64,000 nt of DNA. Origin: an uncultured Bifidobacterium sp. Lineage in GTDB: Bacteria; Verrucomicrobiota; Verrucomicrobiia; Limisphaerales; JADJPG01. The notes below the pieces were generated by a model. That model did not search any database. It was not told the DNA's origin and saw only the letters and a list, made by a program, of their open reading frames with translations. How positions within the stretch are numbered: the stretch's first letter is position 1; each line of letters starts with the position of its first letter. The DNA is taken from assembly GCA_964491875.1 (NCBI GenBank), contig CAZBIC010000026.1, positions 48,090-112,089 on the forward strand, in the 5' to 3' direction. Below, piece after piece: positions 1 through 64,000 of the stretch. The position numbers and the translations under genes were made by a program.

Positions 1-17
1 GATGATGGCGCAGAGTT

Positions 18-1235
18 TCACCGGAGATCGACGAAGGTGCGGCGCTTGCGCGCGTTGGGCGGAAGCTGGAGCGATTCGATTTCCTCCCGCGCCGCACGAC
101 GAATCCGCGGGGTGATCTTGGTGCGCGCTTGCAGCAACTCGCGCAAGCCAGCCTCGGAAGCGCTGCCGTGGACGAGCACCTCAATTTCGTCTGACAGCTC
201 GTTGCCCGCCGTAGCGACGATGACGAAGGTCTCAACGCCATCCGCCTCGTCGAGCACCGCCTGAAGCGCGGACGGGAAGAGCGAGACGCCTTTGAGCTTC
301 AGCCGCTGATTCTTACGCCCGACGATCGGGCCGATTCGCGGTGTGACGCGACCGCAGACACACGGTTCGCGAAAAAGCGCAGCGCAGTCACCCGTGCGAT
401 AACGAATGACCGGCATAGCTTCAACGCCGAACGTGGTCGCGACGACCTCACCCACTTCTCCATCCGGCAGAGCGCGGCCGTCGTCGTCGAGCACTTCGAC
501 GAAGAGTTGTTGGTCGTGAAGATGTCCGCCGCGGCCGGCTTCACACTCGCAAAGCGAGTTCGCGAGTTCCGTGACGCCGTAGGTCGAGAAGAGCCGGGCG
601 CCCCAAGCCGCTTCGAGTGCGCGACCGGTGGCATTCAATGCGAACGATCGGTCGCGAATCGGCTCGCCGATGCAAGCGAGCTTCTTCACCGACGACTGGC
701 GCAAATCGATTCCGATCTCCTGCGCCTTGGCCGCGATGAGTCGGAGGAACGACGGCACAGCAACGATGGCCGTCGGCTGCAAGCGTTGCATTACCTCGAG
801 CACATACGCCGGAGATGACGGACCCACCCGCGCAACGGCGCAGCCCAGTTCCCGCAAACCAAGCCAGTAAGCCGCGCCGGCGATGAAGCAACGATCCATC
901 GCGGTGGCGATGAGCACCGTGTCGCTTGCGGTAAGGCCGGCGCATTCGAAGGAAAGTTTCTCGTTCGCGCCGAGCCGGCGGAGATCGGAGTCAGTGAGCA
1001 TCCAGAGCAACGGCTGGCCAGTCGTTCCGCTCGTGGTGACGATCTCCACGATGCGTTCGTGGGGCACGCAGAGGAAATCGAGATTGCGCTCGGAGACGAC
1101 GCGCTTGTCCACCGTGGGCATCGACTCAAGACGGGGAACTTCCGTCACCCCGCGGAACAGCTCGCGATAGTACGGCGAGTGGTCCGCCGCGTAGCGGAAC
1201 GTCTCGGCCCAGAGTTGTTCGAGAGAACGAATCAT
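18..1235 (-). CDS. PaaK-like adenylate-forming ligase (phenylacetate-CoA ligase / coenzyme F390 synthetase family)
   Basis: Track ORF 18..1310. AMP-binding motifs TSGTTGQPL and YRTGD are present. Start trimmed to the ATG at 1235 (MIRSLEQLW...), which overlaps the stop of the upstream gene as ATGA. The 25 codons upstream of it are Arg-rich junk. Confidence 0.8.
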   Translation of the reverse strand: MIRSLEQLWAETFRYAADHSPYYRELFRGVTEVPRLESMPTVDKRVVSERNLDFLCVPHERIVEIVTTSGTTGQPLLWMLTDSDLRRLGANEKLSFECAGLTASDTVLIATAMDRCFIAGAAYWLGLRELGCAVARVGPSSPAYVLEVMQRLQPTAIVAVPSFLRLIAAKAQEIGIDLRQSSVKKLACIGEPIRDRSFALNATGRALEAAWGARLFSTYGVTELANSLCECEAGRGGHLHDQQLFVEVLDDDGRALPDGEVGEVVATTFGVEAMPVIRYRTGDCAALFREPCVCGRVTPRIGPIVGRKNQRLKLKGVSLFPSALQAVLDEADGVETFVIVATAGNELSDEIEVLVHGSASEAGLRELLQARTKITPRIRRAAREEIESLQLPPNARKRRTFVDLR

Positions 1236-2326
1236 TGCTGCTGCTGTTGCGCGGAGGTTACGAAAGCGGCGGCGAGATTGCCAGCGGGGGCACCGGTCGC
1301 GAGGCAGCAACCCATAACGCGTGCGCTGGCGATGGCATCGACGTCAGCGCTGAGCGTTTTGCCGGCCATGAAGAGATTCGGAATCGACGCGGCACGAAGG
1401 CAGCGGGCGGGAATCTCGTAGTGTTCACCGGCCGGCAGGTAGCGGACGCGCGATACCCCAGCGGTGTTCCATTGCTCGATCGGCCACGCTCCGCGCGCGA
1501 CGGCATCGGGAAACTTGCGTGCACTCAGGACGTCGTCGCCCGTGAGCACATATTGACCAACAATCATTCGCCCAGTGCGTCGGCGCAGACGAAACTCGGT
1601 GCAGGAGGTCCGGCAATCCTCGAAGCCGGCGACATTCTTGCGGAGGAACGCGATGACCTGCGGCGCTTGTTCCGGCGGTCCGGTGAGCTTCACGGTCACG
1701 CTGTGCGGCTCTGGATGCGGTTGAAAACTCACCGGCGGCAATCCAGCGCGGGCCAGCGGCAGTAGCACTTGGGTGGCAGCCACGACCGAATCGAGTTCCC
1801 GGGAGATGTCGTGTAGCGCAAAGACGACCGCCGGCGCCTGGGTTGATTCGTCGGTCGCGCGACATTTCGCTCCAGCGGCGCGCGCCACCTCGGCGGTTCC
1901 GGAACAATCAATCACCGCGCCGACCGCGATGCCGTTCAGCCCGGTGATTCGCCCTCCGACGAGCGCGACGTCGCGGGCTGGCGTGTTCCAGCGCGCAACC
2001 AAACTGGGCAGAGAGTTCAGGAGCTGCGTCGCGACGTCGCGAAAGCGCTCCGGGCGATAGCGCAGCGCCCACACCTTGCCCATGCGAACAGGCGCGCCTT
2101 CACCAACAGCGTCAGCGAACTCGCGCGCGAAGCCGTCGTTCAGCATTTTGCCCGCGTCGTCATAAAGCCCGCAGAGCGTGGTCAACCCGCTGAATCCACC
2201 GGTGCCACCGGCGGATTCACGCTGATCGATGAGCAGCGTTCGACAACCGCCACGAGCGGCGGTGACGGCGGCGGCGATTCCCGCAGCACCTGCACCGACG
2301 ACGACAATGTCGAATGCTTCGCTCAC
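1232..2326 (-). CDS. FAD-dependent oxidoreductase
   Basis: N-terminal dinucleotide-binding fold DIVVVGAGAAGIAAAVTAARGG...LIDQRESAGGTGG. The GTG start overlaps the stop of the upstream ORF (GTGA). Confidence 0.8.
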   Translation of the reverse strand: MSEAFDIVVVGAGAAGIAAAVTAARGGCRTLLIDQRESAGGTGGFSGLTTLCGLYDDAGKMLNDGFAREFADAVGEGAPVRMGKVWALRYRPERFRDVATQLLNSLPSLVARWNTPARDVALVGGRITGLNGIAVGAVIDCSGTAEVARAAGAKCRATDESTQAPAVVFALHDISRELDSVVAATQVLLPLARAGLPPVSFQPHPEPHSVTVKLTGPPEQAPQVIAFLRKNVAGFEDCRTSCTEFRLRRRTGRMIVGQYVLTGDDVLSARKFPDAVARGAWPIEQWNTAGVSRVRYLPAGEHYEIPARCLRAASIPNLFMAGKTLSADVDAIASARVMGCCLATGAPAGNLAAAFVTSAQQQQQ

Positions 2327-3585
2327 GGTTGGAGTAGGCGCTGACGAAGACTGGCGGCGAACTCCGCGGCTTCGGCGTCCGTTAAGACGCGTGTCGAGTG
2401 AACGACGGTCATCTTCAACAGGCCGCGGAAGTAGTAGAAGATGACGCCGAGCCCGGGCGATGGCGTGACGGCCGCGACGTGCGTGAAGTCCTCGACCGGT
2501 ACGCCGAGGAAGTTGCTCAGGCGCGGATTGACCGAAGCGGTGTCTCCGAAAAAGAGCGAACAGATCTCGCCGCGCAGACCCTGCTTGGCCATCGCCATGT
2601 AGAGGGGAATCGGTAGAAAGCGGAACAGCAGGCCGAGCTGGCGTCCGCTTTCGATCAGTCCGCCGCGCAGTGCGCCTTCGAGCTGCTGCTTGAGGGCAGC
2701 AATGGCGACAGGGGTGGAGTCGAGTTGCGGAGGAAGGAGCTGCATCATCAGCATCGTCAGCTCGTTGCTGAAGACGGGATGGATGCTGCCTTTGGCCCGC
2801 AGGCCGACGGCCAGCGGCAGGACGTAACTGGGGCTGGCGCAGCCGAGCCGGGCGCGCAGCCGATGGAGTTCACACAGCGCGGTGGCGGCGTGAAACTGCG
2901 CGTCGCCGAGCAGGCCGGCAAGCTGGCTGGCGTTCGCGCGAATGCGGGCGGTGTCGGCAGCATCGAAAGTTTCGGCGCGATGACGAAGCTCGGCTGGCGC
3001 GGAGGCATGACGCACGCCGATCGATTTGGGCGCGGCTTTGCAGAGCTCGTCGAGGTGGTGAATGTATTTCCACGCGAGCTTCGCACGTTCGCGTAGAGGC
3101 GGCTCAGGGCGTGGAGCGGCGACGGGCGACGACGGCAGAGCCATGTCTTCGTTGCCGATGCAGGCAAGGAAATGCTCGGCGCCAGGAGCGTCCATCAATG
3201 CGTGCAGCCAGGTGAAGGTGAGAGTCTGGCAGCCGTCGGGCTCATCGCACAAGTCGAAGCGCATGAGCTGACCGCGGCGCGCATCGAGCGGTTCGTTGAG
3301 CAGTTCACGGCTGGGGCTCTTGCCACGATGGGCACGCACCTGCGGAGCTCGCGGCACGGAAGGCAACTTCCATTTCGGCCAGATGCAGCCGGCAGGACGC
3401 GCGCTGAGGATCGGATGTTGCGTGGTGAGTTCTGCGAGACGGCAGTTCAGCGCATCGGGAGAAATGGTAGAGCCGAGCTTGAGAACAATCTGGCAGGTGT
3501 TGCCGGCGAATCCGTGACGGCGCAGCTCGCGGTCGAAGCCGAGCATGAGGTAATCCGGGCCGTTTAGCTGGAGATCACCGTACAT
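2323..3585 (-). CDS. Stand-alone condensation-fold / WS-DGAT-like acyltransferase (HxxxD motif)
   Basis: 420-aa ORF. The only motif I recognise is WLHALMDAPGAEHF (HxxxD, catalytic motif of NRPS C domains and PapA/WS-DGAT acyltransferases). It sits at a position and in a protein size typical for that fold, directly downstream of an ACP gene. Confidence 0.5.
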   Translation of the reverse strand: MYGDLQLNGPDYLMLGFDRELRRHGFAGNTCQIVLKLGSTISPDALNCRLAELTTQHPILSARPAGCIWPKWKLPSVPRAPQVRAHRGKSPSRELLNEPLDARRGQLMRFDLCDEPDGCQTLTFTWLHALMDAPGAEHFLACIGNEDMALPSSPVAAPRPEPPLRERAKLAWKYIHHLDELCKAAPKSIGVRHASAPAELRHRAETFDAADTARIRANASQLAGLLGDAQFHAATALCELHRLRARLGCASPSYVLPLAVGLRAKGSIHPVFSNELTMLMMQLLPPQLDSTPVAIAALKQQLEGALRGGLIESGRQLGLLFRFLPIPLYMAMAKQGLRGEICSLFFGDTASVNPRLSNFLGVPVEDFTHVAAVTPSPGLGVIFYYFRGLLKMTVVHSTRVLTDAEAAEFAASLRQRLLQP

Positions 3586-3594
3586 GATTTTCAG

Positions 3595-3843
3595 TCACGC
3601 TCTCAAACGTACGACGGTGGCGGCAAGGCTGCGGATACTCTTAAGCGTGTCGGCATTGATCTCGCCCTGCGGAATCCAGAAGCCGTGCGTCGTCTCGATG
3701 AAGAGCAGCACGCGCACGAGCGACATGGAGTCGAAGCCTGAGGCGATGAGGTCGGTCTCGGCATTGACTTCGAGGTCGGGGGCAAAAACTTCACGGCGCA
3801 TGAAGTCGAGCAGGCTGGATTCAATCTCGCGAACGTCAGTCAT
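3595..3843 (-). CDS. Acyl carrier protein
   Basis: About 82-aa product starting MTDVREIESSLLDF, with phosphopantetheine attachment motif GFDSMSLV. The longer track ORF (to 3969) would run into the upstream gene. Confidence 0.8.
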   Translation of the reverse strand: MTDVREIESSLLDFMRREVFAPDLEVNAETDLIASGFDSMSLVRVLLFIETTHGFWIPQGEINADTLKSIRSLAATVVRLRA

Positions 3844-3854
3844 GGCGTTGGGTT

Positions 3855-5258
3855 TCAAACGGCCGCGACGGGTTCGCGTCGAATCTTGCCGGTGACCGAA
3901 GTGCGCGGAAGTTCGGTAACGACGTGGAGGCGGGAGGGAATTTTGTAGGAAGCCAGATGCGCGCGGCAATGGGCGCGGATGCTGTCGAGCGCGGAAGCAT
4001 CGCCGTCGAGCACGAGTTCGGCTTCGATGACTTCACCGAGGTGCGGATGCGGACGACCGTAGGCGCGGGATTCACGAACAGCGGGATGACGGTTCAACAC
4101 GGCTTCGATTTCCTCGGGAAAGACTTTGCGACCGGCGAGGTTGATCACAGCGGTCTTACGCGAGAGAAGGTAGAGGTAACCGTCGCCGTCGAAGCGCGCG
4201 ATATCGCCGGTGAGGAACCAGCCGTCGGGCGCGACGAGTTCACGCGGCATCCACGGCGCGGCATAGGCGTCGAACATTCCCGGCCCGCGGATGGCGAGTT
4301 CGCCAGCGCCGGTTTCGTCAGGTGAAAGAAGCTGAACTTCGAAATCCGGCAGCGGCCGTCCAACGGAGTTCCAACGTCGACTCGCATCGGTGGAGTTCAG
4401 GCTGACCATGCCGAGTTCGATAATTCCGAGCGCCTGAGAGAGCGGGATGTGAAATCGTTTCTCGAACTGGCGGGCGACTTCTTCGGAGATGGCGCATGTC
4501 GTGGAAACGGCGAGGCGCACGGTGGAAATGGCGGTCGACGACTTGTCCTGAGCAAGCATCGCGTAATGGAACGGCGAGGCGTAAAGCACGGTGCCGCGCC
4601 AGCGTTGCACGGCGTCGAGGAAAGGCGTCGCCAGGACGTGACGGGCGAGAACCACCGTCGCGCCTCGGGAGAGGTAGAGAACGATCGTCACTAGGAAATG
4701 GTGCGACATCGGCAGCGTCCAGATGACCGTGTCGTTCGACGTGATTTGCAGCGCCTTGTTGGCGGTGACGACTCGATCCCGGATCGTTTCGTGAGTCAGC
4801 GCGACACCTTTGCGCGCACTGGTGGTGCCGGAGGTGAAGCGAATGAAGGCGAGGTTGAGATCGTGATGACTGGCGCGAGGATTTCTGGCGTAGCGCGTGA
4901 GATGGCAGTCCGGCTGCACTTGAATGCTGTTGCTTCGAGGGGTCGGGCTGACGATGGCATCCAACTGCAACGATTCAACGATCTCGTCCATTTCCCCATC
5001 AGTGCCCTCGACCGGCACGGGAACAACAACGACGTTCAACTTCCACAGCGCAAAGGTAAGCTCGACGTAAGCAATGCTGTTCGGAAAATGAAGACCGATT
5101 CGGGAGTAAGGTTGCAGGGAGAGCTCCGAGAACACGGCGGCGATTGAATGAACCTGAGTGGCCAGGGCAGAGTAAGTGACTTGGCTTTCTCCTTCGATGA
5201 ACGCTGGCTTGTCCGGCCACGTTGCGGCCGATTTATCCAACAATTCGATCAAATTCAT
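3855..5258 (-). CDS. Acyl-CoA synthetase / fatty acyl-AMP ligase (ANL superfamily)
   Basis: Core motifs FTSGTTSARKG, GDIARFDGDGYLYLLSRK and the terminal TGKIRR are present. 467 aa. Confidence 0.85.
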   Translation of the reverse strand: MNLIELLDKSAATWPDKPAFIEGESQVTYSALATQVHSIAAVFSELSLQPYSRIGLHFPNSIAYVELTFALWKLNVVVVPVPVEGTDGEMDEIVESLQLDAIVSPTPRSNSIQVQPDCHLTRYARNPRASHHDLNLAFIRFTSGTTSARKGVALTHETIRDRVVTANKALQITSNDTVIWTLPMSHHFLVTIVLYLSRGATVVLARHVLATPFLDAVQRWRGTVLYASPFHYAMLAQDKSSTAISTVRLAVSTTCAISEEVARQFEKRFHIPLSQALGIIELGMVSLNSTDASRRWNSVGRPLPDFEVQLLSPDETGAGELAIRGPGMFDAYAAPWMPRELVAPDGWFLTGDIARFDGDGYLYLLSRKTAVINLAGRKVFPEEIEAVLNRHPAVRESRAYGRPHPHLGEVIEAELVLDGDASALDSIRAHCRAHLASYKIPSRLHVVTELPRTSVTGKIRREPVAAV

Positions 5259-5528
5259 ATCGCCGATGAGCGTGTGAGGAACGATATGGCCTAGAAGTTT
5301 GGAGGGTCAACAAGATGTTCTACGGGGGAACTGAGCAGGCGACGTGGGAGTGAACGGCTGTCTCGTTCCAGCGACGGCATTGCCCATGAAGTAGACACTT
5401 CGCGTGCGGGGATCGAACGTTCCACGGCGACATTGGAGAAAGGCGGAAGTCGGCGACGTCCGGCACAGCTCTGGCTACCTGAAGGCGAACGCAACGACTG
5501 AACAACGCAGAATAGCCAATTAACGACG

Positions 5529-6980
5529 ATGCATTGGTGGACCCTACAGCAACTGAAGTTCAAGAACCCGCAGACGCGGCGGCAGGCCATTGAGAAGCTT
5601 GCTTCAGAAGGAACGGATGAATCCGTCGAGCATCTCATTTCAGCCCTGCAAGATGACGACAACGCCGTGCGCCTGGCGGTCGTTCAAGCCCTCGGGCGTT
5701 TGAAGGAAACCCGCGCGATCCCCGCTCTCGTTCAAGGCATGCGCGATCCGGACCCGGAAGTGCGCGAGGCCGTCGTGGGGGCGTTGATGCAAATGGGGGA
5801 TGCCACTTGCACGGAAGTGCTGGTGGGCGCGCTTAAGGATCTCAATCTGAGCGTTCGCCGGCGGGCGGCGAAGGCACTCGATTTCTTCGGCTGGAAACCT
5901 TCGAATGATATCCAGCGAGTTCTCCGGTTTATCGCGCTGGGCGAATACGCAAAGGCGGCAAACATCGGCACGCTGGCGTTGGAACCATTGCTCACGGCAC
6001 TGCGCGACAAGCGATGTCCGAATCGGCGCAATGTGGTGGAGGCCTTGAGCCAAATCGGTGATGAACGGGTGCTCAAGCCGCTGATGTCCGCGTTGCGAGA
6101 TTCCGACGGTCACGTGCGGGTGGCCGCCGTGGAAGCTCTCGGATCACTGCGCGATCCTCGCAGCGCGGATTCACTGACACTCTCGTTGAAGGATCAGGAT
6201 CCGCTGGTCCGCGCCGCGGCGGCCAACGCTCTGGGCGCAATGAACGACAACGGTGGCTTTGATCGGCTGGTGGCGTCACTCAAGGATCTGGACTGGAGCG
6301 TGCGCAAGGCTTCCGTCGAATCGCTGGGCAAATTGAAGGACGTTCGCGGAGTCGAGGCTTTGACAATCCTATTGAAGGATCCGGATCACGATGTCCGGGA
6401 AGCCGTGGTGGCATCGCTGGGGCAGATTCGCCACCGTAGCGCCATCGAGCATCTCGTGGTGACGCTCGCTGATCCGCAGTCCTCCGTTCGTCACGCCGCC
6501 GCGGGCGTTCTCAAACAACTCGATCCTGAGTGGGAACGTTCGGAAGAGGCGCGATTGGCAGTTCCGGCGCTCAAGTCCGCGATGACGAGCAAGGAATATT
6601 GGGTGCGCCAGGCGGCCTCCGACACACTGAGCAAGCTGAGCGACACACCGAAACCCGAGCCGACGCTGAATTCATTTTCGGATCCCGTTTATTACAAGCG
6701 GGCCGCTGCGTTCCAGGCTTTGGTGCAGGCGCTGGGAGACTGGGACCGCGATCTCCGCTTCGCAGCGGCTGAAGCCCTGGGCCGCATCGCCGATCAACGA
6801 GCTCTCGAACCCTTAACCGAGGCTTTGCACGATATGGATCAGTGGGTTCGGGAAAGTGCGGAGAAAGCTTTGTGGCGGCTGGGCTGGGAGCCAGCGGCAG
6901 ACGGTCGCGGCCTGAACCCGGTGGCTGGTGAAACGGCATTCATTCGCCGTGAAACTCTGGGCATGGCCAAGAGCTATTGA
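5529..6980 (+). CDS. HEAT-repeat (PBS-lyase HEAT-like) protein
   Basis: About 13 tandem units of about 31 aa of the form D-x-x-VR-x-x-A-x-x-ALG (e.g. DNAVRLAVVQALGRL, DPEVREAVVGALMQM, DGHVRVAAVEALGSL). Confidence 0.8.
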   Translation: MHWWTLQQLKFKNPQTRRQAIEKLASEGTDESVEHLISALQDDDNAVRLAVVQALGRLKETRAIPALVQGMRDPDPEVREAVVGALMQMGDATCTEVLVGALKDLNLSVRRRAAKALDFFGWKPSNDIQRVLRFIALGEYAKAANIGTLALEPLLTALRDKRCPNRRNVVEALSQIGDERVLKPLMSALRDSDGHVRVAAVEALGSLRDPRSADSLTLSLKDQDPLVRAAAANALGAMNDNGGFDRLVASLKDLDWSVRKASVESLGKLKDVRGVEALTILLKDPDHDVREAVVASLGQIRHRSAIEHLVVTLADPQSSVRHAAAGVLKQLDPEWERSEEARLAVPALKSAMTSKEYWVRQAASDTLSKLSDTPKPEPTLNSFSDPVYYKRAAAFQALVQALGDWDRDLRFAAAEALGRIADQRALEPLTEALHDMDQWVRESAEKALWRLGWEPAADGRGLNPVAGETAFIRRETLGMAKSY

Positions 6981-7034
6981 CGTCGGGCAAAGTAGGGACT
7001 TACGGAGAACGGATTTCTGCCGAAAGGAGTAGGT

Positions 7035-8237
7035 ATGTCACGGAAGCGCGTGTTGTTTGTAGGTGAAGATCTCGCCCTCTGGGAGCAATTGCAGAATCAA
7101 TCGGGCGGGTTCTCGGAAAATTGGGACGTCGCATTCGCCAAGTCAGGCCTCCAGGCTCTGGCGTCGATGACGCAATCTCCCTGCGACGCCATCGTGGCAG
7201 ACATGCAGCTACCCGGCATGACCGGCGCGCAACTGCTCGACGAGGTCATTCAACGCAGTCCGAAAACGCTGAGGTTTATCCGTGCGAGCATGGCGGATCA
7301 GCAGGCGGCGATGAAATGCGTCGGCACCGCGCACCAGTATCTCGTCAAACCAAGCGACGCGCAGACGATCGGCTTTGCTTTGGACCGCGCGTTCTCTCTG
7401 GAATCATGGCTTCCGAACGACACGGTGCAGAAGCTCATCGCGCAGATGAAGAAGCTGCCGAGCCCACCGAACCTGTATTTCAAGATCGTCGCAGAACTTC
7501 AATCTCCCGACGCCTCCATCGAGAACATCGGCTCCATGATCGCGCAGGATCCTGTGCTGAGTGCCAAGCTGCTCCAGGTCGTGAACTCTGCGGTCTTCGG
7601 GTTGCAACTGCAGGTCGTCAGCGCTTCCGAGGCGGTGATGTACCTGGGCATGGAAACCACGAAAGCGCTCGTGCTCCTGGCGCACACTTTCTCCTACTTC
7701 GACAAGGTGCGGACTGCGGAATTTTCCGTGGAGAAGCTCTGGAAACATTCCGTCACCACCGGCAAGTTCGCCGAGCAAATCGCGCGGGCGGAAGGCGCGG
7801 CTCCGGAAGTGGTCGGTCAGGCGTTCACCGGTGGAATGTTGCACGATCTGGGCAAATTGCTGCTGGCTGCGAATGTTCCCGACGGATTCAAGGAAGCTCT
7901 GACCAAGGCGAAGGAACAAAAGATTCACCTGTGGGACGCAGAGACCGGCGTCTTCGGTGCCACGCACGGAGAATTGGGAGCGTGTCTCCTCGGAATCTGG
8001 GGCCTTCCCATGCCCATCGTCGAAGCCGTCGCGTTGCATCACTTCCCAATTCGTTTCCTCAGCAAACAATTCTGTCCGCTCACCGCTGTCCACGCCGCTA
8101 ACGTGATCGAGCACGAGATTCAGGCGGAGTCCAAAGACTCCTTGATCGCCGCCGCGGACTCGAACTATCTGACCGAGCTGGGCCTGACGGAACGGATGGA
8201 TGCCTGGCGTGACCTGTGCAAGGAAAAGCTGTTGTAG
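7035..8237 (+). CDS. Response-regulator receiver domain fused to an HDOD domain
   Basis: REC domain with phospho-acceptor context AIVADMQLPGMTG. The HDOD-type region reads LPSPPNLYFKIVAELQSPDASIENIGSMIAQDPVLSAKLLQVVNSAVFG and later GMLHDLGKL. Confidence 0.85.
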   Translation: MSRKRVLFVGEDLALWEQLQNQSGGFSENWDVAFAKSGLQALASMTQSPCDAIVADMQLPGMTGAQLLDEVIQRSPKTLRFIRASMADQQAAMKCVGTAHQYLVKPSDAQTIGFALDRAFSLESWLPNDTVQKLIAQMKKLPSPPNLYFKIVAELQSPDASIENIGSMIAQDPVLSAKLLQVVNSAVFGLQLQVVSASEAVMYLGMETTKALVLLAHTFSYFDKVRTAEFSVEKLWKHSVTTGKFAEQIARAEGAAPEVVGQAFTGGMLHDLGKLLLAANVPDGFKEALTKAKEQKIHLWDAETGVFGATHGELGACLLGIWGLPMPIVEAVALHHFPIRFLSKQFCPLTAVHAANVIEHEIQAESKDSLIAAADSNYLTELGLTERMDAWRDLCKEKLL

Positions 8238-8303
8238 CCGGGCGGCACGCGCCGGCCAGAGAGAGCCGCGCGGCACTCGTCGTATAGAGAACTGCTGTCG
8301 TAA

Positions 8304-9455
8304 ATGGCGCAAAAGCGAAAAAAAATCCTGTTCGTCGATGACGACGTCAATCTGTTGGCGATTCTCCAGCAGATCATGACGAAGTTTTCCGGCAACACCT
8401 GGGAGGTGCTGACCGCGCCGGATGTGAGTCGCGCCCTCGGCAGCCTGCAGGAACACAAGATTGACCTGCTCGTCATCGATATTCACATGCCGCTGGTGGA
8501 CGGCCTGCAGTTTCTCAACCTGCTCCAGCGCAAATATCCGAACATCCTCAAGGTGATCCTCACGGGTGACGCGACGGATCAAAACCGCTCGACCTGTCTC
8601 AGCTCTGGCGCGGAGCTTTTCCTCGAAAAGCCTCGCGACAGCGGCGGCTGGCAAAGCGTCTACGCAACGCTGCATGAGCTGACCCGGTTCCAACCCGAGG
8701 AAGGTTTTCACGGCGTGCTGCGAAGAGTGGGATTGCAGGACGTGCTCCAGATGGAGTGCCTCGCGAGAAACTCTTCCCTCCTGAAGATCTCTGCCGGCAG
8801 CGTGCAGGGCGCAGTTTACGTCAAGGACGGCCAGATCATCCACGCGCAATGCGGAAATCGATCAGGCGAGGATGCGTTTAACTACCTGCTGAGCCTTTCC
8901 GGCGGTGAGTTCGACGTCAAACCCTTCAGCGCTCCACCGACGCAAAGCATCACTGGCTCGTGGGAGTTTCTGCTGATGGAAGCGGCGCGAAAGCGCGATG
9001 AAGAGGGAGGATCCATCGAACCGCCCGGGGGGACCGACGAAAGCTTCCCCACGCCGCCCGTCATCCACACGGCGGAACGCAACACACCGGCAATCGTTCC
9101 CGTCATCGAGGCGGCATCCGCCGCAGAAGTGGAACTGCCAGCAGCTCCACAACGCTTGCCGGCAATGGCCGATACGGGGCGTCCGAAGGTGGAAGAAATG
9201 CTGGTCTGCTCTCTTCAAGGCGAGGTGTTGCACGAATATCAGTGCAACAACACGAACGGTCGCGTGGGCTTTCTTGAGTTCCTTTCCCAAAAATCCCGGC
9301 AACTCGCGCAGGGGCTTCCCATTGGAGAATTTGATCGCTTGGAGATTACGGCAGTCGATTGCCGGGTGGTGGCTCAAGTCCAGGCGGATCGAGGCTTGTT
9401 TGTCCGGACCAGCAGGGCAAAAGTTGCGGAGCCGAGCGGCACGATGCAGCCATGA
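8304..9455 (+). CDS. Response regulator with DUF4388 (PATAN-like) domain and a C-terminal roadblock/LC7-like region
   Basis: REC domain (KILFVDDD...LLVIDIHMPLVDG...LEKP). DUF4388-like block GVLRRVGLQDVLQMECLARNSSLLKISAGSVQGAVYVKDGQIIHAQCGNRSGEDAFNYLLSLSGGEFDVKP. The C-terminal 110 aa resemble a roadblock fold; this last point is a weak call. Confidence 0.8.
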   Translation: MAQKRKKILFVDDDVNLLAILQQIMTKFSGNTWEVLTAPDVSRALGSLQEHKIDLLVIDIHMPLVDGLQFLNLLQRKYPNILKVILTGDATDQNRSTCLSSGAELFLEKPRDSGGWQSVYATLHELTRFQPEEGFHGVLRRVGLQDVLQMECLARNSSLLKISAGSVQGAVYVKDGQIIHAQCGNRSGEDAFNYLLSLSGGEFDVKPFSAPPTQSITGSWEFLLMEAARKRDEEGGSIEPPGGTDESFPTPPVIHTAERNTPAIVPVIEAASAAEVELPAAPQRLPAMADTGRPKVEEMLVCSLQGEVLHEYQCNNTNGRVGFLEFLSQKSRQLAQGLPIGEFDRLEITAVDCRVVAQVQADRGLFVRTSRAKVAEPSGTMQP

Positions 9456-9814
9456 AAGAGCAGATCAATCAATGGTTCGAACAGAGCGCTCCGTTCGAGG
9501 GAATCCTCGCGTGCGGGTTGCGCTTTCCGGATCAATCATCGATCTCCAAGTCGTGGGCGGACGGATTTGAGGAAAGTTCGGTCGAGAATGCGCTGCGTTG
9601 CGTGAGCGACGGATTTCAAGTCGCCCAATTCAATCGAATTATACCGACCCGGCTGCGCTGGGTGTATTCTGGGGCGTTCCTTTACTGCGAGCGACGTCAG
9701 GACGGGGCGATCCTCGGGGTCTTCACTTCCAAAAGTTTGGAATCCATCGATCTCGAGGGACTGGAAAGATTCTTCGGTGAGTTTCAAACTGTCGCCCGTG
9801 CCGCCGCGCTGTGA
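9452..9814 (+). CDS. Hypothetical small protein (possible roadblock/LC7-like)
   Basis: ATG at 9452 overlaps the stop of the upstream regulator (ATGA), and its own stop overlaps the next start (GTGA). 120 aa, with no firm motif. Confidence 0.5.
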   Translation: MKEQINQWFEQSAPFEGILACGLRFPDQSSISKSWADGFEESSVENALRCVSDGFQVAQFNRIIPTRLRWVYSGAFLYCERRQDGAILGVFTSKSLESIDLEGLERFFGEFQTVARAAAL

Positions 9815-10863
9815 CAGCCACCGCTCCACAACAGAAAGCCTCCGATTCCCACAAGTCCAAACCAGCTTTCGGACCCGTGGACATGCACGTCCACATCGTC
9901 GGGAACGGAAGCAACGGATCGGGGTGCTGGCTTCGAGTCACCGGCTGGCACCAGCCACTGGCCGCATTGATGTTGCGGCAAATTGGTCTGCCCTCCTCGG
10001 CGATGAAGGGCGATCTGGATCGCCTCTACGTCGATCGGCTGTTGGACCTAGTTCGGACCTCTTCCCTCAGCGCAGCGGTCATCCTGGCGCACGATCATGT
10101 TTACGACGAGGCCGGCAGAAGAATGGAGAACGTCGGTTCCTTTTATGTGCCAAACGACTACGTTCTTGGACTGGCCAAGGCGCACCCCGAATTCCTCCCG
10201 GCAGTGTCGATCCATCCGGCCCGTCGCGATGCCTTGGAAGAACTCAATCGCTGCATCGCGGCTGGCGCGGTGATGATGAAATGCCTGCCCAACTGTCACA
10301 ACATCGATTGCAGCGACCGTCGGTTCACGAAGTTCTGGGAACGAATGGCGGAGGCTCGCGTGCCGCTGCTGGCCCACACTGGAGGTGAGCATACGGTTCC
10401 TGTCGTCAGGAAAGAGTTCTCGAACCCAAAGGTTCTCGAACTGCCGTTACAATGCGGCGTCAACGTCATCGCCGCGCATTGCGGCACCAAAAGCGGATTG
10501 CTCGATCCAGAATATTTCCATCTCTTCGCCAAAATGACCCGCCAGTATCCAAATCTTTACGGCGACAACAGCGCGTTCAATGTTCCCATTCGAGGACGCC
10601 ACGTCCGGAAATGCGTAAAAGAACCGTTGGCTGACCGAATCCTGCATGGTAGCGACCTTCCGGTGCCTGTTCATGGACACTTCGCGTGGCTCAAGGGCTA
10701 CGTCGATTGGAAAACCTTCCGCCAGTGGGAAACGCATCCAAACATTTTGGAACGAGACTACCAGTTGAAGCTCGCCAGCGGATTCCCCGGAGCCTCCGCA
10801 ACGAAAATCTGGAGTTTGCTGCCGCGCAACGCTCAATCAGCCAACGCACGCGTTGGTGGATAA
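9811..10863 (+). CDS. Amidohydrolase-fold metal-dependent hydrolase
   Basis: DMHVHIVGNG near the N-terminus, with later LLAHTGGEH, IAAHCG and HGSDLP. This pattern is typical for TIM-barrel amidohydrolases. Confidence 0.75.
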   Translation: MTATAPQQKASDSHKSKPAFGPVDMHVHIVGNGSNGSGCWLRVTGWHQPLAALMLRQIGLPSSAMKGDLDRLYVDRLLDLVRTSSLSAAVILAHDHVYDEAGRRMENVGSFYVPNDYVLGLAKAHPEFLPAVSIHPARRDALEELNRCIAAGAVMMKCLPNCHNIDCSDRRFTKFWERMAEARVPLLAHTGGEHTVPVVRKEFSNPKVLELPLQCGVNVIAAHCGTKSGLLDPEYFHLFAKMTRQYPNLYGDNSAFNVPIRGRHVRKCVKEPLADRILHGSDLPVPVHGHFAWLKGYVDWKTFRQWETHPNILERDYQLKLASGFPGASATKIWSLLPRNAQSANARVGG

Positions 10864-10909
10864 TCTCCAGAAAGCCGACCGTTCCGCGAGTTCGTCACCT
10901 TCCGACCAT

Positions 10910-10953
10910 AAAAAAACCGGGTCGCTTGGTCAGGGGGTGACGCAGCGACCCGG
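10910..10953 (-). terminator. Intrinsic terminator (minus strand)
   Basis: 10-bp perfect stem CCGGGTCGCT (10917..10926) / AGCGACCCGG (10944..10953). A run of seven A follows on the plus strand at 10910..10916, which is U7 after the hairpin on the minus strand. Confidence 0.7.
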
Positions 10954-11083
10954 GGAATTTCGAATTTAATACAAACGTAGGATTACGTGGAAAATTCGGC
11001 GTCAGCTGTATTAGACCGATGCCGAAAACGGTTTGGGCTAGAAAGAACAATTCAAGTTGCCCGAAATTCAAGTGCCGTAATCC
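10910..11083 (-). ncRNA. Candidate small RNA of about 170 nt (unclassified)
   Basis: Bounded by a sigma70-like promoter (11090..11118, minus) and the strong terminator at 10910..10953. No ORF fits. The predicted 5' end GGAUUACG (11083..11076) can pair with CGUAAUCC (10987..10980). Confidence 0.25.
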
Positions 11084-11089
11084 GCGCCC

Positions 11090-11118
11090 AATAGACTACC
11101 CTCGGCGAGATCTGTCAA
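11090..11118 (-). promoter_or_regulatory. Sigma70-like promoter candidate
   Basis: On the minus strand: TTGACA (11118..11113), a 17-nt spacer, then TCTATT (11095..11090). Confidence 0.3.
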
Positions 11119-11881
11119 GAATCCGGGCCATGTATTAATTCTCATGCAGTTGATGATTAATTTCGCTGCACTGGACTTCACCGCCGGCAGAGCTGCTCTG
11201 TATTACTCGCCAGAGCTCCCAAGGAACCGGAATCTCCCACGTCCATGTCCGCATGATTCGTCCACGAAGGGTTGGTTCGACGGCATCTTGGGGTGATGTC
11301 GAACTTCAGGTGCAGAAATATTTTCTCCAATGGCCAGATCCGAGTTTACACGTGAATCGAACTCGATAACCTCGTGGAGCTCCGAGTGCGCCAATGACAG
11401 TGGTTTGTCGCGTTCGACGCCGATGGCCGAATACGCGACAGCGATAGATGTACGGATTGACGAAAGTTTGCTCCGTCCGCAGTGGGCGAAGAAACGTGAC
11501 CAAAGCGCCACCAAACCGTCGTTTTTCGAGGGAAAACGGGTTGTGAATAACTCGTGAACAAGAGTTAATATGTTGTCCTCGTCAGTTCCGAGCGGTTGGC
11601 CTAAATACTCGCCCCGTTAATCGAAGTGCAAAACTCTGCGGTGGATTTGTCGTCTGATTTTCTGGCGGGACCGGAAAGTGTCCTTTTGAAGGGTTTGAAT
11701 TGCAGGAAGTTGCGGTTAAGAATGAATTGCATCGAGGGCAATGTGGGTTCGATGCAGGTGCGTTTGCGAAGTAGATGCTGGCACCGGTAAGCCGGTTTTC
11801 GATTTCAAAGCTCGAATAAGAGCCAAGAATCGGGGCAGGTGAATAAATCCCCTAAAAACGGAATTTTGATTTGGGACAACA

Positions 11882-13267
11882 ATGCAAGAATCTGCTGAAA
11901 AACTTTGGGCTGCGGCGCAGGATTTCCTGCGGGCGATGCTCAGCAACAGTGAAATCTACAACCTGTGGTTCGCACCTCTTCGTGCCAGTGCTTTGGATGG
12001 AGACTCCATCACACTCGACGTCGCCAATGAGTTTTCCGAAGTCTGGCTGAAGGACAATTACCTCGACCTGCTTCGCAATGTCCTCTCCCAAGCTTCGGCC
12101 CGCCCGATGTCGGTCAAGTTTCGGGTAACGAACGCGAGCATCACGCTCAAGCGACCCGCCGAAGTCGTTGTTCAACCCATCGACGACGAAACCAAGCCGG
12201 TTGTTCTGGAGGATCTCGCCCCCGAACGAAACGCGGCCGTCAAAGAACTGCCGTTCAATCCCAAGAACACCTTCGACACCTTTGTCGTCGGGAACAACAA
12301 CACCTTTGCGCATGCGGCCGCCATCGCCGTTGCTCAGCAGCCCGGCAAATCCTACAACCCGCTGTTCCTCTACGGCGGCGTCGGTCTCGGCAAGACCCAT
12401 TTGCTCCACGCGATCGGCCAGCACGTCGCCAAGCACAAGAAGGGCGCACGCGTCACCTACGTCTCGACCGAAAAATTCACCAACGAGTTCATCGACGCGA
12501 TTCAGAACAACCAGCTTGTCCGCTTCCGCCGGAAATATCGCCAGAGCGATGTATTCCTGATCGACGACATCCAGTTCCTCGCGGGCAAAGAACGCATTCA
12601 GGAAGAATTTTTTCACACGTTCAACACCCTTCACGAAGCCCGGAAGCAGATCGTGCTCACCTGTGACCGACCCGCGAGCGAGATCCAGAATCTCGAGCAA
12701 CGCCTGGTCTCCCGGTTCGAGTGGGGACTCGTCACCGATCTTCAGCCGCCGGATGTCGAAACCCGCTTGGCCATCCTTCGGAAGAAGGAAAAGTCCATGG
12801 GCGTCGAGCTGCCTGAGGAAATCGTCAACTTCATGGCGCAGCGCATCCGGACCAACATCCGCCGGTTGGAAGGTGCGCTCGTTCGCGTCACCTCCTTCGC
12901 TGCGCTGACCGGCAAGAAGCTGACCATCGAAGTCGTCGAAGGACTCTTGCGCGAGATCCTTCACGAAGAAGGCCGTTTCACCATCAGCATTGACGTCATC
13001 CAGAAGCGTGTCGCTGAACATTTCGATATTCGCCTCGCGGACATGACCAGCAAGCGCCGTCCGGAGAACATCGCGTTCCCGCGCCAGATCGCCATGTATC
13101 TCGCGCGCCAGATGACCGAAAGCTCGCTGAACACCATCGGCGAAGCGTTTGGCGGCCGCGATCACGGCACCGTTCTCCACGCCTGCCGCCTCGTAAAGGA
13201 CCGCATGCAGATTGATGCGCAAGTCCGCCAGGTCGTGAGCTACTTGGAAAAGCAACTCACTCGCTGA
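11882..13267 (+). CDS. dnaA: Chromosomal replication initiator protein DnaA
   Basis: Walker A GGVGLGKTHLLHAIG, DDIQFLAGKERIQEEFFHTFN, and C-terminal DNA-binding region RQIAMYLARQMT...DHGTVLHA. Confidence 0.97.
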   Translation: MQESAEKLWAAAQDFLRAMLSNSEIYNLWFAPLRASALDGDSITLDVANEFSEVWLKDNYLDLLRNVLSQASARPMSVKFRVTNASITLKRPAEVVVQPIDDETKPVVLEDLAPERNAAVKELPFNPKNTFDTFVVGNNNTFAHAAAIAVAQQPGKSYNPLFLYGGVGLGKTHLLHAIGQHVAKHKKGARVTYVSTEKFTNEFIDAIQNNQLVRFRRKYRQSDVFLIDDIQFLAGKERIQEEFFHTFNTLHEARKQIVLTCDRPASEIQNLEQRLVSRFEWGLVTDLQPPDVETRLAILRKKEKSMGVELPEEIVNFMAQRIRTNIRRLEGALVRVTSFAALTGKKLTIEVVEGLLREILHEEGRFTISIDVIQKRVAEHFDIRLADMTSKRRPENIAFPRQIAMYLARQMTESSLNTIGEAFGGRDHGTVLHACRLVKDRMQIDAQVRQVVSYLEKQLTR

Positions 13268-13293
13268 AAAGATTTGTTGGTGTGCATATGAAT

Positions 13294-13330
13294 CGGGAGC
13301 GTCGCAGTTCGGCGCTCCCGATTTGCTTTT
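13294..13330 (+). terminator. Intrinsic terminator after dnaA
   Basis: Stem CGGGAGCG / CGCTCCCG (8 bp, 13294..13320) followed by ATTTGCTTTT. Confidence 0.6.
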
Positions 13331-13388
13331 GCGAAATGCGCGCACACCCACACTTTCCAAACCTCCAACTCTCCCTACACTTCCCGCG

Positions 13389-14366
13389 ATGGCAGTGATT
13401 CAAGTTCAAGGTCTGACCAAGACCTTTCGCACCTACAAGAAGGAGCCAGGCATCGCCGGGGCACTGAAAGGATTGTTCTCGCGAAAGTACGAAACCACCT
13501 ACGCCGTCAAAGATGTCTCCTTTCAGGTCGAGGAAGGCGAACTCGTCGGCTTCCTCGGTCCCAACGGCGCTGGAAAAACCACGACGTTGAAAATGCTCTC
13601 CGGGCTGCTCTATCCGTCCGCCGGATCTGCCACCGTTCTCGGTTACACGCCGTGGAAACGCGACGATGGTTATCGCCGGCAGTTTGCCCTGCTGCTCGGT
13701 CAGAAGAACCAGCTCTGGTGGGATCTTCCCGCTCGTGAATCACTCGATCTCAACGCCAAGATCTACGGCATCGACCGCACAATCTTCGAACGCACCGTCG
13801 GCGAGCTCACCGAAATGCTTGGTGTGAAAGAAAAGCTCAACGTCATGGTCCGCGAGCTTTCCCTCGGTGAACGCATGAAGATGGAGCTCATCGCCTCCCT
13901 GCTCCACCAACCCAAAGTTCTCTTCCTCGACGAGCCCACCATCGGTCTCGACGTCATCTCGCAGAAAATCGTCCGTGAATTTCTCCGCGACTACAACGCG
14001 AAGCGCAAGACGACCATTCTCCTGACCAGCCACTACATGGCCGACATCCAGGCCCTCTGCCGCCGGGTGATCATCATAGACCACGGGAAAATTTTCTTCG
14101 ACGGGCAACTGGACGAAGTGATCGATCGTTTCGCCGACTTCAAGATTGTCACCATCCACTGCGACACCCAGAAACCCATCCCCGCTTTGGAACTCTCGAA
14201 GTTCGGTGAAGTCATCGAGAAAGATCGCGAGACTGTGAAGCTCAAAGTGAAGCGCGACCGCGTCATTCCCGTCTGCAAGGCGCTGCTCGACGAACTTCCC
14301 GTGAACGACATCGACATCCAGGAAGTCCCCATCGAGGACGTCATCCGCCAGATCTTCGCCCGCTGA
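13389..14366 (+). CDS. ABC transporter ATP-binding protein
   Basis: Walker A GPNGAGKTT, signature LSLGERMK, Walker B LFLDEPT. Start set at MAVIQVQGLTKTF (ATG 13389). No permease gene is adjacent. Confidence 0.85.
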   Translation: MAVIQVQGLTKTFRTYKKEPGIAGALKGLFSRKYETTYAVKDVSFQVEEGELVGFLGPNGAGKTTTLKMLSGLLYPSAGSATVLGYTPWKRDDGYRRQFALLLGQKNQLWWDLPARESLDLNAKIYGIDRTIFERTVGELTEMLGVKEKLNVMVRELSLGERMKMELIASLLHQPKVLFLDEPTIGLDVISQKIVREFLRDYNAKRKTTILLTSHYMADIQALCRRVIIIDHGKIFFDGQLDEVIDRFADFKIVTIHCDTQKPIPALELSKFGEVIEKDRETVKLKVKRDRVIPVCKALLDELPVNDIDIQEVPIEDVIRQIFAR

Positions 14367-14372
14367 ACAAGC

Positions 14373-16127
14373 CTACTTCACCCGATTCCGCTTCAGCTGC
14401 AATGCCTTCTTCAGCTCCTTGAGGGGCAGCGCATTGATCACATCCGCCTTCTCCAGCCAGCCCTTGCGCGCAATGCCGGCGCCGAGACGCAGGAAACCCG
14501 CGTGTTCGTTGCGATGCGCGTCGCAGTTAATCACGCACTTTACGCCCTTCGACTTCGCGTAGAACCACAGCCGCCAGTCCATGTCGAAGCGATACGGATT
14601 CGCGTTGAGCTCGATCCACGTGCCGGTCTCCGCGCACGCGTCGATCACCGCCTGTTGATTCACCTTGTAAGCCTCGCGCTCGAGCAAAAGCCGGCCCGTG
14701 AGATGCCCGAGCATGTGAACGTAAGGATTCAACGCCGCCCGAATCAGCCGGTTCGTGTTGTCCGCCTCGTCGCTGCCTGCGACGTGCAAACTCGCCACCA
14801 CCACGTCCAGTTCCGCGAGCAGATCGTTGTCGAAGTCCAGTCGCTCCTTCAAAATGTCCACCTCAGAACCCGCCAGCAGCCGAAACTCCTCGCCGCTGTC
14901 CGCCAGCTTCTGATTATGCGCCGCCACCGCCTTGATTTGTTCCCGCAACCGCGCAGCGTCCAGACCGTGCGCCTGGAAGGAAGATTTGCTGTGGTCCGTG
15001 ATCGCCCAGTAATCGCAACCGATCTCAATCGAATGTGCCGCGACATCCTCAATCGGATGATGTCCATCGCTCCACGTCGTGTGGTTGTGCAGCGACCCGC
15101 GCAAATCCGTCCACTCGATCAACTTCGGCAGCTTCCCCTGCTCCGCCGCGGCAAACTCGCCGTGATCCTCGCGCATCTCCGGCGGGATGTAGGCCAGCCC
15201 GAGCTCCACAAAAACGTCCTCCTCCGTCTTGCAAGGCACCAGCAGCTTCGGATCACGCGTCTCCTCCTTCGACTTGAACAGTCCATACTCATTCAGCCGC
15301 AGCCCGCGCGCGATCGCCCGCTGCCGCATCACGATGTTGTGCTCCTTGCTGCCGGTGAAATAGAGCAGCGCGAACGGAAACTCCGCATCCGTCACCACGC
15401 GCAAATCCGCCTGAATGCCGCCGGGCAAAATCACACTCGCCTTCGTCTCGCCCTTCGCGCTCACGCTGAGAATCCCCGGCTGACTCGTGAAGAACTCGAT
15501 CACCGCCGCCGGATTCTTCGATGATACCAGGAAATCAATATCGCCGATCGTCTCGCGCCAGCGCCGCAAGCTCCCGCCCGTGCTGCAACGAATCACGTCC
15601 GGATGTTCGCGCAACGATTCCAGGATCGGCTCCGCCACCGTCAGCGCCGTGTGCAAATGATGCCGCGACGCGTAGGTGCGTTTGAACTGAATCCCCTCCA
15701 AAATTTTGCTCTGGGTCTTCTCGCCGAACCCCTCCAGAGTCGCCACCTTGCCGGCCTTGCACGCAGCTTCGAGTTGTTCGATGGACTCGATGCCCAGCTT
15801 GTCGTGAAGCGCCTTCACCTTCTTCGGTCCGACGCCGGGAATGCCCAGCATGTCCACCAACCCCGGAGGCACAGACGCCTTCAGCTCGTCGTAATACTTC
15901 AGCTTCCCCATGGTCACGAGCTCCGTGATCTTCTGCTGCAAGGCATCGCCAATGCCTTTAATCTCCCCGAGTCGTTCCTCCGCCACGATATTCGCCAGCG
16001 GCTCCGTCAAACCCTCGAGCGTCCGCGCCGCGTTCACATACGCGCGCGTCTTGAACGGATTCTCGCCCTTCAACTCCAGCAACGTCCCGATGTCCACGAG
16101 GATTGCCGCCACTTGCTCTTTGTCCAT
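14373..16127 (-). CDS. polX: Family X DNA polymerase with C-terminal PHP domain (PolX)
   Basis: HhH motifs (GIGDALQQKI, GVGPKKVKAL), nucleotidyltransferase GSLRRWRETIGDIDFLV, and PHP domain LHNHTTWSDG...ITDHS. Confidence 0.9.
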   Translation of the reverse strand: MDKEQVAAILVDIGTLLELKGENPFKTRAYVNAARTLEGLTEPLANIVAEERLGEIKGIGDALQQKITELVTMGKLKYYDELKASVPPGLVDMLGIPGVGPKKVKALHDKLGIESIEQLEAACKAGKVATLEGFGEKTQSKILEGIQFKRTYASRHHLHTALTVAEPILESLREHPDVIRCSTGGSLRRWRETIGDIDFLVSSKNPAAVIEFFTSQPGILSVSAKGETKASVILPGGIQADLRVVTDAEFPFALLYFTGSKEHNIVMRQRAIARGLRLNEYGLFKSKEETRDPKLLVPCKTEEDVFVELGLAYIPPEMREDHGEFAAAEQGKLPKLIEWTDLRGSLHNHTTWSDGHHPIEDVAAHSIEIGCDYWAITDHSKSSFQAHGLDAARLREQIKAVAAHNQKLADSGEEFRLLAGSEVDILKERLDFDNDLLAELDVVVASLHVAGSDEADNTNRLIRAALNPYVHMLGHLTGRLLLEREAYKVNQQAVIDACAETGTWIELNANPYRFDMDWRLWFYAKSKGVKCVINCDAHRNEHAGFLRLGAGIARKGWLEKADVINALPLKELKKALQLKRNRVK

Positions 16128-16169
16128 GCGGCGATGCTACGAAGCGCCCGGGGGAAGGAAAGTGGGAAT

Positions 16170-18221
16170 TCAATCGTCGCTCGCCGGCACCGAGTCGAAA
16201 GGCTCAAACAACTTCCTCGCCTCCGTCAGCTGGCGCTCGTTTCCGATCAGCAAAACCTCATCGTTCAGCTGGAACTCAAAATCCGGCTCCGGACTGATCA
16301 CCGTCTCCGTCCCGCGCCGCACTGCGACCGCCGTTGATCCGGTGCGCGTCCGCAATTCCATCTCGCGGATCTGTTTCCCGAGCGCTGGTGATCGCGGGGT
16401 GATCTGCACGGTCACCAGCTCGGCGTTCTCGAGCAAGGACGGCATCGGCTTGGAATGTTCCAGCGCATGATGCAGCGGCTCGCGCGACAATGTTTCCCGA
16501 ATCGTCACCTGCGCCCGCGCATAGATTCGGATGAAGAACGTCCGCAGCAAGACCGCCAGCAACACGCCGATGCTGCCCAGCACCACGAATACTTCCCACG
16601 ACGGCAGCAGGACCGAACTCAGCGCGAGCACGAGCAATCCCAGTCCGACGATCCCGGCGAAGAGCGTCGTGTTCGAGATCATCGCGCGCATCGCCATCTT
16701 GTTCTTCATCGTCGAGCCGCCACGAATGGCCATCTCGGAAAGCAGCATGCTGAGCGCGTCCAGCTTGCGCAGCGTGGCGATGAAGAGCGGCAGGCTGCAC
16801 AACATCGCCGCCAGCCAGAGCACCGTGTTGCGACCGCCAGTCCACCGCGGCAGATCCGTTAACCAATCGACCTTCCAGCGATCGAGGAGGGTCGCGGCGA
16901 GAAACAATCCCGCGATAAGCGCGACATTGATCGACAGCTGAAAGACCATCAGGCGCACCATCTTTCTCGGCGCGCTCACCGAATGATTCTCCCGCACACG
17001 GCGAATCCACGCCGTGTAATCCTGCTGGTAATGGAGCAGCGAGCGCGGGGCGAACCGGTCATGCAGCTTCACCAACCAGTCCGCGTGCTGGATGAGAAAC
17101 GGCGTCAACGCGGAGGTGACCGTGGAGACGCATACCGCGATGGGATAAAGGAAATGACTCGTCACGCCAAGGTCCTTGCCCAACGCGGCGATGATGAACG
17201 AGAACTCGCCAATCTGCGCGAGGCCGAGCCCCACGCGCATGGACGTGCCGCGATCGTAGCCCGCCACAAAACTTCCGAACGAGCAGGCCGCAATCTTCCC
17301 GACCACCAGCATCACGCTGATTACCGCGATCGGGAGGGCGTATTGCACCAGCAGCTTCGGCTCAATGAGCAGACCGATCGCCACGAAGAATACCGCGCTG
17401 AACATGTTCCGCAGCGGGGCCGTCAGCCGCTCGATGCGCCGGATGTCGTGAGATTCCGCAATCAACGCGCCCATGATGAACGACCCCAGCGCGACGCTGT
17501 ACTTCAGCTTCAGCGCGAGTAGCGCAAGGCCGAAGCATAAACCCAGCACGGTAATCAGCATGGTTTCCTCGTTGTGAAACCGCGCCACCAACGCGAGGAG
17601 TTTGGGCACGATCAGCAACCCAAGCACGATGGACATCACGGTGAACACGCCAAGCCGCCCCATGGTTTCCAACACCGCACCGACTTCAAACGTGCCGGTC
17701 ATCGCCACGCCCGACAGCGACGCGATCAGCAAAATGGCGATGATGTCCTCCGCGATCAGAATGCCGTAGATCACTTCGGCGAACTTCTCCTTGCCCTTCC
17801 CGAGATCGGCGAGCGTCTTGGTGATGATCGTCGTGGAGGAGATCATCATGATGCCGCCGAGGTAGACACTGTCCGTCCCGCTCCAGCCGAAGTAGCGCCC
17901 GATCTGGAATCCGATGAAGAACATCAGCGCCGTTTCGAGCGGAGCAACGATGAACGCCGTGAAGCCAATCTGCCGGATCTTCCGAAAGTTGAACTCCAGC
18001 CCGAGCGCGAAGAGGAGAAAGACGATGCCCAGTTCAGAAAGCGTCTGGATGCTTTGCTCATCCGACACCAGTGGAGACGGTAGAACGTGCGGGCCGATGA
18101 TCACGCCGGCCAGGATGTAACCCAGCACCACCGGAAGTTTCAGCGCACGGAAGCTGACCGTGACCAGTCCGGCCACCATCATGACCACGGCAAGATCCTG
18201 GAGGAATGCGGCGTTGTGCAT
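16170..18221 (-). CDS. CPA2-family cation:proton antiporter with C-terminal TrkA-C (RCK_C) domain
   Basis: N-terminal LPVVLGYILAGVIIGPHVL and multiple TM segments. The C-terminal part reads VTVQITPRSPALGKQIREMELRTRTGSTAVAVRRG...LLIGNERQL. Confidence 0.85.
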   Translation of the reverse strand: MHNAAFLQDLAVVMMVAGLVTVSFRALKLPVVLGYILAGVIIGPHVLPSPLVSDEQSIQTLSELGIVFLLFALGLEFNFRKIRQIGFTAFIVAPLETALMFFIGFQIGRYFGWSGTDSVYLGGIMMISSTTIITKTLADLGKGKEKFAEVIYGILIAEDIIAILLIASLSGVAMTGTFEVGAVLETMGRLGVFTVMSIVLGLLIVPKLLALVARFHNEETMLITVLGLCFGLALLALKLKYSVALGSFIMGALIAESHDIRRIERLTAPLRNMFSAVFFVAIGLLIEPKLLVQYALPIAVISVMLVVGKIAACSFGSFVAGYDRGTSMRVGLGLAQIGEFSFIIAALGKDLGVTSHFLYPIAVCVSTVTSALTPFLIQHADWLVKLHDRFAPRSLLHYQQDYTAWIRRVRENHSVSAPRKMVRLMVFQLSINVALIAGLFLAATLLDRWKVDWLTDLPRWTGGRNTVLWLAAMLCSLPLFIATLRKLDALSMLLSEMAIRGGSTMKNKMAMRAMISNTTLFAGIVGLGLLVLALSSVLLPSWEVFVVLGSIGVLLAVLLRTFFIRIYARAQVTIRETLSREPLHHALEHSKPMPSLLENAELVTVQITPRSPALGKQIREMELRTRTGSTAVAVRRGTETVISPEPDFEFQLNDEVLLIGNERQLTEARKLFEPFDSVPASDD

Positions 18222-18502
18222 TACGCGGGCGTTGCTGCTGCGGACGCTACAAACTCCGTTGCGTCACGGCGAGCGGCAAAAGTTCACCCGCCTAGTCCCG
18301 CACCGAATTTTGCGCCAGTCCGAGCAATCCGCTGCGTTCGTCTTGCGTCGACGTCATTGCCACTTTCGGCCCATCAGTGCCCCAGCCTGTTGACAGCCCA
18401 CTCGCCGTCGTTAGTCTCGTTTCAGCTGCATCGGCGCCTCCGGCCGGCAGCAACTGCCGTAATGCGTTTGGACAAATCAACAAAGCACTCATCAACGTGG
18501 TT

Positions 18503-19069
18503 ATGAAAACGACCTTCTCACTCAAAACGACTTTTGCACTGCTGTTCGCACTGGCGACCTTCGTGTTCCAGGCCCCGGCTGCCGAGAAATCCGAAGCCGC
18601 CGCCATTGCCGCGCTGTCGGACAAAATGGAAAGCAGGGTGACCGCCGCGATGCAGGAGATTGAAAAGAAGTATCCCAACAGCGTCGAAGGCGTCGCCAAG
18701 ATCAAATCCATGCTCGGTGACGAACGTGTGAAGGTCCGTCGCAAAGCTGCTCGCGTCGTGGGCACGCTGCACGCGGACGTCACCGAGGCTGAGCTCAAGC
18801 AAATCGCCGCGCTGCTCAAGGGCAAGACGCCAGAGGAAATCATCGACGGTTTGAAGGCGCTCCGCGGACTGAAGTCCCAGCCGGTCATCCCTGAGATCAA
18901 GGCGCTGCTCGATCATCCCACGCCGAACGTCATCCGCGACGCGTGCCGCACGCTGTCTGAAATCGGCGGCAAGGATCTGATTCCTGCCATCGAACCGCTC
19001 CTCAATCACGCCAACGCGGCTGTGAAAAAGGACGCCCAGGACGCCATCTTCAAGCTGAAGAACAAGTAA
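18503..19069 (+). CDS. Secreted HEAT-like repeat protein
   Basis: Signal peptide MKTTFSLKTTFALLFALATFVFQAPAA, followed by HEAT-like units (VRRKAARVVGTL, VIRDACRTLSEIG, AAVKKDAQDAI). Confidence 0.6.
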   Translation: MKTTFSLKTTFALLFALATFVFQAPAAEKSEAAAIAALSDKMESRVTAAMQEIEKKYPNSVEGVAKIKSMLGDERVKVRRKAARVVGTLHADVTEAELKQIAALLKGKTPEEIIDGLKALRGLKSQPVIPEIKALLDHPTPNVIRDACRTLSEIGGKDLIPAIEPLLNHANAAVKKDAQDAIFKLKNK

Positions 19070-19097
19070 GCTTCCGCCCGAGCCGACACATTCATTC

Positions 19098-19130
19098 CTC
19101 CCGCAGCGCTCGCGTTGCGGGAGTCTTTTT
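19098..19130 (+). terminator. Intrinsic terminator / attenuator-like hairpin
   Basis: Stem CTCCCGCA (19098..19105) / TGCGGGAG (19116..19123), 10-nt loop, then TCTTTTT. It overlaps the TTG start proposed by the ORF track for the lyase gene. Confidence 0.6.
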
Positions 19131-19159
19131 CCCTCTTGTCCTCCGAATTACTCCGCGAC

Positions 19160-20734
19160 GTGATACCTCTGGACGGCCACCATCTGTCACTCCAGGACGT
19201 CTGGCGTGTCTCCTGTCTCCAAGCCCCGTGCCAGCTCGCGGACAGTTCGCGCCCGCTCGTGCGCCGCAGTCGTGAGCTCGTGGACAAGCTCGCCGCCGAA
19301 CCTCGCGCCATCTACGGCATCAATACCGGATTCGGCCCGCTCAGCGGCTTCCGCGTCAGCAACGAGGATCAAGCCCAGCATCAGATCAACCTACTGCATC
19401 ATCTCTTCTGCGGTCAGGGCGTGCTCTACTCCGAAGTCGAAACGCGGGCCATCATGCTCGCCCGCGCGAACGCGCTCGCGCGCGGTTACTCCGGCATTCG
19501 CGAGGAACTGATCGAGCTGCTCATCGCCGCGTTGAACAAGGGCATCCTCCCGGAGATTCCCAGCGAAGGCTCCGTTGGCGCCAGTGGCGACCTCGTTCCG
19601 CTTGCGCATATGGGCGGATTGCTCGTCGGCCTCGGCCACGCTCGCGTCGGCGGCAAGCGTCTCTCAAGCGCGGACGCACTCCGCCAAGCCGGACTTACTC
19701 CCGCCGTTCTCCGCGCGAAGGAAGGTCTCGCGCTCGTGAACGGCACGTCCGTGATGACCGCCCTTGCCGCGCTAGCCACGCACGAAGCCGATCGCATCCT
19801 CCGCTGGATGGAACTGCTCGCGTCGTGCCTGTTTCAAGTTCTCGGTGGCGAACCGGAAGTGCTCTGTGGTCAGGCGCACATGGCTCGCGGATTTCGCGGA
19901 CAGTCGCTCGTCGCGCGACGCATCAGTGATTCGCTGCGCACGCATCCCGATTACGCCCGTCGCATCGATGACCATCAGTGGGGCTCGATGCCCAAGCTGG
20001 TCGATGCCGGCGCGGAGATTCAAGATCCGTATTCGCTCCGCTGCGTCCCGCAGGTGCTCGGCGCATTCCAAGAAGCACTCTGGCACGTCGAGGAAGTCGT
20101 CACGCGTGAGCTGAACGCCAGCACCGACAACCCGCTCATCTTCCCGGACACGGGCATGGTGATTCACTGCGGCAATTTCTACGGGCAACAGGTCGCCATG
20201 GTGAGCGATTACCTGCGCATGGGCCTCATCAAGACAGCCCTCCTCGCCGAGCGCCAGATCGAGCGTCTCGTGAACTGGCGTTACAGCCGTGGCTTGCCGC
20301 CGATGCTCACGGGCGGCGCCGCGGGTTTAAACACCGGCTTCTCCGGCGCGCAACTTCTCGCCACATCACTCGCTGCGGAAGCGCGTTTGCTCGGCACACC
20401 CGCTTCCATCCAGACGATCCCGACGAACGCCAACAACCAGGACGTGGTCAGCATGGGCAGCATCGCCGCGAAGATGACGCGCACCGCGTTGCCGCTCGTC
20501 TGGAAGATTCTCGCCATCGAAACGCTCGCGCTGGTGCAGGCGGCTGACTTGCGCGGGAAGGACTTCGTGCTCGGCAGCGACTTCCGCAAGCTTCACGACA
20601 TTGTGCGCGGCGTCTCCGCGCAGCTCGGCAGTGATCGCCCGCTCGTGACGGACATTGAAGAAGTCACGCGACTGCTTCAGTCTGAGGAAGTGCAGCAGCA
20701 ATGTCTCGCGCCTCAAATCGAAAATGAACACTGA
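19160..20734 (+). CDS. Aromatic amino acid ammonia-lyase (HAL/PAL/TAL family, TAL-like selectivity residues)
   Basis: MIO triad in GSVGASGDLVPLAHM, plus NTGFGPLS. The selectivity-switch position reads NLLHHLFCGQG (His-Leu). Start uncertain: the track gives TTG 19115, which lies inside the terminator hairpin. I prefer GTG 19160 (IPLDGHHLSLQDV). Confidence 0.85.
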   Translation: MIPLDGHHLSLQDVWRVSCLQAPCQLADSSRPLVRRSRELVDKLAAEPRAIYGINTGFGPLSGFRVSNEDQAQHQINLLHHLFCGQGVLYSEVETRAIMLARANALARGYSGIREELIELLIAALNKGILPEIPSEGSVGASGDLVPLAHMGGLLVGLGHARVGGKRLSSADALRQAGLTPAVLRAKEGLALVNGTSVMTALAALATHEADRILRWMELLASCLFQVLGGEPEVLCGQAHMARGFRGQSLVARRISDSLRTHPDYARRIDDHQWGSMPKLVDAGAEIQDPYSLRCVPQVLGAFQEALWHVEEVVTRELNASTDNPLIFPDTGMVIHCGNFYGQQVAMVSDYLRMGLIKTALLAERQIERLVNWRYSRGLPPMLTGGAAGLNTGFSGAQLLATSLAAEARLLGTPASIQTIPTNANNQDVVSMGSIAAKMTRTALPLVWKILAIETLALVQAADLRGKDFVLGSDFRKLHDIVRGVSAQLGSDRPLVTDIEEVTRLLQSEEVQQQCLAPQIENEH

Positions 20735-21980
20735 CGTCGATGTGCTGATTATTGGTGCCGGCCCGGCGGGTTGCGTCGCCGCGTCGCTCCTGCACCGCGA
20801 GGGCTTCAAGGTGCGTGTCATCGAGAAGCAACGCTTCCCGCGCTTTGTCATCGGCGAGAGCCTGTTGCCGCACTGCATGGATTACCTTCAGGAAGCCGGC
20901 CTGTTGGAAGCGGTCGCGAAGGAGAATTTCATCCAGAAAAACGGCGCGGTGTTTCATCGCGATGGCGGCACGTGCAATTTCGATTTCTCCGCGCAGTTCA
21001 CCGAAGGCTGGAAATACACCTGGCAGGTCACGCGCGCCGAGTTCGATCTCGCGCTGGCCAACGCGGTGAAGGACATGGGCGGGGAGGTGTTGTTCGAGCG
21101 CAGCGTTACTTCCGTCGAGTTTCTCGACACGCACGCGACCGCGACCGTCTCGCATCCGGACGGCTCGTCGCAGAATGTCACCGCGAAGTTCATCCTCGAT
21201 TGCAGCGGCTACGGACGCGTCTTGCCGCGCCTGCTCGATCTGGAACGTCCATCGAACTTCCCGGTGCGCGAGGCATTGTTCGCGCACGTCACGGGCGATC
21301 ACCGACCCGAAGGTCGCGAGGAAGGAAAAATTTGGGCGTGCCTGCATCCGAGCGGCGCATGGCTGTGGATCATTCCGTTCTCCAACGGCCGCACAAGCGT
21401 CGGCGTCGTCGCCACGCCGGAGATTTTCGCGCAGTTCCCCGGCACGCCGGAGGAACAGCTGCGCGCGATCGTTTCGACCGACCCCAGTGCCGGGCCGCGT
21501 TTGCGCGACATGGAACTGGCCTTCGTGCCGCAACGCATTGTCGGATTCTCCTGCGGCGTGAAACAAATTCACGGCCCCCGCTACGCGCTGGTGGGCAACG
21601 CGACGGAGTTTCTCGATCCGATCTTCAGCTCCGGTGTCACGCTCGCGCTCGCCTCTGCCAGTCGCGCCGCGAAGACGCTGACGCGCGAACTGCGCGGTGA
21701 GACGGTGAACTGGCAGGCGGATTACGCGGACTGGGTAATGGGCGGCATCAACGCCTTCCGCGCCTATGTGACCGCTTGGTATGACGGCACGTTGCCCGAC
21801 ATCTTTTTCAACGCCGGCCGAAATCGCGACATCATGCGCCAGGTCTGCTCCGTACTCGCAGGTTACGTGTGGGACAAGAGTAATCCCTACGTGACTCAAC
21901 CCGAGCGCGCGCTGCCGCTGCTCTCGCGCATCATTAAGAGCCAGGCTGCAGCCGTCGAGACGGCGACGGCCGTGAAGTAA
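20724..21980 (+). CDS. Flavin-dependent halogenase (phenol/pyrrole type)
   Basis: VLIIGAGPAGC FAD fold, KQRFPRFVIGESLLP, WLWIIP (WxWxIP) and FLDPIFSSG (FxxPxxSxG). The ATG at 20724 overlaps the lyase gene by 11 nt. Confidence 0.8.
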   Translation: MNTDVDVLIIGAGPAGCVAASLLHREGFKVRVIEKQRFPRFVIGESLLPHCMDYLQEAGLLEAVAKENFIQKNGAVFHRDGGTCNFDFSAQFTEGWKYTWQVTRAEFDLALANAVKDMGGEVLFERSVTSVEFLDTHATATVSHPDGSSQNVTAKFILDCSGYGRVLPRLLDLERPSNFPVREALFAHVTGDHRPEGREEGKIWACLHPSGAWLWIIPFSNGRTSVGVVATPEIFAQFPGTPEEQLRAIVSTDPSAGPRLRDMELAFVPQRIVGFSCGVKQIHGPRYALVGNATEFLDPIFSSGVTLALASASRAAKTLTRELRGETVNWQADYADWVMGGINAFRAYVTAWYDGTLPDIFFNAGRNRDIMRQVCSVLAGYVWDKSNPYVTQPERALPLLSRIIKSQAAAVETATAVK

Positions 21981-21995
21981 TCCGTCGTTCGCTCC

Positions 21996-23072
21996 ATGGA
22001 TTCCAAGCCCCTCTTCTCCCAGGACAACAAGAGCGCGTTCGACGCAAAGGCCGAGGCGCAACGCATCGCCTATGCCCCTGTGGCGTTCCAAGCGTGCCGC
22101 GTGCTGCGCACCGAGGGAATTCTCGAGGCGGTGCAGAAGAGTGGTTCCACCGGCATCACGCTCGCGGACGTCGTGGCGAAGGTCAGCCTGCCGCGTTACG
22201 GCGTGAAGGTGTTGATGGAAGCTGGGCTCGGCGTCGGGCTCTTCTGCCTGAACGATGGCCGCTACACGATCACCAAGCTCGGCTACTTCATGCTTCGCGA
22301 CCCGATGACGCGCATCAACATGGACGTGGTGCATGATGTCTTCTATCGCGGCTTCTTCGATCTCGATAAGGCGGTGCGCGAAGGAAAACCCGCCGGTCTG
22401 AAATCGCTCGGCGACTGGCCAACGATCTACGAGGGACTCTCCTCGCTCGAGCCACAAGCCCGCGAAAGCTGGCTGGCGTGGGACCATTACTATTCCGATC
22501 AGGCGTTCCCCGCCGCGCTGCCGATCGTCTTCGCTCATCAGCCGAAGCGATTGCTCGATGTCGGCGGGAACACCGGCAAGTTCGCCATCCAATGCGCGAA
22601 GCACAACGCCGACGTGCGCATCACCATTGCGGACCTCGACAAGCAACTCGCGCTGGCGAAGTCGAATCTCCAGCAGCACGGCGTCGCGGATCGTGTGGAC
22701 CTGCAAGCAGTGAATCTGCTCGATGAATCGGCCACGCTGCCGGGAGGTCACGACGCGATTTGGATGAGCCAGTTCCTCGACTGTTTCTCCGAGCAGCAAA
22801 TCGTTTCGATCCTGCGCCGCGCCGCCGCCGCGATGACGCCGGACACGCGGCTCTACATTCTCGAACTGCTCTGGGACCGGCAGCCGAACGAAACGGCGGC
22901 GTTTTGTCTCCAACAGATTTCGCTCTACTTCACCTGCCTCGCGAACGGCAACAGCCAGATGTATCACTCCTCGGACCTGCTCGGCTGCATCCAGCAAGCG
23001 GGCCTTGTCGTCGAGGAGCAGCGCGACCAAGTGGGCCTCTACCACACGCTCATCACCTGCCGGAAGGCGTGA
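21996..23072 (+). CDS. SAM-dependent O-methyltransferase (family 2 type)
   Basis: SAM motif LLDVGGNTGKFA, an N-terminal dimerisation-like region, and 358 aa length typical for small-molecule OMTs. Confidence 0.85.
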   Translation: MDSKPLFSQDNKSAFDAKAEAQRIAYAPVAFQACRVLRTEGILEAVQKSGSTGITLADVVAKVSLPRYGVKVLMEAGLGVGLFCLNDGRYTITKLGYFMLRDPMTRINMDVVHDVFYRGFFDLDKAVREGKPAGLKSLGDWPTIYEGLSSLEPQARESWLAWDHYYSDQAFPAALPIVFAHQPKRLLDVGGNTGKFAIQCAKHNADVRITIADLDKQLALAKSNLQQHGVADRVDLQAVNLLDESATLPGGHDAIWMSQFLDCFSEQQIVSILRRAAAAMTPDTRLYILELLWDRQPNETAAFCLQQISLYFTCLANGNSQMYHSSDLLGCIQQAGLVVEEQRDQVGLYHTLITCRKA

Positions 23073-23085
23073 GGCAATATTGGAC

Positions 23086-23184
23086 CGCGGCTCTGTGAGC
23101 CGCAGCAACGTGGAACTTCGATCCGCTCCCGATTCTTGAGGGCGTGGTGTGAGGAGTAAGATTGCTGCGGGTCACAGACCCGCG
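23086..23184. repeat. REP-like pair of inverted hairpin elements
   Basis: CGCGGCTCTGTGAGCCGCAGCAA (23086..23108) and TTGCTGCGGGTCACAGACCCGCG (23162..23184) are reverse complements with 2 mismatches. Each mismatch is compensated within its own 7-bp hairpin. Confidence 0.5.
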
Positions 23185-23498
23185 CTCCGGAGTGCGGCGC
23201 TTACACCTCTTTAGCGCCCAACACCTCCACTTCCTTCTAGATGCTCCGGACGCCCGAATCGAGAATGACCCTAAAGCTGTTCCACTCATTGGTAGGTTGA
23301 CTTCGCGACTAGCTGTAGAAGCCTCGGCTTCGACGCGGCGCGCGGCCAAGGTTTGGCCAACGATGCGCCTGCTCGTCGTTGTGGCTTCAAACGAACTATG
23401 AAGCCAAATCGCCGAAAGCATAATCCGTATCGAGATCCGCAAAGCTGCCAGCCTCCACACCCAAAAGCCTTCTCCCCTTTGTCAGACAAGAAGGAGTG

Positions 23499-25079
23499 TC
23501 ACAGTGCGAAGCCGATTCCTGCCACCGCGGCATCGCCGCGCGCGAGCCAGCTTTCGAGGCCGTAACGTTCGTAGCGGAAGAATAGTTTTCCACGCGGGCG
23601 ACGCACGCCAGCTTCCGCCTGCCAGTCCGGCGTTTCGTTACCGATGGAGCCAAGCCCGCGCGCATAGAGCACGCAGCCACGAATCGCCGCCGCGTCCCAG
23701 TTCAAGCCGACCTGCCCGGACGGATTCGCGCGCTCGCGCGAATGATGAAAGTCGTGGCCGATGGTCAGCCGCCAGTCGAAGCGATTCAGCCAGCGCGTTT
23801 CGGCGGCGTAGATGCCCGGGTCGCGATACGGTAGATCCCAACCGAGCGTCTGCACGCGCAGGCGGGGACCGAGATTGATGCTGTTATGCGGCAGCGTTTC
23901 GCCGGCGGGAACACGGTCCGCATCCGGCGCGAGCACGTGCGCGCTGCGATGCAGATACTCCAGGCCCACCACGAGCGGCTGTCCTTGCGAGAAGACTGAC
24001 GCCAGACCAACCCGCGCCTGCGCGCCGATGCTGACGGTGTAGGAGATGTTGTCGTAATCGCCCGGCCGATACTCCTGACGTGATTCGTAGGTGAGGATGC
24101 CGGTCAGCATCTGATCGAACAGCTCCGAGTCATGGAACTCCGCGGTGAGCTCCGTGCGTTGAATGGAACGTTCGCCGCCGTAGCCGAGATCATACTGGCC
24201 CCAGACCAGCGGCAGCCAGCCGGTTGGACGGTTTTCACGCGCGTCGTAGAGCTTTTCCGTGTCGAGCGACGCGCTGACCTCCACGCCGAGCAGGAGCGAC
24301 GAGGAACGATCTTCGTAAAACGGATTACCATCATTCGCCCACCATTGGGCGCGGAATCGGGCGCGATTGCCGTTCGACGAAGGCAGTTCCAGAACCGGGC
24401 CGATGCGATAGTGACCGTGGAACTTCTCCTCGTCGTTCGCGGATTCCACATCCGCTTCGAGACTGAGCCACGGCTGAATTTTCGTCTCGCCCATCTCCCG
24501 ATCGGCGAATCCATACACGCGCCACGCCAGGTGAATGTCGCTCCACCAATCCGCATCCAGCCGGCGACGATGCGCGAATCCGCCCACAGCCACGCGCCAT
24601 TCGAATCGTGAAATCTCCGTGCGCACCGGTGAGCCGAGGCCAAGACCAACCTCGCAGGCATCGAGCAAGCCGGGCCGATCCTGAAACGCTGTGCGATGAT
24701 AACCGGCGACGCCGAGCAGCCGGAAATTCTCGGCGAACTGGAAGTCGGCTTCGAATTGATTGCGGAGATTGAGCAGTTGGGTCTGCGAACCTTCTCGCAG
24801 CACCGGCGTGGTTTCCTTCTGCTGATAGCGCAACGACCAACTGTCCTCGTGGACGAGCGGAATGAGGACGCGCGTCTCGGCCATGTAGCTGTGGTGATCG
24901 CCGAAGAGCGGACCGATGAGGCCATCGATCGTGGGTTGCGTGCGGTCTTCGGCGACGGCTGATGAAGCGATTAGGAAAGTAGCCACCGACGTGAGGAGGT
25001 GGATTCCCCAGAACATCGAACGCACCGCCTCCTCACGTCGACGGCTACAGCCGAGCTTCGTGCGGTCGTCGGCTCTCAT
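23499..25079 (-). CDS. Hypothetical secreted protein, putative outer-membrane beta-barrel
   Basis: Internal signal-like segment MFWGIHLLTSVATFLIASSAVA. Many short alternating hydrophobic/polar stretches ending in aromatic residues (RVAVGGFAHRR, HLAWRVYGF, RFRAQWWAND). The start at 25079 overlaps the halogenase stop (ATGA). An alternative start is M22 at 25016. Confidence 0.5.
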   Translation of the reverse strand: MRADDRTKLGCSRRREEAVRSMFWGIHLLTSVATFLIASSAVAEDRTQPTIDGLIGPLFGDHHSYMAETRVLIPLVHEDSWSLRYQQKETTPVLREGSQTQLLNLRNQFEADFQFAENFRLLGVAGYHRTAFQDRPGLLDACEVGLGLGSPVRTEISRFEWRVAVGGFAHRRRLDADWWSDIHLAWRVYGFADREMGETKIQPWLSLEADVESANDEEKFHGHYRIGPVLELPSSNGNRARFRAQWWANDGNPFYEDRSSSLLLGVEVSASLDTEKLYDARENRPTGWLPLVWGQYDLGYGGERSIQRTELTAEFHDSELFDQMLTGILTYESRQEYRPGDYDNISYTVSIGAQARVGLASVFSQGQPLVVGLEYLHRSAHVLAPDADRVPAGETLPHNSINLGPRLRVQTLGWDLPYRDPGIYAAETRWLNRFDWRLTIGHDFHHSRERANPSGQVGLNWDAAAIRGCVLYARGLGSIGNETPDWQAEAGVRRPRGKLFFRYERYGLESWLARGDAAVAGIGFAL

Positions 25080-26335
25080 CGAATCGCCAGCTGCGCGGGG
25101 TTCTCATCCTTGAGCCCATACTTCATCGCGAAACGCAGCAGGCCCACGCTGTAGGGCGAAGTCGACGCCGCGCCGCTGAAGATGCGGCCGAGATGCTTGT
25201 TCATGTGCGGGAAAGTCAGCTTCACAAGCAGTGTATCGCGCAACATCTGGCCGACTTTGAAGCAGGTGAACAGGCGGCCATTGTAAAAGTAATCCACGAT
25301 CTCATGCCACGTCGCGAGGTGATGAATCACCTCGCGCTCGTAATGCTTCATCGCGTCGGGCGTGCCCTTGAGCATCGCGTCCGCGAGCATAAACGCGCCG
25401 TTCATACCGAGGAACAATCCGCTCGAAAAGACCGGGTCGATGAACCCCGCGGTGTCGCCGACCAGCGCCCAGTTCTCGCCCACGCTGCGCGAAGAAACGA
25501 GCTGGTAGTTGGTGTACTCCATCACAGGTGTGATGCGTTTCGCGCCACCGGCGACGGTTCGCAGCACGGAATCCTGCTGGAGCAAATTGTCGTAACGCTC
25601 CTCCTTCGTCGCGCCAAAGCGTTGCGCGTGATCGCGTCCGAGCACCATGCCGAGCAACACGCGGCCGCGCAGCGGAATGCGCCAGCTCCAGCCGTGATCC
25701 AACCTCGTGGTGTGAACGTGGCCTTCGTGCTCGATGACGGTTTGGTCCACATGAGCGAAGAGCGCAACGTCCTTGCGCCGCCCTTCCGAGCTCGAGATGC
25801 CGAGCAGGTTCGGCAGGAGACGCACGCGCCCGGTGGCGTCGATGATCCAGTCCGGCTGCCCGCGGAAGAAATCGCCCGTGGCCGCCAGCGTTTCCCCGCT
25901 GAGCTGAACGCGGTCAGTAGTTCCTACGCGCTCAACACCAGCCATGATTTCAAACACCGACGCTCCGGCGCGTTTCGCGGCGTTCAGCAACGTGTCATCG
26001 AACCGCTCGCGGGGAACGTTGTAGGCGTAGCGCGCCGTGCGACCGGTGAGCGTTTTGAAGAAGAAGGTGAAATTGACCTCGTCGTTCAGGTTAAACGTCG
26101 CACCCGGCTTGAGCATGCTGTAGGCGCGAACTTCATCCTCCACCCCGAGCTGTTGCAGCATCGGGATGATGGCGGGCACGAGCGATTCGCCGACGATGAG
26201 CGGCGCAGCCTTGGGTTTGTGGAACAGCGCGACGCGTTTGCCGGCGCGGGCGAGCAGGATGGCCAGCGTGCTGGCGGCGGGACCGGCTCCGAGAATGGCT
26301 ATGGTGTGGGCGTTGACCACGGTTTCGCCGGTCAC
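25076..26335 (-). CDS. Flavin-dependent halogenase (second copy)
   Basis: IAILGAGPAAS FAD fold, LIVGESLVP, WSWRIP (WxWxIP), FIDPVFSSG (FxxPxxSxG). GTG start. Confidence 0.8.
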   Translation of the reverse strand: MTGETVVNAHTIAILGAGPAASTLAILLARAGKRVALFHKPKAAPLIVGESLVPAIIPMLQQLGVEDEVRAYSMLKPGATFNLNDEVNFTFFFKTLTGRTARYAYNVPRERFDDTLLNAAKRAGASVFEIMAGVERVGTTDRVQLSGETLAATGDFFRGQPDWIIDATGRVRLLPNLLGISSSEGRRKDVALFAHVDQTVIEHEGHVHTTRLDHGWSWRIPLRGRVLLGMVLGRDHAQRFGATKEERYDNLLQQDSVLRTVAGGAKRITPVMEYTNYQLVSSRSVGENWALVGDTAGFIDPVFSSGLFLGMNGAFMLADAMLKGTPDAMKHYEREVIHHLATWHEIVDYFYNGRLFTCFKVGQMLRDTLLVKLTFPHMNKHLGRIFSGAASTSPYSVGLLRFAMKYGLKDENPAQLAIR

Positions 26336-26394
26336 ACTGCCAAGTCTCGCGCCTGGATCAAGACATCAGTTCGCGAGCGCAGAGTGAATGAAGC

Positions 26395-27840
26395 CTACTG
26401 CTCCGACTCGTCGTTGGATTCCTTCAGCCCGAAGTGTTGCAGCTTCTCGCGCACGGTCTGGCGCGACATTTTCAACCACCGTGCCGCCCGCGCTTGATTC
26501 CCTTGCGCCAGCTTGATCGCGCGGGTGAAGAGCTCGCGCTCCATCGCTTCGAACACGCGTGCGTGAACATCAATTTCGGCGCCGCTCTTGGCCTCAGCCA
26601 GCAGCTCATCCATCAGGGCTTCGATCGAACCCGATCCCGCGGGCTTGTTGTGAAAAGCCGTGTCGCCGCCCTTGGCCAGCATCATTTCCAAGACCTCCCG
26701 GCTGATGGGAAAACCACGGGACGAGAGCAATCCCTGGCGCATCACGTTCTCAAATTGTCGAACGTTTCCCGGCCAGCGCTGGTCCTTGAGCCAGGCGAGT
26801 CCGGCGGGCTGGATGGACGCATCGGCCAGCTTCAGTTCCTCGCGAAAACGGCGGAGAAAATAGTCGGCGAGTGCCGGAATATCCTCCGCGCGCTCCCGCA
26901 GCGGCGGCAGCTTGATCACCACCGAACCGAGCCGGTAGTAGAGATCTTCGCGGAAATGCTTCTCCGTGATCGCCTGTTCCAAATCGCGGTGAGTGGCGGC
27001 GATGATGCGGACGTCCACCGGAATGCTTTCCTTGCCGCCGACGCGCTGGATGATCTTTTCCTGGAGCACGCGCAGCAGCTTCGCCTGCGTGAAGGCGGTC
27101 ATGTCGCCGATCTCATCAAGAAACAGCGTGCCGCCTTGCGCCTGCTCGAACCGGCCAATGCGACGCTGGTCCGCGCCGGTGAAAGCGCCGCGTTCGTGAC
27201 CGAACAGTTCGCTTTCGAGGAGCGTTTCCGGGATCGCCGCACAGTTCACGGCGATAAAGGGTTTCCCGGCGCGATCGCTGTGCTGGTAGATGGCGCGCGC
27301 CACCAGTTCCTTGCCGGTGCCTGTCTCGCCACGGATGAGAACGGTGGCGGACGTTCCGGCGACGCGACCGATCTCCTTGTAGACGGATTGCATCGCGCGA
27401 CTATTGCCGATGATGGCCTGGGCCGTTGGCTTGTCGGACGCCGCGCCGAGCTCCACGCGTTCGCTCATCAACCGGGAGCTCGCGACGGCGCGCTTCACCA
27501 CTTCGAGCATCTCCGCGACATCGAAGGGTTTGAGGATGTATTCGAAGGCGCCGAACTTCGTGGCTTCAATGGCCGTTTCCGTCGTGCCAAAGGCGGTCAT
27601 GAGCACCATCGGCAAGCGCGGCTTCTCGACGTGAATCTGCCGAATCAGCTCCAGCCCATCGAGACCGGGCAGGCGCAGATCGGTGATGACGAGATTAAAC
27701 TCCCCGCTCTTGGCGCGCTCCAGTCCTTCATCCCCGCGATGGCAGAGCGTGACAACAAATCCCTGGGACCGCAGCAGCTTCTCCAGCGACTGCGCGGACC
27801 GCGTGTCGTCTTCAATGACCAGAATGTGTGGCGAGTTCAT
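26395..27840 (-). CDS. Sigma54-dependent response regulator (NtrC family)
   Basis: REC (ILVIEDD...DLRLPGLDG), AAA+ domain with GETGTGKE and ESELFGHERGAFTGA, and C-terminal Fis-type HTH ARAARWLKMSRQTVREKL. Confidence 0.9.
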   Translation of the reverse strand: MNSPHILVIEDDTRSAQSLEKLLRSQGFVVTLCHRGDEGLERAKSGEFNLVITDLRLPGLDGLELIRQIHVEKPRLPMVLMTAFGTTETAIEATKFGAFEYILKPFDVAEMLEVVKRAVASSRLMSERVELGAASDKPTAQAIIGNSRAMQSVYKEIGRVAGTSATVLIRGETGTGKELVARAIYQHSDRAGKPFIAVNCAAIPETLLESELFGHERGAFTGADQRRIGRFEQAQGGTLFLDEIGDMTAFTQAKLLRVLQEKIIQRVGGKESIPVDVRIIAATHRDLEQAITEKHFREDLYYRLGSVVIKLPPLRERAEDIPALADYFLRRFREELKLADASIQPAGLAWLKDQRWPGNVRQFENVMRQGLLSSRGFPISREVLEMMLAKGGDTAFHNKPAGSGSIEALMDELLAEAKSGAEIDVHARVFEAMERELFTRAIKLAQGNQARAARWLKMSRQTVREKLQHFGLKESNDESEQ

Positions 27841-28807
27841 GCGTGTGTTCGATGGGCAGGACCATGCGGAAGATGGTGCCGTGATTCATCTGGGTGGAGT
27901 ATTCAAGAGTGCCGCCGTGCTTTTCAAGAATGCGCGCGGCGATGCTCAATCCGAGACCGGTGCCGCTGGCCTTGGTGGTGTAGAACGGATCGAAGAGCCG
28001 CTTCTGCACTTCCGCCGGAATGCCAGGGCCGGTGTCCGCGACCTCAAGGATGACATTGGTGAGCGTTCGAGGACCACGACGGCGCGTCTCGGTCCGCGTC
28101 CGCAAAGTCACAGTTCCATCGCGACCAATCGCCTCGGCGGCGTTCTTCACCAGGTTGATCAACACCTGCTTCAACTGGGCGGCGTCCGCTCGAATATGCG
28201 GATCGGCGAGGTAATCCTCTTTCAGGGCGATGCTCGACTTCTTCAACTCCGGCGAGAGCAGCGGCACCAGTTCGCGCAAGGGCTGGGTGGCCTTCACGAC
28301 CACGAACTGCGGCTCCGCCGGGCGCGCGAAGTCGAGCACGTCCTTCACAATTTGTTCGAGCCGCGCAATCTCGCCCGTGAGAAAGACGTTGTCCTCGAAC
28401 TCCTCGGAGCCCTTCTTCAACAACGCTTGTTGCGTAAAGAGGCGAACGCGGATCGAAGTAAGCGGATTGCGAATCTCGTGGGCGATGCCCGCCGCCAGCA
28501 CGCCGAGCGAAGACAACTTTTCCTGACGTTCGATGATCAGCTGGCTGCGCCGGAGATTCTCCTGAAGCGGCGCAATCACACCGCGATAGGTGAAGACGGT
28601 CAGCGCGCCGCCCATGACCAGCAACACGACCGATGACCAGGTCAACATGCGGTGGAGCTCGGCGATGTCGTCCTGCGTGGGCACATACTCCGGACTGCGC
28701 CGGAGATTGTTCACCTGCTGCCACGTGTACATTTCCGTCCAGACGATGACCATGAGCGCCACCGCGATGGCCAGCAGATGAACAGTGGTGCGCATTTTCG
28801 GCGTCAT
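27812..28807 (-). CDS. Sensor histidine kinase (two TM segments, very short external loop)
   Basis: H-box AAGIAHEIRNPLTSI, DTGPGIP and GTGLGLSIA ATPase boxes. It overlaps the regulator gene by 29 nt. Confidence 0.85.
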   Translation of the reverse strand: MTPKMRTTVHLLAIAVALMVIVWTEMYTWQQVNNLRRSPEYVPTQDDIAELHRMLTWSSVVLLVMGGALTVFTYRGVIAPLQENLRRSQLIIERQEKLSSLGVLAAGIAHEIRNPLTSIRVRLFTQQALLKKGSEEFEDNVFLTGEIARLEQIVKDVLDFARPAEPQFVVVKATQPLRELVPLLSPELKKSSIALKEDYLADPHIRADAAQLKQVLINLVKNAAEAIGRDGTVTLRTRTETRRRGPRTLTNVILEVADTGPGIPAEVQKRLFDPFYTTKASGTGLGLSIAARILEKHGGTLEYSTQMNHGTIFRMVLPIEHTHELATHSGH

Positions 28808-28823
28808 AACGTGAATGCGGAGA

Positions 28824-29339
28824 TCAACGATTCATCTGCCAGAGCGTCCAGTTGAGCACCGCCGCGAAACTGACCCATGCCAGGTACGGCGCGAGCAACA
28901 GGGCGGCGGTCCGGTGAACGTTCCAGAACGAAAGGAGCGTCATCAGAATGCCAAGCCACAAACACACGATATCCACGAAGGCGAGAGCCGGGTTCTTCAG
29001 CCCAAAGAACAGCAAGGACCAGAGGGCGTTGAAGACCAGCTGGGCGAGAAACAGCGAGAGCGGCCGGAGGTTCGCCGCGAATCCACCGCGCCGCCAGACC
29101 AGCCATGCCGCGGATGCCATCATGAAGTAGAGCGCCGTCCAGACCGGACCAAACAGCCACGACGGAGGAGTCCACGAAGGCTTGCTCAATTGCGCATACC
29201 ATTCCCCCGGCATGAAGAGCGCGCCGAAGGTGGCCGCGCCGAAACAGAGCGCCAGCCAACCGGCCAGGGCCAGCACCGAGCGGATGCGGTCCGGCATGGC
29301 GGCGGGAGAGAGAGGGGCCGTTGGCAAGATGGATGACAA
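28824..29339 (-). CDS. tspO: TspO/MBR tryptophan-rich sensory protein
   Basis: WYAQLSKPSWTPPSWLFGPVWTALYFMMASAAWLVW plus a five-TM layout. Confidence 0.85.
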   Translation of the reverse strand: MSSILPTAPLSPAAMPDRIRSVLALAGWLALCFGAATFGALFMPGEWYAQLSKPSWTPPSWLFGPVWTALYFMMASAAWLVWRRGGFAANLRPLSLFLAQLVFNALWSLLFFGLKNPALAFVDIVCLWLGILMTLLSFWNVHRTAALLLAPYLAWVSFAAVLNWTLWQMNR

Positions 29340-29356
29340 GAAGGTTCCGGAGAACG

Positions 29357-29809
29357 TCAGTCTTTCTCGTATTCCTTGAGGAAGCCGATGAACTCGCGGC
29401 GATGATCTTCTTCGCCCCCGAGAATTCCAATGACCATGTCCTGCGTGACGTAATCAACGCCGTCGCAGAGTTTGATGATCTTGTTGTACTGGGCGATGGC
29501 TCCTTCTTCCGCCTTGATGACGCCCTTGATCACCGCCACGACGTCCGTGGTGTCCTTCTTGGGCTGGAGGAATTTCTGGCTGCGCGACAAATCGAGCGAG
29601 CCGGGCACCTGCCCGCCGATCGTCTTGATGCGAGTGGCGAGTTGCTGGGCGTGCTGCACCTCCGTCAGGACATCCGCCGCAAGGGCCTTCTTGATGACAT
29701 CCGAGCGGACGCCGTCGAGGTTCACGGAGGCAGCGATGTAGTTCTGAACTGTCTCCAGCTCCATGGCGTAGGAGAGGCAGAGCTCCTTGATGATGTGCTT
29801 GTTCTTCAT
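29357..29809 (-). CDS. Ferritin-like four-helix-bundle protein
   Basis: Ferritin-like helices with Glu/His ligand candidates (AMELETVQNYI, EVQHAQQL, EEGAIAQY, GGEEDHRREF). Start set at MKNKHIIKE (29809). Confidence 0.7.
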   Translation of the reverse strand: MKNKHIIKELCLSYAMELETVQNYIAASVNLDGVRSDVIKKALAADVLTEVQHAQQLATRIKTIGGQVPGSLDLSRSQKFLQPKKDTTDVVAVIKGVIKAEEGAIAQYNKIIKLCDGVDYVTQDMVIGILGGEEDHRREFIGFLKEYEKD

Positions 29810-30002
29810 ACGCCCGAACTCATAGCAGGCCCTGCGCCCGAAGCAAATCACCGCCAGATCGTTCGAATTGCCAAAGGCCACGCCCCGGTTGGCCAGTGAA
29901 TGAGCAGGGCTGGCTTCCGGCGCGCCATCCCCGATCGAAGGTCACCCCGAAAATTCCGCGAGTTTGCGCCCAAAGCATGGCTTAACGCGCCCTTTCTCAG
30001 GC

Positions 30003-30017
30003 TGGCACAAGGTCAGC
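30003..30017 (+). promoter_or_regulatory. Sigma54 (-24/-12) promoter candidate
   Basis: TGGCAC-AAGGT-CAGC, with GG and GC at the canonical spacing. The -24 element is perfect. The -12 element lacks the usual TT. Confidence 0.3.
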
Positions 30018-30075
30018 TAAAGCATTCGCGTGGTGAACGCTACGTTCGAAGAAAAACACAACTGAAGATCCGAAA

Positions 30076-30297
30076 ATGAAAACAAAACTCATTCTGAAAT
30101 CGTTCAGCGAACTTCCCGCGCCGGAATTCGACTCAGTCGATGCCTCGGGCCTCGAACAATCCGGTTCCACCTCGACTGACAGCGCGACCCCCGGAACCAG
30201 CGTTACCCGGGGTCGCTGGGATCCCAAAGAACCCACGACGGGAACTCTCTCCGCTGTGCTCGGTCGCATGGCTCCGGCGCAATACCATGTCAACTGA
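30076..30297 (+). CDS. Possible small protein (73 aa), unknown function
   Basis: ATG-initiated ORF downstream of the sigma54-like promoter with GC-rich third positions. It overlaps the preferred start of the next gene by 11 nt. No homology is recognised. Confidence 0.25.
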   Translation: MKTKLILKSFSELPAPEFDSVDASGLEQSGSTSTDSATPGTSVTRGRWDPKEPTTGTLSAVLGRMAPAQYHVN

Positions 30298-30835
30298 CTC
30301 CGCCAACACGACTGGCGATTCCAGCCCGGCCACGGTACCCACCCCGCTGGCCGTGCGTCCACGCAAACACCGCCTGTTGCTGGCGGATGATGACCGTGGG
30401 ATTCGCGAGTCGTTGGGCAAGCTGCTCCGCGGCGTCGGCTACGACGTCATCGAAGCCTCCCACGGCGGGCAGGTGCTGGAGATGGTATTCAACGAGCCGT
30501 TTGATTTGCTGTTGCTCGACCTGAACATGCCGGAGATGGATGGCTGGGAAACACTCTCCCACGTCACTCATCTCCGACCCACCCTGCCGATTGTGGTAAT
30601 CACCGCACAGCCGAACCAGCGGGGCTGGCTAAGCCGCGGTGGTGCCCATGCGCTGATGGAGAAGCCCTTGGATCTCCCTCTCCTGCTAAAAACTCTGCAT
30701 GAACTGCTCAGCGAGCAACGGCCTCAAGTTAATGCTGAAGAACCAACCAGCCGGCCCCGTTTCCGGCACCTGCCTCCCCGCAGGTTCACCATGGACTTCG
30801 CCAAGCAAGTCCGCGGCTGGGGAATCAATGACTAA
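30287..30835 (+). CDS. Single-domain (CheY-like) response regulator
   Basis: LLLADDDRGIRE...DLLLLDLNMPEMDG...VVITAQ...EKP. Start ambiguous between 30140 and 30287. Confidence 0.8.
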   Translation: MSTDSANTTGDSSPATVPTPLAVRPRKHRLLLADDDRGIRESLGKLLRGVGYDVIEASHGGQVLEMVFNEPFDLLLLDLNMPEMDGWETLSHVTHLRPTLPIVVITAQPNQRGWLSRGGAHALMEKPLDLPLLLKTLHELLSEQRPQVNAEEPTSRPRFRHLPPRRFTMDFAKQVRGWGIND

Positions 30836-30846
30836 CCCACTCCTTA

Positions 30847-31839
30847 ATGACTGATACAACCTGGCTCTGGATCGGATTCAACGTTTTCGTGCTATTCATG
30901 CTGGCGCTCGACCTCGGCGTTTTCCACCGGAAGGCGCACGTCGTTACCTTCAAGGAATCGATGACCTGGACGGTCGTGTGGATCAGCCTGGCGCTCGCCT
31001 TCAACGCCGGCGTCTGGCACTTCGCCGGACCGCAAAAGGGCCTCGAATTCTTCACCGGCTACCTCATCGAGAAGTCACTCAGCGTGGATAACGTGTTCGT
31101 CTTCGCCCTGCTCTTTTCCTACTTCACCGTGCCGGCGCAGTATCAGCACAAGGTCCTGTTCTGGGGCATCCTCGGAGCATTGATCATGCGCGCGGCCATG
31201 ATTGTCGCCGGCGCCGCGCTCATCACAAAATTCACCTGGATCATCTACATCTTCGGCGGGTTTCTCGTACTGACCGGTGTCAAAATGATCTTCAAGAAGG
31301 AGGAAGAAATTCATCCCGAGCGGAACCCAGTGGTGCGCTGGTTCAAGCGCCTCATGCCCGTCACCAGCGACTATCGCGGCGACAAGTTCTTTATCCGCGA
31401 GAACGGCGTCCGCATGGCGACTCCGCTCTTCGTCGTGCTGCTGCTCGTCGAGGTGAGCGATCTGATTTTTGCCGTCGACAGCATCCCGGCCATCTTCGCC
31501 GTCACCACGGACCCGTTCATCGTCTACACCTCGAACGTCTTCGCGATCCTCGGCCTCCGTTCGCTCTACTTCGCGCTCGCAGGAGTGATGGACAAGTTCC
31601 ACTACCTCAAGATCGGCCTGGGCGCCGTGCTGGCCTTCGTCGGCGTGAAGATGCTCCTCGCCCATTCCGCGTGGAAGATCCCCACCCTGCTCTCCCTCGG
31701 CGTTGTGGTCCTCATCCTGGCCATCGCCGTCGTCGCCTCGCTGATGCGGCCCCGGAAACCGAAAGCAGCGGACAAGATCGCGGGCGGCGGCCCCGGTGCC
31801 GCCATCAACCCAGTCGCGACCACGGTCGTCGAATCGTGA
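30847..31839 (+). CDS. TerC-family integral membrane protein
   Basis: FTGYLIEKSLSVDNVFVFALLF and later FAVDSIPAIFAVT. These are typical duplicated TerC motifs. Confidence 0.9.
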   Translation: MTDTTWLWIGFNVFVLFMLALDLGVFHRKAHVVTFKESMTWTVVWISLALAFNAGVWHFAGPQKGLEFFTGYLIEKSLSVDNVFVFALLFSYFTVPAQYQHKVLFWGILGALIMRAAMIVAGAALITKFTWIIYIFGGFLVLTGVKMIFKKEEEIHPERNPVVRWFKRLMPVTSDYRGDKFFIRENGVRMATPLFVVLLLVEVSDLIFAVDSIPAIFAVTTDPFIVYTSNVFAILGLRSLYFALAGVMDKFHYLKIGLGAVLAFVGVKMLLAHSAWKIPTLLSLGVVVLILAIAVVASLMRPRKPKAADKIAGGGPGAAINPVATTVVES

Positions 31840-31852
31840 ACCGTCCTCCGCC

Positions 31853-31900
31853 CCGGCGCGGCCCTTTGCAACTCATTTGCAAAGATTGAACCCGCGCCGG
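31853..31900 (+). promoter_or_regulatory. Nested palindrome / stem-loop
   Basis: Outer stem CCGGCGCGG (31853..31861) / CCGCGCCGG (31892..31900). It encloses the perfect inner palindrome CTTTGCAA-ctcat-TTGCAAAG (31864..31884). No U-tract follows. Confidence 0.4.
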
Positions 31901-31906
31901 GAATGA

Positions 31907-32281
31907 TTGCACTTGTTGCTGCGGTCGGACGTCGGATTAACTGCGAGCAGCGTGCAAAAACCGCGTCACACCTCCGTCTGTCGCGACGCCGCGAGCCTCC
32001 TCGCGGCCCTGGTTCTTTGCGCGCTGGTCCTCCTCTGCGGCACGCTCGCGGGCAGCCCTTCGTTGCATGAACACGTTCATCACGACGCAGAGCACGCTGA
32101 GCACGAGTGCGTCATTTCCCTGTTCGCCAACGGATCGATTCACTTCGAGCCCGCTGCTCCCGTGCACGCAGCACCCATCGTTTCAGCGGCATTGCCGGAA
32201 CCGCCGGCACTGACTGTTCTTCTTCCCGCGCTCACGTTGCTGTTTCCGCAGGAACGCGGCCCGCCCGTTCTCCCTTCCTGA
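31907..32281 (+). CDS. Possible small membrane-anchored His-rich protein
   Basis: Hydrophobic segment LLAALVLCALVLLCGTLAG followed by HEHVHHDAEHAEHEC. The start (TTG) is doubtful, and a GTG near 31951 is possible. Confidence 0.3.
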   Translation: MHLLLRSDVGLTASSVQKPRHTSVCRDAASLLAALVLCALVLLCGTLAGSPSLHEHVHHDAEHAEHECVISLFANGSIHFEPAAPVHAAPIVSAALPEPPALTVLLPALTLLFPQERGPPVLPS

Positions 32282-32437
32282 ATCCGCCTTCGCGGATTCC
32301 CCGCATCGTCCCTCGCGCGATGGCTGTGGCCGGTTCCATCCGGCCGCTGACACGGATCGCCCGAGGTTAAAACCCGTTCCATTTCGGAACCCCGCCGGCT
32401 CCAAGTCGCCATCGGGTTCCCGCAGCGCAATCAAGCC

Positions 32438-33166
32438 ATGTATCCATTCCGGCGTGAATGGCCTAACCCCGGCCAGTCCCGCGCGTTTACCTTGATCGAA
32501 TTGCTGGTGGTGATCGCCATCATCGCGATTCTGGCGAGCCTGCTGTTGCCATCGCTGGCGGGAGCCAAGGGCAAGGCGCGACAGGCCGCCTGCCTGTCCA
32601 ACCTCCGGCAGATCGGCATTGGCATGCGCATGTACGCGGACGACAACGACGGATTCCTGCCCACCACCACGCACGGCACCGGCACCAATGCTTCGTGGAT
32701 TTACCAGCTGGCGTCCGACTTGGGAAACGTCGACAAGATTCGCGCCTGCGCTTCCGACCCCAAAGCGGAAGACCGCCTCTCCGTGGCCGGCACCAGCTAC
32801 ATCATGAACGAATTCACCTCGGTCGATGCCGTGGATCCGTTTGGCTTCACCGACCCGAATGATTCCTTCCGTAAAGTCGACGCGCTCGCCAATCCCGCCG
32901 AGACCATCACCGTCTTCGAATGCGCGAACGGGATGAGCCCGAGCATTTTCAACGATCACACCCATTCCCGAAACTGGCTGACCGGCTGGCAATCGGTCAT
33001 CCGCGACATCCAGCCGGACCGCCACGCCACCGGCGGTCCCCGCGGTGATCACAGCAGTGGCGTGGCGAACTATCTCTTCGCGGACGGCCACGCCGTCGCG
33101 CTGCAAGCAGCACCGTTGAAGCAACGGATTCAGGCCGGAGACAACTTCGCGCGACCAGCCCAATAA
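32438..33166 (+). CDS. Prepilin-type N-terminal cleavage/methylation protein with DUF1559 (H-X9-DG) domain
   Basis: [25 protein letters not shown]-terminus and C-terminal [12 protein letters not shown]. Confidence 0.85.
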
Positions 33167-33234
33167 GAATTTCAGACCAACCCTGAACAGGACCAACCGT
33201 CACGGACGACACGAAACAACATCCATCAATCAGC

Positions 33235-33963
33235 ATGAAAACCAACCTACTCCGAATCGCCGGCCTGATAAGCGCCGGCATTCTCGGCGCCAGCAGCGCA
33301 GTGCAGGCACAAACCACCCTGAGCACCGAACACGTCGACATCGGCGTCGCCTACGAAGACGGCGCGTGGGATCTCCACGTTCACGACGAAACCAACGACG
33401 TCGAATACGAACCCGTCGACGCCATCCTGCAAGTCGGCGCGGCGGCGGAAACAACCGTCTCGTCCAATCCGCTCTTCAGATTCCTCGGCACCGCCGGCAG
33501 CGCCACCTGGATCCTGCCGGCCGTGCAGAATCCCGGCCTGCTCTTCCTCGGCTTTGGCGCAGAAGAAATCGAGTCCGGCGTGTTCGCCGGAGACAGCATC
33601 AGCGTGCATCTGCGCAGCGTGAATGGTCCCGGGACCTTCGCCGTGTTCGCGTTCGATGGCGCGACCGGCAACCCGCAAGTCTTCATGAACTCCGGCGATG
33701 GATTTGGAGCCGGCGATTCATTCCTCGTGCCCGCGGGTGGTCACTCCGATCTGAACTGGGCCTTCAGCACGCCCGGCACCTACACCGTGAGCTTCGAAGC
33801 CTCGGGAACGTTGGTCGATGGCAACGCGTTCATCACCAGCGGCCCGGTTGACTACACCTTCCAGGTCGTGCCCGAACCCTCCACCTGGGCGTTGCTCGGC
33901 GTGTCGTTCGCCGGCTTCGTGCTCTGGCAACTGCGCCGTCGTCACACCGCCGCGCAGCCTTGA
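33235..33963 (+). CDS. Secreted TIGR03769-like (choice-of-anchor-M-like) surface protein with PEP-CTERM anchor
   Basis: Signal peptide. Motifs STEHVDIGV, ATWILPAVQNPGLLFLGFGAEEI and GGHSDLNWAFSTPGTYTVSF. C-terminal VPEPSTWALLGVSFAGFVLWQLRRR. Confidence 0.75.
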   Translation: MKTNLLRIAGLISAGILGASSAVQAQTTLSTEHVDIGVAYEDGAWDLHVHDETNDVEYEPVDAILQVGAAAETTVSSNPLFRFLGTAGSATWILPAVQNPGLLFLGFGAEEIESGVFAGDSISVHLRSVNGPGTFAVFAFDGATGNPQVFMNSGDGFGAGDSFLVPAGGHSDLNWAFSTPGTYTVSFEASGTLVDGNAFITSGPVDYTFQVVPEPSTWALLGVSFAGFVLWQLRRRHTAAQP

Positions 33964-34035
33964 ACAACCCTTTGCTGTGGGCCGCCTCGCGGCCGGGCGG
34001 GGACTGACTCACCCCGGCTGATACAGCACCTGAAA

Positions 34036-34080
34036 GGCGGTGGCCGGCTAATCCTTTCTCCGGCCACCGCCCGCAGTTTT
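34036..34080 (+). terminator. Strong hairpin, probable intrinsic terminator/attenuator
   Basis: 12-bp perfect stem GGCGGTGGCCGG (34036..34047) / CCGGCCACCGCC (34060..34071), then CGCAGTTTT. Confidence 0.6.
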
Positions 34081-34108
34081 ACCAGAAACGTCTGCCGTTC
34101 CCGATGCC

Positions 34109-35155
34109 ATGAATGCTGTTCCGATTGTTCTCGGTCTCGCCGCCTCGCTCGCCGCTGACGGCGTTGCGCAAACCGATTTCACCACTCTCACCCGTGAGCA
34201 TACGGATATGCGCATCCTCTACAGCCCCACCGGCAGCAACGTGCCGGAGCTCGTGATGCGCGATGAAGATCGCAGCCTCAATCACCGGACCAATGACGTC
34301 ATCCTCATCGCAAAGGAACAAGCGCGCCTCACCCTTCCGGCCGGCACTCCGTTTGGCGACGCAGGGCAGCCGTTCTGGATCCTGCCGCAAACGCAGAACG
34401 CGAAACTGCTTTACCTCGGCGTCTCCGCAGAGGGCATCGCCCAGAACATCTTCAACGGACCCCTGACCATCTCGCTCAAGCGTCTCGAAGGCCCCGGATA
34501 TTTCATGGCGTGGCAGGCCACCGGCCCGGGCCAGTTCAACATCCGCGTGAACACTCGCGACGGCATCTCCGCCGCTGACGCGTTCACGCCCATCATCGGC
34601 AGCCACGAGCACTTCAACTGGGGCTTCAGCTCCGCCGGCGTCTTCTCGCTCACGTTCCAAGTCACCGGCCGGCGCCTCGGCGAGAGCACCAACATCACCA
34701 GCCCGGAATGCACTTTCGTCTTCCACGTTCTCCCGCTCGCGCCGCCGACCAACTTCGTCGCCTGGCAGCGCAGCCACTGGCCGCCGGGATTCAATCCCGC
34801 CATCGCGGCCGGCTCAGCTGATCCCGACGGCGACACATTCAGCAACTGGCACGAATACGCGTTCGGGCTTTCACCTACGAATGTGAATCCCATCACCACA
34901 GCCCCAGGCTTCGCGTGGATCGAAGAAGGCACGCAACGCTTCGGCAGCCTCGCCATCACGCGCTATCAGCCCGCGCTCGATCTCGACTACGCCGTGGAGG
35001 CGGCGGACGCGATCATTGGTCCATGGACTCGGCTCGAAAATGTCACTACTCTTGAGCCGAACCCAGACGGGTTGACTGAGCGGGTGACCGTGCGCGACAC
35101 CAAACCCGGCTCGAGCCCGCAGCGGTTCCTCCGACTAAACGTGAAGCCGCGCTGA
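34109..35155 (+). CDS. Secreted TIGR03769-like surface protein, paralog of 33235..33963, with a different C-terminal module
   Basis: Signal peptide. Motifs TREHTDMRI, PFWILPQTQNAKLLYLGVSAEGI and GSHEHFNWGFSSAGVFSLTF. The C-terminus ends ...SSPQRFLRLNVKPR rather than PEP-CTERM. Confidence 0.7.
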   Translation: MNAVPIVLGLAASLAADGVAQTDFTTLTREHTDMRILYSPTGSNVPELVMRDEDRSLNHRTNDVILIAKEQARLTLPAGTPFGDAGQPFWILPQTQNAKLLYLGVSAEGIAQNIFNGPLTISLKRLEGPGYFMAWQATGPGQFNIRVNTRDGISAADAFTPIIGSHEHFNWGFSSAGVFSLTFQVTGRRLGESTNITSPECTFVFHVLPLAPPTNFVAWQRSHWPPGFNPAIAAGSADPDGDTFSNWHEYAFGLSPTNVNPITTAPGFAWIEEGTQRFGSLAITRYQPALDLDYAVEAADAIIGPWTRLENVTTLEPNPDGLTERVTVRDTKPGSSPQRFLRLNVKPR

Positions 35156-35821
35156 ATGAATCGATTCAAACCAGTCAAACGTCGACACCTCGTCCTCCTC
35201 GCCATGACCGCAGCCGCGCCACTGCTCCTGTCATTGCCGCTGCTCGCGCAGACCAATTCCACGCCCACCCAGCGCGGAGAAGTCCGCGGCAAGCCCATCC
35301 AACGCCTGCCCGCCACACCCGCTCCGGCCAAGGCGCCCGATGACACGCGCGTGACCGCATTGGACGCGCCCGACGCGCGCGACGGAGCATTCACGATCCT
35401 GAGTTTCGAAAAGCTTTCCGCCTACGACTACTTCGTCACCGAGGTTCCGTCCCTACTCGAACCCGAGCGCCTGGTGCTGCGCTCGACCAACTCCATTCCT
35501 CCTCAAATCAAGGCCTACAACGGAAAGCGCGTCAGCATCAGCGGATTCGTCCGCCCCCTGCGCACGCAGAACCGGCTGGTCACGGAGTTCCTCCTCCTGC
35601 GGGACCAGGGCACCTGCTGTTTCGGGTCGCGCGCACAGATGAACCATTTCGTCCGCGTGAAGCTCAAGGGCGGCGGATTCTCCCCGGGACTTCCCGTGCC
35701 CTACAAGGCCACCGGCACGCTGACCGTCGGCGAGGAATACGTGGGCGAATTCCTCACCAGCATCTACTCGATGGACGCTGAAAAAGTCGTGCCGCAGCAA
35801 GAGGAACCCACCGGGCTATGA
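35156..35821 (+). CDS. DUF3299-domain protein
   Basis: FTILSFEKLSAYDY...IPPQIKAYNGKRVSISGFVRPL...EFLLLRDQGTCCFG...NHFVRV matches my recollection of the DUF3299 pattern. The start abuts the upstream stop (TGAATG). Confidence 0.7.
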   Translation: MNRFKPVKRRHLVLLAMTAAAPLLLSLPLLAQTNSTPTQRGEVRGKPIQRLPATPAPAKAPDDTRVTALDAPDARDGAFTILSFEKLSAYDYFVTEVPSLLEPERLVLRSTNSIPPQIKAYNGKRVSISGFVRPLRTQNRLVTEFLLLRDQGTCCFGSRAQMNHFVRVKLKGGGFSPGLPVPYKATGTLTVGEEYVGEFLTSIYSMDAEKVVPQQEEPTGL

Positions 35822-36360
35822 ACCAGTCCGCACCAGACGAATTCTCCCCGGCGTCGGCCGGTGCAGCGGCGACCTCGACGGAAAGCCGCCTCGCCTGGGC
35901 GCTGGCCTTTTGCAGTCGCGCACAACTGGTGATGACGCCGGCGCGGAAGAAAATTCTCCTTTACCTCGCCGCACGTCGCGTCCCGACCAGCATTGAGCTG
36001 ATGACCCGCTCGGAGGAGCTGCACGGCTCTTGCGACACTGTGACGATCTACCGCGCGCTTGGCCTCTTCAAGGAGATCGATCTCGTGCGCCAGGTCGGGC
36101 TCCTGAAGAAGAACGCATTCTACGTGCTCAACGCACCGGGCGCACCGTGTCACTATCTCATCTGCCGCCACTGCGAGACATTGATCGAACTGCCCTGCGA
36201 TGACCCGGTGCAGGAATGGGCGCAACGCGCTTCCGCCGCACACGGGTTCACCTCGGTTTATCACGAGCTGGAAATTTATGGCGTGTGTCCACGCTGCGCC
36301 GAAAGCCAGTCCGGCCAGCCGCGTCCCTCGAAGCTTCGCATCCGGCTCGACCCGGTGTGA
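35818..36360 (+). CDS. Fur-family metalloregulator (Fur/Zur-like)
   Basis: Winged helix ARKKILLYLAARRVPTSIELM...VTIYRALGLF. Two CxxC pairs (CRHCETLIE, CPRCAES). The ATG overlaps the upstream stop (ATGA). Confidence 0.85.
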   Translation: MNQSAPDEFSPASAGAAATSTESRLAWALAFCSRAQLVMTPARKKILLYLAARRVPTSIELMTRSEELHGSCDTVTIYRALGLFKEIDLVRQVGLLKKNAFYVLNAPGAPCHYLICRHCETLIELPCDDPVQEWAQRASAAHGFTSVYHELEIYGVCPRCAESQSGQPRPSKLRIRLDPV

Positions 36361-36406
36361 CACGAGGAGTTGACCACTTGCCGTCGACGCACTAAATCCA
36401 ACAGCA

Positions 36407-36889
36407 ATGCACATGAAAAACTTGATCACCCTCGGCGCCACGGCGCTGGTCGCCGCCGCCCTCACCGCTTGCAAGGACTCGCACGACCACGATCACGCCG
36501 GACACGGTCACCACCACACGCCACCGCACGGCGGCACCGCCGTCGCGCTGGGAAAGGAGGAGTTTCATCTCGAACTCGTCTTGGACGCGACCAACGCCAC
36601 GATGCAGGCCTACGTGATGGACGGCCATTTGGAGAACTACATCCGCGTCACCAACACCACCTTCAACGTCGTGGCATCGACCGACGGTCCGCCGAAGACG
36701 CTGACGTTTCAGGCCGTGGCCAGCACAGCCAGCGGCGAGAAAGTGGGCGACACCTCTCTCTTCGAAGCGAAGGCAGACTGGTTGAAGACCACGCCAAAGT
36801 TCGACGGCGTGCTTGAGGAACTCACGGTGCGCGGGAAGAAATTCGAGAAAGTCACTTTCAACTTTCCCAAGGGCAACCACGCCCACTGA
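36407..36889 (+). CDS. His-rich lipoprotein
   Basis: Lipobox AALTAC, followed immediately by KDSHDHDHAGHGHHHTPPHGG. The C-terminus ends KGNHAH. Confidence 0.6.
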   Translation: MHMKNLITLGATALVAAALTACKDSHDHDHAGHGHHHTPPHGGTAVALGKEEFHLELVLDATNATMQAYVMDGHLENYIRVTNTTFNVVASTDGPPKTLTFQAVASTASGEKVGDTSLFEAKADWLKTTPKFDGVLEELTVRGKKFEKVTFNFPKGNHAH

Positions 36890-36897
36890 CACCGCCC

Positions 36898-37263
36898 TCA
36901 GATCAGCACGACCGTGATCCCCTCATTGGCGCGCTCGAGATCCGAGTCGCCATTGAGTTCCGGAAAGCGGTTCAGCGCATCGAGGGTCGCCGCATTGAAA
37001 ATGCTCAACTGCTCGCCGGGAATGTAGCCCGAGATGGCACCTTCCTTCTTGCGCAGCGCCAGCGATTTCCTCAAGGCGTGACACAGCTTCCCGCCGACTC
37101 CCGACGAGCCGTAGCCGTGAATCACCTTCAGCACCCGCACCCGCCGGGATTTCGCTGAACGCAACTCCTCCGCGAGCCGGCGACGAGCCTCGTCCACAGT
37201 CGGGAAATCCATCTCCAAATTCACGCAGTGAACAAAACGCGGCAGGTTGGACGGTGACTTCAT
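36898..37263 (-). CDS. Smr-domain-like protein
   Basis: VDEARRRLAEELRSAKSRRVRVLKVIHGYGSSGVGGKL resembles the Smr core (iIHGkG). Start set at MKSPSNLPRF (37263). Confidence 0.65.
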   Translation of the reverse strand: MKSPSNLPRFVHCVNLEMDFPTVDEARRRLAEELRSAKSRRVRVLKVIHGYGSSGVGGKLCHALRKSLALRKKEGAISGYIPGEQLSIFNAATLDALNRFPELNGDSDLERANEGITVVLI

Positions 37264-37336
37264 GGTCGTAGCGCTGAAGGATAGGCGGTCGCAGCGCAGC
37301 CGGCAATGCCACGGAAGAATCCGACGACGAACAAAG

Positions 37337-39361
37337 TCACGGACCGAGGATGACGTTGCCGCTTCGGTTCGTGGAAAGGAAGTAACCACCACCGAGGTTC
37401 TGACGTTGCAGCAACGCCCCGGCGAACGAGATCGATTTGCCACCCGCTGGCGGCACGACGGCCCCACTAAAGCGTCCGGTGGATTTGCTGACGGACAGTG
37501 AGAGACGGTTCGCGCTTTGATTGACGAAGGTGTTCTGGGGCGTGAGCTGAATTTGGTTCGCGAACTCAGTCGCTACGTTGTCGAACGAGAACTCCACGAA
37601 ACCGTTGGTCATGCTCAGCAAAGGCTGGGTCGCGGTTGGCGAGAGGTATTGGCTCCCGAGCAGACTCGTAAGATTCGTAAATCCCGCGGGCGAAACCTTG
37701 CCAGTCGGTTGAGCCTGCTTGAACCAATGCACCCATCCCTCGATGTCACCGCTGGTTTGATTGGTGTCGATGATGGCGGCAGAAAGGAACGAGCCTTTGC
37801 CGTGATAAAGCACCGCATACAACGGCCAGTCGCCACTCTTTCCCATCGCCGCTCCGTGAGAAAACTTCGTCCCATCGGCCAGCGATCCAGCGCAGGCGAT
37901 TACTCCCTTCGTTGACACGCTGACCGTCGCGTAGCCTTCACCCTGCGGTGAGGCTGGCGCATTCGTTTCAGGCAGGATGCAGACCGTATATCGACCGGCC
38001 TGCGGCGCGGGATTGGTGCGGCCAAACGCGGATCGATTCAACGCGAGAGCCGATGTCCAAAGCGCGACGGCATTCGTGGGCTGCTCGCTCACGACGCCTT
38101 CAATGCGGTCGGTGTGATTGGTCAGGTCGAGATTCACTCTGGCGATCAGCGGATTCGTGCCGGTGCGCTTGAAAAAGCATTCCCCCGAGCCATCGAAGGC
38201 GAGTGCACCCGCGGCCGTGTAAGTTTTCCCGTTTTGTATCACCTTCGCCGAGTACGTGCCGGAACTCGCAAGCGTGAGCTGCATGAAGCCGGACGAGCGC
38301 TGGTCCGGTTCCAAACTGTCGCGAAACAAACCGGTATAGGTTCCGGCGAGACTGAGAAAGGGATTCGGGACAAACCGCGCGTTGAACGTGAGGTTCGATG
38401 TCATCACAAACTTCAAGCTCGCGTTCGCCGAAGAGGTGGAACCAGTCCAACCCGCGAAGAGGTTTCCCGGCGCCGCCTTGGCAGTGAGCGTGTATTGACG
38501 ACCTACATTGAGCAGTTGGGTGTTGGTCGCGCCGCTGATCGTTCCCGCGCCGTCGACCGAGAGGAAGAGCGGCTCACGCGCTGGCCCGATACGCGACGGG
38601 AGAATCGGAAACTCCGCAGTCGAATAATCGATCATCAGATCGTCGTAGTAGTGATTGGCGGGGCTGGTCTTGTCGTGGTCATCGTAACGTCCGAAACACA
38701 CCGTCCGGCAAAACTCGTTCAGCAGTGAGATTGAAGAGCTGCCCACAAGTTCCCACGTCGTTGCGTCGTAGACTTTGAGTTGGGCGCGGCGATTCGGCTG
38801 GTCCCAGAGCAACGTCACCCAATAGGTCGTGTTGGCCCTGACGATGAATGGATCGCGAGTCCCCGCTTGCGTGTGAATCTGCAGGACGAAATCCTCTCCC
38901 GGGAAATCCTGGAAGTTCAGCACGGCAAACTCATCGTCGCCCTCCATCGCGATCAGATCGTACGAGCCAAACGTCGAGCCATCGAAATCGCCGATGCGGA
39001 CAAAGCAGCCCATGCTTACCTTGGGGTGCGGCACGTCAAACGTGTACCGTGCGAACTCCCGATCCGTGTTGTTCCAAAACACGTAACCGCGGGTGGTCGA
39101 TTGATCGGAATAAAGATTCCCGCCCACCAACACCTGCGCGCCAAGGATCGGCTCGAAATCCGTCGTCACCCGCATGGCGCTGAGGGTGGAAGGAAAAGTC
39201 GTCCATGAACCGCCGCTGCCGTGCGTCGCGGCATTGAGCAAGTTGGAGGTTACCAACGATCCGCCTGAGCCGGACTCCATATCCAGATAGACATTCGCCG
39301 GCGTCGTCGCCGCGACGCCGCGAATGGCAAGGAGGATAAAAAGTAACAGGACGCGCAACAT
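37337..39361 (-). CDS. Large secreted protein of unknown function (contains a bacterial-repeat-like segment)
   Basis: Signal peptide MLRVLLLFILLAIRGVAA. The segment LSVDGAGTISGATNTQLLNVGRQYTLTAKAAPGNLFAGWTG...FNARFV resembles divergent InlB-B-type repeats. Confidence 0.6.
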   Translation of the reverse strand: MLRVLLLFILLAIRGVAATTPANVYLDMESGSGGSLVTSNLLNAATHGSGGSWTTFPSTLSAMRVTTDFEPILGAQVLVGGNLYSDQSTTRGYVFWNNTDREFARYTFDVPHPKVSMGCFVRIGDFDGSTFGSYDLIAMEGDDEFAVLNFQDFPGEDFVLQIHTQAGTRDPFIVRANTTYWVTLLWDQPNRRAQLKVYDATTWELVGSSSISLLNEFCRTVCFGRYDDHDKTSPANHYYDDLMIDYSTAEFPILPSRIGPAREPLFLSVDGAGTISGATNTQLLNVGRQYTLTAKAAPGNLFAGWTGSTSSANASLKFVMTSNLTFNARFVPNPFLSLAGTYTGLFRDSLEPDQRSSGFMQLTLASSGTYSAKVIQNGKTYTAAGALAFDGSGECFFKRTGTNPLIARVNLDLTNHTDRIEGVVSEQPTNAVALWTSALALNRSAFGRTNPAPQAGRYTVCILPETNAPASPQGEGYATVSVSTKGVIACAGSLADGTKFSHGAAMGKSGDWPLYAVLYHGKGSFLSAAIIDTNQTSGDIEGWVHWFKQAQPTGKVSPAGFTNLTSLLGSQYLSPTATQPLLSMTNGFVEFSFDNVATEFANQIQLTPQNTFVNQSANRLSLSVSKSTGRFSGAVVPPAGGKSISFAGALLQRQNLGGGYFLSTNRSGNVILGP

Positions 39362-39542
39362 GCAAAGCCCACGCAGACAGTTAACAATCACTTCTGCCGA
39401 GAATGACATGGAAACTATCGGAAGCCCTGGTGTGCGTCAATTGGTGCGAACTACGGTACTCCATGCCAGCGCCAATCGCCCCGCCTGCTCTCCTCAAATC
39501 ACCTGAATGCCATGTCCTCCGCAGCGTCTGCCATTCACACCT

Positions 39543-40418
39543 ATGAAATTGCCTTCCTTATTCGCCGCGTGCTGCCTTGCCTCCGCCGTGTCCGTATCCG
39601 CCGCCGATGACTACCAGCTGGGCCCAGATTCCCTTCCGAAGGCCGGAGTTCCAGTCGGTCGCGTGGAAGGACCGTTCGAGTTCCGCAGCCAGGTCTTCAC
39701 CAACACTCTGCGTGAATACTGGATCTACGTTCCGGCCCAATACACTGCCGAGAAGCCGGCGTCCGTGATGGTCTTTCAGGATGGCCACAAATACGTGAAG
39801 ACCAACGAGGAATATCGCGTGCCGGTGGTGTTCGACAATCTCATCGCCGCCAGGGAGATGCCCGTGACCATTGGTATCTTCATCACACCCGGGCATCGCG
39901 GAACCGAAATGCCGGCAGATCGTTGGAAGGGCAACAATCGCAGCTTCGAATACGATTCCCTCGGCGATACCTACGCTCGTTTCCTGCTCGACGAGATGCT
40001 GCCCGAAGTCGGTAAGAAGTATAGCCTGACCAAAAATCCAGAAGGCCGCGCAATTTGTGGCGTGAGCAGCGGCGGCATCTGCGCCTTCACCGTGGCCTGG
40101 GAACGCCCCGACCAATTTCGGAAAGTGATGAGTCACATCGGCAGCTTCACGGATATCCGGGGCGGACACGTGTATCCCGCGCTGATTCGCAAGACGCCTC
40201 CCAAGCCACTCCGGATCTTCCTGCAAGACGGCGCAAACGATCTGGACAATCGCTTCGGCAACTGGCCGCTCGCCAACCAGCAAATGGCCGCGTCGCTGAA
40301 GTTCGCGAAGTACGACTATCGGTTTGAGTTCGGCGACGGGGGACACACGCACAAACACGGTGGGGCGTTGCTCCCGGATTCGTTGCGCTGGTTGTGGCGG
40401 GGTTACCAGCGCGAGTAA
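39543..40418 (+). CDS. Secreted esterase (putative esterase / enterochelin-esterase-like alpha/beta hydrolase)
   Basis: Signal peptide [20 protein letters not shown] and nucleophile elbow [16 protein letters not shown] and VMVFQDGH are typical for this family. Confidence 0.8.
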
Positions 40419-40511
40419 TAATCATCCACCGATGCGTTTGGATTTTGAGAACTCGTTGACGACCCGGTGGGTTGAGCCAGCCGGGACGACGCTCCTGCGG
40501 CACCAGCCCAT

Positions 40512-41012
40512 TTATCCCAGCGACCGGTAGATCACGTTCGCGGTGAACAACAGCATCATCGCCACGCAGCAGGCCAGTTTCCCGATCGCGCCGGCGAGCA
40601 GACCAATCGTGGCGCCGACGCCAGCTTTCGACGCCTCCTTCCACTGGCGTCCGCCCGCCATCTCGAACAGCGCCGCGCCGATAAACGGCCCGAGCAAAAT
40701 ACCCGGCAGGTTGAAGAACAGTCCGATCAACCCGCCCACGATCGCACCCACGGCGCCGCGCCAGGTCGCTCCCAGCCGTTTCGCTCCATACATGCTGGCG
40801 GCATAATCCACCACCAACGAAATGACCGTGAACACTCCGAGCACGCCGACGACCCACCATGCCGCGCCCGCCGGACCGAAGTAGAGCTTGTGCGCCAGCG
40901 CCCCGACGAACACCAGCGGCGTGCTGGGTAATCCAGGCAGAATGCTGCCCGCCACCCCGATGCCCATCAGGAGCAGCGCGAAAACCAGTCCGAGAACTTG
41001 CTCTGTCGTCAT
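40512..41012 (-). CDS. DUF456-family membrane protein
   Basis: GSILPGLPSTPLVFVGAL...DYAASMYGAKRLGAT...LLGPFIGAALFE pattern across four TM segments. Confidence 0.75.
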   Translation of the reverse strand: MTTEQVLGLVFALLLMGIGVAGSILPGLPSTPLVFVGALAHKLYFGPAGAAWWVVGVLGVFTVISLVVDYAASMYGAKRLGATWRGAVGAIVGGLIGLFFNLPGILLGPFIGAALFEMAGGRQWKEASKAGVGATIGLLAGAIGKLACCVAMMLLFTANVIYRSLG

Positions 41013-41272
41013 ACCAGCAACATAGCGGCGACCGGCCTCAGCACACTTACAATTTCAGAATGGATTTCAAGTTCTCCCACAGCTGTCCCGGCGGCTGAAC
41101 AATTACGTCACCGGCAGCTCTACGAGCAGATGAGTGCGCAGGCGGACGGGCAATCGAACCCTCGGAACGCATCGGCCGGTGAGCGACGGCTTTACTTCTC
41201 GCGTCACGGTTTTAATCTTCCCGCCACGCAGCTTCAGGAGCTCCGCAACGCGCGCATCGTCGGCGAGCAGGC

Positions 41273-41989
41273 TTGTGCTGGCAGCGGAACTCAACCAAAC
41301 ACATTGTGATCTCTGTCATCGCCGGCGCATTTTCCGCAGGAGTCATCCACGTCCTTTCCGGGCCGGACCACCTTGCAGCCGTCGCTCCTCTGTCGCTGGA
41401 TTCCCGGCGTCGCGCGTGGACGACCGGCGTGCGCTGGGGAATCGGCCATTCGGTCGGCGTCCTGATCGTCGGACTGCTTTCCCTCGCCCTGCGCGAAGTG
41501 CTTCCTCTGGAAGCCCTCTCTTCGTGGGCGGAGCGAATTGTCGGCGTTGTCCTGCTCGGCATCGGCATCTGGGGATTGCGCAGCGCGCTGACCCGCCATG
41601 TGCATGTGCATGAGCATTCTCACGACGGCCAGACTCATGCGCACATCCACCTGCACGGGCACGAGACCGCGCATTCGCACAACAACACCGCGCCAAAGGC
41701 TCACGCCCATTCCCATGCCGCCTTCGCCGTGGGAACACTCCATGGCCTCGCCGGCAGCTCCCATTTTCTCGGCGTCCTGCCTGCGATGGCGTTCCCCAGC
41801 AACGCGCAGGCGGCGGGCTATTTGATCGCCTACGGACTCGGCAGCATCATGGCGATGGGCGTGTTCTCCACGGCCATGAGCTGGATGACCCGCCACTTCG
41901 CCTCCCGCGGCGCGCACGCCTACCAATTCGTCATGGGCGGCTGTTCCGTCATCGCCATTGCCGTCGGCCTCTACTGGCTCGCCGCCTGA
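41273..41989 (+). CDS. Metal cation transporter with central His-rich loop (NicO/RcnA/UreH-like superfamily)
   Basis: VIHVLSGPDHLAAV and LHGLAGSSHF TM motifs flank the loop HVHVHEHSHDGQTHAHIHLHGHETAHSHNNTAPKAHAHSHA. Start uncertain (TTG 41273 or GTG 41306). Confidence 0.65.
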   Translation: MCWQRNSTKHIVISVIAGAFSAGVIHVLSGPDHLAAVAPLSLDSRRRAWTTGVRWGIGHSVGVLIVGLLSLALREVLPLEALSSWAERIVGVVLLGIGIWGLRSALTRHVHVHEHSHDGQTHAHIHLHGHETAHSHNNTAPKAHAHSHAAFAVGTLHGLAGSSHFLGVLPAMAFPSNAQAAGYLIAYGLGSIMAMGVFSTAMSWMTRHFASRGAHAYQFVMGGCSVIAIAVGLYWLAA

Positions 41990-42061
41990 TTTCAAGGCTG
42001 CCGCCGCCATTTCGCGTTCGGGCTTTCGCCAACCGCCATTACCCGCTAGTCTATTCCTGAC

Positions 42062-43306
42062 ATGGGTTCGCCTGAGCCAACTGCAATCGACTGGAAGAAG
42101 CTGCGAGAGGATTTCCCGATCCTCCGCGAGCAGATCAACGGACATCCGCTGATCTACTTCGACAACGGCGCCACCGCCCAGAAACCGCGACCGGTGTTGC
42201 AGGCCATCCAGCACTACTACGAGCACGAAAACGCGAACGTTCATCGAGGCATCCACGAACTGAGCAATCGCGCGACCGGAGCCTACGAAGGCGCCCGTGA
42301 GCGCGTGGCAAAATTCCTCAACGCCCGCTCCGCGCAGGAAATCATCTTCACCCGCGGCACCACGGAAGGCATCAATCTCGTCGCCGAGACTTGGGCACTA
42401 AACAACCTCAAGCGCGACGATGTCATTCTGCTCTCCGAGCTGGAGCATCACAGCAATCTCGTCCCCTGGCAGATGGTCGCCGAGCGCACAGGCGCGAAGC
42501 TCGACTACATCCCAGTCACCGGCGACGAAGGCACGCTCGACCTCAGCCGCCTCGACGAACAGCTCGCTCGCGGCGTAAAACTGCTCTCCATCACGCACAT
42601 TTCCAACTCGATGGCCGTGGTGAATCCCGTCGCCGACATCTGCGCGCGGGCACGGAAGCATGGCGTCATCACTGTCATCGACGCGGCCCAAAGCGCCGGT
42701 CACCTGCCGCTCGATGTTCAAGCCGTAGGATGCGACTTCCTTGCCTTCAGCAGTCACAAGATTTGCGGCCCCACCGGCATCGGCGTGCTCTACGGACGCC
42801 GCGAAATTCTTGAGAACCTTCCGCCCTACCAAGGCGGTGGCGAAATGATTTCCAAGGTCGAATATTTCAAGACCACGTACAACGTCCCGCCCCACCGCTT
42901 CGAAGCCGGCACGCCGCACATCGAAGGCGCCGTCGGACTCCGCGCCGCCATCGATTACCTCGACGCCATCGGACGCGAGCGAATCTTCGCCCACGATCAG
43001 GAGCTCGCTGAATATTGCGCCGAACGCCTGCGGGAATTTTCCGGCATCCGCATCTTCGGACCGAAATCTGGCCGGGCGGGCCTCGTCAGCTTTATCCTGC
43101 CAAACGCCCACGCCCTCGACGTCGCCACGATGGTCGACCAACGCGGCGTCGCCTTGCGCGCCGGTCACCACTGCAACCAGCCGTTGATGGCCAAGCTCGG
43201 TGTCCCGGCCACGCTGCGAGCGAGCTTTTACTTCTACAACACCCGGGACGAGGTGGAACGCTTCATCGAGATTCTCCACAAGGTGAACAAACTCTTCGCC
43301 AACTAA
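42062..43306 (+). CDS. sufS: Cysteine desulfurase, SufS type
   Basis: NVHRGIHELS, SSHKICGPTGIGVLYG (PLP lysine) and RAGHHCNQPL (catalytic Cys loop). Confidence 0.92.
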   Translation: MGSPEPTAIDWKKLREDFPILREQINGHPLIYFDNGATAQKPRPVLQAIQHYYEHENANVHRGIHELSNRATGAYEGARERVAKFLNARSAQEIIFTRGTTEGINLVAETWALNNLKRDDVILLSELEHHSNLVPWQMVAERTGAKLDYIPVTGDEGTLDLSRLDEQLARGVKLLSITHISNSMAVVNPVADICARARKHGVITVIDAAQSAGHLPLDVQAVGCDFLAFSSHKICGPTGIGVLYGRREILENLPPYQGGGEMISKVEYFKTTYNVPPHRFEAGTPHIEGAVGLRAAIDYLDAIGRERIFAHDQELAEYCAERLREFSGIRIFGPKSGRAGLVSFILPNAHALDVATMVDQRGVALRAGHHCNQPLMAKLGVPATLRASFYFYNTRDEVERFIEILHKVNKLFAN

Positions 43307-43315
43307 TTTACCGTC

Positions 43316-43858
43316 ATGGACCTGACCTCCAGTTCAACCATGGAGCAAGTGCTCGCCGCCTATCCCGGCGCGCGACGCGCGTTGTTCCGCAAGTATCACA
43401 TCGGCGGCTGCTCCAGCTGCGGATTCGCACCGAATGAAACGCTGGCACAACTGGCCGAGCGCAATGGAAAGCTGAACGTGGACGAAGTGATCGCCCACAT
43501 CCAATCCGCCGCCGAGACCGATCGTCAGCTCGAAGTTTCCCCCAGCGATGTTGCAGAACGCCGGAAGCGCGGAGAGAAGATCAGACTGCTCGATCTGCGC
43601 ACCCGCGAAGAATGGGACGCCGTCCACCTCGAAGGAGCGGAGTTCGTGACCCAGGACCTCATCCAACGTCTGATGGGTAAGGACGGCCAGGATGGTCTGC
43701 TCGTCTTCTACGATCATTCGGGCGCGAGCAGCATCGACGCCGCGGCGTATTTCGCCGGACATGGCTTCGCGAACGCGAAATTCATGCGCGGCGGAATTGA
43801 TGCGTGGTCCCAGGAAGTCGACGCCAGCGTGCCACGTTACCAACTGGAGAACGCGTGA
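43316..43858 (+). CDS. DUF1858 (CxxC) domain fused to a rhodanese-homology domain that lacks the catalytic Cys
   Basis: N-terminus YPGARRALFRKYHIGGCSSCGF. Rhodanese fold RLLDLRTREEWDAVHLEGA...GGIDAWS. The active-site loop reads FYDHSGASS, where canonical enzymes have Y-C-x-x-G-x-R-S. Confidence 0.7.
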   Translation: MDLTSSSTMEQVLAAYPGARRALFRKYHIGGCSSCGFAPNETLAQLAERNGKLNVDEVIAHIQSAAETDRQLEVSPSDVAERRKRGEKIRLLDLRTREEWDAVHLEGAEFVTQDLIQRLMGKDGQDGLLVFYDHSGASSIDAAAYFAGHGFANAKFMRGGIDAWSQEVDASVPRYQLENA

Positions 43859-43928
43859 GCGTCAGTGGGGAGAATTGCGGCAGAAGTGAATTGAGCCTGC
43901 TCGGGTCAGCTGCGACGAAAACAGTTTT

Positions 43929-44432
43929 ATGAACGAAGAATTTCAAAAGCGCGTCGACGAAGCGATCGCCAATCCCCAGAACATGGGCGAGATGTCGGGC
44001 GCCGACTCAATCGGGACCGTGGGTAACGCGGACTGCGGCGACATGCTCCGCGTGTGGGTGAAGTTCAAGGAAGAGAACGGACGCAAGGTCATCGACAAGG
44101 CAAGTTTTCAGAGCTTCGGCTGCGAGACCGCCATCGCAGCCGCGAGCCTCGCCATGGAACTCATTCGCGGAAAAACGCCCGAGGAAGCGATGAAGATGCG
44201 CGGTGAAGAATTCGCAAAAGATCTCGGACCGCTCCCGCCCACCAAAGTTCACTGCACGCAACTGGTCGAAGGCGCCATCCGCTCCGCGCTGGATCCCAAG
44301 CCAAACGACGCCGCACCGAAGCCGACCACTCCCGCGCCCGCGTCCCCAGCGCCACAGGGCAATCTCAACGAGAGCTTCAGTCAGCCCAAGCAAGGCGTGC
44401 GGGTAGTCTTCCTCAAGCCGCAAAGCGGTTAG
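43929..44432 (+). CDS. IscU/NifU-N-type Fe-S cluster scaffold
   Basis: GNADCGDMLRVWV, FQSFGCETAIAAAS and PPTKVHCTQL give the three conserved Cys. The Pro/Ala-rich C-terminal tail is atypical. Confidence 0.85.
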   Translation: MNEEFQKRVDEAIANPQNMGEMSGADSIGTVGNADCGDMLRVWVKFKEENGRKVIDKASFQSFGCETAIAAASLAMELIRGKTPEEAMKMRGEEFAKDLGPLPPTKVHCTQLVEGAIRSALDPKPNDAAPKPTTPAPASPAPQGNLNESFSQPKQGVRVVFLKPQSG

Positions 44433-44440
44433 CAACAGTA

Positions 44441-44476
44441 GAAAGAAAAACGGGCGACCGCTTTCGCGATCGCCCG
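44441..44476 (-). terminator. Intrinsic terminator after the giant gene
   Basis: Minus strand reads CGGGCGA-TCGCGAAAGCGG-TCGCCCG followed by TTTTTCTTTC. It lies 24 nt after the stop at 44501. Confidence 0.65.
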
Positions 44477-44500
44477 TGATGAATCGCCCGCAGGCAGAAT

Positions 44501-47500
44501 TTACGGCACCACCACGATTCGATAGAACCGATGCGGTGCGGCGCTGATATCGTCTGAAACGGCGATGGGAGCTCCCGTGGCGAGCTGCACGGCGCTCAGC
44601 GGAGTCCACTCCACGTCGTTCAAGTTGTTCTTGTAGTCCACGCGGTAGCGCAAGCCTGCCGTCGTGCCGAACGAGAAGGAAACTGTATTCCCCACGATCA
44701 CCAGACCGCTGATTTGCGGCGGCGCGGCACTGCTGGAACTGACGTTCGCCGAGCGTGGCGTCGCGGTGAGCATGAACTCCCGCGTCGCAGTGCCATCCGG
44801 ATAGCGGCCTTCGCTCACGTTGTTCGTCTGCACCCCAAACGTCACGGCGTCTATTTGTGTTCCGTCGGCTGCAAAGATTCCGAGCGCCTCGCCAGCCTGG
44901 CGAAGTTGGAAGTTCGCATGCAGATCGATCAGGTTGGTGGAGTTCTGCGCAGTCTCATTGTCAGCCCAGACCAAGAGGAATCCCTTCGGCGGAATCGTGT
45001 AGTGACCATTATCTGGCACTCGGAACTGGAACGGATTCGTGAGATTATCGGTGAGGTACGCGCCACCCAAGTCGACAGTGAAATTGTTCGGGTTGTAGAT
45101 CTCGAACCAATCATCCGCGTCGTTGTCCGCCGGGTCCAGGTAGAGACCGGAATTTCCCGCCATCCATTCGTTGATGTAAACCACCAACGGGGCCGCGGCG
45201 CAGTTATTGGCAGCGGCAGGCGTGACGTAATAAAGCGCCTGACGATCAAAGAGCTGTCCATCCGGGCAGGAACCGTAACTGCGGTCGGCGTCGATGCCTT
45301 CGTAGTTCAGGTAGTCGATGATTTGCGCCGAGCCATTGACCATGCGAGAGAGCGCGACGAAGCCCGACCCACCGTTCAAACGAAAGCTCGTGTGCCATTC
45401 CGAGGTCGTGCTTTCGCCCGGTTCACCGTCGGCGAAGATCGTTTTGAACTCGCCGGGATTCAGCGTCGCACCGGCGGGGAAGGCCCACTCGGAGAGATTC
45501 GCATAGCCCGAGGAAAGGTAGATACCTTCCAGCGAGATCGGCGCAGTGCTCGAGTTGTAGATCTCAACCCACGGCTCGCGCTCGCCTTGATTGTCGCTCA
45601 CACCCGTTGCATTGACGGGTTGAACTTCGTTGAGCCACACGAGCGGGAATGCCGGCATTCCCAATATCAGCGCGTTCGTCGCCCCGGGCGTGGCGTAAAT
45701 CGGCGTAGGCCCAGTCGGCGCGCGGACCGGAACCGTTCCCCGGAATCCAGCGCTGAAGCGGAACTGGATGTTGCTGCCCGTCGTGGAGGGCAGATACCAG
45801 AAGCTGAGCGTGTAAACATTCGTCGTCACGATGTTGGTGACATCCTGATAAATGTACTGGCCCGTGTTGCCGGCCGGGAGGAATCGCAAGTCGAGACCGC
45901 CGGAGCCGGAACGAGCCGCTGCGGAAGTCGCCGCGGTATTCGTCGCGTTGGTTCCCTGGAACTTCCACGCCGGTGCCAACGGCGACTCGAAATCGCCATT
46001 CACGAGATAGTTGGATCCCACCGCGGCGTTCGTTCCCGCCACCAGCCACATGTCGTCCACGTAGACGCTGCCCGCCAGATCGGGATAAACGAGCAGGCGC
46101 GTTGCGTTCGGGACACCGGTGATCGAGAAGAACCGCCAGCCGGTGCCGTCGCTCCAGTTGCTGACGCGCGCGTTGTCCTGCGTTGCATCGATCAGCTGCA
46201 GTGAGGAACCGCCGCCGTCCGCATTGGCCGGCCACGGCGCCGCGGATTCATACTTCACCTTGTCCACCACGATCTCCTCGCCGGGCAACGCCCCTGGTCG
46301 CACCAGCGTCAGCGTCTCACCGCTGTTCTGCAAACCACCGTCGAAGCCCGCCGAGAACAAGGCGAGCGCGCCGTAGGTCTTGGCAAACTCGGCGCGATTC
46401 CGCCCCACCACCACGAAGCCGCGCGGCGCGACGACCGTTCCCGGCGCGAACGTGAAGCTCATGCCGTTGATGCGCCAGCCCGAGAGATCGAACGTGTAGG
46501 TCGGATGCGTATTGCGAAGCTCCACGAAGGACGCCTCGCTGAGCGGCGGGTTGTGCATGATTTCGTTGATGACCACGTAGTCCGCCGGATCCGGCGCCAC
46601 GCCGTTGAAGACACCGGTCAAGGAGCGCGTGCCGATGACATTGCCCTTCCGGTCCACGACCGTGACCGTGAGCGCGTTGGTGCCTTCATTGAGCGGCACA
46701 CGGACGGTCCAGTTGGTCGCGTTCGCCCACGTAATCGGGAACTCACCGCCGTTGACGAGAATCTCGCCCGCCATGACGGGCGCGGAACCGGAAATCGTAA
46801 CGTAGTTGTTCGTCGAGACAATCAGGTTTGTCGTCGTGACGTTGAAGACGCCGTTCGGAATCTGGCTGAGAATGTAAGTCCGGCGTCCATCCATCCACGC
46901 CTTCATCGCATCCGGCGAATCCACCGGCACATCGTTCGCGCGGAACGCCGCATAGCGTGCGTTCACGATCGGATTGTAATTCGCTGCCACCAGCGGGCCA
47001 TCGACGATGTCGCGCATCGCCGCCCAGAATTCGCGCACGAACGCCGGGTTGTTGTACCACGCACCGATGACCGGCTCCGAACCCGCCGTGTTGAACAACG
47101 GATCCGTCGTGCCGCGACTGCCCTTACCGAGAACGAGATCGAGATCCCAGAGCAACAATTTCCACGGGCCGTTCTGCGGCTTGTAGGCGAAGCAGTTCTT
47201 GCCCCGCTCGTAACCGTAGGTGTCCCAGTTACCGATCGTGTGCTGCACCGCGAAGTGCCGCATCCACTGCGAGACGTCCACGAGATCCTTCACCGCTGTG
47301 TTCACCGGCTCCGGAGCCGTGGCATTCGCCGCATCGACCAGCGTGAACAAGTCAGCGAAGTCATTCGGCGCAGTGCGCGCGCGCGGACGCCAGATCCAGC
47401 GATAGCGTTCAGCGCGTTTTCCTCCGCCCGTTGACAGGAAGTTCTGCAACGTGCACGTGACGTAGTTGAAGCCGGAGCCCGCGTCATCGAACTCGAACCA

Positions 47501-50500
47501 GTCCTCGATCTTGTGCAACCGGCCGCTGGAGTCGTTCGGATAATACGTCTCCACAATGTCCTGATTAGGCTGCTGGTGATCAAAAAAGATCATGCCGCGC
47601 GACTGTCCGTTCAACGTCACATGCACGTGCCTCTTGTAGTTCACACCCAGCCCGGCCTTACGACCGATCCAATACGCCGTCGATTCCGCCTGCGCACTGG
47701 TGTCGTTGTCGAAGAACGTCGTCACCGCCGACTGCGCGTTCAGGACGAAATCCTGCTGACCAAGCAGCCGGTCATCCGACGGGAACTCCACTTCGTAATC
47801 GCACGTCGTCGTGCCGAGCGGACCGGTGTAAGGCTGGTTCAACGTGTGGAACGGACTGCCGCTGTAGAGCGTCTTCGCGTTATAGACCACGCGCCAGTTG
47901 CCATATACAAACGTGCAATCCATGCCGTCGTTCGCATTACGTTCGCGCTGTGCCCAGAAGGTGAGATTCGATTCCGTCATCCACAGCCGATACGACGCGA
48001 TGCTGCCGGCGCGGAGCGACTCGCCGACGCGCACGAGGCATTCGCGGAACGGCGCGTCATTTGGGAAGAGCGTGGCAGCTGGCGCGGCATTCGCGTCGAC
48101 CGCGCGCAGATGGAAGGCCAGCAATGTTCCGGAAGGCTGGCCGGGAATCGTTCCCGAGAACACTCCGTCGCCGGCTTGAACGTCGCCGCCCGTGCCGTCA
48201 TCGCGCATCGTCACGCTCGACAGTGCTGTTGCCGGATCGAGGCGGTAACGCAGCGAAAAGCTGGAGATGCCGTCCGCGTCATTCACGCGGGCCGTGACCA
48301 CAATCGCCTCGTTGGCCTGAGGCAACACGGGCGCGTGCGAGACTTCGCTGATCGCCGGGCCGGCATTCGCCACCGCACGGGAATTGGACGCGCCGGGTGT
48401 GCCGAGATTGCCGGGGACCGTCAGCCTGCCTGCGCATTCCATCCACTGACCGCGCAAGCGCAGGAGGATGTTCGGTTCACCCTTGAGCCAGCGACCATAC
48501 GCGCGAATCACGCCGCGATTGGTCGTGCCGGTTGGCATGCTGGCGATGGCAGTGCGAATGCGGTTCGCACCCGCATCGCCACGCTCCGCTGCGATGACAT
48601 GCAGCGCATTGCCGCTGCGACCGACGCCGGTTTCGACAAAGGAGCGGCGATGCGTTCCCTGGAAGGCCCAGAGCGCATCACCGGATTCAAAGCCCGGATT
48701 CATCACGCGATTGGTCTGGCCGTTCGCACGGGTCTCGATGTCATCGAGCAGAAGCTCACCCGGGCCTTCGAGGAAGAGTTCGAGACGATCCGGATTGCTC
48801 GTGGCGCTGCTCATGCCGAGCTCCACCGTGGCGTCGCGCTCGATCAACGTCCACGGCGCCTTCTGCGTTTCATCGCTGTCCGCCCAGTTCGCGGCGAGAC
48901 GGTTGTCAGTGTCCGCGTCGATCAGTTCGAGCGAACTGCCGCCGCCATCGCTCCATTCGCCCCAGCGGCCGCCGTCGCCATAGGTCACCTCATTGACCGT
49001 GATGTAAAAAATGTTCGTGGTGATGACCGCGCCGTTCGTGCGCAGGTTGATGTCCGGCATGCCGAGCGCGATGCGTTCGCCGCCGTTCGCAAGCTGGCCG
49101 TCGTAGTTACCGACGACCCTTGCGGACGAGAGTCCCGGATGGCGCGCGAGCAAGTTTGTGCGGTCCTTCGCGATTACGAGATAACCACCTGCCGGAATGA
49201 CGGTGCCCTGCGGCATCGTGTAGCTCACCCCATCGGTCAAGGCCCACCAGCTCAGGTCCACGGCGCTCGCGCTGCGATTGTGCAGCTCGATGAACTCGTC
49301 GGCATCCTCGCCCGAGATTGGGTTGTACATGATCTCGTTGATCACAATCGCCCGGCGAAGCGGCGCGGCGTTCGCGGCACCCATCGTCGGAGTTTCCAAT
49401 TCAACAAAGCCCGGCGCGCCATCCGGAGAACGTCCGCGCGAGACACCGTTTTCCTGACCGCCAAACCGCACGACATCCAGCACGCGCGTGCGCGCCGGAT
49501 TCATCAGCACGATCTCTTCGCCGTCCGAGCTCAGGCTGAAGCCGAGCTGGGCTTCGTTCCACGCGATGGCGCTGCGCCCGGACAGGATGGTGCCGGGCGG
49601 AATCTGGAATTTGTTCGTGCCGAAATCGTCACTCAACCAGCAGCCGCCGATGTCCGCCGGCTGCGCGCTCGTGTTGAACAGTTCGATGAAGTCCGACTGC
49701 GGCGGATCGGTGTGTGCGAGGAATTCGTTGATGACGATGCTGCGCAGCGGGCTGCCGGCGTAGCTCTCGCGACGACCGGGCGAACCACCTACGTTCTCGC
49801 TCGCAGCCCAGGCCTTTACGCTGCCTTCGCCGTAGCTCGGGCGCGCCAGCACCAAAGAGTGCCCAGCACCGTCAGCCGCCGCGGGCCATTCGCCCTTGCT
49901 GTCGTAGTCGACAATCACGATGTGGCCGCCGAGTTCGTTCTCGAGACGCACCGTGCCCTTGGTGTTGGGCAGATTCTCGGCGGTGATGTTCGTCGTGGTC
50001 GCCGTCACGTTGGTGTTGAAGCGCCACGGACCGAGCACGCCGGTGGTGCCGTAGTAGGATTGCACCGCAGCCGGATCGCGCGCGACGACAAGGAAACCGC
50101 CGCTCTGGAGAATTGTCCCCTGCGGGAACGTGAAATGCACATCGCCATCGATGCGATAGCCGGACATGTCCTCGAAGTAATCCTGGCCGTTGAAAATTTC
50201 GATGAACTCGAGGCTGTTCGTCAGGCCCGGCACATCCGCGGGGTGATACATGATTTCCGAGATGACCAACCCGGTGCGACGGGAGCTGGGCCCGAGCGGT
50301 TCGAACGGCAGCTGCAGGCTGCTTACGACGGTGCCGCCGGTGACCACTGAAGGTTCACGGAACTTCGCCACCGCTGTCGCGTTCGTTTGATGACTGCTCA
50401 CCGCGAAACCGACCAGCACGGTGGACGGCATCGTGATGGAAGCCGCACCGAGCTGCTGCCAGCTCTGTCCGTCGAAACTGCCGAAGCCCGTGAAGGCATC

Positions 50501-52279
50501 GCCCACGCGGCGCAGTCGGAGCCAGGTGTAGGGATGATTCACCGGCATGAAGCCCGCGCTGGCGGCATCGACGCCCGCGTTGGCACGCGACTGGAACTTC
50601 ACTCCCGCCAGGCTGGGCGACGACAGCACCGCGGCAAACGATGAGTTCGCCGTGCCTTGTGGACGCGCCATCAAACCAGCTTCGCTATAGCCATCCGACA
50701 AATCGAGCGCCTCGACGCGCGTCTGCACATCGAAGTCGCCAACATACACGCGCGCGTGAAAGCCGAAGCTGTCGCTCGTGCCGCCGATGTCGGCGCCGGT
50801 GGCAGATATGTTATAGCCGCCATTCGTCGCCACCGCGGAGGCGGAACCGAACGCGCCGATGTTCGTCACGGCGAATTGGGAAGCGGTGAAGTTCACCTGG
50901 CTTCCAGCGGTGATCTGGTTGGCAGCCACGGAACGATCGCGGACGCCGGAAACGTTGAGCGTGTAGTTCGCGCCGGGCGTCAGCGCGGCAGTCGAGAGCA
51001 GGACAGATCGCCCGAGCGTATCGATCGTCGCGGCGCTAATCGCCACCGCGCCGCCCGGACCATTCAGCGTGTAGTTGGCGACGGTGTTCGCCGTCGCCAC
51101 GGTCACCTTCTCGCTGAACGCCACAGCCACGGCGTCGAGCGCGGTCAACGACGCGCGCGAAGCGGACGCCGCGCCGATGAGCGTCGGAGCCGTAGTATCC
51201 GCCGTGACGGACAACATCGCGTTGGTGCTTAGCGCGAATGAGCCGTTGAGCGTATTGGTGACCAGCACGGAGAACTGTGCGCTGGCGTCACTCAGTAGCA
51301 CTTCGCTGATCGTGTAGCTGTTGCTCGTCGCACCGGGAATCGCCACGCCACCCCGCCACCATTGATAGGAGATGGGGGGATCACCGGCAGCCTGCGAATT
51401 AAACGTCACCGACCCGCCTTCGAGCGCGGTCTGGCTCGACGGACTCGTCACCAATCGCACCGGACCGGTGAAGAGCGGTCGTTCGACGTTGTAGTTGTTC
51501 GCAATTTGCGCCGGGGTCAGCGCGCCGTCATGGATGCGCACCTTGGCGAGCAGCAGACTTCCACGAAGTGAACCAGTCACTGTGACGCCGTCCGCCTCCA
51601 ACTGAGCCGCGAGCAAGATGGACGTATTCGCGTGCGTGTTGATGACGCCAGCGCCAAGCACCTCGCTGTTTGCTTGAACACCATCCGAGTAAACACGCGT
51701 CGTTGTGCCGTCGTAGGTGTAAACCAGATGATGCCACTGGCCGGCTGCCGGCGCGCCACCCGCGTTATTCCAGCCGATGTCCGGTCCCGCACCCCACTGG
51801 CCAATCGCGCCGAACGACGCGTTCAGACCGTAGTTGAAGGACATGTTCGAGCCGTCGCCGCCGCCGCGCCTTCCCCACGCTACCAGCGTCTCTTCGTCCG
51901 CGATGGCCGGATTGTAGGCCCACACTTCGATCGATCTCGTTGGATTCAATCCAACTAGTCCCGCCGGCGGAGCGATGCGCGCGCCGCCGACGCTGTTGAC
52001 GAGAATCATGTGGGACGTGCCGTTAAACTCGAGGCCGCGCGCCGCGCCGCCCGGAGAATCCGCAACAACGGGATTGCTGAAACCCTGGAATACGCCGCCA
52101 AGCGTGCCAGCGTTCGGGACAGAAGCAGCAGCCCCGTATGGAAGCGCGGTCGCATCGACATCGACAAATAGTGTACCGGCAGTTTGTACCTGTGCCGAGA
52201 CCGAGGAGACAAACCCAGCAGCAATCAATGCGGCGGTAATTCGTGGTAGGGAAAGGCGACGAGTAGGGGACGTTTTCAT
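44501..52279 (-). CDS. Giant secreted protein (2592 aa): LamG-like + Ig-like + six lamin-tail domains + CotH domain
   Basis: Signal peptide. N-terminal LamG-like module. Ig-like segment (PISYQWWRGGVAIPGATSNSY). LTD signatures at VISEIMYHP, VINEFLAHT, VINEIMYNP, VINEIMHNP, VWLNEVQPV and VYINEWMAG, each followed by (F)IE(L/I)(F/H/Y)N. CotH-like region at about 46870..48040 (GNWDTYGYERGKNCFAY, WKLLLWDLDLVLG). Confidence 0.85.
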   Translation of the reverse strand: MKTSPTRRLSLPRITAALIAAGFVSSVSAQVQTAGTLFVDVDATALPYGAAASVPNAGTLGGVFQGFSNPVVADSPGGAARGLEFNGTSHMILVNSVGGARIAPPAGLVGLNPTRSIEVWAYNPAIADEETLVAWGRRGGGDGSNMSFNYGLNASFGAIGQWGAGPDIGWNNAGGAPAAGQWHHLVYTYDGTTTRVYSDGVQANSEVLGAGVINTHANTSILLAAQLEADGVTVTGSLRGSLLLAKVRIHDGALTPAQIANNYNVERPLFTGPVRLVTSPSSQTALEGGSVTFNSQAAGDPPISYQWWRGGVAIPGATSNSYTISEVLLSDASAQFSVLVTNTLNGSFALSTNAMLSVTADTTAPTLIGAASASRASLTALDAVAVAFSEKVTVATANTVANYTLNGPGGAVAISAATIDTLGRSVLLSTAALTPGANYTLNVSGVRDRSVAANQITAGSQVNFTASQFAVTNIGAFGSASAVATNGGYNISATGADIGGTSDSFGFHARVYVGDFDVQTRVEALDLSDGYSEAGLMARPQGTANSSFAAVLSSPSLAGVKFQSRANAGVDAASAGFMPVNHPYTWLRLRRVGDAFTGFGSFDGQSWQQLGAASITMPSTVLVGFAVSSHQTNATAVAKFREPSVVTGGTVVSSLQLPFEPLGPSSRRTGLVISEIMYHPADVPGLTNSLEFIEIFNGQDYFEDMSGYRIDGDVHFTFPQGTILQSGGFLVVARDPAAVQSYYGTTGVLGPWRFNTNVTATTTNITAENLPNTKGTVRLENELGGHIVIVDYDSKGEWPAAADGAGHSLVLARPSYGEGSVKAWAASENVGGSPGRRESYAGSPLRSIVINEFLAHTDPPQSDFIELFNTSAQPADIGGCWLSDDFGTNKFQIPPGTILSGRSAIAWNEAQLGFSLSSDGEEIVLMNPARTRVLDVVRFGGQENGVSRGRSPDGAPGFVELETPTMGAANAAPLRRAIVINEIMYNPISGEDADEFIELHNRSASAVDLSWWALTDGVSYTMPQGTVIPAGGYLVIAKDRTNLLARHPGLSSARVVGNYDGQLANGGERIALGMPDINLRTNGAVITTNIFYITVNEVTYGDGGRWGEWSDGGGSSLELIDADTDNRLAANWADSDETQKAPWTLIERDATVELGMSSATSNPDRLELFLEGPGELLLDDIETRANGQTNRVMNPGFESGDALWAFQGTHRRSFVETGVGRSGNALHVIAAERGDAGANRIRTAIASMPTGTTNRGVIRAYGRWLKGEPNILLRLRGQWMECAGRLTVPGNLGTPGASNSRAVANAGPAISEVSHAPVLPQANEAIVVTARVNDADGISSFSLRYRLDPATALSSVTMRDDGTGGDVQAGDGVFSGTIPGQPSGTLLAFHLRAVDANAAPAATLFPNDAPFRECLVRVGESLRAGSIASYRLWMTESNLTFWAQRERNANDGMDCTFVYGNWRVVYNAKTLYSGSPFHTLNQPYTGPLGTTTCDYEVEFPSDDRLLGQQDFVLNAQSAVTTFFDNDTSAQAESTAYWIGRKAGLGVNYKRHVHVTLNGQSRGMIFFDHQQPNQDIVETYYPNDSSGRLHKIEDWFEFDDAGSGFNYVTCTLQNFLSTGGGKRAERYRWIWRPRARTAPNDFADLFTLVDAANATAPEPVNTAVKDLVDVSQWMRHFAVQHTIGNWDTYGYERGKNCFAYKPQNGPWKLLLWDLDLVLGKGSRGTTDPLFNTAGSEPVIGAWYNNPAFVREFWAAMRDIVDGPLVAANYNPIVNARYAAFRANDVPVDSPDAMKAWMDGRRTYILSQIPNGVFNVTTTNLIVSTNNYVTISGSAPVMAGEILVNGGEFPITWANATNWTVRVPLNEGTNALTVTVVDRKGNVIGTRSLTGVFNGVAPDPADYVVINEIMHNPPLSEASFVELRNTHPTYTFDLSGWRINGMSFTFAPGTVVAPRGFVVVGRNRAEFAKTYGALALFSAGFDGGLQNSGETLTLVRPGALPGEEIVVDKVKYESAAPWPANADGGGSSLQLIDATQDNARVSNWSDGTGWRFFSITGVPNATRLLVYPDLAGSVYVDDMWLVAGTNAAVGSNYLVNGDFESPLAPAWKFQGTNATNTAATSAAARSGSGGLDLRFLPAGNTGQYIYQDVTNIVTTNVYTLSFWYLPSTTGSNIQFRFSAGFRGTVPVRAPTGPTPIYATPGATNALILGMPAFPLVWLNEVQPVNATGVSDNQGEREPWVEIYNSSTAPISLEGIYLSSGYANLSEWAFPAGATLNPGEFKTIFADGEPGESTTSEWHTSFRLNGGSGFVALSRMVNGSAQIIDYLNYEGIDADRSYGSCPDGQLFDRQALYYVTPAAANNCAAAPLVVYINEWMAGNSGLYLDPADNDADDWFEIYNPNNFTVDLGGAYLTDNLTNPFQFRVPDNGHYTIPPKGFLLVWADNETAQNSTNLIDLHANFQLRQAGEALGIFAADGTQIDAVTFGVQTNNVSEGRYPDGTATREFMLTATPRSANVSSSSAAPPQISGLVIVGNTVSFSFGTTAGLRYRVDYKNNLNDVEWTPLSAVQLATGAPIAVSDDISAAPHRFYRIVVVP

Positions 52280-52327
52280 ACGAGCAACGAATGTCGGTTT
52301 ACTTCTGACACTTGCGGATACATCGAT

Positions 52328-52357
52328 AAAAAAGGGCCGGGGTTTAAACCCCGGCCC
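52328..52357 (-). terminator. Intrinsic terminator between the two large secreted-protein genes
   Basis: Minus strand reads GGGCCGGGGTTTAAACCCCGGCCC (perfect palindrome, 52334..52357) followed by TTTTTT (52333..52328). Confidence 0.85.
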
Positions 52358-52423
52358 TGAGTTTCACTTACTTCATGTTATCGGCTGAAGTTGAGTCAGC
52401 TCGATTTCATCAGGCAGCACCGA

Positions 52424-55159
52424 TCAAGGAACGAGCCGGAAGAATTTCGGGCTGGTGCCGATCGGAAGCGTGACCTTAAAGATGCCCGGTTCCTGAACAA
52501 TCTGACCGTCCGAAGACTGCCAGTTCGCCGGGAGGAGGCTGGTGGCTTCTTCGAGAATGGCAAATGTCGCCCAATCCGGCCAGCTGACCACGACGTTGCC
52601 GCCGTCGCGAACGATCGTCATGCGCGGCTGCACCGGAGACGTGGAAGGACCAGCGGCGAAGCTGGAAGCCACTTGAGCCGGGAGCATGAAGCCATCCCAG
52701 ATGCGGAATTCGTCGAACTGACCGCGGAAGAGCGGGTCGTTGAACTGCGCACGGCCGAGCCAGTTGTTCAGCGTGGATCCCATCGACGCCGGCGTAATCG
52801 TCACGTTGCGGTTTTCTGCAACCTGAACGCCGTCGACATAGAGGCGCCCAGCCTTCGCATCACCGCTGGTCGTCCAGACGACGTGCTTCATTTGGCCTAC
52901 CGGGAGCGAGGCTCCAGCCTGCTCGATGAGTTGTTCGCCAGCGCCACCGCCAGACACCGTGTAGGCGCCACGCAGATTGCCGAGACCGCTCGGAGCAGAG
53001 AGGAACATATACTGAGTTCCGGACGTACCGGAACCAATGGGGAAGTCCTCGCCACCCGAGCTATTGCCGAAGTCGAAGATGCGCGCCCAACCAGCGCTGC
53101 CGTCGTCCTGCACCCAGGCTTCAACCGTGATGCTCTGATACGGGAGGACGATGTCATTCGGCAGATTGACGTATGCCGAACTGCCGTCGAGCGTGAGCTT
53201 GCCGTCCGCATAGGAACCGCTGCCCACCACTGCGCCGTCTTTCCCGCCCACCACGTCCGTTGCCACGGTGAGTCCAGCCGCCTCGTTGAATGTGTATTGG
53301 TTCTTCAATGTCGGTGCGGGAACGCCCCGGACCGTCAACGTCGCCACCACGCTGGTTACGACCGTCGGAACACCATTCGGCGTGTTTGCAGCCACGCTGT
53401 AGATGCGCGCGCCGCTGTCAGCAACCGACGTCACAAACGAATAAGACGGGCCCGTCGCTCCGGGAATCGCGACATCATCGCGGTACCATTGGTAGGTCAA
53501 AGGTGCGGCACCGGTAGCCACGGCTTCAAAGTCCGCACGGAAGCTTTCGTAGTTGGTAACCGAATTCGGCTGCGAGACGAACGAGACCGGGTCTTCGGAG
53601 AGGTTGACCACTTCCGGGCCGGCCCCGAAGTTGCCCGCCACTTCCCGCGCCGTCAGCACGCGGTCATAAATGCGGAACTCGTCGAACTCGCCCTGCATGT
53701 TCAAGTCATCGTACTGGGACCGACCCAGCCATGCGTTGACATCGTTGATGGCGCTCATCGCCCCCGGCGCCGTAAAAGTGTTTTGCAGCACGCCATTCTC
53801 GTAGGTTCGCACCTCACGAGTGGTTTCATCCCAGGTGATCGCGAAGTGGAAATCCTGACCCGGCGTTGTGCCGCCCGGAGTATTCACACCGGCACCCGGA
53901 ACCTCGGTCCTGTGATTGTCGAGATCCGTACCGATCTGGGCGGTATAGAACAAGGACCCCAGTCCCGGCCCAATACCGGCCTGCGGCCCCGTCACTTCTC
54001 CGGCAGTCGTGTTGCCGAAATCGAACACGCGCGACCAGGTTTGATTGCCCGTCACTTTGACCCAGCCTTCGACTGTGATCTGTCCGCTGCCGCCATTGTT
54101 CGCGCTGTTGGCGGACACCAGGCCGTTTGGCAGGTCGCCATATCCAGCATCGGCGTTGCTGCCGCCAGAAAGGGCGAGACGTGTCCCGGAGAACGACGTG
54201 CCAGCGCCGCGAACGGTACCGTGAGCGGTGCCGACAGAGTCGTTGAAGTTCAGGCCAGCCGCATCCAGTGCCGCCGTTTCGTTGAACGAATAACGATGAA
54301 TTGGCGCCGAGCTGAGAGGAAGCGGTGCCGGGAGGTTGTTGAAGCCGGTTTTCTCCAAGTCGAAATTCTGCTTCACCTGCTCGGCCGTCAGCGCGTCGTT
54401 GTGAATGCGCACCTTGGCCAGGCTCAATGAGCCGCGAAGCCCGCCCGTCACCGTCACGCCATCGCCCTCAAGCTGGGCCGCGAGCACAATCGATGTGTTC
54501 GGATGCGTGTTCAAGGACACCGCCTCCTCGTTCAGCATGATGCCGTCCGAGAAAACGCGCTGCGTCGCACCGTCATAAGTGTAGACGAGATGATGCCAGG
54601 CACGCGCCGCCGGGGCGCCACCGTCATTGGCCCATCCGATATCCGGGCTGCCCCACTGGCCGACCGCGCCCCAAGTTCCGTTGGAGCCGTAGTTGAACGA
54701 CATGTTCGAACCATCGCCACCGCCGCGCTTGCCCCAGGAGACAAGCGTTTCCTCGTCGGCAATCGCCGGATTGTAGGCCCAAACTTCAATCGTACGGGAC
54801 GGGTTGCCGCCCACCAAACCGTCCGGCGGAGGCGTCACGGCTCCACCCAGTTCACCCACCAGCTGCATGAAGTCCGTTCCATCAAAGGTAATCGCCTTGA
54901 CGCCGTTGATCGTGGTCACCGCCGGCACTGTAGTGCCGCCACCGCGCGCCTCGAAGAGGCCGCCCAAGGTTCCGCTGTTCACAATCGACGACAGCGGACC
55001 TTCGGAAAGGGTTGTCGCGTCAACGTCAACAAACAGGTCGCCCGCCAGCTGCAATTGCGCCGTGGCCGGGCTGATGAAACCCAGCAGCGCCAGCGCCGCG
55101 GTGACCGCGGGCAAAACGCCGGGACGGGATTTTGGAGAAGAGTTCGGTTTGGACTTCAT
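52424..55159 (-). CDS. Secreted multi-LamG / Ig-like domain protein (911 aa)
   Basis: Signal peptide. The N-terminal module is highly similar to that of the giant protein (RTIEVWAYNPAIADEETLVSWGKRGGGDGSNMSFNYG). Further LamG-like segments (FDEFRIYDRVLTAREV, FDEFRIWDGFMLPAQV) and an Ig-like segment (LTYQWYRDDVAIPGATGPSY). Confidence 0.8.
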   Translation of the reverse strand: MKSKPNSSPKSRPGVLPAVTAALALLGFISPATAQLQLAGDLFVDVDATTLSEGPLSSIVNSGTLGGLFEARGGGTTVPAVTTINGVKAITFDGTDFMQLVGELGGAVTPPPDGLVGGNPSRTIEVWAYNPAIADEETLVSWGKRGGGDGSNMSFNYGSNGTWGAVGQWGSPDIGWANDGGAPAARAWHHLVYTYDGATQRVFSDGIMLNEEAVSLNTHPNTSIVLAAQLEGDGVTVTGGLRGSLSLAKVRIHNDALTAEQVKQNFDLEKTGFNNLPAPLPLSSAPIHRYSFNETAALDAAGLNFNDSVGTAHGTVRGAGTSFSGTRLALSGGSNADAGYGDLPNGLVSANSANNGGSGQITVEGWVKVTGNQTWSRVFDFGNTTAGEVTGPQAGIGPGLGSLFYTAQIGTDLDNHRTEVPGAGVNTPGGTTPGQDFHFAITWDETTREVRTYENGVLQNTFTAPGAMSAINDVNAWLGRSQYDDLNMQGEFDEFRIYDRVLTAREVAGNFGAGPEVVNLSEDPVSFVSQPNSVTNYESFRADFEAVATGAAPLTYQWYRDDVAIPGATGPSYSFVTSVADSGARIYSVAANTPNGVPTVVTSVVATLTVRGVPAPTLKNQYTFNEAAGLTVATDVVGGKDGAVVGSGSYADGKLTLDGSSAYVNLPNDIVLPYQSITVEAWVQDDGSAGWARIFDFGNSSGGEDFPIGSGTSGTQYMFLSAPSGLGNLRGAYTVSGGGAGEQLIEQAGASLPVGQMKHVVWTTSGDAKAGRLYVDGVQVAENRNVTITPASMGSTLNNWLGRAQFNDPLFRGQFDEFRIWDGFMLPAQVASSFAAGPSTSPVQPRMTIVRDGGNVVVSWPDWATFAILEEATSLLPANWQSSDGQIVQEPGIFKVTLPIGTSPKFFRLVP

Positions 55160-55453
55160 AGAGTTACTGATGAAACGTTTTCAATGTTACTTCTGATAAA
55201 CCCCATCACGCGCATCCCCAGCTGACCTAAATCAGCGACGAATACAGCACGCTCGGAAGCGCAACGGGATATAGTGAGACGCTATCAGAGTATTGCCTTC
55301 TCTCAAGGTCAACCATGAGAACTTGCGCATTTGATTTGAGGAATTTTACTTCACCGCAGAATCCGGCCTACTTTTGGTTCGCACCGATCTTCGCAAGTTC
55401 CTCCCAAGAAAAGCCGAAACTCCGCACGTCACAACCACTCCAGCGACCGGCCC

Positions 55454-56653
55454 TCAATCCTCAGCCCCGCCGCGGGCGAAATCACCCTGCCTTCCACGAT
55501 TCTGCGCGCGGTAACGACTCGGCGGGGACCCGGCCTCGCGTTTGAAAACCGCGCTGAAATACTCCACGTGGGCAAACCCAGCGCGCTCAGCAATCTGCGC
55601 CATCGGCAATTCCGTCTCCGCCAGCAACACCTTGGCGCGGTCGATTTGCACGCGGAGGATCTCCTCGTGCGGCGTCCGCCCGACCAACTTCTTGAACCGG
55701 CCCTCCAGAATCCGGCGCGATTGCGGAACGGCCCGAAGCACGTCCTTCACACTGATTCCCTCACATGCGTGGTCCCTGATATACCGAATGGCGCGAACAA
55801 GATTCGAATCCTCGATGGCAAGCGTGTCGGTGGACTGGCGCGTCGCCACTCCGAGCGGTTCAATGAAATGTACCTCGGGACGCGCCTTCTCACCGTTCAT
55901 TAACCGATCCAGCAGTTCCGCCGCGCGATACCCAGTCTGCTGCATGTTCGGAATGATGCTCGACATCGGAGGGTGGCACAGGTTGCAGAGCAGATCGTCG
56001 TTGTCGACGCCCAGCACCGCCACTTCGTCCGGCACGGCTATCCCGCGAAGACGACAGGCATCCAGCACCTGACGGCCGCGAAAGTCGTAACACGCCAGAA
56101 TGCCGACCGGCTTCGGCAGCGAAGCCACCCATTGCGCGATATGCTCGATGTCCGCCTGATCATCGCCCACTTCGCCCGATGGAGACTGGCAGGCAAAGAC
56201 GGGATAACCCGCCTCGCTCACGAACTTCATGAAATTATTCCCCCGCAGATCGGACCAGACGAACCGGGGATTGCCGCAGTAGGCAAAGTTCTTGAAGCCA
56301 CGTTCCATGAAGTGCCGCGCGGCGATTCTCCCCACCGCTTCCTCGTCGATTTCAAAGCAAGGCAGCTTCGGCAGTGGACGCGCCGCGCTGACATCGACGA
56401 TGGGAACACGCAGCTTGGAAAGAACCCGCGCAATCTCCGCGTTCTCGATGCGGGCGATCACGCCGTCCCCATCCCAACGCGCCAGCCACGCCGGCGGCAA
56501 ATCACCGCGCCGTTGCTCGGCGAGATACACCGACCACGGGCCGTGCTCGCGCAAGTACGAAATGATGCCTTGCAACAGCCCGCGCGCATACGCGTTCGAC
56601 GTTTCAATCAGCAACGCGACTTTGCGGGGCGACGTGGACCGGGTTTTCGTCAT
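55454..56653 (-). CDS. XylR-like transcriptional regulator (periplasmic-binding-protein-like sensor + AraC HTH)
   Basis: N-terminal LacI/PBP-like domain (KVALLIETSNAYARGLLQGI). C-terminal AraC-type HTH (QIAERAGFAHVEYFSAVFKREAGSPPSRYR). Confidence 0.85.
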   Translation of the reverse strand: MTKTRSTSPRKVALLIETSNAYARGLLQGIISYLREHGPWSVYLAEQRRGDLPPAWLARWDGDGVIARIENAEIARVLSKLRVPIVDVSAARPLPKLPCFEIDEEAVGRIAARHFMERGFKNFAYCGNPRFVWSDLRGNNFMKFVSEAGYPVFACQSPSGEVGDDQADIEHIAQWVASLPKPVGILACYDFRGRQVLDACRLRGIAVPDEVAVLGVDNDDLLCNLCHPPMSSIIPNMQQTGYRAAELLDRLMNGEKARPEVHFIEPLGVATRQSTDTLAIEDSNLVRAIRYIRDHACEGISVKDVLRAVPQSRRILEGRFKKLVGRTPHEEILRVQIDRAKVLLAETELPMAQIAERAGFAHVEYFSAVFKREAGSPPSRYRAQNRGRQGDFARGGAED

Positions 56654-56872
56654 TTCAATTCACTAGACACGACCGCGGCGGAATCAGTCACGCCTGCGTT
56701 CGAGGAAAAGAAGGTAGCAAGGGCAGTCTGTTTGTCGAACCGCCGGGAGTCTTGGCCCCAAATGACACCCTTTCCGACAATCCGGGCACAACCCGGCGGC
56801 AACGGTTCACTTCGCACTCCGCGCGCAGGGTTTCCATTTGCGGGCCGTGTCCATCCTACTTACCCTTTCACC

Positions 56873-58363
56873 ATGTCCTCCTTCGGAACGATTCAGACCA
56901 TCGCCGTCCTTGGCGGCGGCAGCGCCGGCTTCATGGCCGCCATCACGCTCAAGCGCAAGTTGCCCAACGTAAAAGTCCGCGTCGTGCGCAGCCCGGACAT
57001 CGGCGTCATCGGCGTCGGCGAAGGCACCACCGTTTCATTCCCGCGCCACTTCTTCGAGTATCTCAAACTCAAACCGCAACAGTTCTACGCCGAGGCCGAG
57101 CCCACTTGGAAACTCGGCATCAAATTCCTCTGGGGACCGCGCAAGGAATTCTATTACACCTTCGCCTACGAGTATCAGCACCGTTACCCAGAGCTCTCGC
57201 GCAATAACGGATTCTTCTACCAATACAACCAACCGTACGCCGGGCGCATCTCCGCCTTTATGGCGCACGACAAGGCGTTCCCGAAACGCGCCGACGGCTT
57301 TCCCGAGTTTCACAACCAGCACGCGTTCCACGTCGAGAACAAGAAACTTGTCGGCTGGCTTGAGAATGTCGCACGCACTTTTGGCGTTGAGATTGTCGAC
57401 GCAACAGTGCGACCCGAGACCGGCCCGCAAGGCATCGCCGCGCTCATCACCGAATCCGGCGACCGCATCACCGCGGACCTCTACATCGACGCCTCCGGCT
57501 TCCGCAGCGAATTGCTCGGTCGCGCCCTGAACGAGCCGTTCCTCAGCTACAGCGACTCGCTCTTCTGCGACCGCGCCGTCATCGGCGGCTGGCCGCGCAC
57601 GGACGAACCGATCAAGCCCTACACCGTCGCCGAGACGATGGACGCCGGCTGGTGCTGGCAGATCGAGCACGAGAACTGGATCAATCGCGGCTACGTTTAC
57701 TCCTCGAACTTCATCAGCGACGCCGACGCGCTCGCCGAATTGATGCGCAAGAATCCGCGCATCGCCAACGAACCGCGCGTCGTGAAGTTTCGTACCGGCC
57801 GCTACGCGCGCAACTGGGTCGGCAACGTCGTCGGCATCGGCAACTCCGTCGGCTTCGTCGAACCGCTCGAAGCGACGGCGCTCCAAGTCATCTGCGTCGA
57901 AGCCAGCACGCTCGCCGATTCGCTCATCGACAGCCTCTGCGCACCGACGCCCACGCTCATCCAGCTCTACAACAACTACAACGCACAGGCCTGGGATGAC
58001 ATCCGCGACTTCCTCGCCGTCCACTACAAGTTCAATACGCGGATCGACAACGCTTTCTGGCAGGCGGCCCGCAACGACACCAAACTCCACGACGCACAAT
58101 TCCTCGTCGACTTCTACAAGGAGAACGGACCGAGCGTCGTCGCCGGCGCTCAGTTGCTGCACTCCTCGAACTCGTTCGGCATGGACGGCTATCTCGCGAT
58201 GTTGATCGGCCAGGACGTGCCACACGCCAAGCCGTTCACGCCGACCGCCGCCGAAGCGAAGCTGTGGAACGATCGCTGCGCGACCTGGGCTCTCGAAGCC
58301 AAGCGTGGCATGGACGTGAAGCAATGCCTCGACGCGATGCGCAAGCCGGGCATGAAGTGGTGA
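56873..58363 (+). CDS. Tryptophan-halogenase-family flavoprotein
   Basis: IAVLGGGSAGFMAA, IGVGEGTTVSFP and GWCWQIEH (a degenerate WxWxIP). Start set at MSSFGTIQT (ATG 56873). The 300-codon upstream extension in the track is antisense to the XylR-like gene. Confidence 0.85.
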   Translation: MSSFGTIQTIAVLGGGSAGFMAAITLKRKLPNVKVRVVRSPDIGVIGVGEGTTVSFPRHFFEYLKLKPQQFYAEAEPTWKLGIKFLWGPRKEFYYTFAYEYQHRYPELSRNNGFFYQYNQPYAGRISAFMAHDKAFPKRADGFPEFHNQHAFHVENKKLVGWLENVARTFGVEIVDATVRPETGPQGIAALITESGDRITADLYIDASGFRSELLGRALNEPFLSYSDSLFCDRAVIGGWPRTDEPIKPYTVAETMDAGWCWQIEHENWINRGYVYSSNFISDADALAELMRKNPRIANEPRVVKFRTGRYARNWVGNVVGIGNSVGFVEPLEATALQVICVEASTLADSLIDSLCAPTPTLIQLYNNYNAQAWDDIRDFLAVHYKFNTRIDNAFWQAARNDTKLHDAQFLVDFYKENGPSVVAGAQLLHSSNSFGMDGYLAMLIGQDVPHAKPFTPTAAEAKLWNDRCATWALEAKRGMDVKQCLDAMRKPGMKW

Positions 58364-58578
58364 GCGACGATTCCCTCACCGACGACCCGAAGCCGGCCGC
58401 ACTGTCGTCTTAATCTGACGTTCGCCGCGATCTTCCCGCAGGTCGCGGGATTGCTTGAAGTTCGCCGCCTTCGGCGCGTGACGGCGCGTTCGTTCGTTAC
58501 GATTGGCGCCAGGTTTGCGGGTGGTTTTGCTGAGGGTAGTGGCAGGCATAAAATCTTCGAAGTTGACCGAGTGAATTG

Positions 58579-58631
58579 AAAAAATTACCGGGCGGACCTC
58601 TGGCACTTTGGTGCGCCGTCAACCCGCCCGG
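58579..58631 (-). terminator. Intrinsic terminator after the Hsp20 gene
   Basis: Minus strand reads CCGGGCGG...CCGCCCGG (8-bp stem, 58631..58588) followed by TAATTTTTT. Confidence 0.55.
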
Positions 58632-58655
58632 CCTCTGCGTTAGTCACCCAAAACT

Positions 58656-59111
58656 TCAGGTGACTTTGACCTCGACGGCTTTCGGTTTCGCCTTCTCCGT
58701 CTTGGGCAGGTGAACTTTGAGCACGCCGTCCTTGAACTCGGCGTTCACCTTGGCGCTATCCGCGTCATCCGGCAGGGCGAAACTGCGAAGGAAGTTTCCA
58801 TACGCTCGCTCCACGCGATGATACTTCTTGTCCTTCTCTTCCTTCTCGAACTTCCGTTCGCCGGTGATGGTGAGCACGCCATTCTCGACATTCACCTTCA
58901 CATCCTCCTTCTTCACTTCTGGAAGGTCGGCCTTCAAGAGCCACTCCTTGTCGTCTTCAATGATGTCGATGAGCGGCGTCCATTCCGTGACGGTCATCCA
59001 CTCCTTGCCGCCGTTCTCCGGACGCGGGGGAGTCATGCCAAACAGTTTGGCAAACCGGGTCTGGAGATCATCCATCTCCTTGAACGGATCCCAACGAGTC
59101 ATGGCATTCAT
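58656..59111 (-). CDS. Small heat-shock protein (Hsp20 / alpha-crystallin family)
   Basis: WTPLIDIIEDDKEWLLKADLPEVKKEDVKVNVENGVLTITGERK...ERAYGNFLRSFALP...AEFKDGVLKVHLPK. Start set at MNAMTRWDPF. Confidence 0.9.
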   Translation of the reverse strand: MNAMTRWDPFKEMDDLQTRFAKLFGMTPPRPENGGKEWMTVTEWTPLIDIIEDDKEWLLKADLPEVKKEDVKVNVENGVLTITGERKFEKEEKDKKYHRVERAYGNFLRSFALPDDADSAKVNAEFKDGVLKVHLPKTEKAKPKAVEVKVT

Positions 59112-59433
59112 CGTCTGTTTCCTTTCATGGCGGTTGTTGTCTCGGGCGCCCGCCGGCCCACCGGATCCGGCGTGGTCACCGGGATTGAAGCCGGGCTCCT
59201 CCATCCAATCCCTCTTCAATCCTGAGTCAATCACGCCCCGTCCACGCCAGCGCGCTTCACGCATCTTGCGAACCTCCAGCCGAAGATTGGCGCGCCCGCA
59301 CACAGGCAATCAATCACCCACCACACAAAGCGTGCTCACTCCGCAGCAAAATGCAGCAATGCTTCAGCAACTTTGGGGCAAGCGAATCTCCCGCGACGGC
59401 GTCTATTGTAGTAGCCACTGAAAAGGAACCGTT

Positions 59434-59772
59434 ATGAAAAAGTCGACACGCAAACCAACCTCGGCAACGACCGCCGTTGAAAACGCTCTACACACCCGGC
59501 TCGTGCGGCTCGACTACGTCAATCCGCACGCCAAGTCCGTTTACGTCGCGGGTAGCTTCAATGAATGGCATCCCGCCGTGACGGAGATGATCAACCTCGG
59601 TGACGGACGTTGGGCCAAGGAACTCACGCTGGACCCCGGCACCTACACCTACCGCCTCGTCGTCGATGGCGAATGGCTGCCAGATCCGGAATCGAGCGAG
59701 CTCGTGCCTAATCCATTCGGGAGCTACGACTCCGTGCTCAACGTCCCCGCAGCGCCCGTAAAACAACCTTAA
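59434..59772 (+). CDS. Glycogen-binding-type (CBM48 / AMPK-beta-like) domain protein
   Basis: VYVAGSFNEWHPAVTEM...GRWAKELTLDPGTYTYRLVVDGEWLPDP. Confidence 0.7.
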   Translation: MKKSTRKPTSATTAVENALHTRLVRLDYVNPHAKSVYVAGSFNEWHPAVTEMINLGDGRWAKELTLDPGTYTYRLVVDGEWLPDPESSELVPNPFGSYDSVLNVPAAPVKQP

Positions 59773-59802
59773 CGATTCGAAACTCTCAACCTTACCTGAC
59801 CT

Positions 59803-60405
59803 ATGAAAATCAAACGCAACTCTCGAAACGGCGGAGTCGTCATGCAACTCGACAGGAACGAATCGCGCATCCGCGACACCGCACCCGCACCAGCCGCATC
59901 GACGCTCTCCGTGTTTCAACTGAAACGCATCCTCGTGCCGGTGGACTTCTCCGAATGCTCCAACAAGGCTCTGCAATACGCCCTGCCCTTCGCGCGCCAA
60001 TTCGGAGCAACGCTCCTCGTCACCCATGTGATTCAACCGTACATCCCGATCCCCGAGATGACCGGAGTGGACGTTGAGCTCATCGAAGCGCAAATGCGCG
60101 AAGCCGCCGAGCGCGAGCTCAAAGTCGTCCGTCAGGCGTTACCGGGAGACATCACATCGGAACAAGTCCTGCGGATTGGTCACCCGCAAACGGAGATCGT
60201 GAAGGCGGCGAAAGAACTCAACGCGGACTTAATCATCGTATCGACCCACGGCCGCAGCGGCCTGGCCCACGTGTTCCTTGGCAGCACGGCGGAACGCGTC
60301 ATCCGCCACGCTGGTTGTCCGGTGCTCGTCGTTCGGGAGAACGAACGCGAGTTTGTGAAATCCCCCGTCACCACGAAAACCCCGGCCACCACCGGAACGA
60401 CCTGA
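59803..60405 (+). CDS. Universal stress protein (UspA family)
   Basis: ILVPVDFSECSNKALQYAL...LIIVSTHGRSGLAHVFLGSTAERVIRHAGCPVLVV. Confidence 0.85.
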   Translation: MKIKRNSRNGGVVMQLDRNESRIRDTAPAPAASTLSVFQLKRILVPVDFSECSNKALQYALPFARQFGATLLVTHVIQPYIPIPEMTGVDVELIEAQMREAAERELKVVRQALPGDITSEQVLRIGHPQTEIVKAAKELNADLIIVSTHGRSGLAHVFLGSTAERVIRHAGCPVLVVRENEREFVKSPVTTKTPATTGTT

Positions 60406-60418
60406 AGGAGGACGTCGT

Positions 60419-62944
60419 ATGATTGGCACCCTTGAAGTTCCCGCGCCGGACCGGAAAGCCACCGTCGCGCCGCGATTTGTAAAGTGGTTTGCCGACATCT
60501 GCATTGAGGACATTCCTCTTGTCGGCGGCAAGAACGCGTCGCTCGGCGAGATGTATCGCGAGCTCACGCGTCAGGGCGTGAAGATTCCGAACGGCTTCGC
60601 CATCACCGCCGAGGCCTACCGTCATTTCCTGCGCGAGGCGAAGCTCGACGCGAAGATTCGCGAGCTGCTGGGCGGTCTCGACACCACGGACATCGATAAC
60701 CTCCGCCAGCGCGGCAGCCAGGTGCGACAGGCGATTCTCGCCGCAGAGTTGCCTCACGACCTAGAGGAGGAAATCATCGGCGCCTACGACACCTTCCGCG
60801 GCGCCCAGCTTCATCCCGTCGATGTCGCCGTGCGCAGCAGCGCGACCGCCGAGGACTTGCCGGACGCTTCATTCGCCGGCCAGCAGGAGACGTATCTCAA
60901 CGTGCAGGGCCATCTCGCGCTGCTCGACACGTGCAAGCGCTGCTTCGCCTCGCTCTTCACCGACCGCGCAATCTCCTACCGCGTCGACAAGGGATTCGAT
61001 CACTTCAAGATCGCGCTTTCCATCGGCGTACAGCGCATGGTCCGTGCGGATCTTGGCGCGTCGGGCGTGATGTTCACCATCGATACCGAGACCGGTTTCC
61101 GCGACGCCGTCCTCATCAACGCCGCCTATGGCCTGGGCGAGAACGTCGTGCAGGGCACGGTCAACCCGGACGAATACTACGTCTTCAAGCCGACGCTCAA
61201 GGCGGGGTTCAAACCGATCCTGCAAAAGATCGTCGGTACGAAGGAATTCAAACTCGTCTACGACATCGGCGGCGGAAAGATGGTCAAGAACGTCCCCGTC
61301 GCTCCCGGAGACCGCACGCGTTTCGCCATTTCGGACGACGACATTCTCCAACTCGCCCGCTGGGCTTGCCTCATCGAGGATCATTACTCGGCGAAGAAAG
61401 GTCAGCCCACGCCCATGGACATCGAATGGGCGAAGGACGGTCACACCGGCGAACTCTTCATCGTCCAGGCGCGACCCGAGACTGTGCAATCGCGCAAGCA
61501 GCTCGACGTCGTTGAAACCTACAAACTCAAGAAGCGCGGCACTGTGCTCGTCACCGGTCGCAGTGTCGGCGAGAAGATCGCGACCGGTCCGGTGCGCGTG
61601 ATCAAGAGCGTGCAGTTTCTCGATCAGTTCCAGCCCGGCGACATCCTTGTCACCGACAAGACCGATCCCGACTGGGAACCGATCATGAAGAAGGCTGGCG
61701 CCATCGTGACGAATCGCGGCGGGCGCACCTGTCACGCCGCCATCGTCAGCCGCGAGCTCGGCGTTCCGGCAATTGTCGGCACGGAGCACGGCACGGAGGC
61801 GTTGAGGGATGGACAGCTCGTCACCGTTTCCTGCGCGGAGGGCGACGCCGGATTTGTCTACGACGGGAAGCTCGAGTTCGACGTGCAGCGCACGAACTTG
61901 AAGGAGCTGCGCCGCCCAAAGACGCGCGTGATGATGAACGTGGGCAACCCGGAGGAGGCCTTTTCGCTCTCGTTCATTCCGAACGACGGCGTGGGTTTGG
62001 CGCGCGAAGAATTCATCATCACCACCTACATCAAGATTCATCCGTTGGCCCTTGTGGATTATGAACGGAGCGCCGGTCTCCGACCCGGCGCATCGGGAAG
62101 GGACGCGGCGTACGTCGGGCCGGAGGCCCGCGTTCCACTGGACGCAGCAACGCTCGCTCAAATCGACAAGCTCACCGCTGGCTACGACGACAAGCCTCAG
62201 TTCTTCGTCGACAAACTCGCGCAAGGCGTCGCGATGATCGCCGCTGCGTTTTATCCGAAAGACGTCATCCTCCGCCTGAGCGATTTCAAGACGAACGAGT
62301 ACGCAAACCTCATCGGCGGCGCGAAGTATGAGCCGGTGGAGGAGAATCCGATGATCGGCTTCCGCGGCGCGAGCCGTTATTACAATCCACGCTACCAAGC
62401 AGGATTCGCCCTCGAATGTCGTGCGATGAAGAAAGTCCGCGACGAGATGGGGCTCACGAATCTCAAGCTGATGATTCCGTTCTGTCGCACCGTGGACGAA
62501 GGCCGTCGCGTGCAGGCCGAGATGGAGAAGCACGGCCTCAAGCGCGGCGTGAACGGCCTTGAGCTTTACGTGATGTGCGAGATCCCGAGCAACGTGATCC
62601 TCGCCGAGCAGTTCGCGGATATCTTCGACGGCTTCAGCATCGGTTCCAATGATCTCACGCAGCTCATCCTCGGTGTGGATCGCGACAGCGAGATCGTCGC
62701 GCCGATCTTCGATGAACGGAATCCGGCAGTGAAGGCGATGATCGGAGAAGTCATCCACATCTGCCGCAGCCGCCAGCGCAAGATCGGCATCTGCGGCCAG
62801 GCGCCAAGCGATTACCCGGACTTCGCGCAATTCCTCGTCGAGCACGGCATCGACAGCATCTCGCTCAATCCCGATACCGTGCTGAAGACGACGGTGGCGA
62901 TTCTGGAAAAGGAAGAAGCGCCGCATAAGAAGGCGAGAGCGTGA
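60419..62944 (+). CDS. ppsA: Phosphoenolpyruvate synthase (pyruvate, water dikinase)
   Basis: ATP-grasp N-terminus (VGGKNASLGEM), phosphohistidine loop GGRTCHAAIVSRELGVPAIVG, and C-terminal PEP-utilising TIM barrel (GFSIGSNDLTQL). Confidence 0.93.
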   Translation: MIGTLEVPAPDRKATVAPRFVKWFADICIEDIPLVGGKNASLGEMYRELTRQGVKIPNGFAITAEAYRHFLREAKLDAKIRELLGGLDTTDIDNLRQRGSQVRQAILAAELPHDLEEEIIGAYDTFRGAQLHPVDVAVRSSATAEDLPDASFAGQQETYLNVQGHLALLDTCKRCFASLFTDRAISYRVDKGFDHFKIALSIGVQRMVRADLGASGVMFTIDTETGFRDAVLINAAYGLGENVVQGTVNPDEYYVFKPTLKAGFKPILQKIVGTKEFKLVYDIGGGKMVKNVPVAPGDRTRFAISDDDILQLARWACLIEDHYSAKKGQPTPMDIEWAKDGHTGELFIVQARPETVQSRKQLDVVETYKLKKRGTVLVTGRSVGEKIATGPVRVIKSVQFLDQFQPGDILVTDKTDPDWEPIMKKAGAIVTNRGGRTCHAAIVSRELGVPAIVGTEHGTEALRDGQLVTVSCAEGDAGFVYDGKLEFDVQRTNLKELRRPKTRVMMNVGNPEEAFSLSFIPNDGVGLAREEFIITTYIKIHPLALVDYERSAGLRPGASGRDAAYVGPEARVPLDAATLAQIDKLTAGYDDKPQFFVDKLAQGVAMIAAAFYPKDVILRLSDFKTNEYANLIGGAKYEPVEENPMIGFRGASRYYNPRYQAGFALECRAMKKVRDEMGLTNLKLMIPFCRTVDEGRRVQAEMEKHGLKRGVNGLELYVMCEIPSNVILAEQFADIFDGFSIGSNDLTQLILGVDRDSEIVAPIFDERNPAVKAMIGEVIHICRSRQRKIGICGQAPSDYPDFAQFLVEHGIDSISLNPDTVLKTTVAILEKEEAPHKKARA

Positions 62945-63510
62945 ACGCATTCTCGAGATGGATCTCGCGGATGTTCGTCAGCGTGCTGGCGCTGGTTATT
63001 GCGTTCAGCGTGCCCTCCATCGCCCGATCCGCAGAAACCGGTGCTCAGACCAATCGCATCGGCGTCTACGATTCGCGCGCCATCGCCTACGCGCATTTCT
63101 GGTCGGAAGGCTATCAGCAGAAGATCAAGGATTTGGCAAAATCAGCGAAGGAAGCCAAAGCCGCCGGTGACATGGTCCGCTTCCGCGACATGGAAGCCGA
63201 ACTGAAAAACGAGCAGGACCAGAATCATCTGCGGGTGTTCAGCACCGCGCCGGTTGACAGCATCCTCGCGCTGATGCAGAACCGGGTGGACGAAGTTCAA
63301 CGCACAACTCGCGTCGGCCGGCTGGTTTCGAAATGGGATGCATCGACTCTGACGCAGTTCAAGAAGGCCGAGCAGATCGAGGTCACGGACGCCCTGCTGC
63401 GCGATTTTCGCCTAAACGAAAAGCAAATGAAGGTCATCGCCGACATTCGCAAACAGAAGCCGCTACCGCTCGACAAGGCGCAGGAACTCCTTCGCAAGGG
63501 CAAACTCTGA
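62941..63510 (+). CDS. Hypothetical secreted protein
   Basis: The GTG start overlaps the ppsA stop (GTGA). Signal peptide [21 protein letters not shown]. The remainder is a Lys/Glu-rich helical sequence. Confidence 0.55.
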
Positions 63511-63652
63511 ACATCGTCTTTCTAATGCTGTTCCCAGATCTCGACGACTCCTCTCCCGCCCTTCGGGCATCCTCCCCTCCACCGCGTGGAGGAGCGGGCT
63601 CGGGAGCGGAGGGACGTTCTCTCGTTCATCCCACCTTCCGCTCCCCGCTTTT

Positions 63653-64000
63653 GTGAAACCACATCACCCCTCAGCCAACCCGCCCACCGCCCGCCGCGCC
63701 CCGCTCAACGCCATCTTCACGCCGAAGAACGTCGCCGTGATCGGTGCCACGGAAAAGGAAGGCAGCGTCGGACGAGCCGTTCTGGAAAACCTCGCGTCCT
63801 TTACCGGCAACGTTTACCCGATCAACCCAAAGCGCCCGACCGTGCTTGGACGCAAAGCGTATCCAAGCCTCGCCGCGTTGCCGGAGAAGGTGGACCTTGC
63901 TGTCATCGTCACGCCCGCCACGAGCGTTCCCGGCCTCATTCAGGAATGCACCGCGGAGGGCGTGCCCGGTGTCATCATCATCTCCGCCGGCTTCAAGGAA
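63653..64000 (+). CDS. Acetyl-CoA synthetase (ADP-forming) / acyl-CoA synthetase NDP-forming family, N-terminal CoA-binding domain (partial, runs off window)
   Basis: Open frame from GTG 63653 to the window end. It translates [27 protein letters not shown]...[35 protein letters not shown]...[11 protein letters not shown]. Confidence 0.7.

Follow-up and report, generated by a model that had tools for sequence, protein, structure and literature searches.

Flexirubins vary in the methylation and chlorination of their ring, which derives from tyrosine and takes its methyl group from methionine, and the flx clusters that encode such pigments have been described in Chitinophaga pinensis and Flavobacterium johnsoniae (Schoner et al. 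2014, PMC3992019). The xanthomonadins of Xanthomonas and the arcuflavin of Azoarcus sp. BH72 are likewise halogenated and methylated aryl-polyene pigments, and in Azoarcus their genes form two physically unlinked clusters, with genes for a halogenase and a methyltransferase, an outer-membrane protein and a Na+/H+ antiporter among them (PMC3949708). A third comparison is offered by the ape cluster of Escherichia coli and Vibrio, in which a 4-hydroxybenzoate starter is put directly on the acyl carrier protein (ACP) by ApeH (PMC8253772).

We analysed a stretch of 64,000 nucleotides (the window) from an uncultured member of the Verrucomicrobiota, Limisphaerales/Pedosphaera group. We read the block at 18503..26335, with a probability of roughly 85%, as the part of a flexirubin-type aryl-polyene (APE) pigment pathway that is devoted to the head group; most likely, its enzymes provide the 4-hydroxyphenyl head group for an aryl polyene of the outer membrane and tailor it by halogenation and methylation. 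The resemblance to flx is extensive: nearly every gene has a counterpart here, namely the lyase flxA, the short-chain reductase flxB, ketosynthases, ACPs, dehydratases, a lipid-A-type acyltransferase, the methyltransferase flxJ beside the halogenase flxK, a deacetylase, LolA, GT2, the exporter-acyltransferase-methyltransferase fusion flxU, a C45 acyltransferase and the F390-synthetase-like coumarate-CoA ligase flxY. A sequence-only reading of this DNA had not recognised the gene combination as a described pathway, but lyase, halogenase, methyltransferase and F390-synthetase-like ligase are flxA, flxK, flxJ and flxY of the published cluster, and the predicted ring is again tyrosine-derived, methylated and/or chlorinated. 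FlxJ, FlxY, FlxB and LolA2_flexi are the top NCBIfam matches of their respective proteins and FlxA is among those of the lyase, although every flexirubin family score lies below the curated equivalog cut-off. The locus also differs from flx in its host (Verrucomicrobiota as opposed to Bacteroidota), in a lyase with His-Leu at the selectivity switch where FlxA is HAL-like, in its two divergent halogenases, in an extra trio of AMP-ligase, ACP and HxxxD protein, in the addition of a secreted HEAT-repeat protein and, in some lineages, of a large beta-barrel, and in being split by 14 kb. Dialkylresorcinol genes, DarA/DarB, define true flexirubins, yellow-orange pigments with a reversible colour change in KOH and an ester link to the dialkylresorcinol partner; nothing similar to these genes was noticed in the roughly 10-kb flanks examined, though they may be located elsewhere.

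The split layout, with the barrel gene and a Na+/H+ exchanger gene (16170..18221) beside the block, parallels Azoarcus. Xanthomonadin and arcuflavin pathways differ in their Proteobacteria hosts, in the type of ligase and in a 3-hydroxybenzoate starter from the chorismatase XanB2, as opposed to the tyrosine-derived coumarate predicted here. With the ape cluster the locus shares ApeI-like and ApeP-like dehydratases (Pfam), a pair of ketosynthase and chain-length factor, LolA-like and RND/MMPL export proteins, a lysophospholipid acyltransferase and a glycosyltransferase; ape, however, has neither ammonia-lyase nor halogenase.

The proposed head-group block and its tailoring enzymes

The five genes first reported for the block were all found between 19115 and 26335, with the overlaps and motifs as described, and the family calls hold. 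On the plus strand, an MIO-dependent aromatic ammonia-lyase of tyrosine ammonia-lyase (TAL) type (19115..20734; Pfam Lyase_aromatic, 519 bits) overlaps by 11 nt a flavin-dependent halogenase of FlxK/3NIX type, Hal1 (20724..21980; Pfam Trp_halogenase and FAD_binding_3), which is followed after 15 nt by a FlxJ-family SAM-dependent methyltransferase and predicted ring methylase (21996..23072; Methyltransf_2 with a Dimerisation2-like domain). On the minus strand, the stop codon of a second, divergent halogenase, Hal2 (25076..26335; Pfam Trp_halogenase, 93.5 bits), overlaps the ATG at 25079 of a 526-aa ORF (23499..25079) encoding the large outer-membrane beta-barrel. A sixth conserved gene had been missed: directly upstream of the lyase, a small secreted HEAT-repeat protein (18503..19069, plus strand) shares 56% identity with the HEAT_2 protein whose gene precedes the lyase in the relative contig L120, and the gene is present in 14 of the Hal1-anchored contigs. 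The 202-aa ORF antisense to it (18292..18900) scores far below the HEAT-repeat ORF across relatives and was discarded as spurious. Position 19098, previously given as the start of the block, is no start codon; it marks the base of a hairpin resembling a terminator (19098..19123, plus strand; consensus scan), which separates the HEAT-repeat gene from the lyase and has an 11-bp stem containing 8 G-C pairs followed by TCTTTTT. Because this hairpin overlaps the TTG at 19115, translation of the lyase more likely begins at TTG 19136 or GTG 19160, and probably at the latter.

Both oxidoreductases carry the expected GxGxxG, WxWxIP and FxxPxxSxG motifs, in the form of GAGPAG, WLWIIP and FLDPIFSSG in Hal1 and with WSWRIP and FIDPVFSSG in Hal2. 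The active-site Lys, on which the sequence-only reading had made the halogenase assignment depend, is present in both; the two residues align with each other and, in PltA, with the second Lys of 'pkkfga', which, given an assumed tag offset, would be the catalytic Lys73. In Hal1 orthologues the Lys, WxWxIP and FxDPxFSSG are each kept in 82/82, the Lys of Hal2 is kept in at least 27/28, and in the lyase the His-Leu pair and the Ala-Ser-Gly triad (see below) are kept in 39/39 and 42/42, respectively. Given this conservation across orthologues, we regard the lyase and halogenase motifs as being under selection and not as chance occurrences.

The two halogenases are only 29% identical. The best PDB match of Hal1 is 3NIX (443.7 bits), a close homologue without assigned function, followed by PltA, Bmp2-type, CmlS and CndH-type halogenases (143 to 100 bits); Hal2 matches the halogenases 8ZOP, ChlB4, PltA, CmlS and CndH-type, with about 77-112 bits against characterised ones. 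Like the carrier-protein-dependent halogenases PltA, Bmp2, CndH and ChlB4, and like 3NIX, both proteins have the fold-family motifs and the active-site Lys, and at about 420 aa they are also short and lack a large C-terminal substrate domain. As short, PltA/Bmp2-like enzymes they probably take a carrier-bound intermediate as substrate, predicted to be a 4-hydroxyphenyl (coumaroyl/polyenoyl) thioester as opposed to pyrrole or tyrosine.

The pathway could be as proposed and Hal1 and Hal2 nonetheless be hydroxylases or other flavin monooxygenases acting on the aryl ring, so that the pigment would be methylated and hydroxylated but halogen-free. We consider this unlikely. A demonstrated activity for any FlxK/3NIX-clade enzyme was not found in the searchable literature, the NCBIfam matches include the monooxygenases QhpG and LodB (78 to 121 bits), and the C. 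pinensis pigment is described as methylated with chlorine unmentioned, even though its cluster carries flxK (PMC3992019). On the other hand, the best solved relatives after 3NIX are all demonstrated halogenases, and chlorinated flexirubins and brominated xanthomonadins exist. Moreover, both proteins keep WxWxIP, a motif that in halogenases blocks substrate access to the flavin, as well as FxxPxxSxG and the active-site Lys; conservation of all these features extends over 28 to 82 orthologues. Halogenation of the ring remains the preferred reading for both enzymes.

The methyltransferase has the FlxJ family as its top NCBIfam match (NF053543; 523.7 bits, narrowly short of the 560 cut-off). It has more than 8000 homologues; identity is 68% or higher for the best 120, and those of them that carry a name are nearly all from Verrucomicrobiota. 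The gene adjoins Hal1 in dozens of contigs, as flxJ adjoins flxK in C. pinensis, and in the relative contig L001 the two are fused in one protein. Methylation had been assigned to an oxygen; judging from the flexirubin precedent, we consider ring C-methylation more likely than O-methylation.

The barrel-like texture noticed in the 526-aa protein is matched by its AlphaFold2 model, a confident large beta-barrel of about 25 strands (mean pLDDT 91.1). Pfam and NCBIfam searches returned no match, and Foldseek retrieved generic barrels only (best TM-score 0.34, rmsd above 14 Å). By sequence and structure searches it falls outside the TonB-dependent transporters, ushers, LptD and Occ porins. All of its 111 homologues that have a source name come from Verrucomicrobiota, to which the family appears to be restricted. 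In 8 contigs the barrel gene separates the methyltransferase gene from Hal2; in L002 and L004-L006 it is found on its own in unrelated surroundings, and L038, a 96%-identical contig, lacks it. Its association with the cluster is facultative. Of the proposed 'dedicated outer-membrane component', the barrel is supported by the model, but its link to the cluster is inconsistent among relatives.

The ligase operon and the polyene core

At the left edge of the window a minus-strand operon (18..5258) appears to be the end of a flexirubin/aryl-polyene cluster. Its first gene encodes an AMP-dependent acyl-CoA/ACP ligase (3855..5258; AMP-binding and AMP-binding_C; syntenic in relatives) and is followed by those for an 82-aa ACP with a GFDSMSL motif (3595..3843; NCBIfam PRK07081, E 8e-8, below cut-off), a 420-aa HxxxD (HALMD) protein (2323..3585), an FAD-dependent oxidoreductase (1232..2326; PF12831, FAD_oxidored, 209 bits; syntenic in L015-L036) and a FlxY-like (F390-synthetase/PaaK-type) acyl-CoA ligase, a predicted 4-coumarate-CoA ligase (18..1235). 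For the latter, FlxY_rubin (NF053551) is the best family by far, at 419 bits (cut-off 520) as opposed to 179 bits for the next; gene calls on identical Logan contigs give a ligase of 405 aa, and 22 Verrucomicrobiota MAG loci have kept it at 58-96% identity. The HxxxD protein gave no match in Pfam, NCBIfam or PDB sequence searches; its motif suggests a condensation/wax-ester-synthase-like acyltransferase, and the gene is syntenic in relatives, with a second copy adjoining Hal2 homologues in L018 and L021. The trio of AMP-ligase, ACP and HxxxD protein (2323..5258) might supply a partner other than dialkylresorcinol.

Two contigs from the same sample series and population, L118 and L119, run on from the left-edge operon into a ketosynthase/ACP/ApeP/ApeI core; they share about 91% identity with the near-relative L016, and the window shares 92% with it. 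In contigs of this population and in relatives, the core comprises ketosynthases, an ACP, a FlxB-like reductase (top match FlxB, 311.5 bits; cut-off 340), ApeI/ApeP-like dehydratases, a LolA-like carrier (top match LolA2_flexi, 80.8 bits; cut-off 125), a deacetylase, a glycosyltransferase, an exporter-acyltransferase-methyltransferase fusion and a C45 acyltransferase. The envelope attachment and export set of flx clusters (deacetylase, LolA-like protein, GT2, fusion protein and C45 acyltransferase) is thus present in the core contigs. The absence of CoA ligase and polyketide synthase genes from the description of the cluster holds for the 7-kb interval only, given the FlxY-like ligase within the window and the ketosynthase/ACP core past its edge.

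In this genome a distance of 14 kb lies between the block and the closest gene of the cluster, and the genes in this interval of about 14 kb, dnaA among them, are unrelated. In at least 10 independent relative contigs, however, the ketosynthase/ACP core is the immediate neighbour of the lyase-halogenase-methyltransferase block, so that the label 'orphan' does not apply. L120 and L121 show one contiguous cluster in the order ketoreductase, HEAT-repeat protein, lyase, Hal1, methyltransferase and then Hal2 on the opposite strand, and adjacency was also seen in L057 (with a PaaK-type ligase between lyase and Hal1), L059, L066, L069, L070, L071, L079, L093 and L094. Of the 15 lyase-bearing contigs with 6 kb or more of sequence upstream of Hal1, 8 have core genes in that stretch. 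About 40% of long contigs have no core within 10 kb, and L001, L046, L048, L051 and others carry the block without a core at that distance. The head-group block has been split off from the core in this genome; the two are contiguous in many relatives.

These arrangements bear on a further alternative, that the block is a self-contained, polyene-independent pathway to a free (di)halogenated and methylated 4-coumaric acid, an antimicrobial or diffusible signal exported through the barrel. The 14-kb distance, the contigs without a nearby core and the hairpin upstream of the lyase, which suggests separate transcription units, speak in its favour, as does the precedent of Xanthomonas, where the pigment precursor 3-hydroxybenzoate is also a diffusible factor. 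Yet the block abuts the core in the contigs named above, FlxJ and FlxY rank best among family matches, two Hal2 homologues (61-64% identical) form part of the flx-type operons in L018 and L021, the published flx cluster has the same gene set and the link between barrel and block is inconsistent, all of which makes this alternative very unlikely. The free halogenated, O-methylated coumarate first proposed as product is contradicted by the ligase in the window and the adjacency of the core in relatives, and it was the fallback offered with it, that the product is passed on to unlinked enzymes with ligase and ACP at 18..5258, that proved essentially correct.

The lyase and the proposed pathway

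The lyase carries the MIO triad (GASGDL) and reads NLLHHLFCGQG at the switch region, as had been noted from the sequence. When the lyase is aligned without gaps to Pseudomonas putida histidine ammonia-lyase (HAL) chains, its second His and the Leu replace Ser82-His83; we presume this pair to be equivalent to His89-Leu90 of RsTAL, the switch reported to set selectivity (Watts 2006, Louie 2006). Among solved structures its best relatives are the tyrosine aminomutase SgTAM (317.8 bits) and RsTAL-type chains. Its score on the FlxA equivalog model (388.5 bits) is lower than its score on hutH. As it also falls short of the FlxA cut-off of 700, we predict the lyase to be a functional analogue of FlxA. 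That it is instead a tyrosine 2,3-aminomutase or a HAL, as the SgTAM match and the lead of hutH among NCBIfam matches (473.8 bits) might suggest, is very unlikely, because the protein lies under both cut-offs (hutH 539, Tyr_2_3_mutase 501), the substrate-binding His83 of HAL is Leu here and preceded by a His that fits the RsTAL switch, there are no hut genes in the neighbourhood, and the gene context in relatives is flx-type.

In the aryl-polyene pathway that we favour, the lyase, with its MIO triad and His-Leu pair, would deaminate L-tyrosine to 4-coumarate, and the FlxY-like ligase would convert this to 4-coumaroyl-CoA, activities shown for FlxA and FlxY of Chitinophaga. The chain would then be extended by a ketosynthase, a ketosynthase-chain-length-factor fusion, ACP, the FlxB-like ketoreductase and ApeP/ApeI-like dehydratases, predicted to be encoded just past the left edge of the window. 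The FlxK-like Hal1 and Hal2 would halogenate the phenol ring and the FlxJ-like enzyme would methylate it, probably at the carbon ortho to the hydroxyl, as in flexirubin. Acyltransferases, a GT2-DUF2062 protein and the C45 acyltransferase would join the polyene acid to a lipid anchor, and the MMPL fusion and LolA-like proteins would carry the product to the outer membrane. The locus would thus represent a known kind of pathway, found here in a phylum that is unusual for it and with its genes in two separate parts.

Composition of the lyase-halogenase block

The ORF map and profile searches recovered all five genes of the sequence-only reading (a lyase, two halogenases, a methyltransferase and a beta-barrel ORF), and every sequence motif it had quoted was found in the translations. 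On the plus strand, the lyase ORF (19115..20734; Pfam Lyase_aromatic, 519 bits) overlaps by 11 nt the first halogenase, Hal1 (20724..21980; matches to Trp_halogenase and FAD_binding_3), which is followed after 15 nt by the methyltransferase (21996..23072; Dimerisation2-like and Methyltransf_2 domains). Convergent with these genes, on the minus strand, are the second halogenase, Hal2 (25076..26335), and the 526-aa barrel ORF (23499..25079), whose ATG is overlapped by the Hal2 stop. The left boundary proposed at 19098 had to be abandoned, being the foot of a terminator-like hairpin (19098..19123) that is the strongest in the region. The TTG at 19115 falls within this hairpin, and the probable start of the lyase is therefore the GTG at 19160, giving a protein of ∼524 aa as in relatives. 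The lyase is preceded, here and in many relatives, by a conserved gene for a secreted HEAT-repeat protein (18503..19069, plus strand); a 202-aa ORF on the opposite strand (18292..18900) was dismissed as spurious, the conserved gene at this place being the HEAT-repeat gene. Judging from homologue lengths, translation of the barrel may begin at Met22, in which case the ATGA overlap with Hal2 would be no coupling signal. Directly upstream of Hal2 and on the same strand, at 26395..29457, lie a sigma-54 response regulator and a histidine kinase (26395..28807) and a 217-aa protein; none of the three is conserved beside the cluster in relatives, and we rejected the two-component pair as a part of the system on this ground.

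In a gapless alignment, the His-Leu pair of the lyase falls on Ser82-His83 of Pseudomonas putida histidine ammonia-lyase (HAL), and the enzyme thus does not have the histidine-binding residue of HAL. His-Leu at this position is typical of tyrosine enzymes. The lyase scores below the curated cut-offs of the NCBIfam hutH, FlxA and tyrosine-aminomutase models, and orthologues on other contigs preserve the His-Leu switch (39/39) and the MIO triad (42/42).

Assignment of both flavoproteins to the flavin-dependent halogenase family was borne out, and the active-site lysine aligns in each. Among orthologues on other contigs, the lysine, WxWxIP and FxDPxFSSG were each present in 82 of 82 Hal1 proteins, and the lysine in at least 27 of 28 Hal2 proteins. 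Hal1 is very similar (443.7 bits) to PDB 3NIX, which we take to be a structural-genomics protein of Cytophaga hutchinsonii, and after 3NIX the closest solved relatives of Hal1 and Hal2 are demonstrated halogenases (PltA, Bmp2-type, CmlS, CndH-type and ChlB4). A literature search for 3NIX or a characterised flexirubin halogenase found none. As Hal1 and Hal2 are ∼420 aa long and closest to carrier-protein-dependent enzymes, their substrate is, by analogy, more likely to be thioester-bound than free coumarate. A Verrucomicrobiae metagenome-assembled genome (MAG) encodes a single 768-aa protein in which Hal1 is fused to a methyltransferase resembling FlxJ, the flexirubin family (L001, 14224..16530), strong evidence that these two enzymes share one substrate.

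Relation to flexirubin gene clusters

The best NCBIfam match of the methyltransferase in the window is likewise the FlxJ family (523.7 bits; cut-off 560), and the best 120 of its more than 8000 homologues are at least 68% identical to it. A second connection lies at the left edge of the window, in a minus-strand operon that reads, in order of transcription, AMP-ligase (3855..5258), ACP of 82 aa (3595..3843), HxxxD protein of 420 aa (2323..3585), FAD oxidoreductase (1232..2326) and FlxY-like ligase (18..1235). The last of these matches FlxY best (419 bits; cut-off 520), the next family reaching 179 bits, and FlxY is the flexirubin acyl-CoA ligase, whose 4-coumarate-CoA ligase activity has been demonstrated biochemically (PMC3992019). 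The statement that the cluster has no CoA ligase therefore holds only inside its 7-kb interval. Sequence searches of Pfam, NCBIfam and PDB returned no relative of the HxxxD protein, which is conserved within the operon and possibly forms the ester or amide link of the pigment.

What follows this operon beyond the left edge was reconstructed from relatives. Exact-match Logan contigs run into a GT2-DUF2062 gene, and every one of them breaks ∼75 nt past it; because a relative of 96% identity (L016) carries a DDE transposase (12610..13536) at the same point, between the GT2-DUF2062 and MMPL fusion genes, such an element probably accounts for the assembly breaks in the window's population. We bridged the gap by searching with the LolA-like protein of a relative. 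A search with the ligase across one genome per species yielded 22 Verrucomicrobiota MAG loci with the FlxY operon, titled Limisphaerales, Pedosphaera or Verrucomicrobiia, in which the genes after the operon encode a 1285-aa MMPL-acyltransferase-methyltransferase fusion, a lysophospholipid-type acyltransferase, a C45 acyltransferase, a FabZ-like dehydratase, a lipoprotein, a LolA-like protein (best match LolA2_flexi) and a polysaccharide deacetylase. The remaining genes are on L118 and L119, two contigs that share the window's sample series and are ∼91% identical to L016, as against 92% for the window; they encode a FlxB-like ketoreductase (311.5 bits; cut-off 340), a lipid-A-type acyltransferase, an ApeP-like dehydratase, a ketosynthase, an ACP, a KS-CLF fusion, a deacetylase, LolA and an ApeI-like dehydratase. 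The longest contig is 116,924 bp for the LolA protein and for the window's methyltransferase alike, from which we infer that both lie on the same NCBI contig. Six records with the verrucomicrobial locus (L018, L020, L024, L025, L030 and L035) are titled 'uncultured Bifidobacterium sp.', 'Proteobacteria bacterium' or 'Akkermansia muciniphila', which are probably taxonomic mislabels.

Relatives showed physical linkage of the block to this core. A metagenome scan anchored on Hal1 returned 80 contigs, and where the flank sufficed, the lyase precedes Hal1 in 33 of 45 contigs, the methyltransferase follows it in 30 of 55 and Hal2 is found on the downstream side in 13 of 28. In YQ_forest_Scaff2352434, whose methyltransferase is 73% identical to that of the window, the whole system is contiguous in the order FlxY operon, export genes, ketosynthase core, ketoreductase, HEAT, lyase, Hal1 and methyltransferase, with Hal2 on the opposite strand. 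The same junction between core and lyase block recurs in nine further contigs (L057, L059, L066, L069, L070, L071, L079, L093 and L094), and core genes are found upstream in 8 of the 15 contigs that include the lyase and extend 6 kb or more beyond Hal1 on that side. Within the FlxY operon of L018 and L021 lie two Hal2 homologues next to a further HxxxD paralogue, and L057 has a PaaK-type ligase between lyase and Hal1. Taken together, the core junctions, the embedded Hal2 homologues, this ligase and the fusion of Hal1 to the methyltransferase make it very unlikely that the block is a stand-alone pathway.

In the window itself the block lies ∼14 kb away, on the other side of the cluster, to which it has moved in this genome. 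The spacer encodes a HEAT protein, two response regulators, an amidohydrolase, dnaA, an ABC ATPase, PolX and a Na+/H+ exchanger. Upstream of dnaA (11882..13267), ∼1 kb is without a long ORF and G+C dips to 0.53 (10863..13267), suggesting a replication origin nearby; cumulative GC skew has a maximum and no minimum near 12 kb, the reverse of the usual origin signature. Farther right, at 44501..55159, a giant protein of 2592 aa with six Lamin-tail domains, a CotH kinase domain, Laminin_G_3 and Big_5 adjoins a 911-aa protein with three Laminin_G_3 domains.

The sequence-only reading had not recognised the gene combination as a described pathway; it is the flexirubin one, since nearly every gene of the Chitinophaga pinensis flx cluster has a counterpart in the verrucomicrobial cluster. 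The supplementary table for C. pinensis lists flxA (ammonia-lyase), flxB (SDR), ketosynthases, ACPs, flxE (lipid-A acyltransferase), dehydratase-like proteins, flxJ (methyltransferase) with flxK (annotated 'tryptophan halogenase') immediately after it, flxP (deacetylase), flxQ (LolA), flxT (GT2), flxV (retinol-reductase-like), flxW (C45 acyltransferase) and flxY (ligase). The flxV counterpart is probably a phytoene-desaturase/amine-oxidase-like gene (∼500 aa) that 15 related contigs (including L047, L054, L058, L059, L063, L070, L071, L077 and L079) carry in divergent orientation upstream of the lyase and that is absent from the window. Peculiar to the verrucomicrobial cluster are its two halogenases, the His-Leu lyase, the AMP-ligase/ACP/HxxxD trio, the HEAT protein, a facultative barrel and the split layout.

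The beta-barrel protein

The proposal that 23499..25079 encodes a beta-barrel was upheld by a confident AlphaFold2 model (pLDDT 91.1, pTM 0.85) with ∼25 strands, in which the predicted barrel is probably 24- or 26-stranded. The protein matches no Pfam or NCBIfam family, and Foldseek returned generic barrels only (best TM-score 0.34), placing it far from any solved family; assignment to the TonB-dependent, usher or LptD families was rejected on these grounds. Its own family has 111 detectable members, and those with a named source are all from Verrucomicrobiota.

Four copies (L002 and L004-L006), one of them 84% identical, stand alone in unrelated surroundings, which first suggested a barrel without any linkage to the block. 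Contigs anchored on Hal1 argued against this, showing a recurrent, facultative position between methyltransferase and Hal2, which it occupies in eight contigs, the proteins there being 51-95% identical to that of the window. In two relatives with 96%-identical Hal1 genes, it is present at this position in L044 and missing from L038, a recent polymorphism. A dedicated role in pigment localisation is a possibility that we hold to be rather less than even. A precedent exists in Azoarcus, whose arcuflavin genes are divided between two clusters without linkage and include those for a halogenase, a methyltransferase, an outer-membrane protein and a Na+/H+ antiporter (PMC3949708). Far more doubtful is a scheme in which the barrel was recruited between methyltransferase and Hal2 as a dedicated device for inserting or translocating aryl-polyene lipids in the outer membrane, and the detached block also releases a free halogenated coumarate signal under the adjacent sigma-54 two-component system; if true, lipid export would gain a new outer-membrane component, and the pathway would serve both pigment and signal formation.

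Proposed pathway and its meaning for Verrucomicrobiota

Reading the block as the head-group part of a split flexirubin-type cluster, we carried over by homology what was shown elsewhere for the ring. FlxA converts tyrosine to 4-coumarate and FlxY converts 4-coumarate to its CoA ester; the flexirubin ring derives from tyrosine, and methionine supplies its methyl group; one hydrogen of the ring is lost in the process, indicating C-methylation (PMC3992019). Known flexirubins differ in the chlorination and methylation of this ring (PMC3992019). In the verrucomicrobial system, the lyase and the FlxY-like ligase would start the chain and type II machinery would then build the polyene, Hal1 and Hal2 would halogenate ortho to the phenol, with ring methylation left to the FlxJ-like enzyme. 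Attachment and export would follow the scheme proposed for Escherichia coli aryl polyenes (PMC8253772).

The finding is an annotation result within the flexirubin/aryl-polyene kind and no new pathway type. Pigments of the flexirubin type are regarded as chemotaxonomic markers for Bacteroidota. A literature search found no link of flexirubin-type clusters or their halogenases to Verrucomicrobiota, in which genome mining had already noted aryl-polyene clusters (PMC9865893). For genome mining there is a warning: the distance between head-group genes and core can be 14 kb or more, so that cluster finders would overlook both the halogenation and the methylation of the product. For enzymology, the clade provides two uncharacterised halogenase types, one of them with a solved homologue (3NIX). 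An flx-type cluster that matches nearly gene for gene is widespread among Verrucomicrobiota of soil, freshwater and wastewater and strongly conserved there. This suggests the presence of halogenated aryl-polyene lipids in the outer membrane of these poorly cultured bacteria, where such lipids may protect against oxidative or light damage.

Follow-up and report, generated by a model that had tools for sequence, protein, structure and literature searches.

The plus-strand genes at 31907 to 36889 of the window, by which we mean the whole 64-kb stretch of DNA analyzed here, form a real seven-gene operon that is most likely turned on by zinc shortage and that would place predicted metal-binding proteins at the surface and in the periplasm of a Verrucomicrobium. 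The evidence is computational and comprises the gene content, the conservation of the cassette, an operator together with its association with zinc-uptake genes, and a conserved hairpin. The explanation that we favor for the whole, and which we regard as reasonably probable, is a Zur-type zinc-limitation regulon island of a Limisphaerales/Pedosphaera-like Verrucomicrobiota bacterium.

Organization and conservation of the gene unit

The operator lies just 5' of the first gene, and the gene order is as follows:

31861..31887, strand not assigned: candidate Zur box, a Fur-family-type operator (27-nt palindrome GCCCTTTGCAACTCATTTGCAAAGATT)
31907..32281, plus strand: small single-TM His/Cys membrane protein, first gene (homologues head related gene runs)
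32438..33166, plus strand: prepilin-type DUF1559 pseudopilin (N_methyl 30.2 bits, SBP_bac_10 28.5 bits)
33235..33963, plus strand: surface protein 1 (CoAM1), with signal peptide, choice-of-anchor M domain and PEP-CTERM (NF038134, TIGR03769)
34036..34071, plus strand: GC-rich intercistronic stem-loop with a 12-bp stem, then a short U run (MFE -33.5 kcal/mol, z -4.3)
34109..35155, plus strand: surface or secreted protein 2 (CoAM2), with signal peptide and choice-of-anchor M domain (NF038134 94.7 bits, E 6.6e-27)
35156..35821, plus strand: DUF3299 periplasmic protein, ZrgE/PA4066 homologue (PF11736 33.9 bits versus 22, E 3.9e-8)
35818..36360, plus strand: Fur-family metalloregulator, candidate Zur (PF01475 51.3 bits versus 23.1, E 1.6e-13)
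36407..36889, plus strand: His-rich lipoprotein, "LipoF" family (lipobox LTAC, mature N-terminus CKDSHDHDHAGHGHHHTPPHGG)

An earlier sequence-only reading described a plus-strand run of six ORFs from 32438 to 36889, and family model searches recover all of these ORFs and their domains. It was right about the downstream genes but began the unit one gene too late, as the box and the small ORF precede 32438. The tight junctions it reported can be read directly, TGAATG at the DUF3299 start as cgcTGAATGaat and the ATGA at which the regulator start overlaps the DUF3299 stop as ctATGAacc, and both the lipobox in the last gene and the strong hairpin between the surface genes are present.

The window's own arrangement is kept at 96% in related loci L007-9 and L015 and also in L010, where lipoprotein identity is 60% and the C-terminus of the small ORF is retained. 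Dozens of Verrucomicrobiota loci contain the cassette, in which box, small ORF, pseudopilin, CoA-M PEP-CTERM protein and hairpin are followed by another CoA-M protein. Across 68 non-redundant metagenome loci, with denominators that vary by feature, a pilin lies directly 5' of CoAM1 in 28 of 56, a CoA-M-family gene (usually of the 346-aa type) lies directly 3' of it in 30 of 53, and a box occurs within 2.5 kb in 18 of 37. Related loci support the proposal of a Fur-family regulator embedded in a conserved, co-oriented gene unit, and homologue comparison finds conserved His-rich motifs in all secreted components.

The small first protein carries the motif SPxLHxxxHxD...EHxC...PP; its start is uncertain, with a GTG at 31952 giving 109 aa. 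Homologues of 95 to 123 aa head gene runs in L097 (twice), L005 (twice), L001 and L095/L096, and lie directly 3' of the box in L081, L063 (twice) and L097. The sole family match is a sub-threshold one to DUF2946 (17.2 bits versus a cut-off of 23.7); assignment to DUF2607 was rejected. The pseudopilin carries a near-invariant His set: among 37 CoAM-linked homologues, H79, D107, D173-H174-T-H176-S-R-x-W180 and D190 are conserved at 97 to 100%, H218 at 97% and H196 at 91%. It accompanies the CoA-M genes as a conserved partner and is no bystander.

Surface proteins and the intercistronic hairpin

The surface proteins had been called TIGR03769-like, and both match the choice-of-anchor M models, CoAM1 above both cut-offs (NF038134 152 bits versus 55, E 1.8e-44; TIGR03769 49 bits versus 30.9, E 6.3e-13). 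The two proteins share 32% identity (E 7e-30). The suggestion that they are re-anchored by PEP-CTERM holds for CoAM1 (E 1.5e-5) but not for CoAM2, which lacks PEP-CTERM and ends in a different, beta-rich C-terminal domain of 140 aa without a family assignment. The three motifs noted as common to the paralogues prove, in a homologue alignment, to be conserved family columns (H33/D35; W92-P95...L102/L105/G106/E110; H170/N174/W175/F177). The conserved residues of CoAM1 are H33, D35, H48, H50, E57, E110, E111, D155, D161, H170, N174 and W175; CoAM2 retains the family H, D, E110 and H170 and lacks H48 and H50. An AF2 model of CoAM1 is all-beta (pLDDT 90.5), and a fold search with it found no solved structural homologue (TM <=0.32).

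The hairpin between the two genes shows compensatory change in L099, and a comparable stem-loop occurs in 28 related CoAM1-to-CoAM2 spacers (median best-60-nt MFE -31.4, z -3.2), compared with an MFE of -9.8 and z of -0.9 for pilin-to-CoAM1 spacers. A standard terminator scan misses it because the loop exceeds that scan's 8-nt limit. It is probably a partial terminator or 3'-end stabilizer, and probably raises the abundance of the first half of the operon over the second.

Two known groups of surface proteins offer parallels. ZepA (All3515) of Anabaena PCC 7120, an exoprotein with PEP-CTERM, is repressed by Zur and mediates the uptake of zinc (PMC10957091). Like CoAM1, it has about 230 aa, a signal peptide and PEP-CTERM, a beta-sandwich, a Fur-family operator and a conserved His cluster (H-X2-9-H-[FY]-H versus H33...H48-V-H50 in CoAM1), and its neighbors include ZnuA, COG0523, TBDT and other PEP-CTERM proteins, with a FUR-family gene in PVC bacteria. 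However, the CoAM1 domain is choice-of-anchor M/TIGR03769, and CoAM1 comes with partners of its own: another CoA-M protein, a dedicated pseudopilin, the small membrane protein and the conserved hairpin. Membership of the ZepA family (NF040463) was rejected, its score of 15.2 bits (cut-off 75) coming from the C-terminal anchor only. In Corynebacterium diphtheriae, experiments show that zinc and Zur repress an ABC cluster of the anchored-repeat type together with its surface proteins (PMC6711530). The proteins of the troA-dip0445 cluster and CmrA/CmrA2 are surface-anchored and share with the window proteins the "anchored repeat" models TIGR03773, TIGR03772 and TIGR03769, although both CoA-M proteins of the window match TIGR03772 and TIGR03773 below cut-offs. 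They come from a Gram-positive bacterium, carry multiple repeats, are anchored by sortase (LPXTG) and are encoded beside a TroA-type ABC importer, whereas those of the window are single-domain, belong to a diderm, end in PEP-CTERM or another C-terminal domain and have no importer in cis.

Operator, regulator and probable identity of the metal

Fur-family operators are 7-1-7 inverted repeats, such as the Fur box TGATAATnATTATCA. The window box is likewise an AT-rich, 7-1-7-like palindrome (TGCAAAT-N-ATTTGCA) at the first-gene promoter, and is in relatives often beside a Fur-family gene (L112, L113, L115, L141-L144 and L174), but its half-site, TTGCAA, is unlike the boxes familiar from other phyla, and we found no published description of an operator with this half-site in the literature. 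Its core, TTGCAA-N5-TTGCAA, lies at 31866 to 31882. Related, non-redundant DNA totaling 1.34 Mb contains 10 perfect copies of the core, whereas 20 dinucleotide shuffles gave 0 to 1 and seven control hexamers gave 0. With 23.7 bits, the box is the sole PWM site of >=16 bits in the 64-kb window. A search for a Fur/Zur palindrome had been proposed upstream of three genes of the run; one is present, 5' of 32438 and of a further gene, and the PWM scan of the window found no second box 5' of the genes distal to the hairpin. Control of the distal half, absent a second box, depends on read-through.

The regulator has both CxxC pairs, and its best solved relatives are mostly Zurs (ScZur 3mwm, 5.8e-11; PerR 2fe3; Xanthomonas Zur 7dh7; Mtb Zur 2o03; E. 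coli Zur 4mtd). The sensing ligands of ScZur are only partly kept, H84/H86/E105/H122 corresponding to P110/H112/Q132/H149 and D65/C79/H85/H87 to R91/N105/C111/Y113. None of the NCBIfam models for Zur, Fur and PerR comes near its cut-off, the scores being 34 to 39 bits (Zur 38.8 versus 167), so that sequence alone does not assign the subgroup.

The metal, left as Zn, Mn or Fe in the sequence-only reading, resolves toward zinc through the company that the box keeps. In relatives it directly heads operons for ZnuA/ZnuB, TBDT, MacB-ABC and pseudopilin-CoAM, and COG0523 GTPases, ZIP and Fur-family genes share loci with box-headed operons; COG0523 (cobW plus CobW_C) occurs in 19 of 68 CoAM loci. Because the box heads zinc-uptake operons, and because DUF3299 and anchored-repeat proteins are Zur- or Zn-regulated elsewhere (PMC9817125, PMC6711530), zinc is most probably the metal of the unit.

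It is unlikely that the same architecture and Fur-family control serve the capture or buffering of another metal (copper, or cobalt, nickel, manganese or iron). Pointing that way are the inseparable Fur subgroups, the weak DUF2946 match, a CutC gene 3' of the cluster in L010, and CoAM paralogues in L095/L096 that are followed by genes for the copper chaperones LpqE-like (PCuAC) and SCO1 and for cytochrome c; the P. aeruginosa PA4063-66 system, moreover, handles cobalt-pyochelin (PMC11481552). Yet the genes that the box controls in relatives make up the classical Zur set (ZnuB, COG0523, ZIP, TBDT and ZnuA, the last by our own reading with His at the third ligand position), PCuAC or Sco1 occurs in 0 of the best 80 CoAM1 loci, and L095/L096 have no strong box. 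TerC 5' and a NicO-like His-loop transporter 3' of the unit would also fit another metal, but neither gene has a box, and the earlier idea that they are related flanking metal genes falls away, proximity being the sole link.

Uptake genes in relatives

The absence of an importer in cis, first noted for the immediate neighborhood, extends to the entire 64-kb window: tblastn found no MacB-FtsX, ZnuA or ZnuB, and Pfam scans found no ZnuA, ABC-3, ZIP, TBDT or FtsX in the other large ORFs. Comparison with relatives indicates that this is a lineage-specific loss or split. Behind the box, L081 encodes a small ORF, a 484-aa protein, ZnuA, ABC, ZnuB, MacB-ABC, FtsX, lipoprotein and DUF3299; L063 a small ORF, TonB-dependent receptor and TonB/ExbBD; and L097/L104 a small ORF, pseudopilin, CoAM, CoAM2, ABC, ABC2, TPR, FUR and ZIP, the zinc locus of L097 holding a relative of the window regulator beside ZIP.

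Zinc-free paralogues are common in Zur regulons. Zur-regulon data include, for example, rpmE2/rpmJ2 (PMC9817125), and the unit could conceivably be a zinc-limitation response without uptake, that is, envelope remodeling, zinc sparing (e.g., with the pseudopilin and surface proteins standing in, independently of zinc, for proteins that require it) or a surface or periplasmic buffer or store. The missing importer would suit this, as would the very large size of the pseudopilin's paralogous family, with 250,182 representative clusters at E <=1e-3, and lipoprotein homologues that also adjoin RND, CDF and P-type ATPase efflux genes, occurrence in both uptake and efflux contexts fitting a buffer. 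We consider it quite unlikely, since conserved His/Asp/Glu motifs in the secreted proteins are the opposite of zinc-free substitutes, relatives have the cassette embedded between ZnuA/ZnuB and ZIP, and ZepA, which is the functional analogue, promotes zinc uptake (PMC10957091).

The lipoprotein, DUF3299 and Zrg-like systems

The lipoprotein belongs to an unannotated Verrucomicrobiota family of at least 434 homologues without a Pfam family, with invariant H35, H37 and H41 (HxHxxxH, then GG), E51, H54, E56, D72 and W125. AF2 models it as a beta-sandwich (pLDDT 84.8), with no sequence match in the PDB and no match in a fold search (E >=0.067, TM <=0.34). Genes for an ABC ATPase of the MacB type and an FtsX permease directly precede it in about 37 of 80 genome loci, where DUF3299 usually follows (it lies between permease and DUF3299 in L001, L003 and L005), and at least 19 genome loci have DUF3299 next to a lipoprotein homologue. 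The window's DUF3299 protein matches PDB 4hsp (E 4e-7).

This arrangement resembles ZrgABCDE/PA4063-PA4066, which are Zur-regulated and include DUF3299 (ZrgE/PA4066) and a His-rich periplasmic metal-binding protein (PMC9817125, PMC9820375, PMC8561739, PMC11481552). In Vibrio parahaemolyticus, zrgE belongs to the Zur regulon and is 75-fold up under Zn limitation (PMC9817125); PA4066 has no evident Zn binding (PMC11481552). The lipoprotein of verrucomicrobial relatives, placed between MacB-type permease and DUF3299, holds the ZrgA/PA4063 operon position, and ZrgD, a single-TM protein of about 100 aa, recalls the window's small ORF. The window differs in lacking the ABC ATPase and MacB-type permease and in having its regulator inside the operon. 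A ZrgA/PA4063 fold for the lipoprotein was rejected, as the all-beta sandwich matches neither the ferredoxin-like fold nor DUF2796.

Pseudopilins are components of the T2SS, and PEP-CTERM proteins need to cross the outer membrane. Together with PA4064/65, which is modeled as MacB and implicated in export, so that the P. aeruginosa system may be an exporter (PMC11481552), and the lipoprotein's position 3' of ABC and MacB_PCD/FtsX genes, this raises the thought of an export or secretion module in which DUF3299 and the lipoprotein serve a distant MacB-type exporter of a zincophore or of the CoA-M proteins, with the pseudopilin in a type II-like route. We judge this very unlikely: the homologous Vibrio Zrg system supports zinc import, with ZrgA acting as a binding protein (PMC9820375), MacB, MFP and OMF genes are absent from the window, and zincophore biosynthesis genes were not seen beside the cassette in the loci examined.

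Proposed function

Comparison ties all components of the proposed surface metal capture and relay module to metal, most probably zinc, acquisition. We infer that the metal is zinc, that the encoded regulator binds the box and represses the unit, that the proteins bind metal, and in which direction they relay it. We hypothesize that the single operator at 31861 to 31887 controls the whole seven-gene unit. When zinc is sufficient, metallated regulator on the palindrome would keep the unit off, its own gene included, and when zinc is scarce the unit would be derepressed, the stem-loop 3' of CoAM1 leaving more pseudopilin and CoAM1 message than message of the distal genes. CoAM1, sorted by exosortase, and CoAM2 would bind zinc at the surface through their conserved His/Asp/Glu residues, the lipoprotein and DUF3299 protein would handle metal in the periplasm, and inner-membrane uptake would fall to a transporter encoded elsewhere (MacB-type Zrg-like ABC, ZnuABC or ZIP) that relatives encode in cis.

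The system is not wholly new and extends a known type by a predicted operator and new partner genes. Because related Verrucomicrobiota loci show the same pattern of box and zinc genes, the most likely content of the window is a zinc-limitation island of the Zur type, in which a surface-capture cassette is joined to accessory genes of a Zrg/PA4063-66-like system.

A candidate Zur operator heads the gene unit

The plus-strand genes at 31907-36889 probably constitute a unit under Zur-type, zinc-repressed control that supplies a surface and periplasmic zinc-capture set, with the membrane transporter encoded elsewhere. The sequence-only reading had proposed a metal-capture system here, an interpretation that largely holds with amendments to the start of the unit and to its operator. 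The gene run was exactly as that reading described it, and its TGAATG and ATGA stop/start junctions were confirmed by direct reading, but the true unit begins upstream, with a palindromic box and an additional ORF.

Features of the unit and of two nearby genes
30847-31839, plus strand: TerC/Alx gene (TIGR03718, 456 bits)
31861-31887: candidate operator palindrome (the box), CCTTTGCAACTCATTTGCAAAG, 20 bases past the TerC stop
31907-32281, plus strand: small single-TM His/Cys protein, the ORF directly downstream of the box; motif SPxLHxxxHxD...EHxC...PP
32438-33166, plus strand: prepilin-type pseudopilin; N_methyl 30.2 bits (cut-off 21.2), DUF1559/SBP_bac_10 28.5 bits (cut-off 23.3)
33235-33963, plus strand: choice-of-anchor M (CoA-M) protein CoAM1; signal peptide, NF038134 152 bits (cut-off 55), TIGR03769 49.0 bits (cut-off 30.9), PEP-CTERM tail
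34036-34071: hairpin; 12-bp GC stem, -33.5 kcal/mol, z -4.3
34109-35155, plus strand: CoA-M protein CoAM2; NF038134 94.7 bits, TIGR03769 31.2 bits (just over cut-off), then a 140-aa C-terminal domain without a family
35156-35821, plus strand: DUF3299 protein; PF11736 33.9 bits (cut-off 22)
35818-36360, plus strand: Fur-family regulator; PF01475 51.3 bits (cut-off 23.1), two CxxC pairs
36407-36889, plus strand: lipoprotein; lipobox LTAC, mature end CKDSHDHDHAGHGHHHTPPHGG, no known family
41273-41989, plus strand: DsbD_2-family membrane protein; long His-rich loop HVHVHEHSHDGQTHAHIHLHGHETAHSHNN, weak NicO/RcnA-like match

A weight-matrix scan of the 64-kb window returned a single strong site, the box at 31861-31887 (23.7 bits). 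Its core, TTGCAA-N5-TTGCAA, occurs with 0 mismatches in 10 non-redundant copies across 1.34 Mb of related Verrucomicrobial DNA, compared with 0 to 1 copies in 20 dinucleotide shuffles and 0 copies for 7 other self-complementary hexamers at the same spacing. The consensus across copies is TTTAATTGCAAATCATTTGCAATTAAA, and its center, TGCAAAT-N-ATTTGCA, has the 7-1-7 layout of Fur-family operators. No second box of at least 10 bits was found before 34109, before 36407, near TerC, or near the His-loop transporter gene at 41273, apart from a weak site of 12.2 bits at 31936. The latter two genes had been named as related metal genes flanking the system; no Zur-type box lies upstream of the DsbD_2/NicO-like gene at 41273, which is followed by genes for SufS, rhodanese, and NifU, and the TerC/Alx gene has neither a box nor an Rfam riboswitch in 30000-30847, though its NCBIfam subfamily name, "R_switched_Alx," hints at riboswitch control. 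No Rfam family was detected anywhere in 30000-38000, the region before TerC included, and a standard promoter/terminator scan found no sigma-70-like promoter.

The small ORF directly behind the box represents a conserved family; homologues stand first in related gene runs and directly follow the box in three of the related loci from other genomes and metagenomes that we compared (L081, L063 twice, and L097). An alternative GTG start at 31952 would yield a protein of 109 aa, a homologue-like length. A Pfam search with the family returned nothing above threshold; DUF2946 reached 17.2 bits (cut-off 23.7) with the window copy only, and the other 7 family members gave no relevant match. The protein resembles ZrgD of the Vibrio Zrg system in size (about 100 aa) and single-TM topology only (PMC9820375).

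Genes behind the box and the Fur-family regulator

The genes found behind the box in relatives are the classical Zur-regulon set. In L081 the box is followed by the small ORF, a 484-aa protein, ZnuA, an ABC protein, ZnuB, a MacB-type ABC protein, FtsX, a lipoprotein homologue, and DUF3299, and in L063 by the small ORF, a TonB-dependent receptor, and TonB/ExbBD, while L097 and L104 have the order ZnuA, ZnuB, box, small ORF, pseudopilin, CoA-M (PEP-CTERM), a 346-aa CoA-M2, ABC, ABC2, TPR, FUR, and ZIP. COG0523 GTPases (cobW and CobW_C) are frequent neighbors. Our literature search turned up no paper describing a Zur regulon or a Zur box in Verrucomicrobiota.

We note that in box-controlled operons the interval from the small ORF to ZnuA also encodes a conserved protein, about 480 to 520 aa long, that has no Pfam family (L081 3797-5251, L005 3521-5077, L097 4331-5800, L021 4757-6196). 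From sequence it seems to have a signal peptide, a coiled-coil N terminus, and a beta-rich C terminus, and it could be a new zinc-related component of the outer membrane.

The closest solved relatives of the window regulator are Streptomyces coelicolor Zur (ScZur; 3mwm, 5.8e-11), Bacillus subtilis PerR, Xanthomonas Zur, Mycobacterium tuberculosis Zur, and Escherichia coli Zur. Its two cysteine pairs, C116-R-H-C119 and C157-P-R-C160, align with the structural zinc site of ScZur (C90/C93/C130/C133). The ScZur sensing ligands H86 and H122 have their counterparts in H112 and H149, H85 is replaced by C111, and the rest differ, so that 2 of 4 M-site ligands remain and one D-site position has become Cys. 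The NCBIfam equivalog models for Zur, Fur, and PerR score 34 to 39 bits, within 5 bits of one another and far under their cut-offs (Zur model NF008646, 38.8 bits against 167). With such scores and with sensing ligands partly kept, the subgroup cannot be called from sequence, and the Zur-type assignment rests on the regulon content behind the box. The regulator relative in L097 shares C72, H112, H149, and the C-terminal tail with the window protein, which would presumably act at the box. Fur-family genes beside lipoprotein genes in L021 (10466-11815) and L044 (16205-17560) lack the C111/H112 pair of the window regulator and are flanked by genes for small Cys-rich membrane proteins, of which the upstream one in L021 is MerC-like (PF03203).

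Surface proteins, pseudopilin, and intervening hairpin

CoAM1 and CoAM2 are 32% identical (E 7e-30). Three motifs shared by the two had been pointed out from the sequence, and all three correspond to conserved columns in a 40-sequence family alignment (H33, D35, W92-P95, L102, L105, G106, E110, H170, N174, W175, F177). In a structure model of CoAM1, H33/D35 and H48/H50 appear to lie on neighboring strands (DSSP pairing of 33-41 with 44-51), and both proteins are predicted to bind metal. The PEP-CTERM tail of CoAM1, VPEPSTWALLGVSFAGFVLWQLRRRH, is recognized by PF07589 (25.3 bits, cut-off 20.7) and TIGR02595 (19.3 bits, cut-off 16) and is absent from CoAM2. PDB sequence and fold searches with CoAM1 returned only generic Ig-like or beta-sandwich matches (TM at most 0.34); prion matches in the sequence search, which cover the signal peptide and first strands, were dismissed as noise.

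Two known systems bear on these proteins. In Anabaena the PEP-CTERM exoprotein ZepA, which is repressed by Zur and carries a His cluster, mediates uptake of zinc, and its homologues in PVC bacteria adjoin FUR-family genes (PMC10957091). By analogy CoAM1 may work like ZepA, yet it lies outside the ZepA/all3515 family (NF040463, 15.2 bits against 75, no significant stretch), and we rejected membership. Zinc and Zur repress both the anchored-repeat ABC cluster of Corynebacterium diphtheriae and its surface proteins, all of unknown function (PMC6711530); the window repeats this protein repertoire, but with another anchor and another kind of envelope. The window CoA-M proteins match the anchored-repeat models TIGR03773, TIGR03772, and TIGR03769, with scores on the transporter-associated TIGR03773 (101.9 and 82.3 bits) below its cut-off of 190.3; given this and the lack of an ABC importer in the window, the locus is not an anchored-repeat ABC system.

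The surface-capture cassette occurs widely: the CoA-M alignment, used to scan metagenomes, recovered 389 relatives. Among 68 non-redundant loci a pseudopilin gene lies directly upstream of CoA-M in 28 of the 56 with sufficient flank and a CoA-M-family gene directly downstream in 30 of 53, and in 18 of 37 the 2.5 kb upstream contain a box scoring 16 bits or more. Fur-family genes (14 of 68), COG0523 (19), ZnuA (7), ZIP (5), and lipoprotein homologues (5) recur in these loci, and in L112, L113, L115, L141-L144, and L174 a Fur-family gene abuts the box. Some genomes also have tandem arrays of 4 to 7 CoA-M genes flanked by COG0523 and ZnuABC (L126 1614-10158, L127 2115-15058, L135, L170). A paralogous cassette (L095 7437-11444, L096 7458-11366) consists of pseudopilin, a 272-aa PEP-CTERM protein, CoA-M, LpqE-like (PCuAC), SCO1, and cytochrome c genes and has no strong Zur-type box; because of its copper-type neighbors and lack of such a box, some CoA-M cassettes may serve copper, not zinc.

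The hairpin that had been read between the two surface-protein genes is present, and was missed by the standard terminator scan because its loop exceeds the 8-nt limit of that scan. The 28 spacers that follow a first CoA-M gene have a median best-60-nt MFE of -31.4 kcal/mol (z -3.2), compared with -9.8 (z -0.9) for pilin-to-CoA-M spacers. The stem-loop keeps its fold even as the sequence diverges, with a compensatory change in L099, and it may be a partial terminator or 3'-end stabilizer that would raise the pilin/CoAM1 message above the distal genes.

The window pseudopilin belongs to the DUF1559/prepilin family on both models (N_methyl, SBP_bac_10); we found no paper tying DUF1559 to zinc. 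TIGR04294 (HX9DG) stays below threshold (15.2 bits against 19) because 10 extra residues separate H196 from D216-G in the window copy; the H-X9-D spacing is seen in short homologues. The CoA-M-linked pseudopilins form a tight clade in which H79, D107, D173-H174-T-H176-S-R-x-W180, and D190 are kept at 97 to 100%, H196 at 91%, and H218 at 97%, and the [DE]HxHxxxW motif reaches a wider pseudopilin clade of about 135 representative clusters.

A bolder reading, which we consider unlikely, is that the cassette (box, small His/Cys protein, His-cluster pseudopilin, CoA-M/PEP-CTERM protein, hairpin, and second CoA-M protein) is an undescribed Zur-controlled, pseudopilus-based device for trans-envelope metal scavenging. 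A type II/type IV-like fiber of the dedicated pilin (invariant H79, DHTHSRxW) would display CoA-M proteins loaded with zinc, or draw them back, and the metal would be passed on to periplasmic carriers, a handover that would explain how the cassette can do without an outer-membrane receptor and an inner-membrane importer of its own. If true, it would assign a first function both to one clade of the very large DUF1559 family and to the choice-of-anchor M/TIGR03769 domain, in Actinobacteria as well as in Verrucomicrobiota.

The lipoprotein and DUF3299 in relation to Zrg systems

The preferred reading, a zinc-capture set whose transporter is encoded elsewhere, involves two genes with parallels in ZrgABCDE and its Pseudomonas aeruginosa counterpart PA4063-PA4066, which are Zur-regulated and in which ZrgE/PA4066 is a DUF3299 protein and ZrgD a 101-aa single-TM protein (PMC9817125, PMC9820375, PMC11481552). 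The window DUF3299 protein matches the solved DUF3299 structure 4hsp over residues 115-217 (E 4.1e-7). The lipoprotein has no Pfam or NCBIfam family and represents a family of at least 434 members without a Pfam domain; a search of genome records in a species-representative collection gave 234 matches, and of the 80 records listed almost all bore Verrucomicrobiota titles. Its invariant residues are H35, H37, and H41 (HxHxxxH, then GG), E51, H54, E56, D72, and W125, and its AF2 model (pLDDT 84.8) is an all-beta sandwich with a disordered His-rich N terminus. No PDB sequence matched, and Foldseek against the PDB gave generic Ig-like or beta-sandwich folds (best E 0.067, TM at most 0.34), with no PA4063/ZrgA among the 50 matches listed.

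The lipoprotein gene directly follows an ABC ATPase and MacB_PCD/FtsX permease in L001, L003/4, L005/6, and about 37 of 80 genome loci, usually with at least one DUF3299 gene after it, and thus holds the position that ZrgA has in Zrg systems. ZrgA/PA4063 has a ferredoxin-like fold, whereas the window lipoprotein is modeled as all-beta and has no DUF2796 match; we therefore rejected homology and regard the lipoprotein as a positional analogue. Nor is the window itself a ZrgABCDE/PA4063-66 system, as it carries no MacB-type ABC ATPase and FtsX permease. Homologues also occur near COG0523 (13 loci), RND efflux (10), P-type ATPase (7), CDF, and MerC-flanked Fur-family genes, and a role in general periplasmic zinc handling fits better than a strict importer-SBP role. 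In L036, L043, L069, and L091 the homologues adjoin efflux genes (RND ACR_tran, CusB-like MFP, CDF, P-type ATPase), so uptake loci are not the only setting of the family.

Arrangement and surroundings of the unit

The full run of small ORF, pilin, CoAM1, hairpin, CoAM2, DUF3299, Fur, and lipoprotein is kept in L007-L009 and L015, which come from Verrucomicrobia MAG JADJPG01 and are 96 to 98% identical to the window, and also in L010, where lipoprotein identity is 60%. It is best read as a surface-capture cassette fused with Zrg-like accessory genes and an autoregulated regulator, with capture as the presumed direction of transfer. The absence of an importer in cis, noted earlier, extends to the whole window: no MacB permease, ZnuA/B, ZIP, TBDT, or ABC importer was found anywhere in it, and tblastn with the FtsX/MacB permease over the 64 kb gave no match.

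In the related loci L011-L014 the lipoprotein gene (76% identical product) adjoins ferritin, histidine kinase, and sigma-54 response regulator genes, gene types that the window carries at 26395-29881. These loci lack about 6.5 kb comprising the response regulator, TerC, and the entire cassette, a difference that suggests that the cassette was inserted or lost as a module. Elsewhere, a DnaA gene (11882-13267, plus strand; Bac_DnaA, DnaA_N, and DnaA_C domains) coincides with the peak and turn of cumulative GC skew at about 10 to 12 kb, and the window probably takes in the region around the chromosomal origin of replication. A 2592-aa protein with LTD, CotH, Laminin_G_3, and Ig domains is encoded at 44501-52279 (minus strand); giant LTD/CotH proteins also flank zinc loci L003, L004, and L097, a synteny that may be coincidental.

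Implications for zinc acquisition in Verrucomicrobiota

Zinc acquisition is essentially uncharacterized in Verrucomicrobiota, which are abundant in soil, freshwater, and sludge, and the locus and its relatives supply a predicted operator sequence that is testable. They tie the choice-of-anchor M/TIGR03769 domain to Zur-type control in a second phylum, strengthening the idea of surface metal capture, and they place a new lipoprotein family where ZrgA stands in Zrg-like systems. The conserved pairing of a DUF1559 pseudopilin with a predicted surface metal-binding protein offers a first clue to the function of one clade in this family, whose members number in the hundreds of thousands. Current models are not overturned by these findings; rather, the picture drawn from ZepA, Zrg, and the anchored-repeat proteins is extended.
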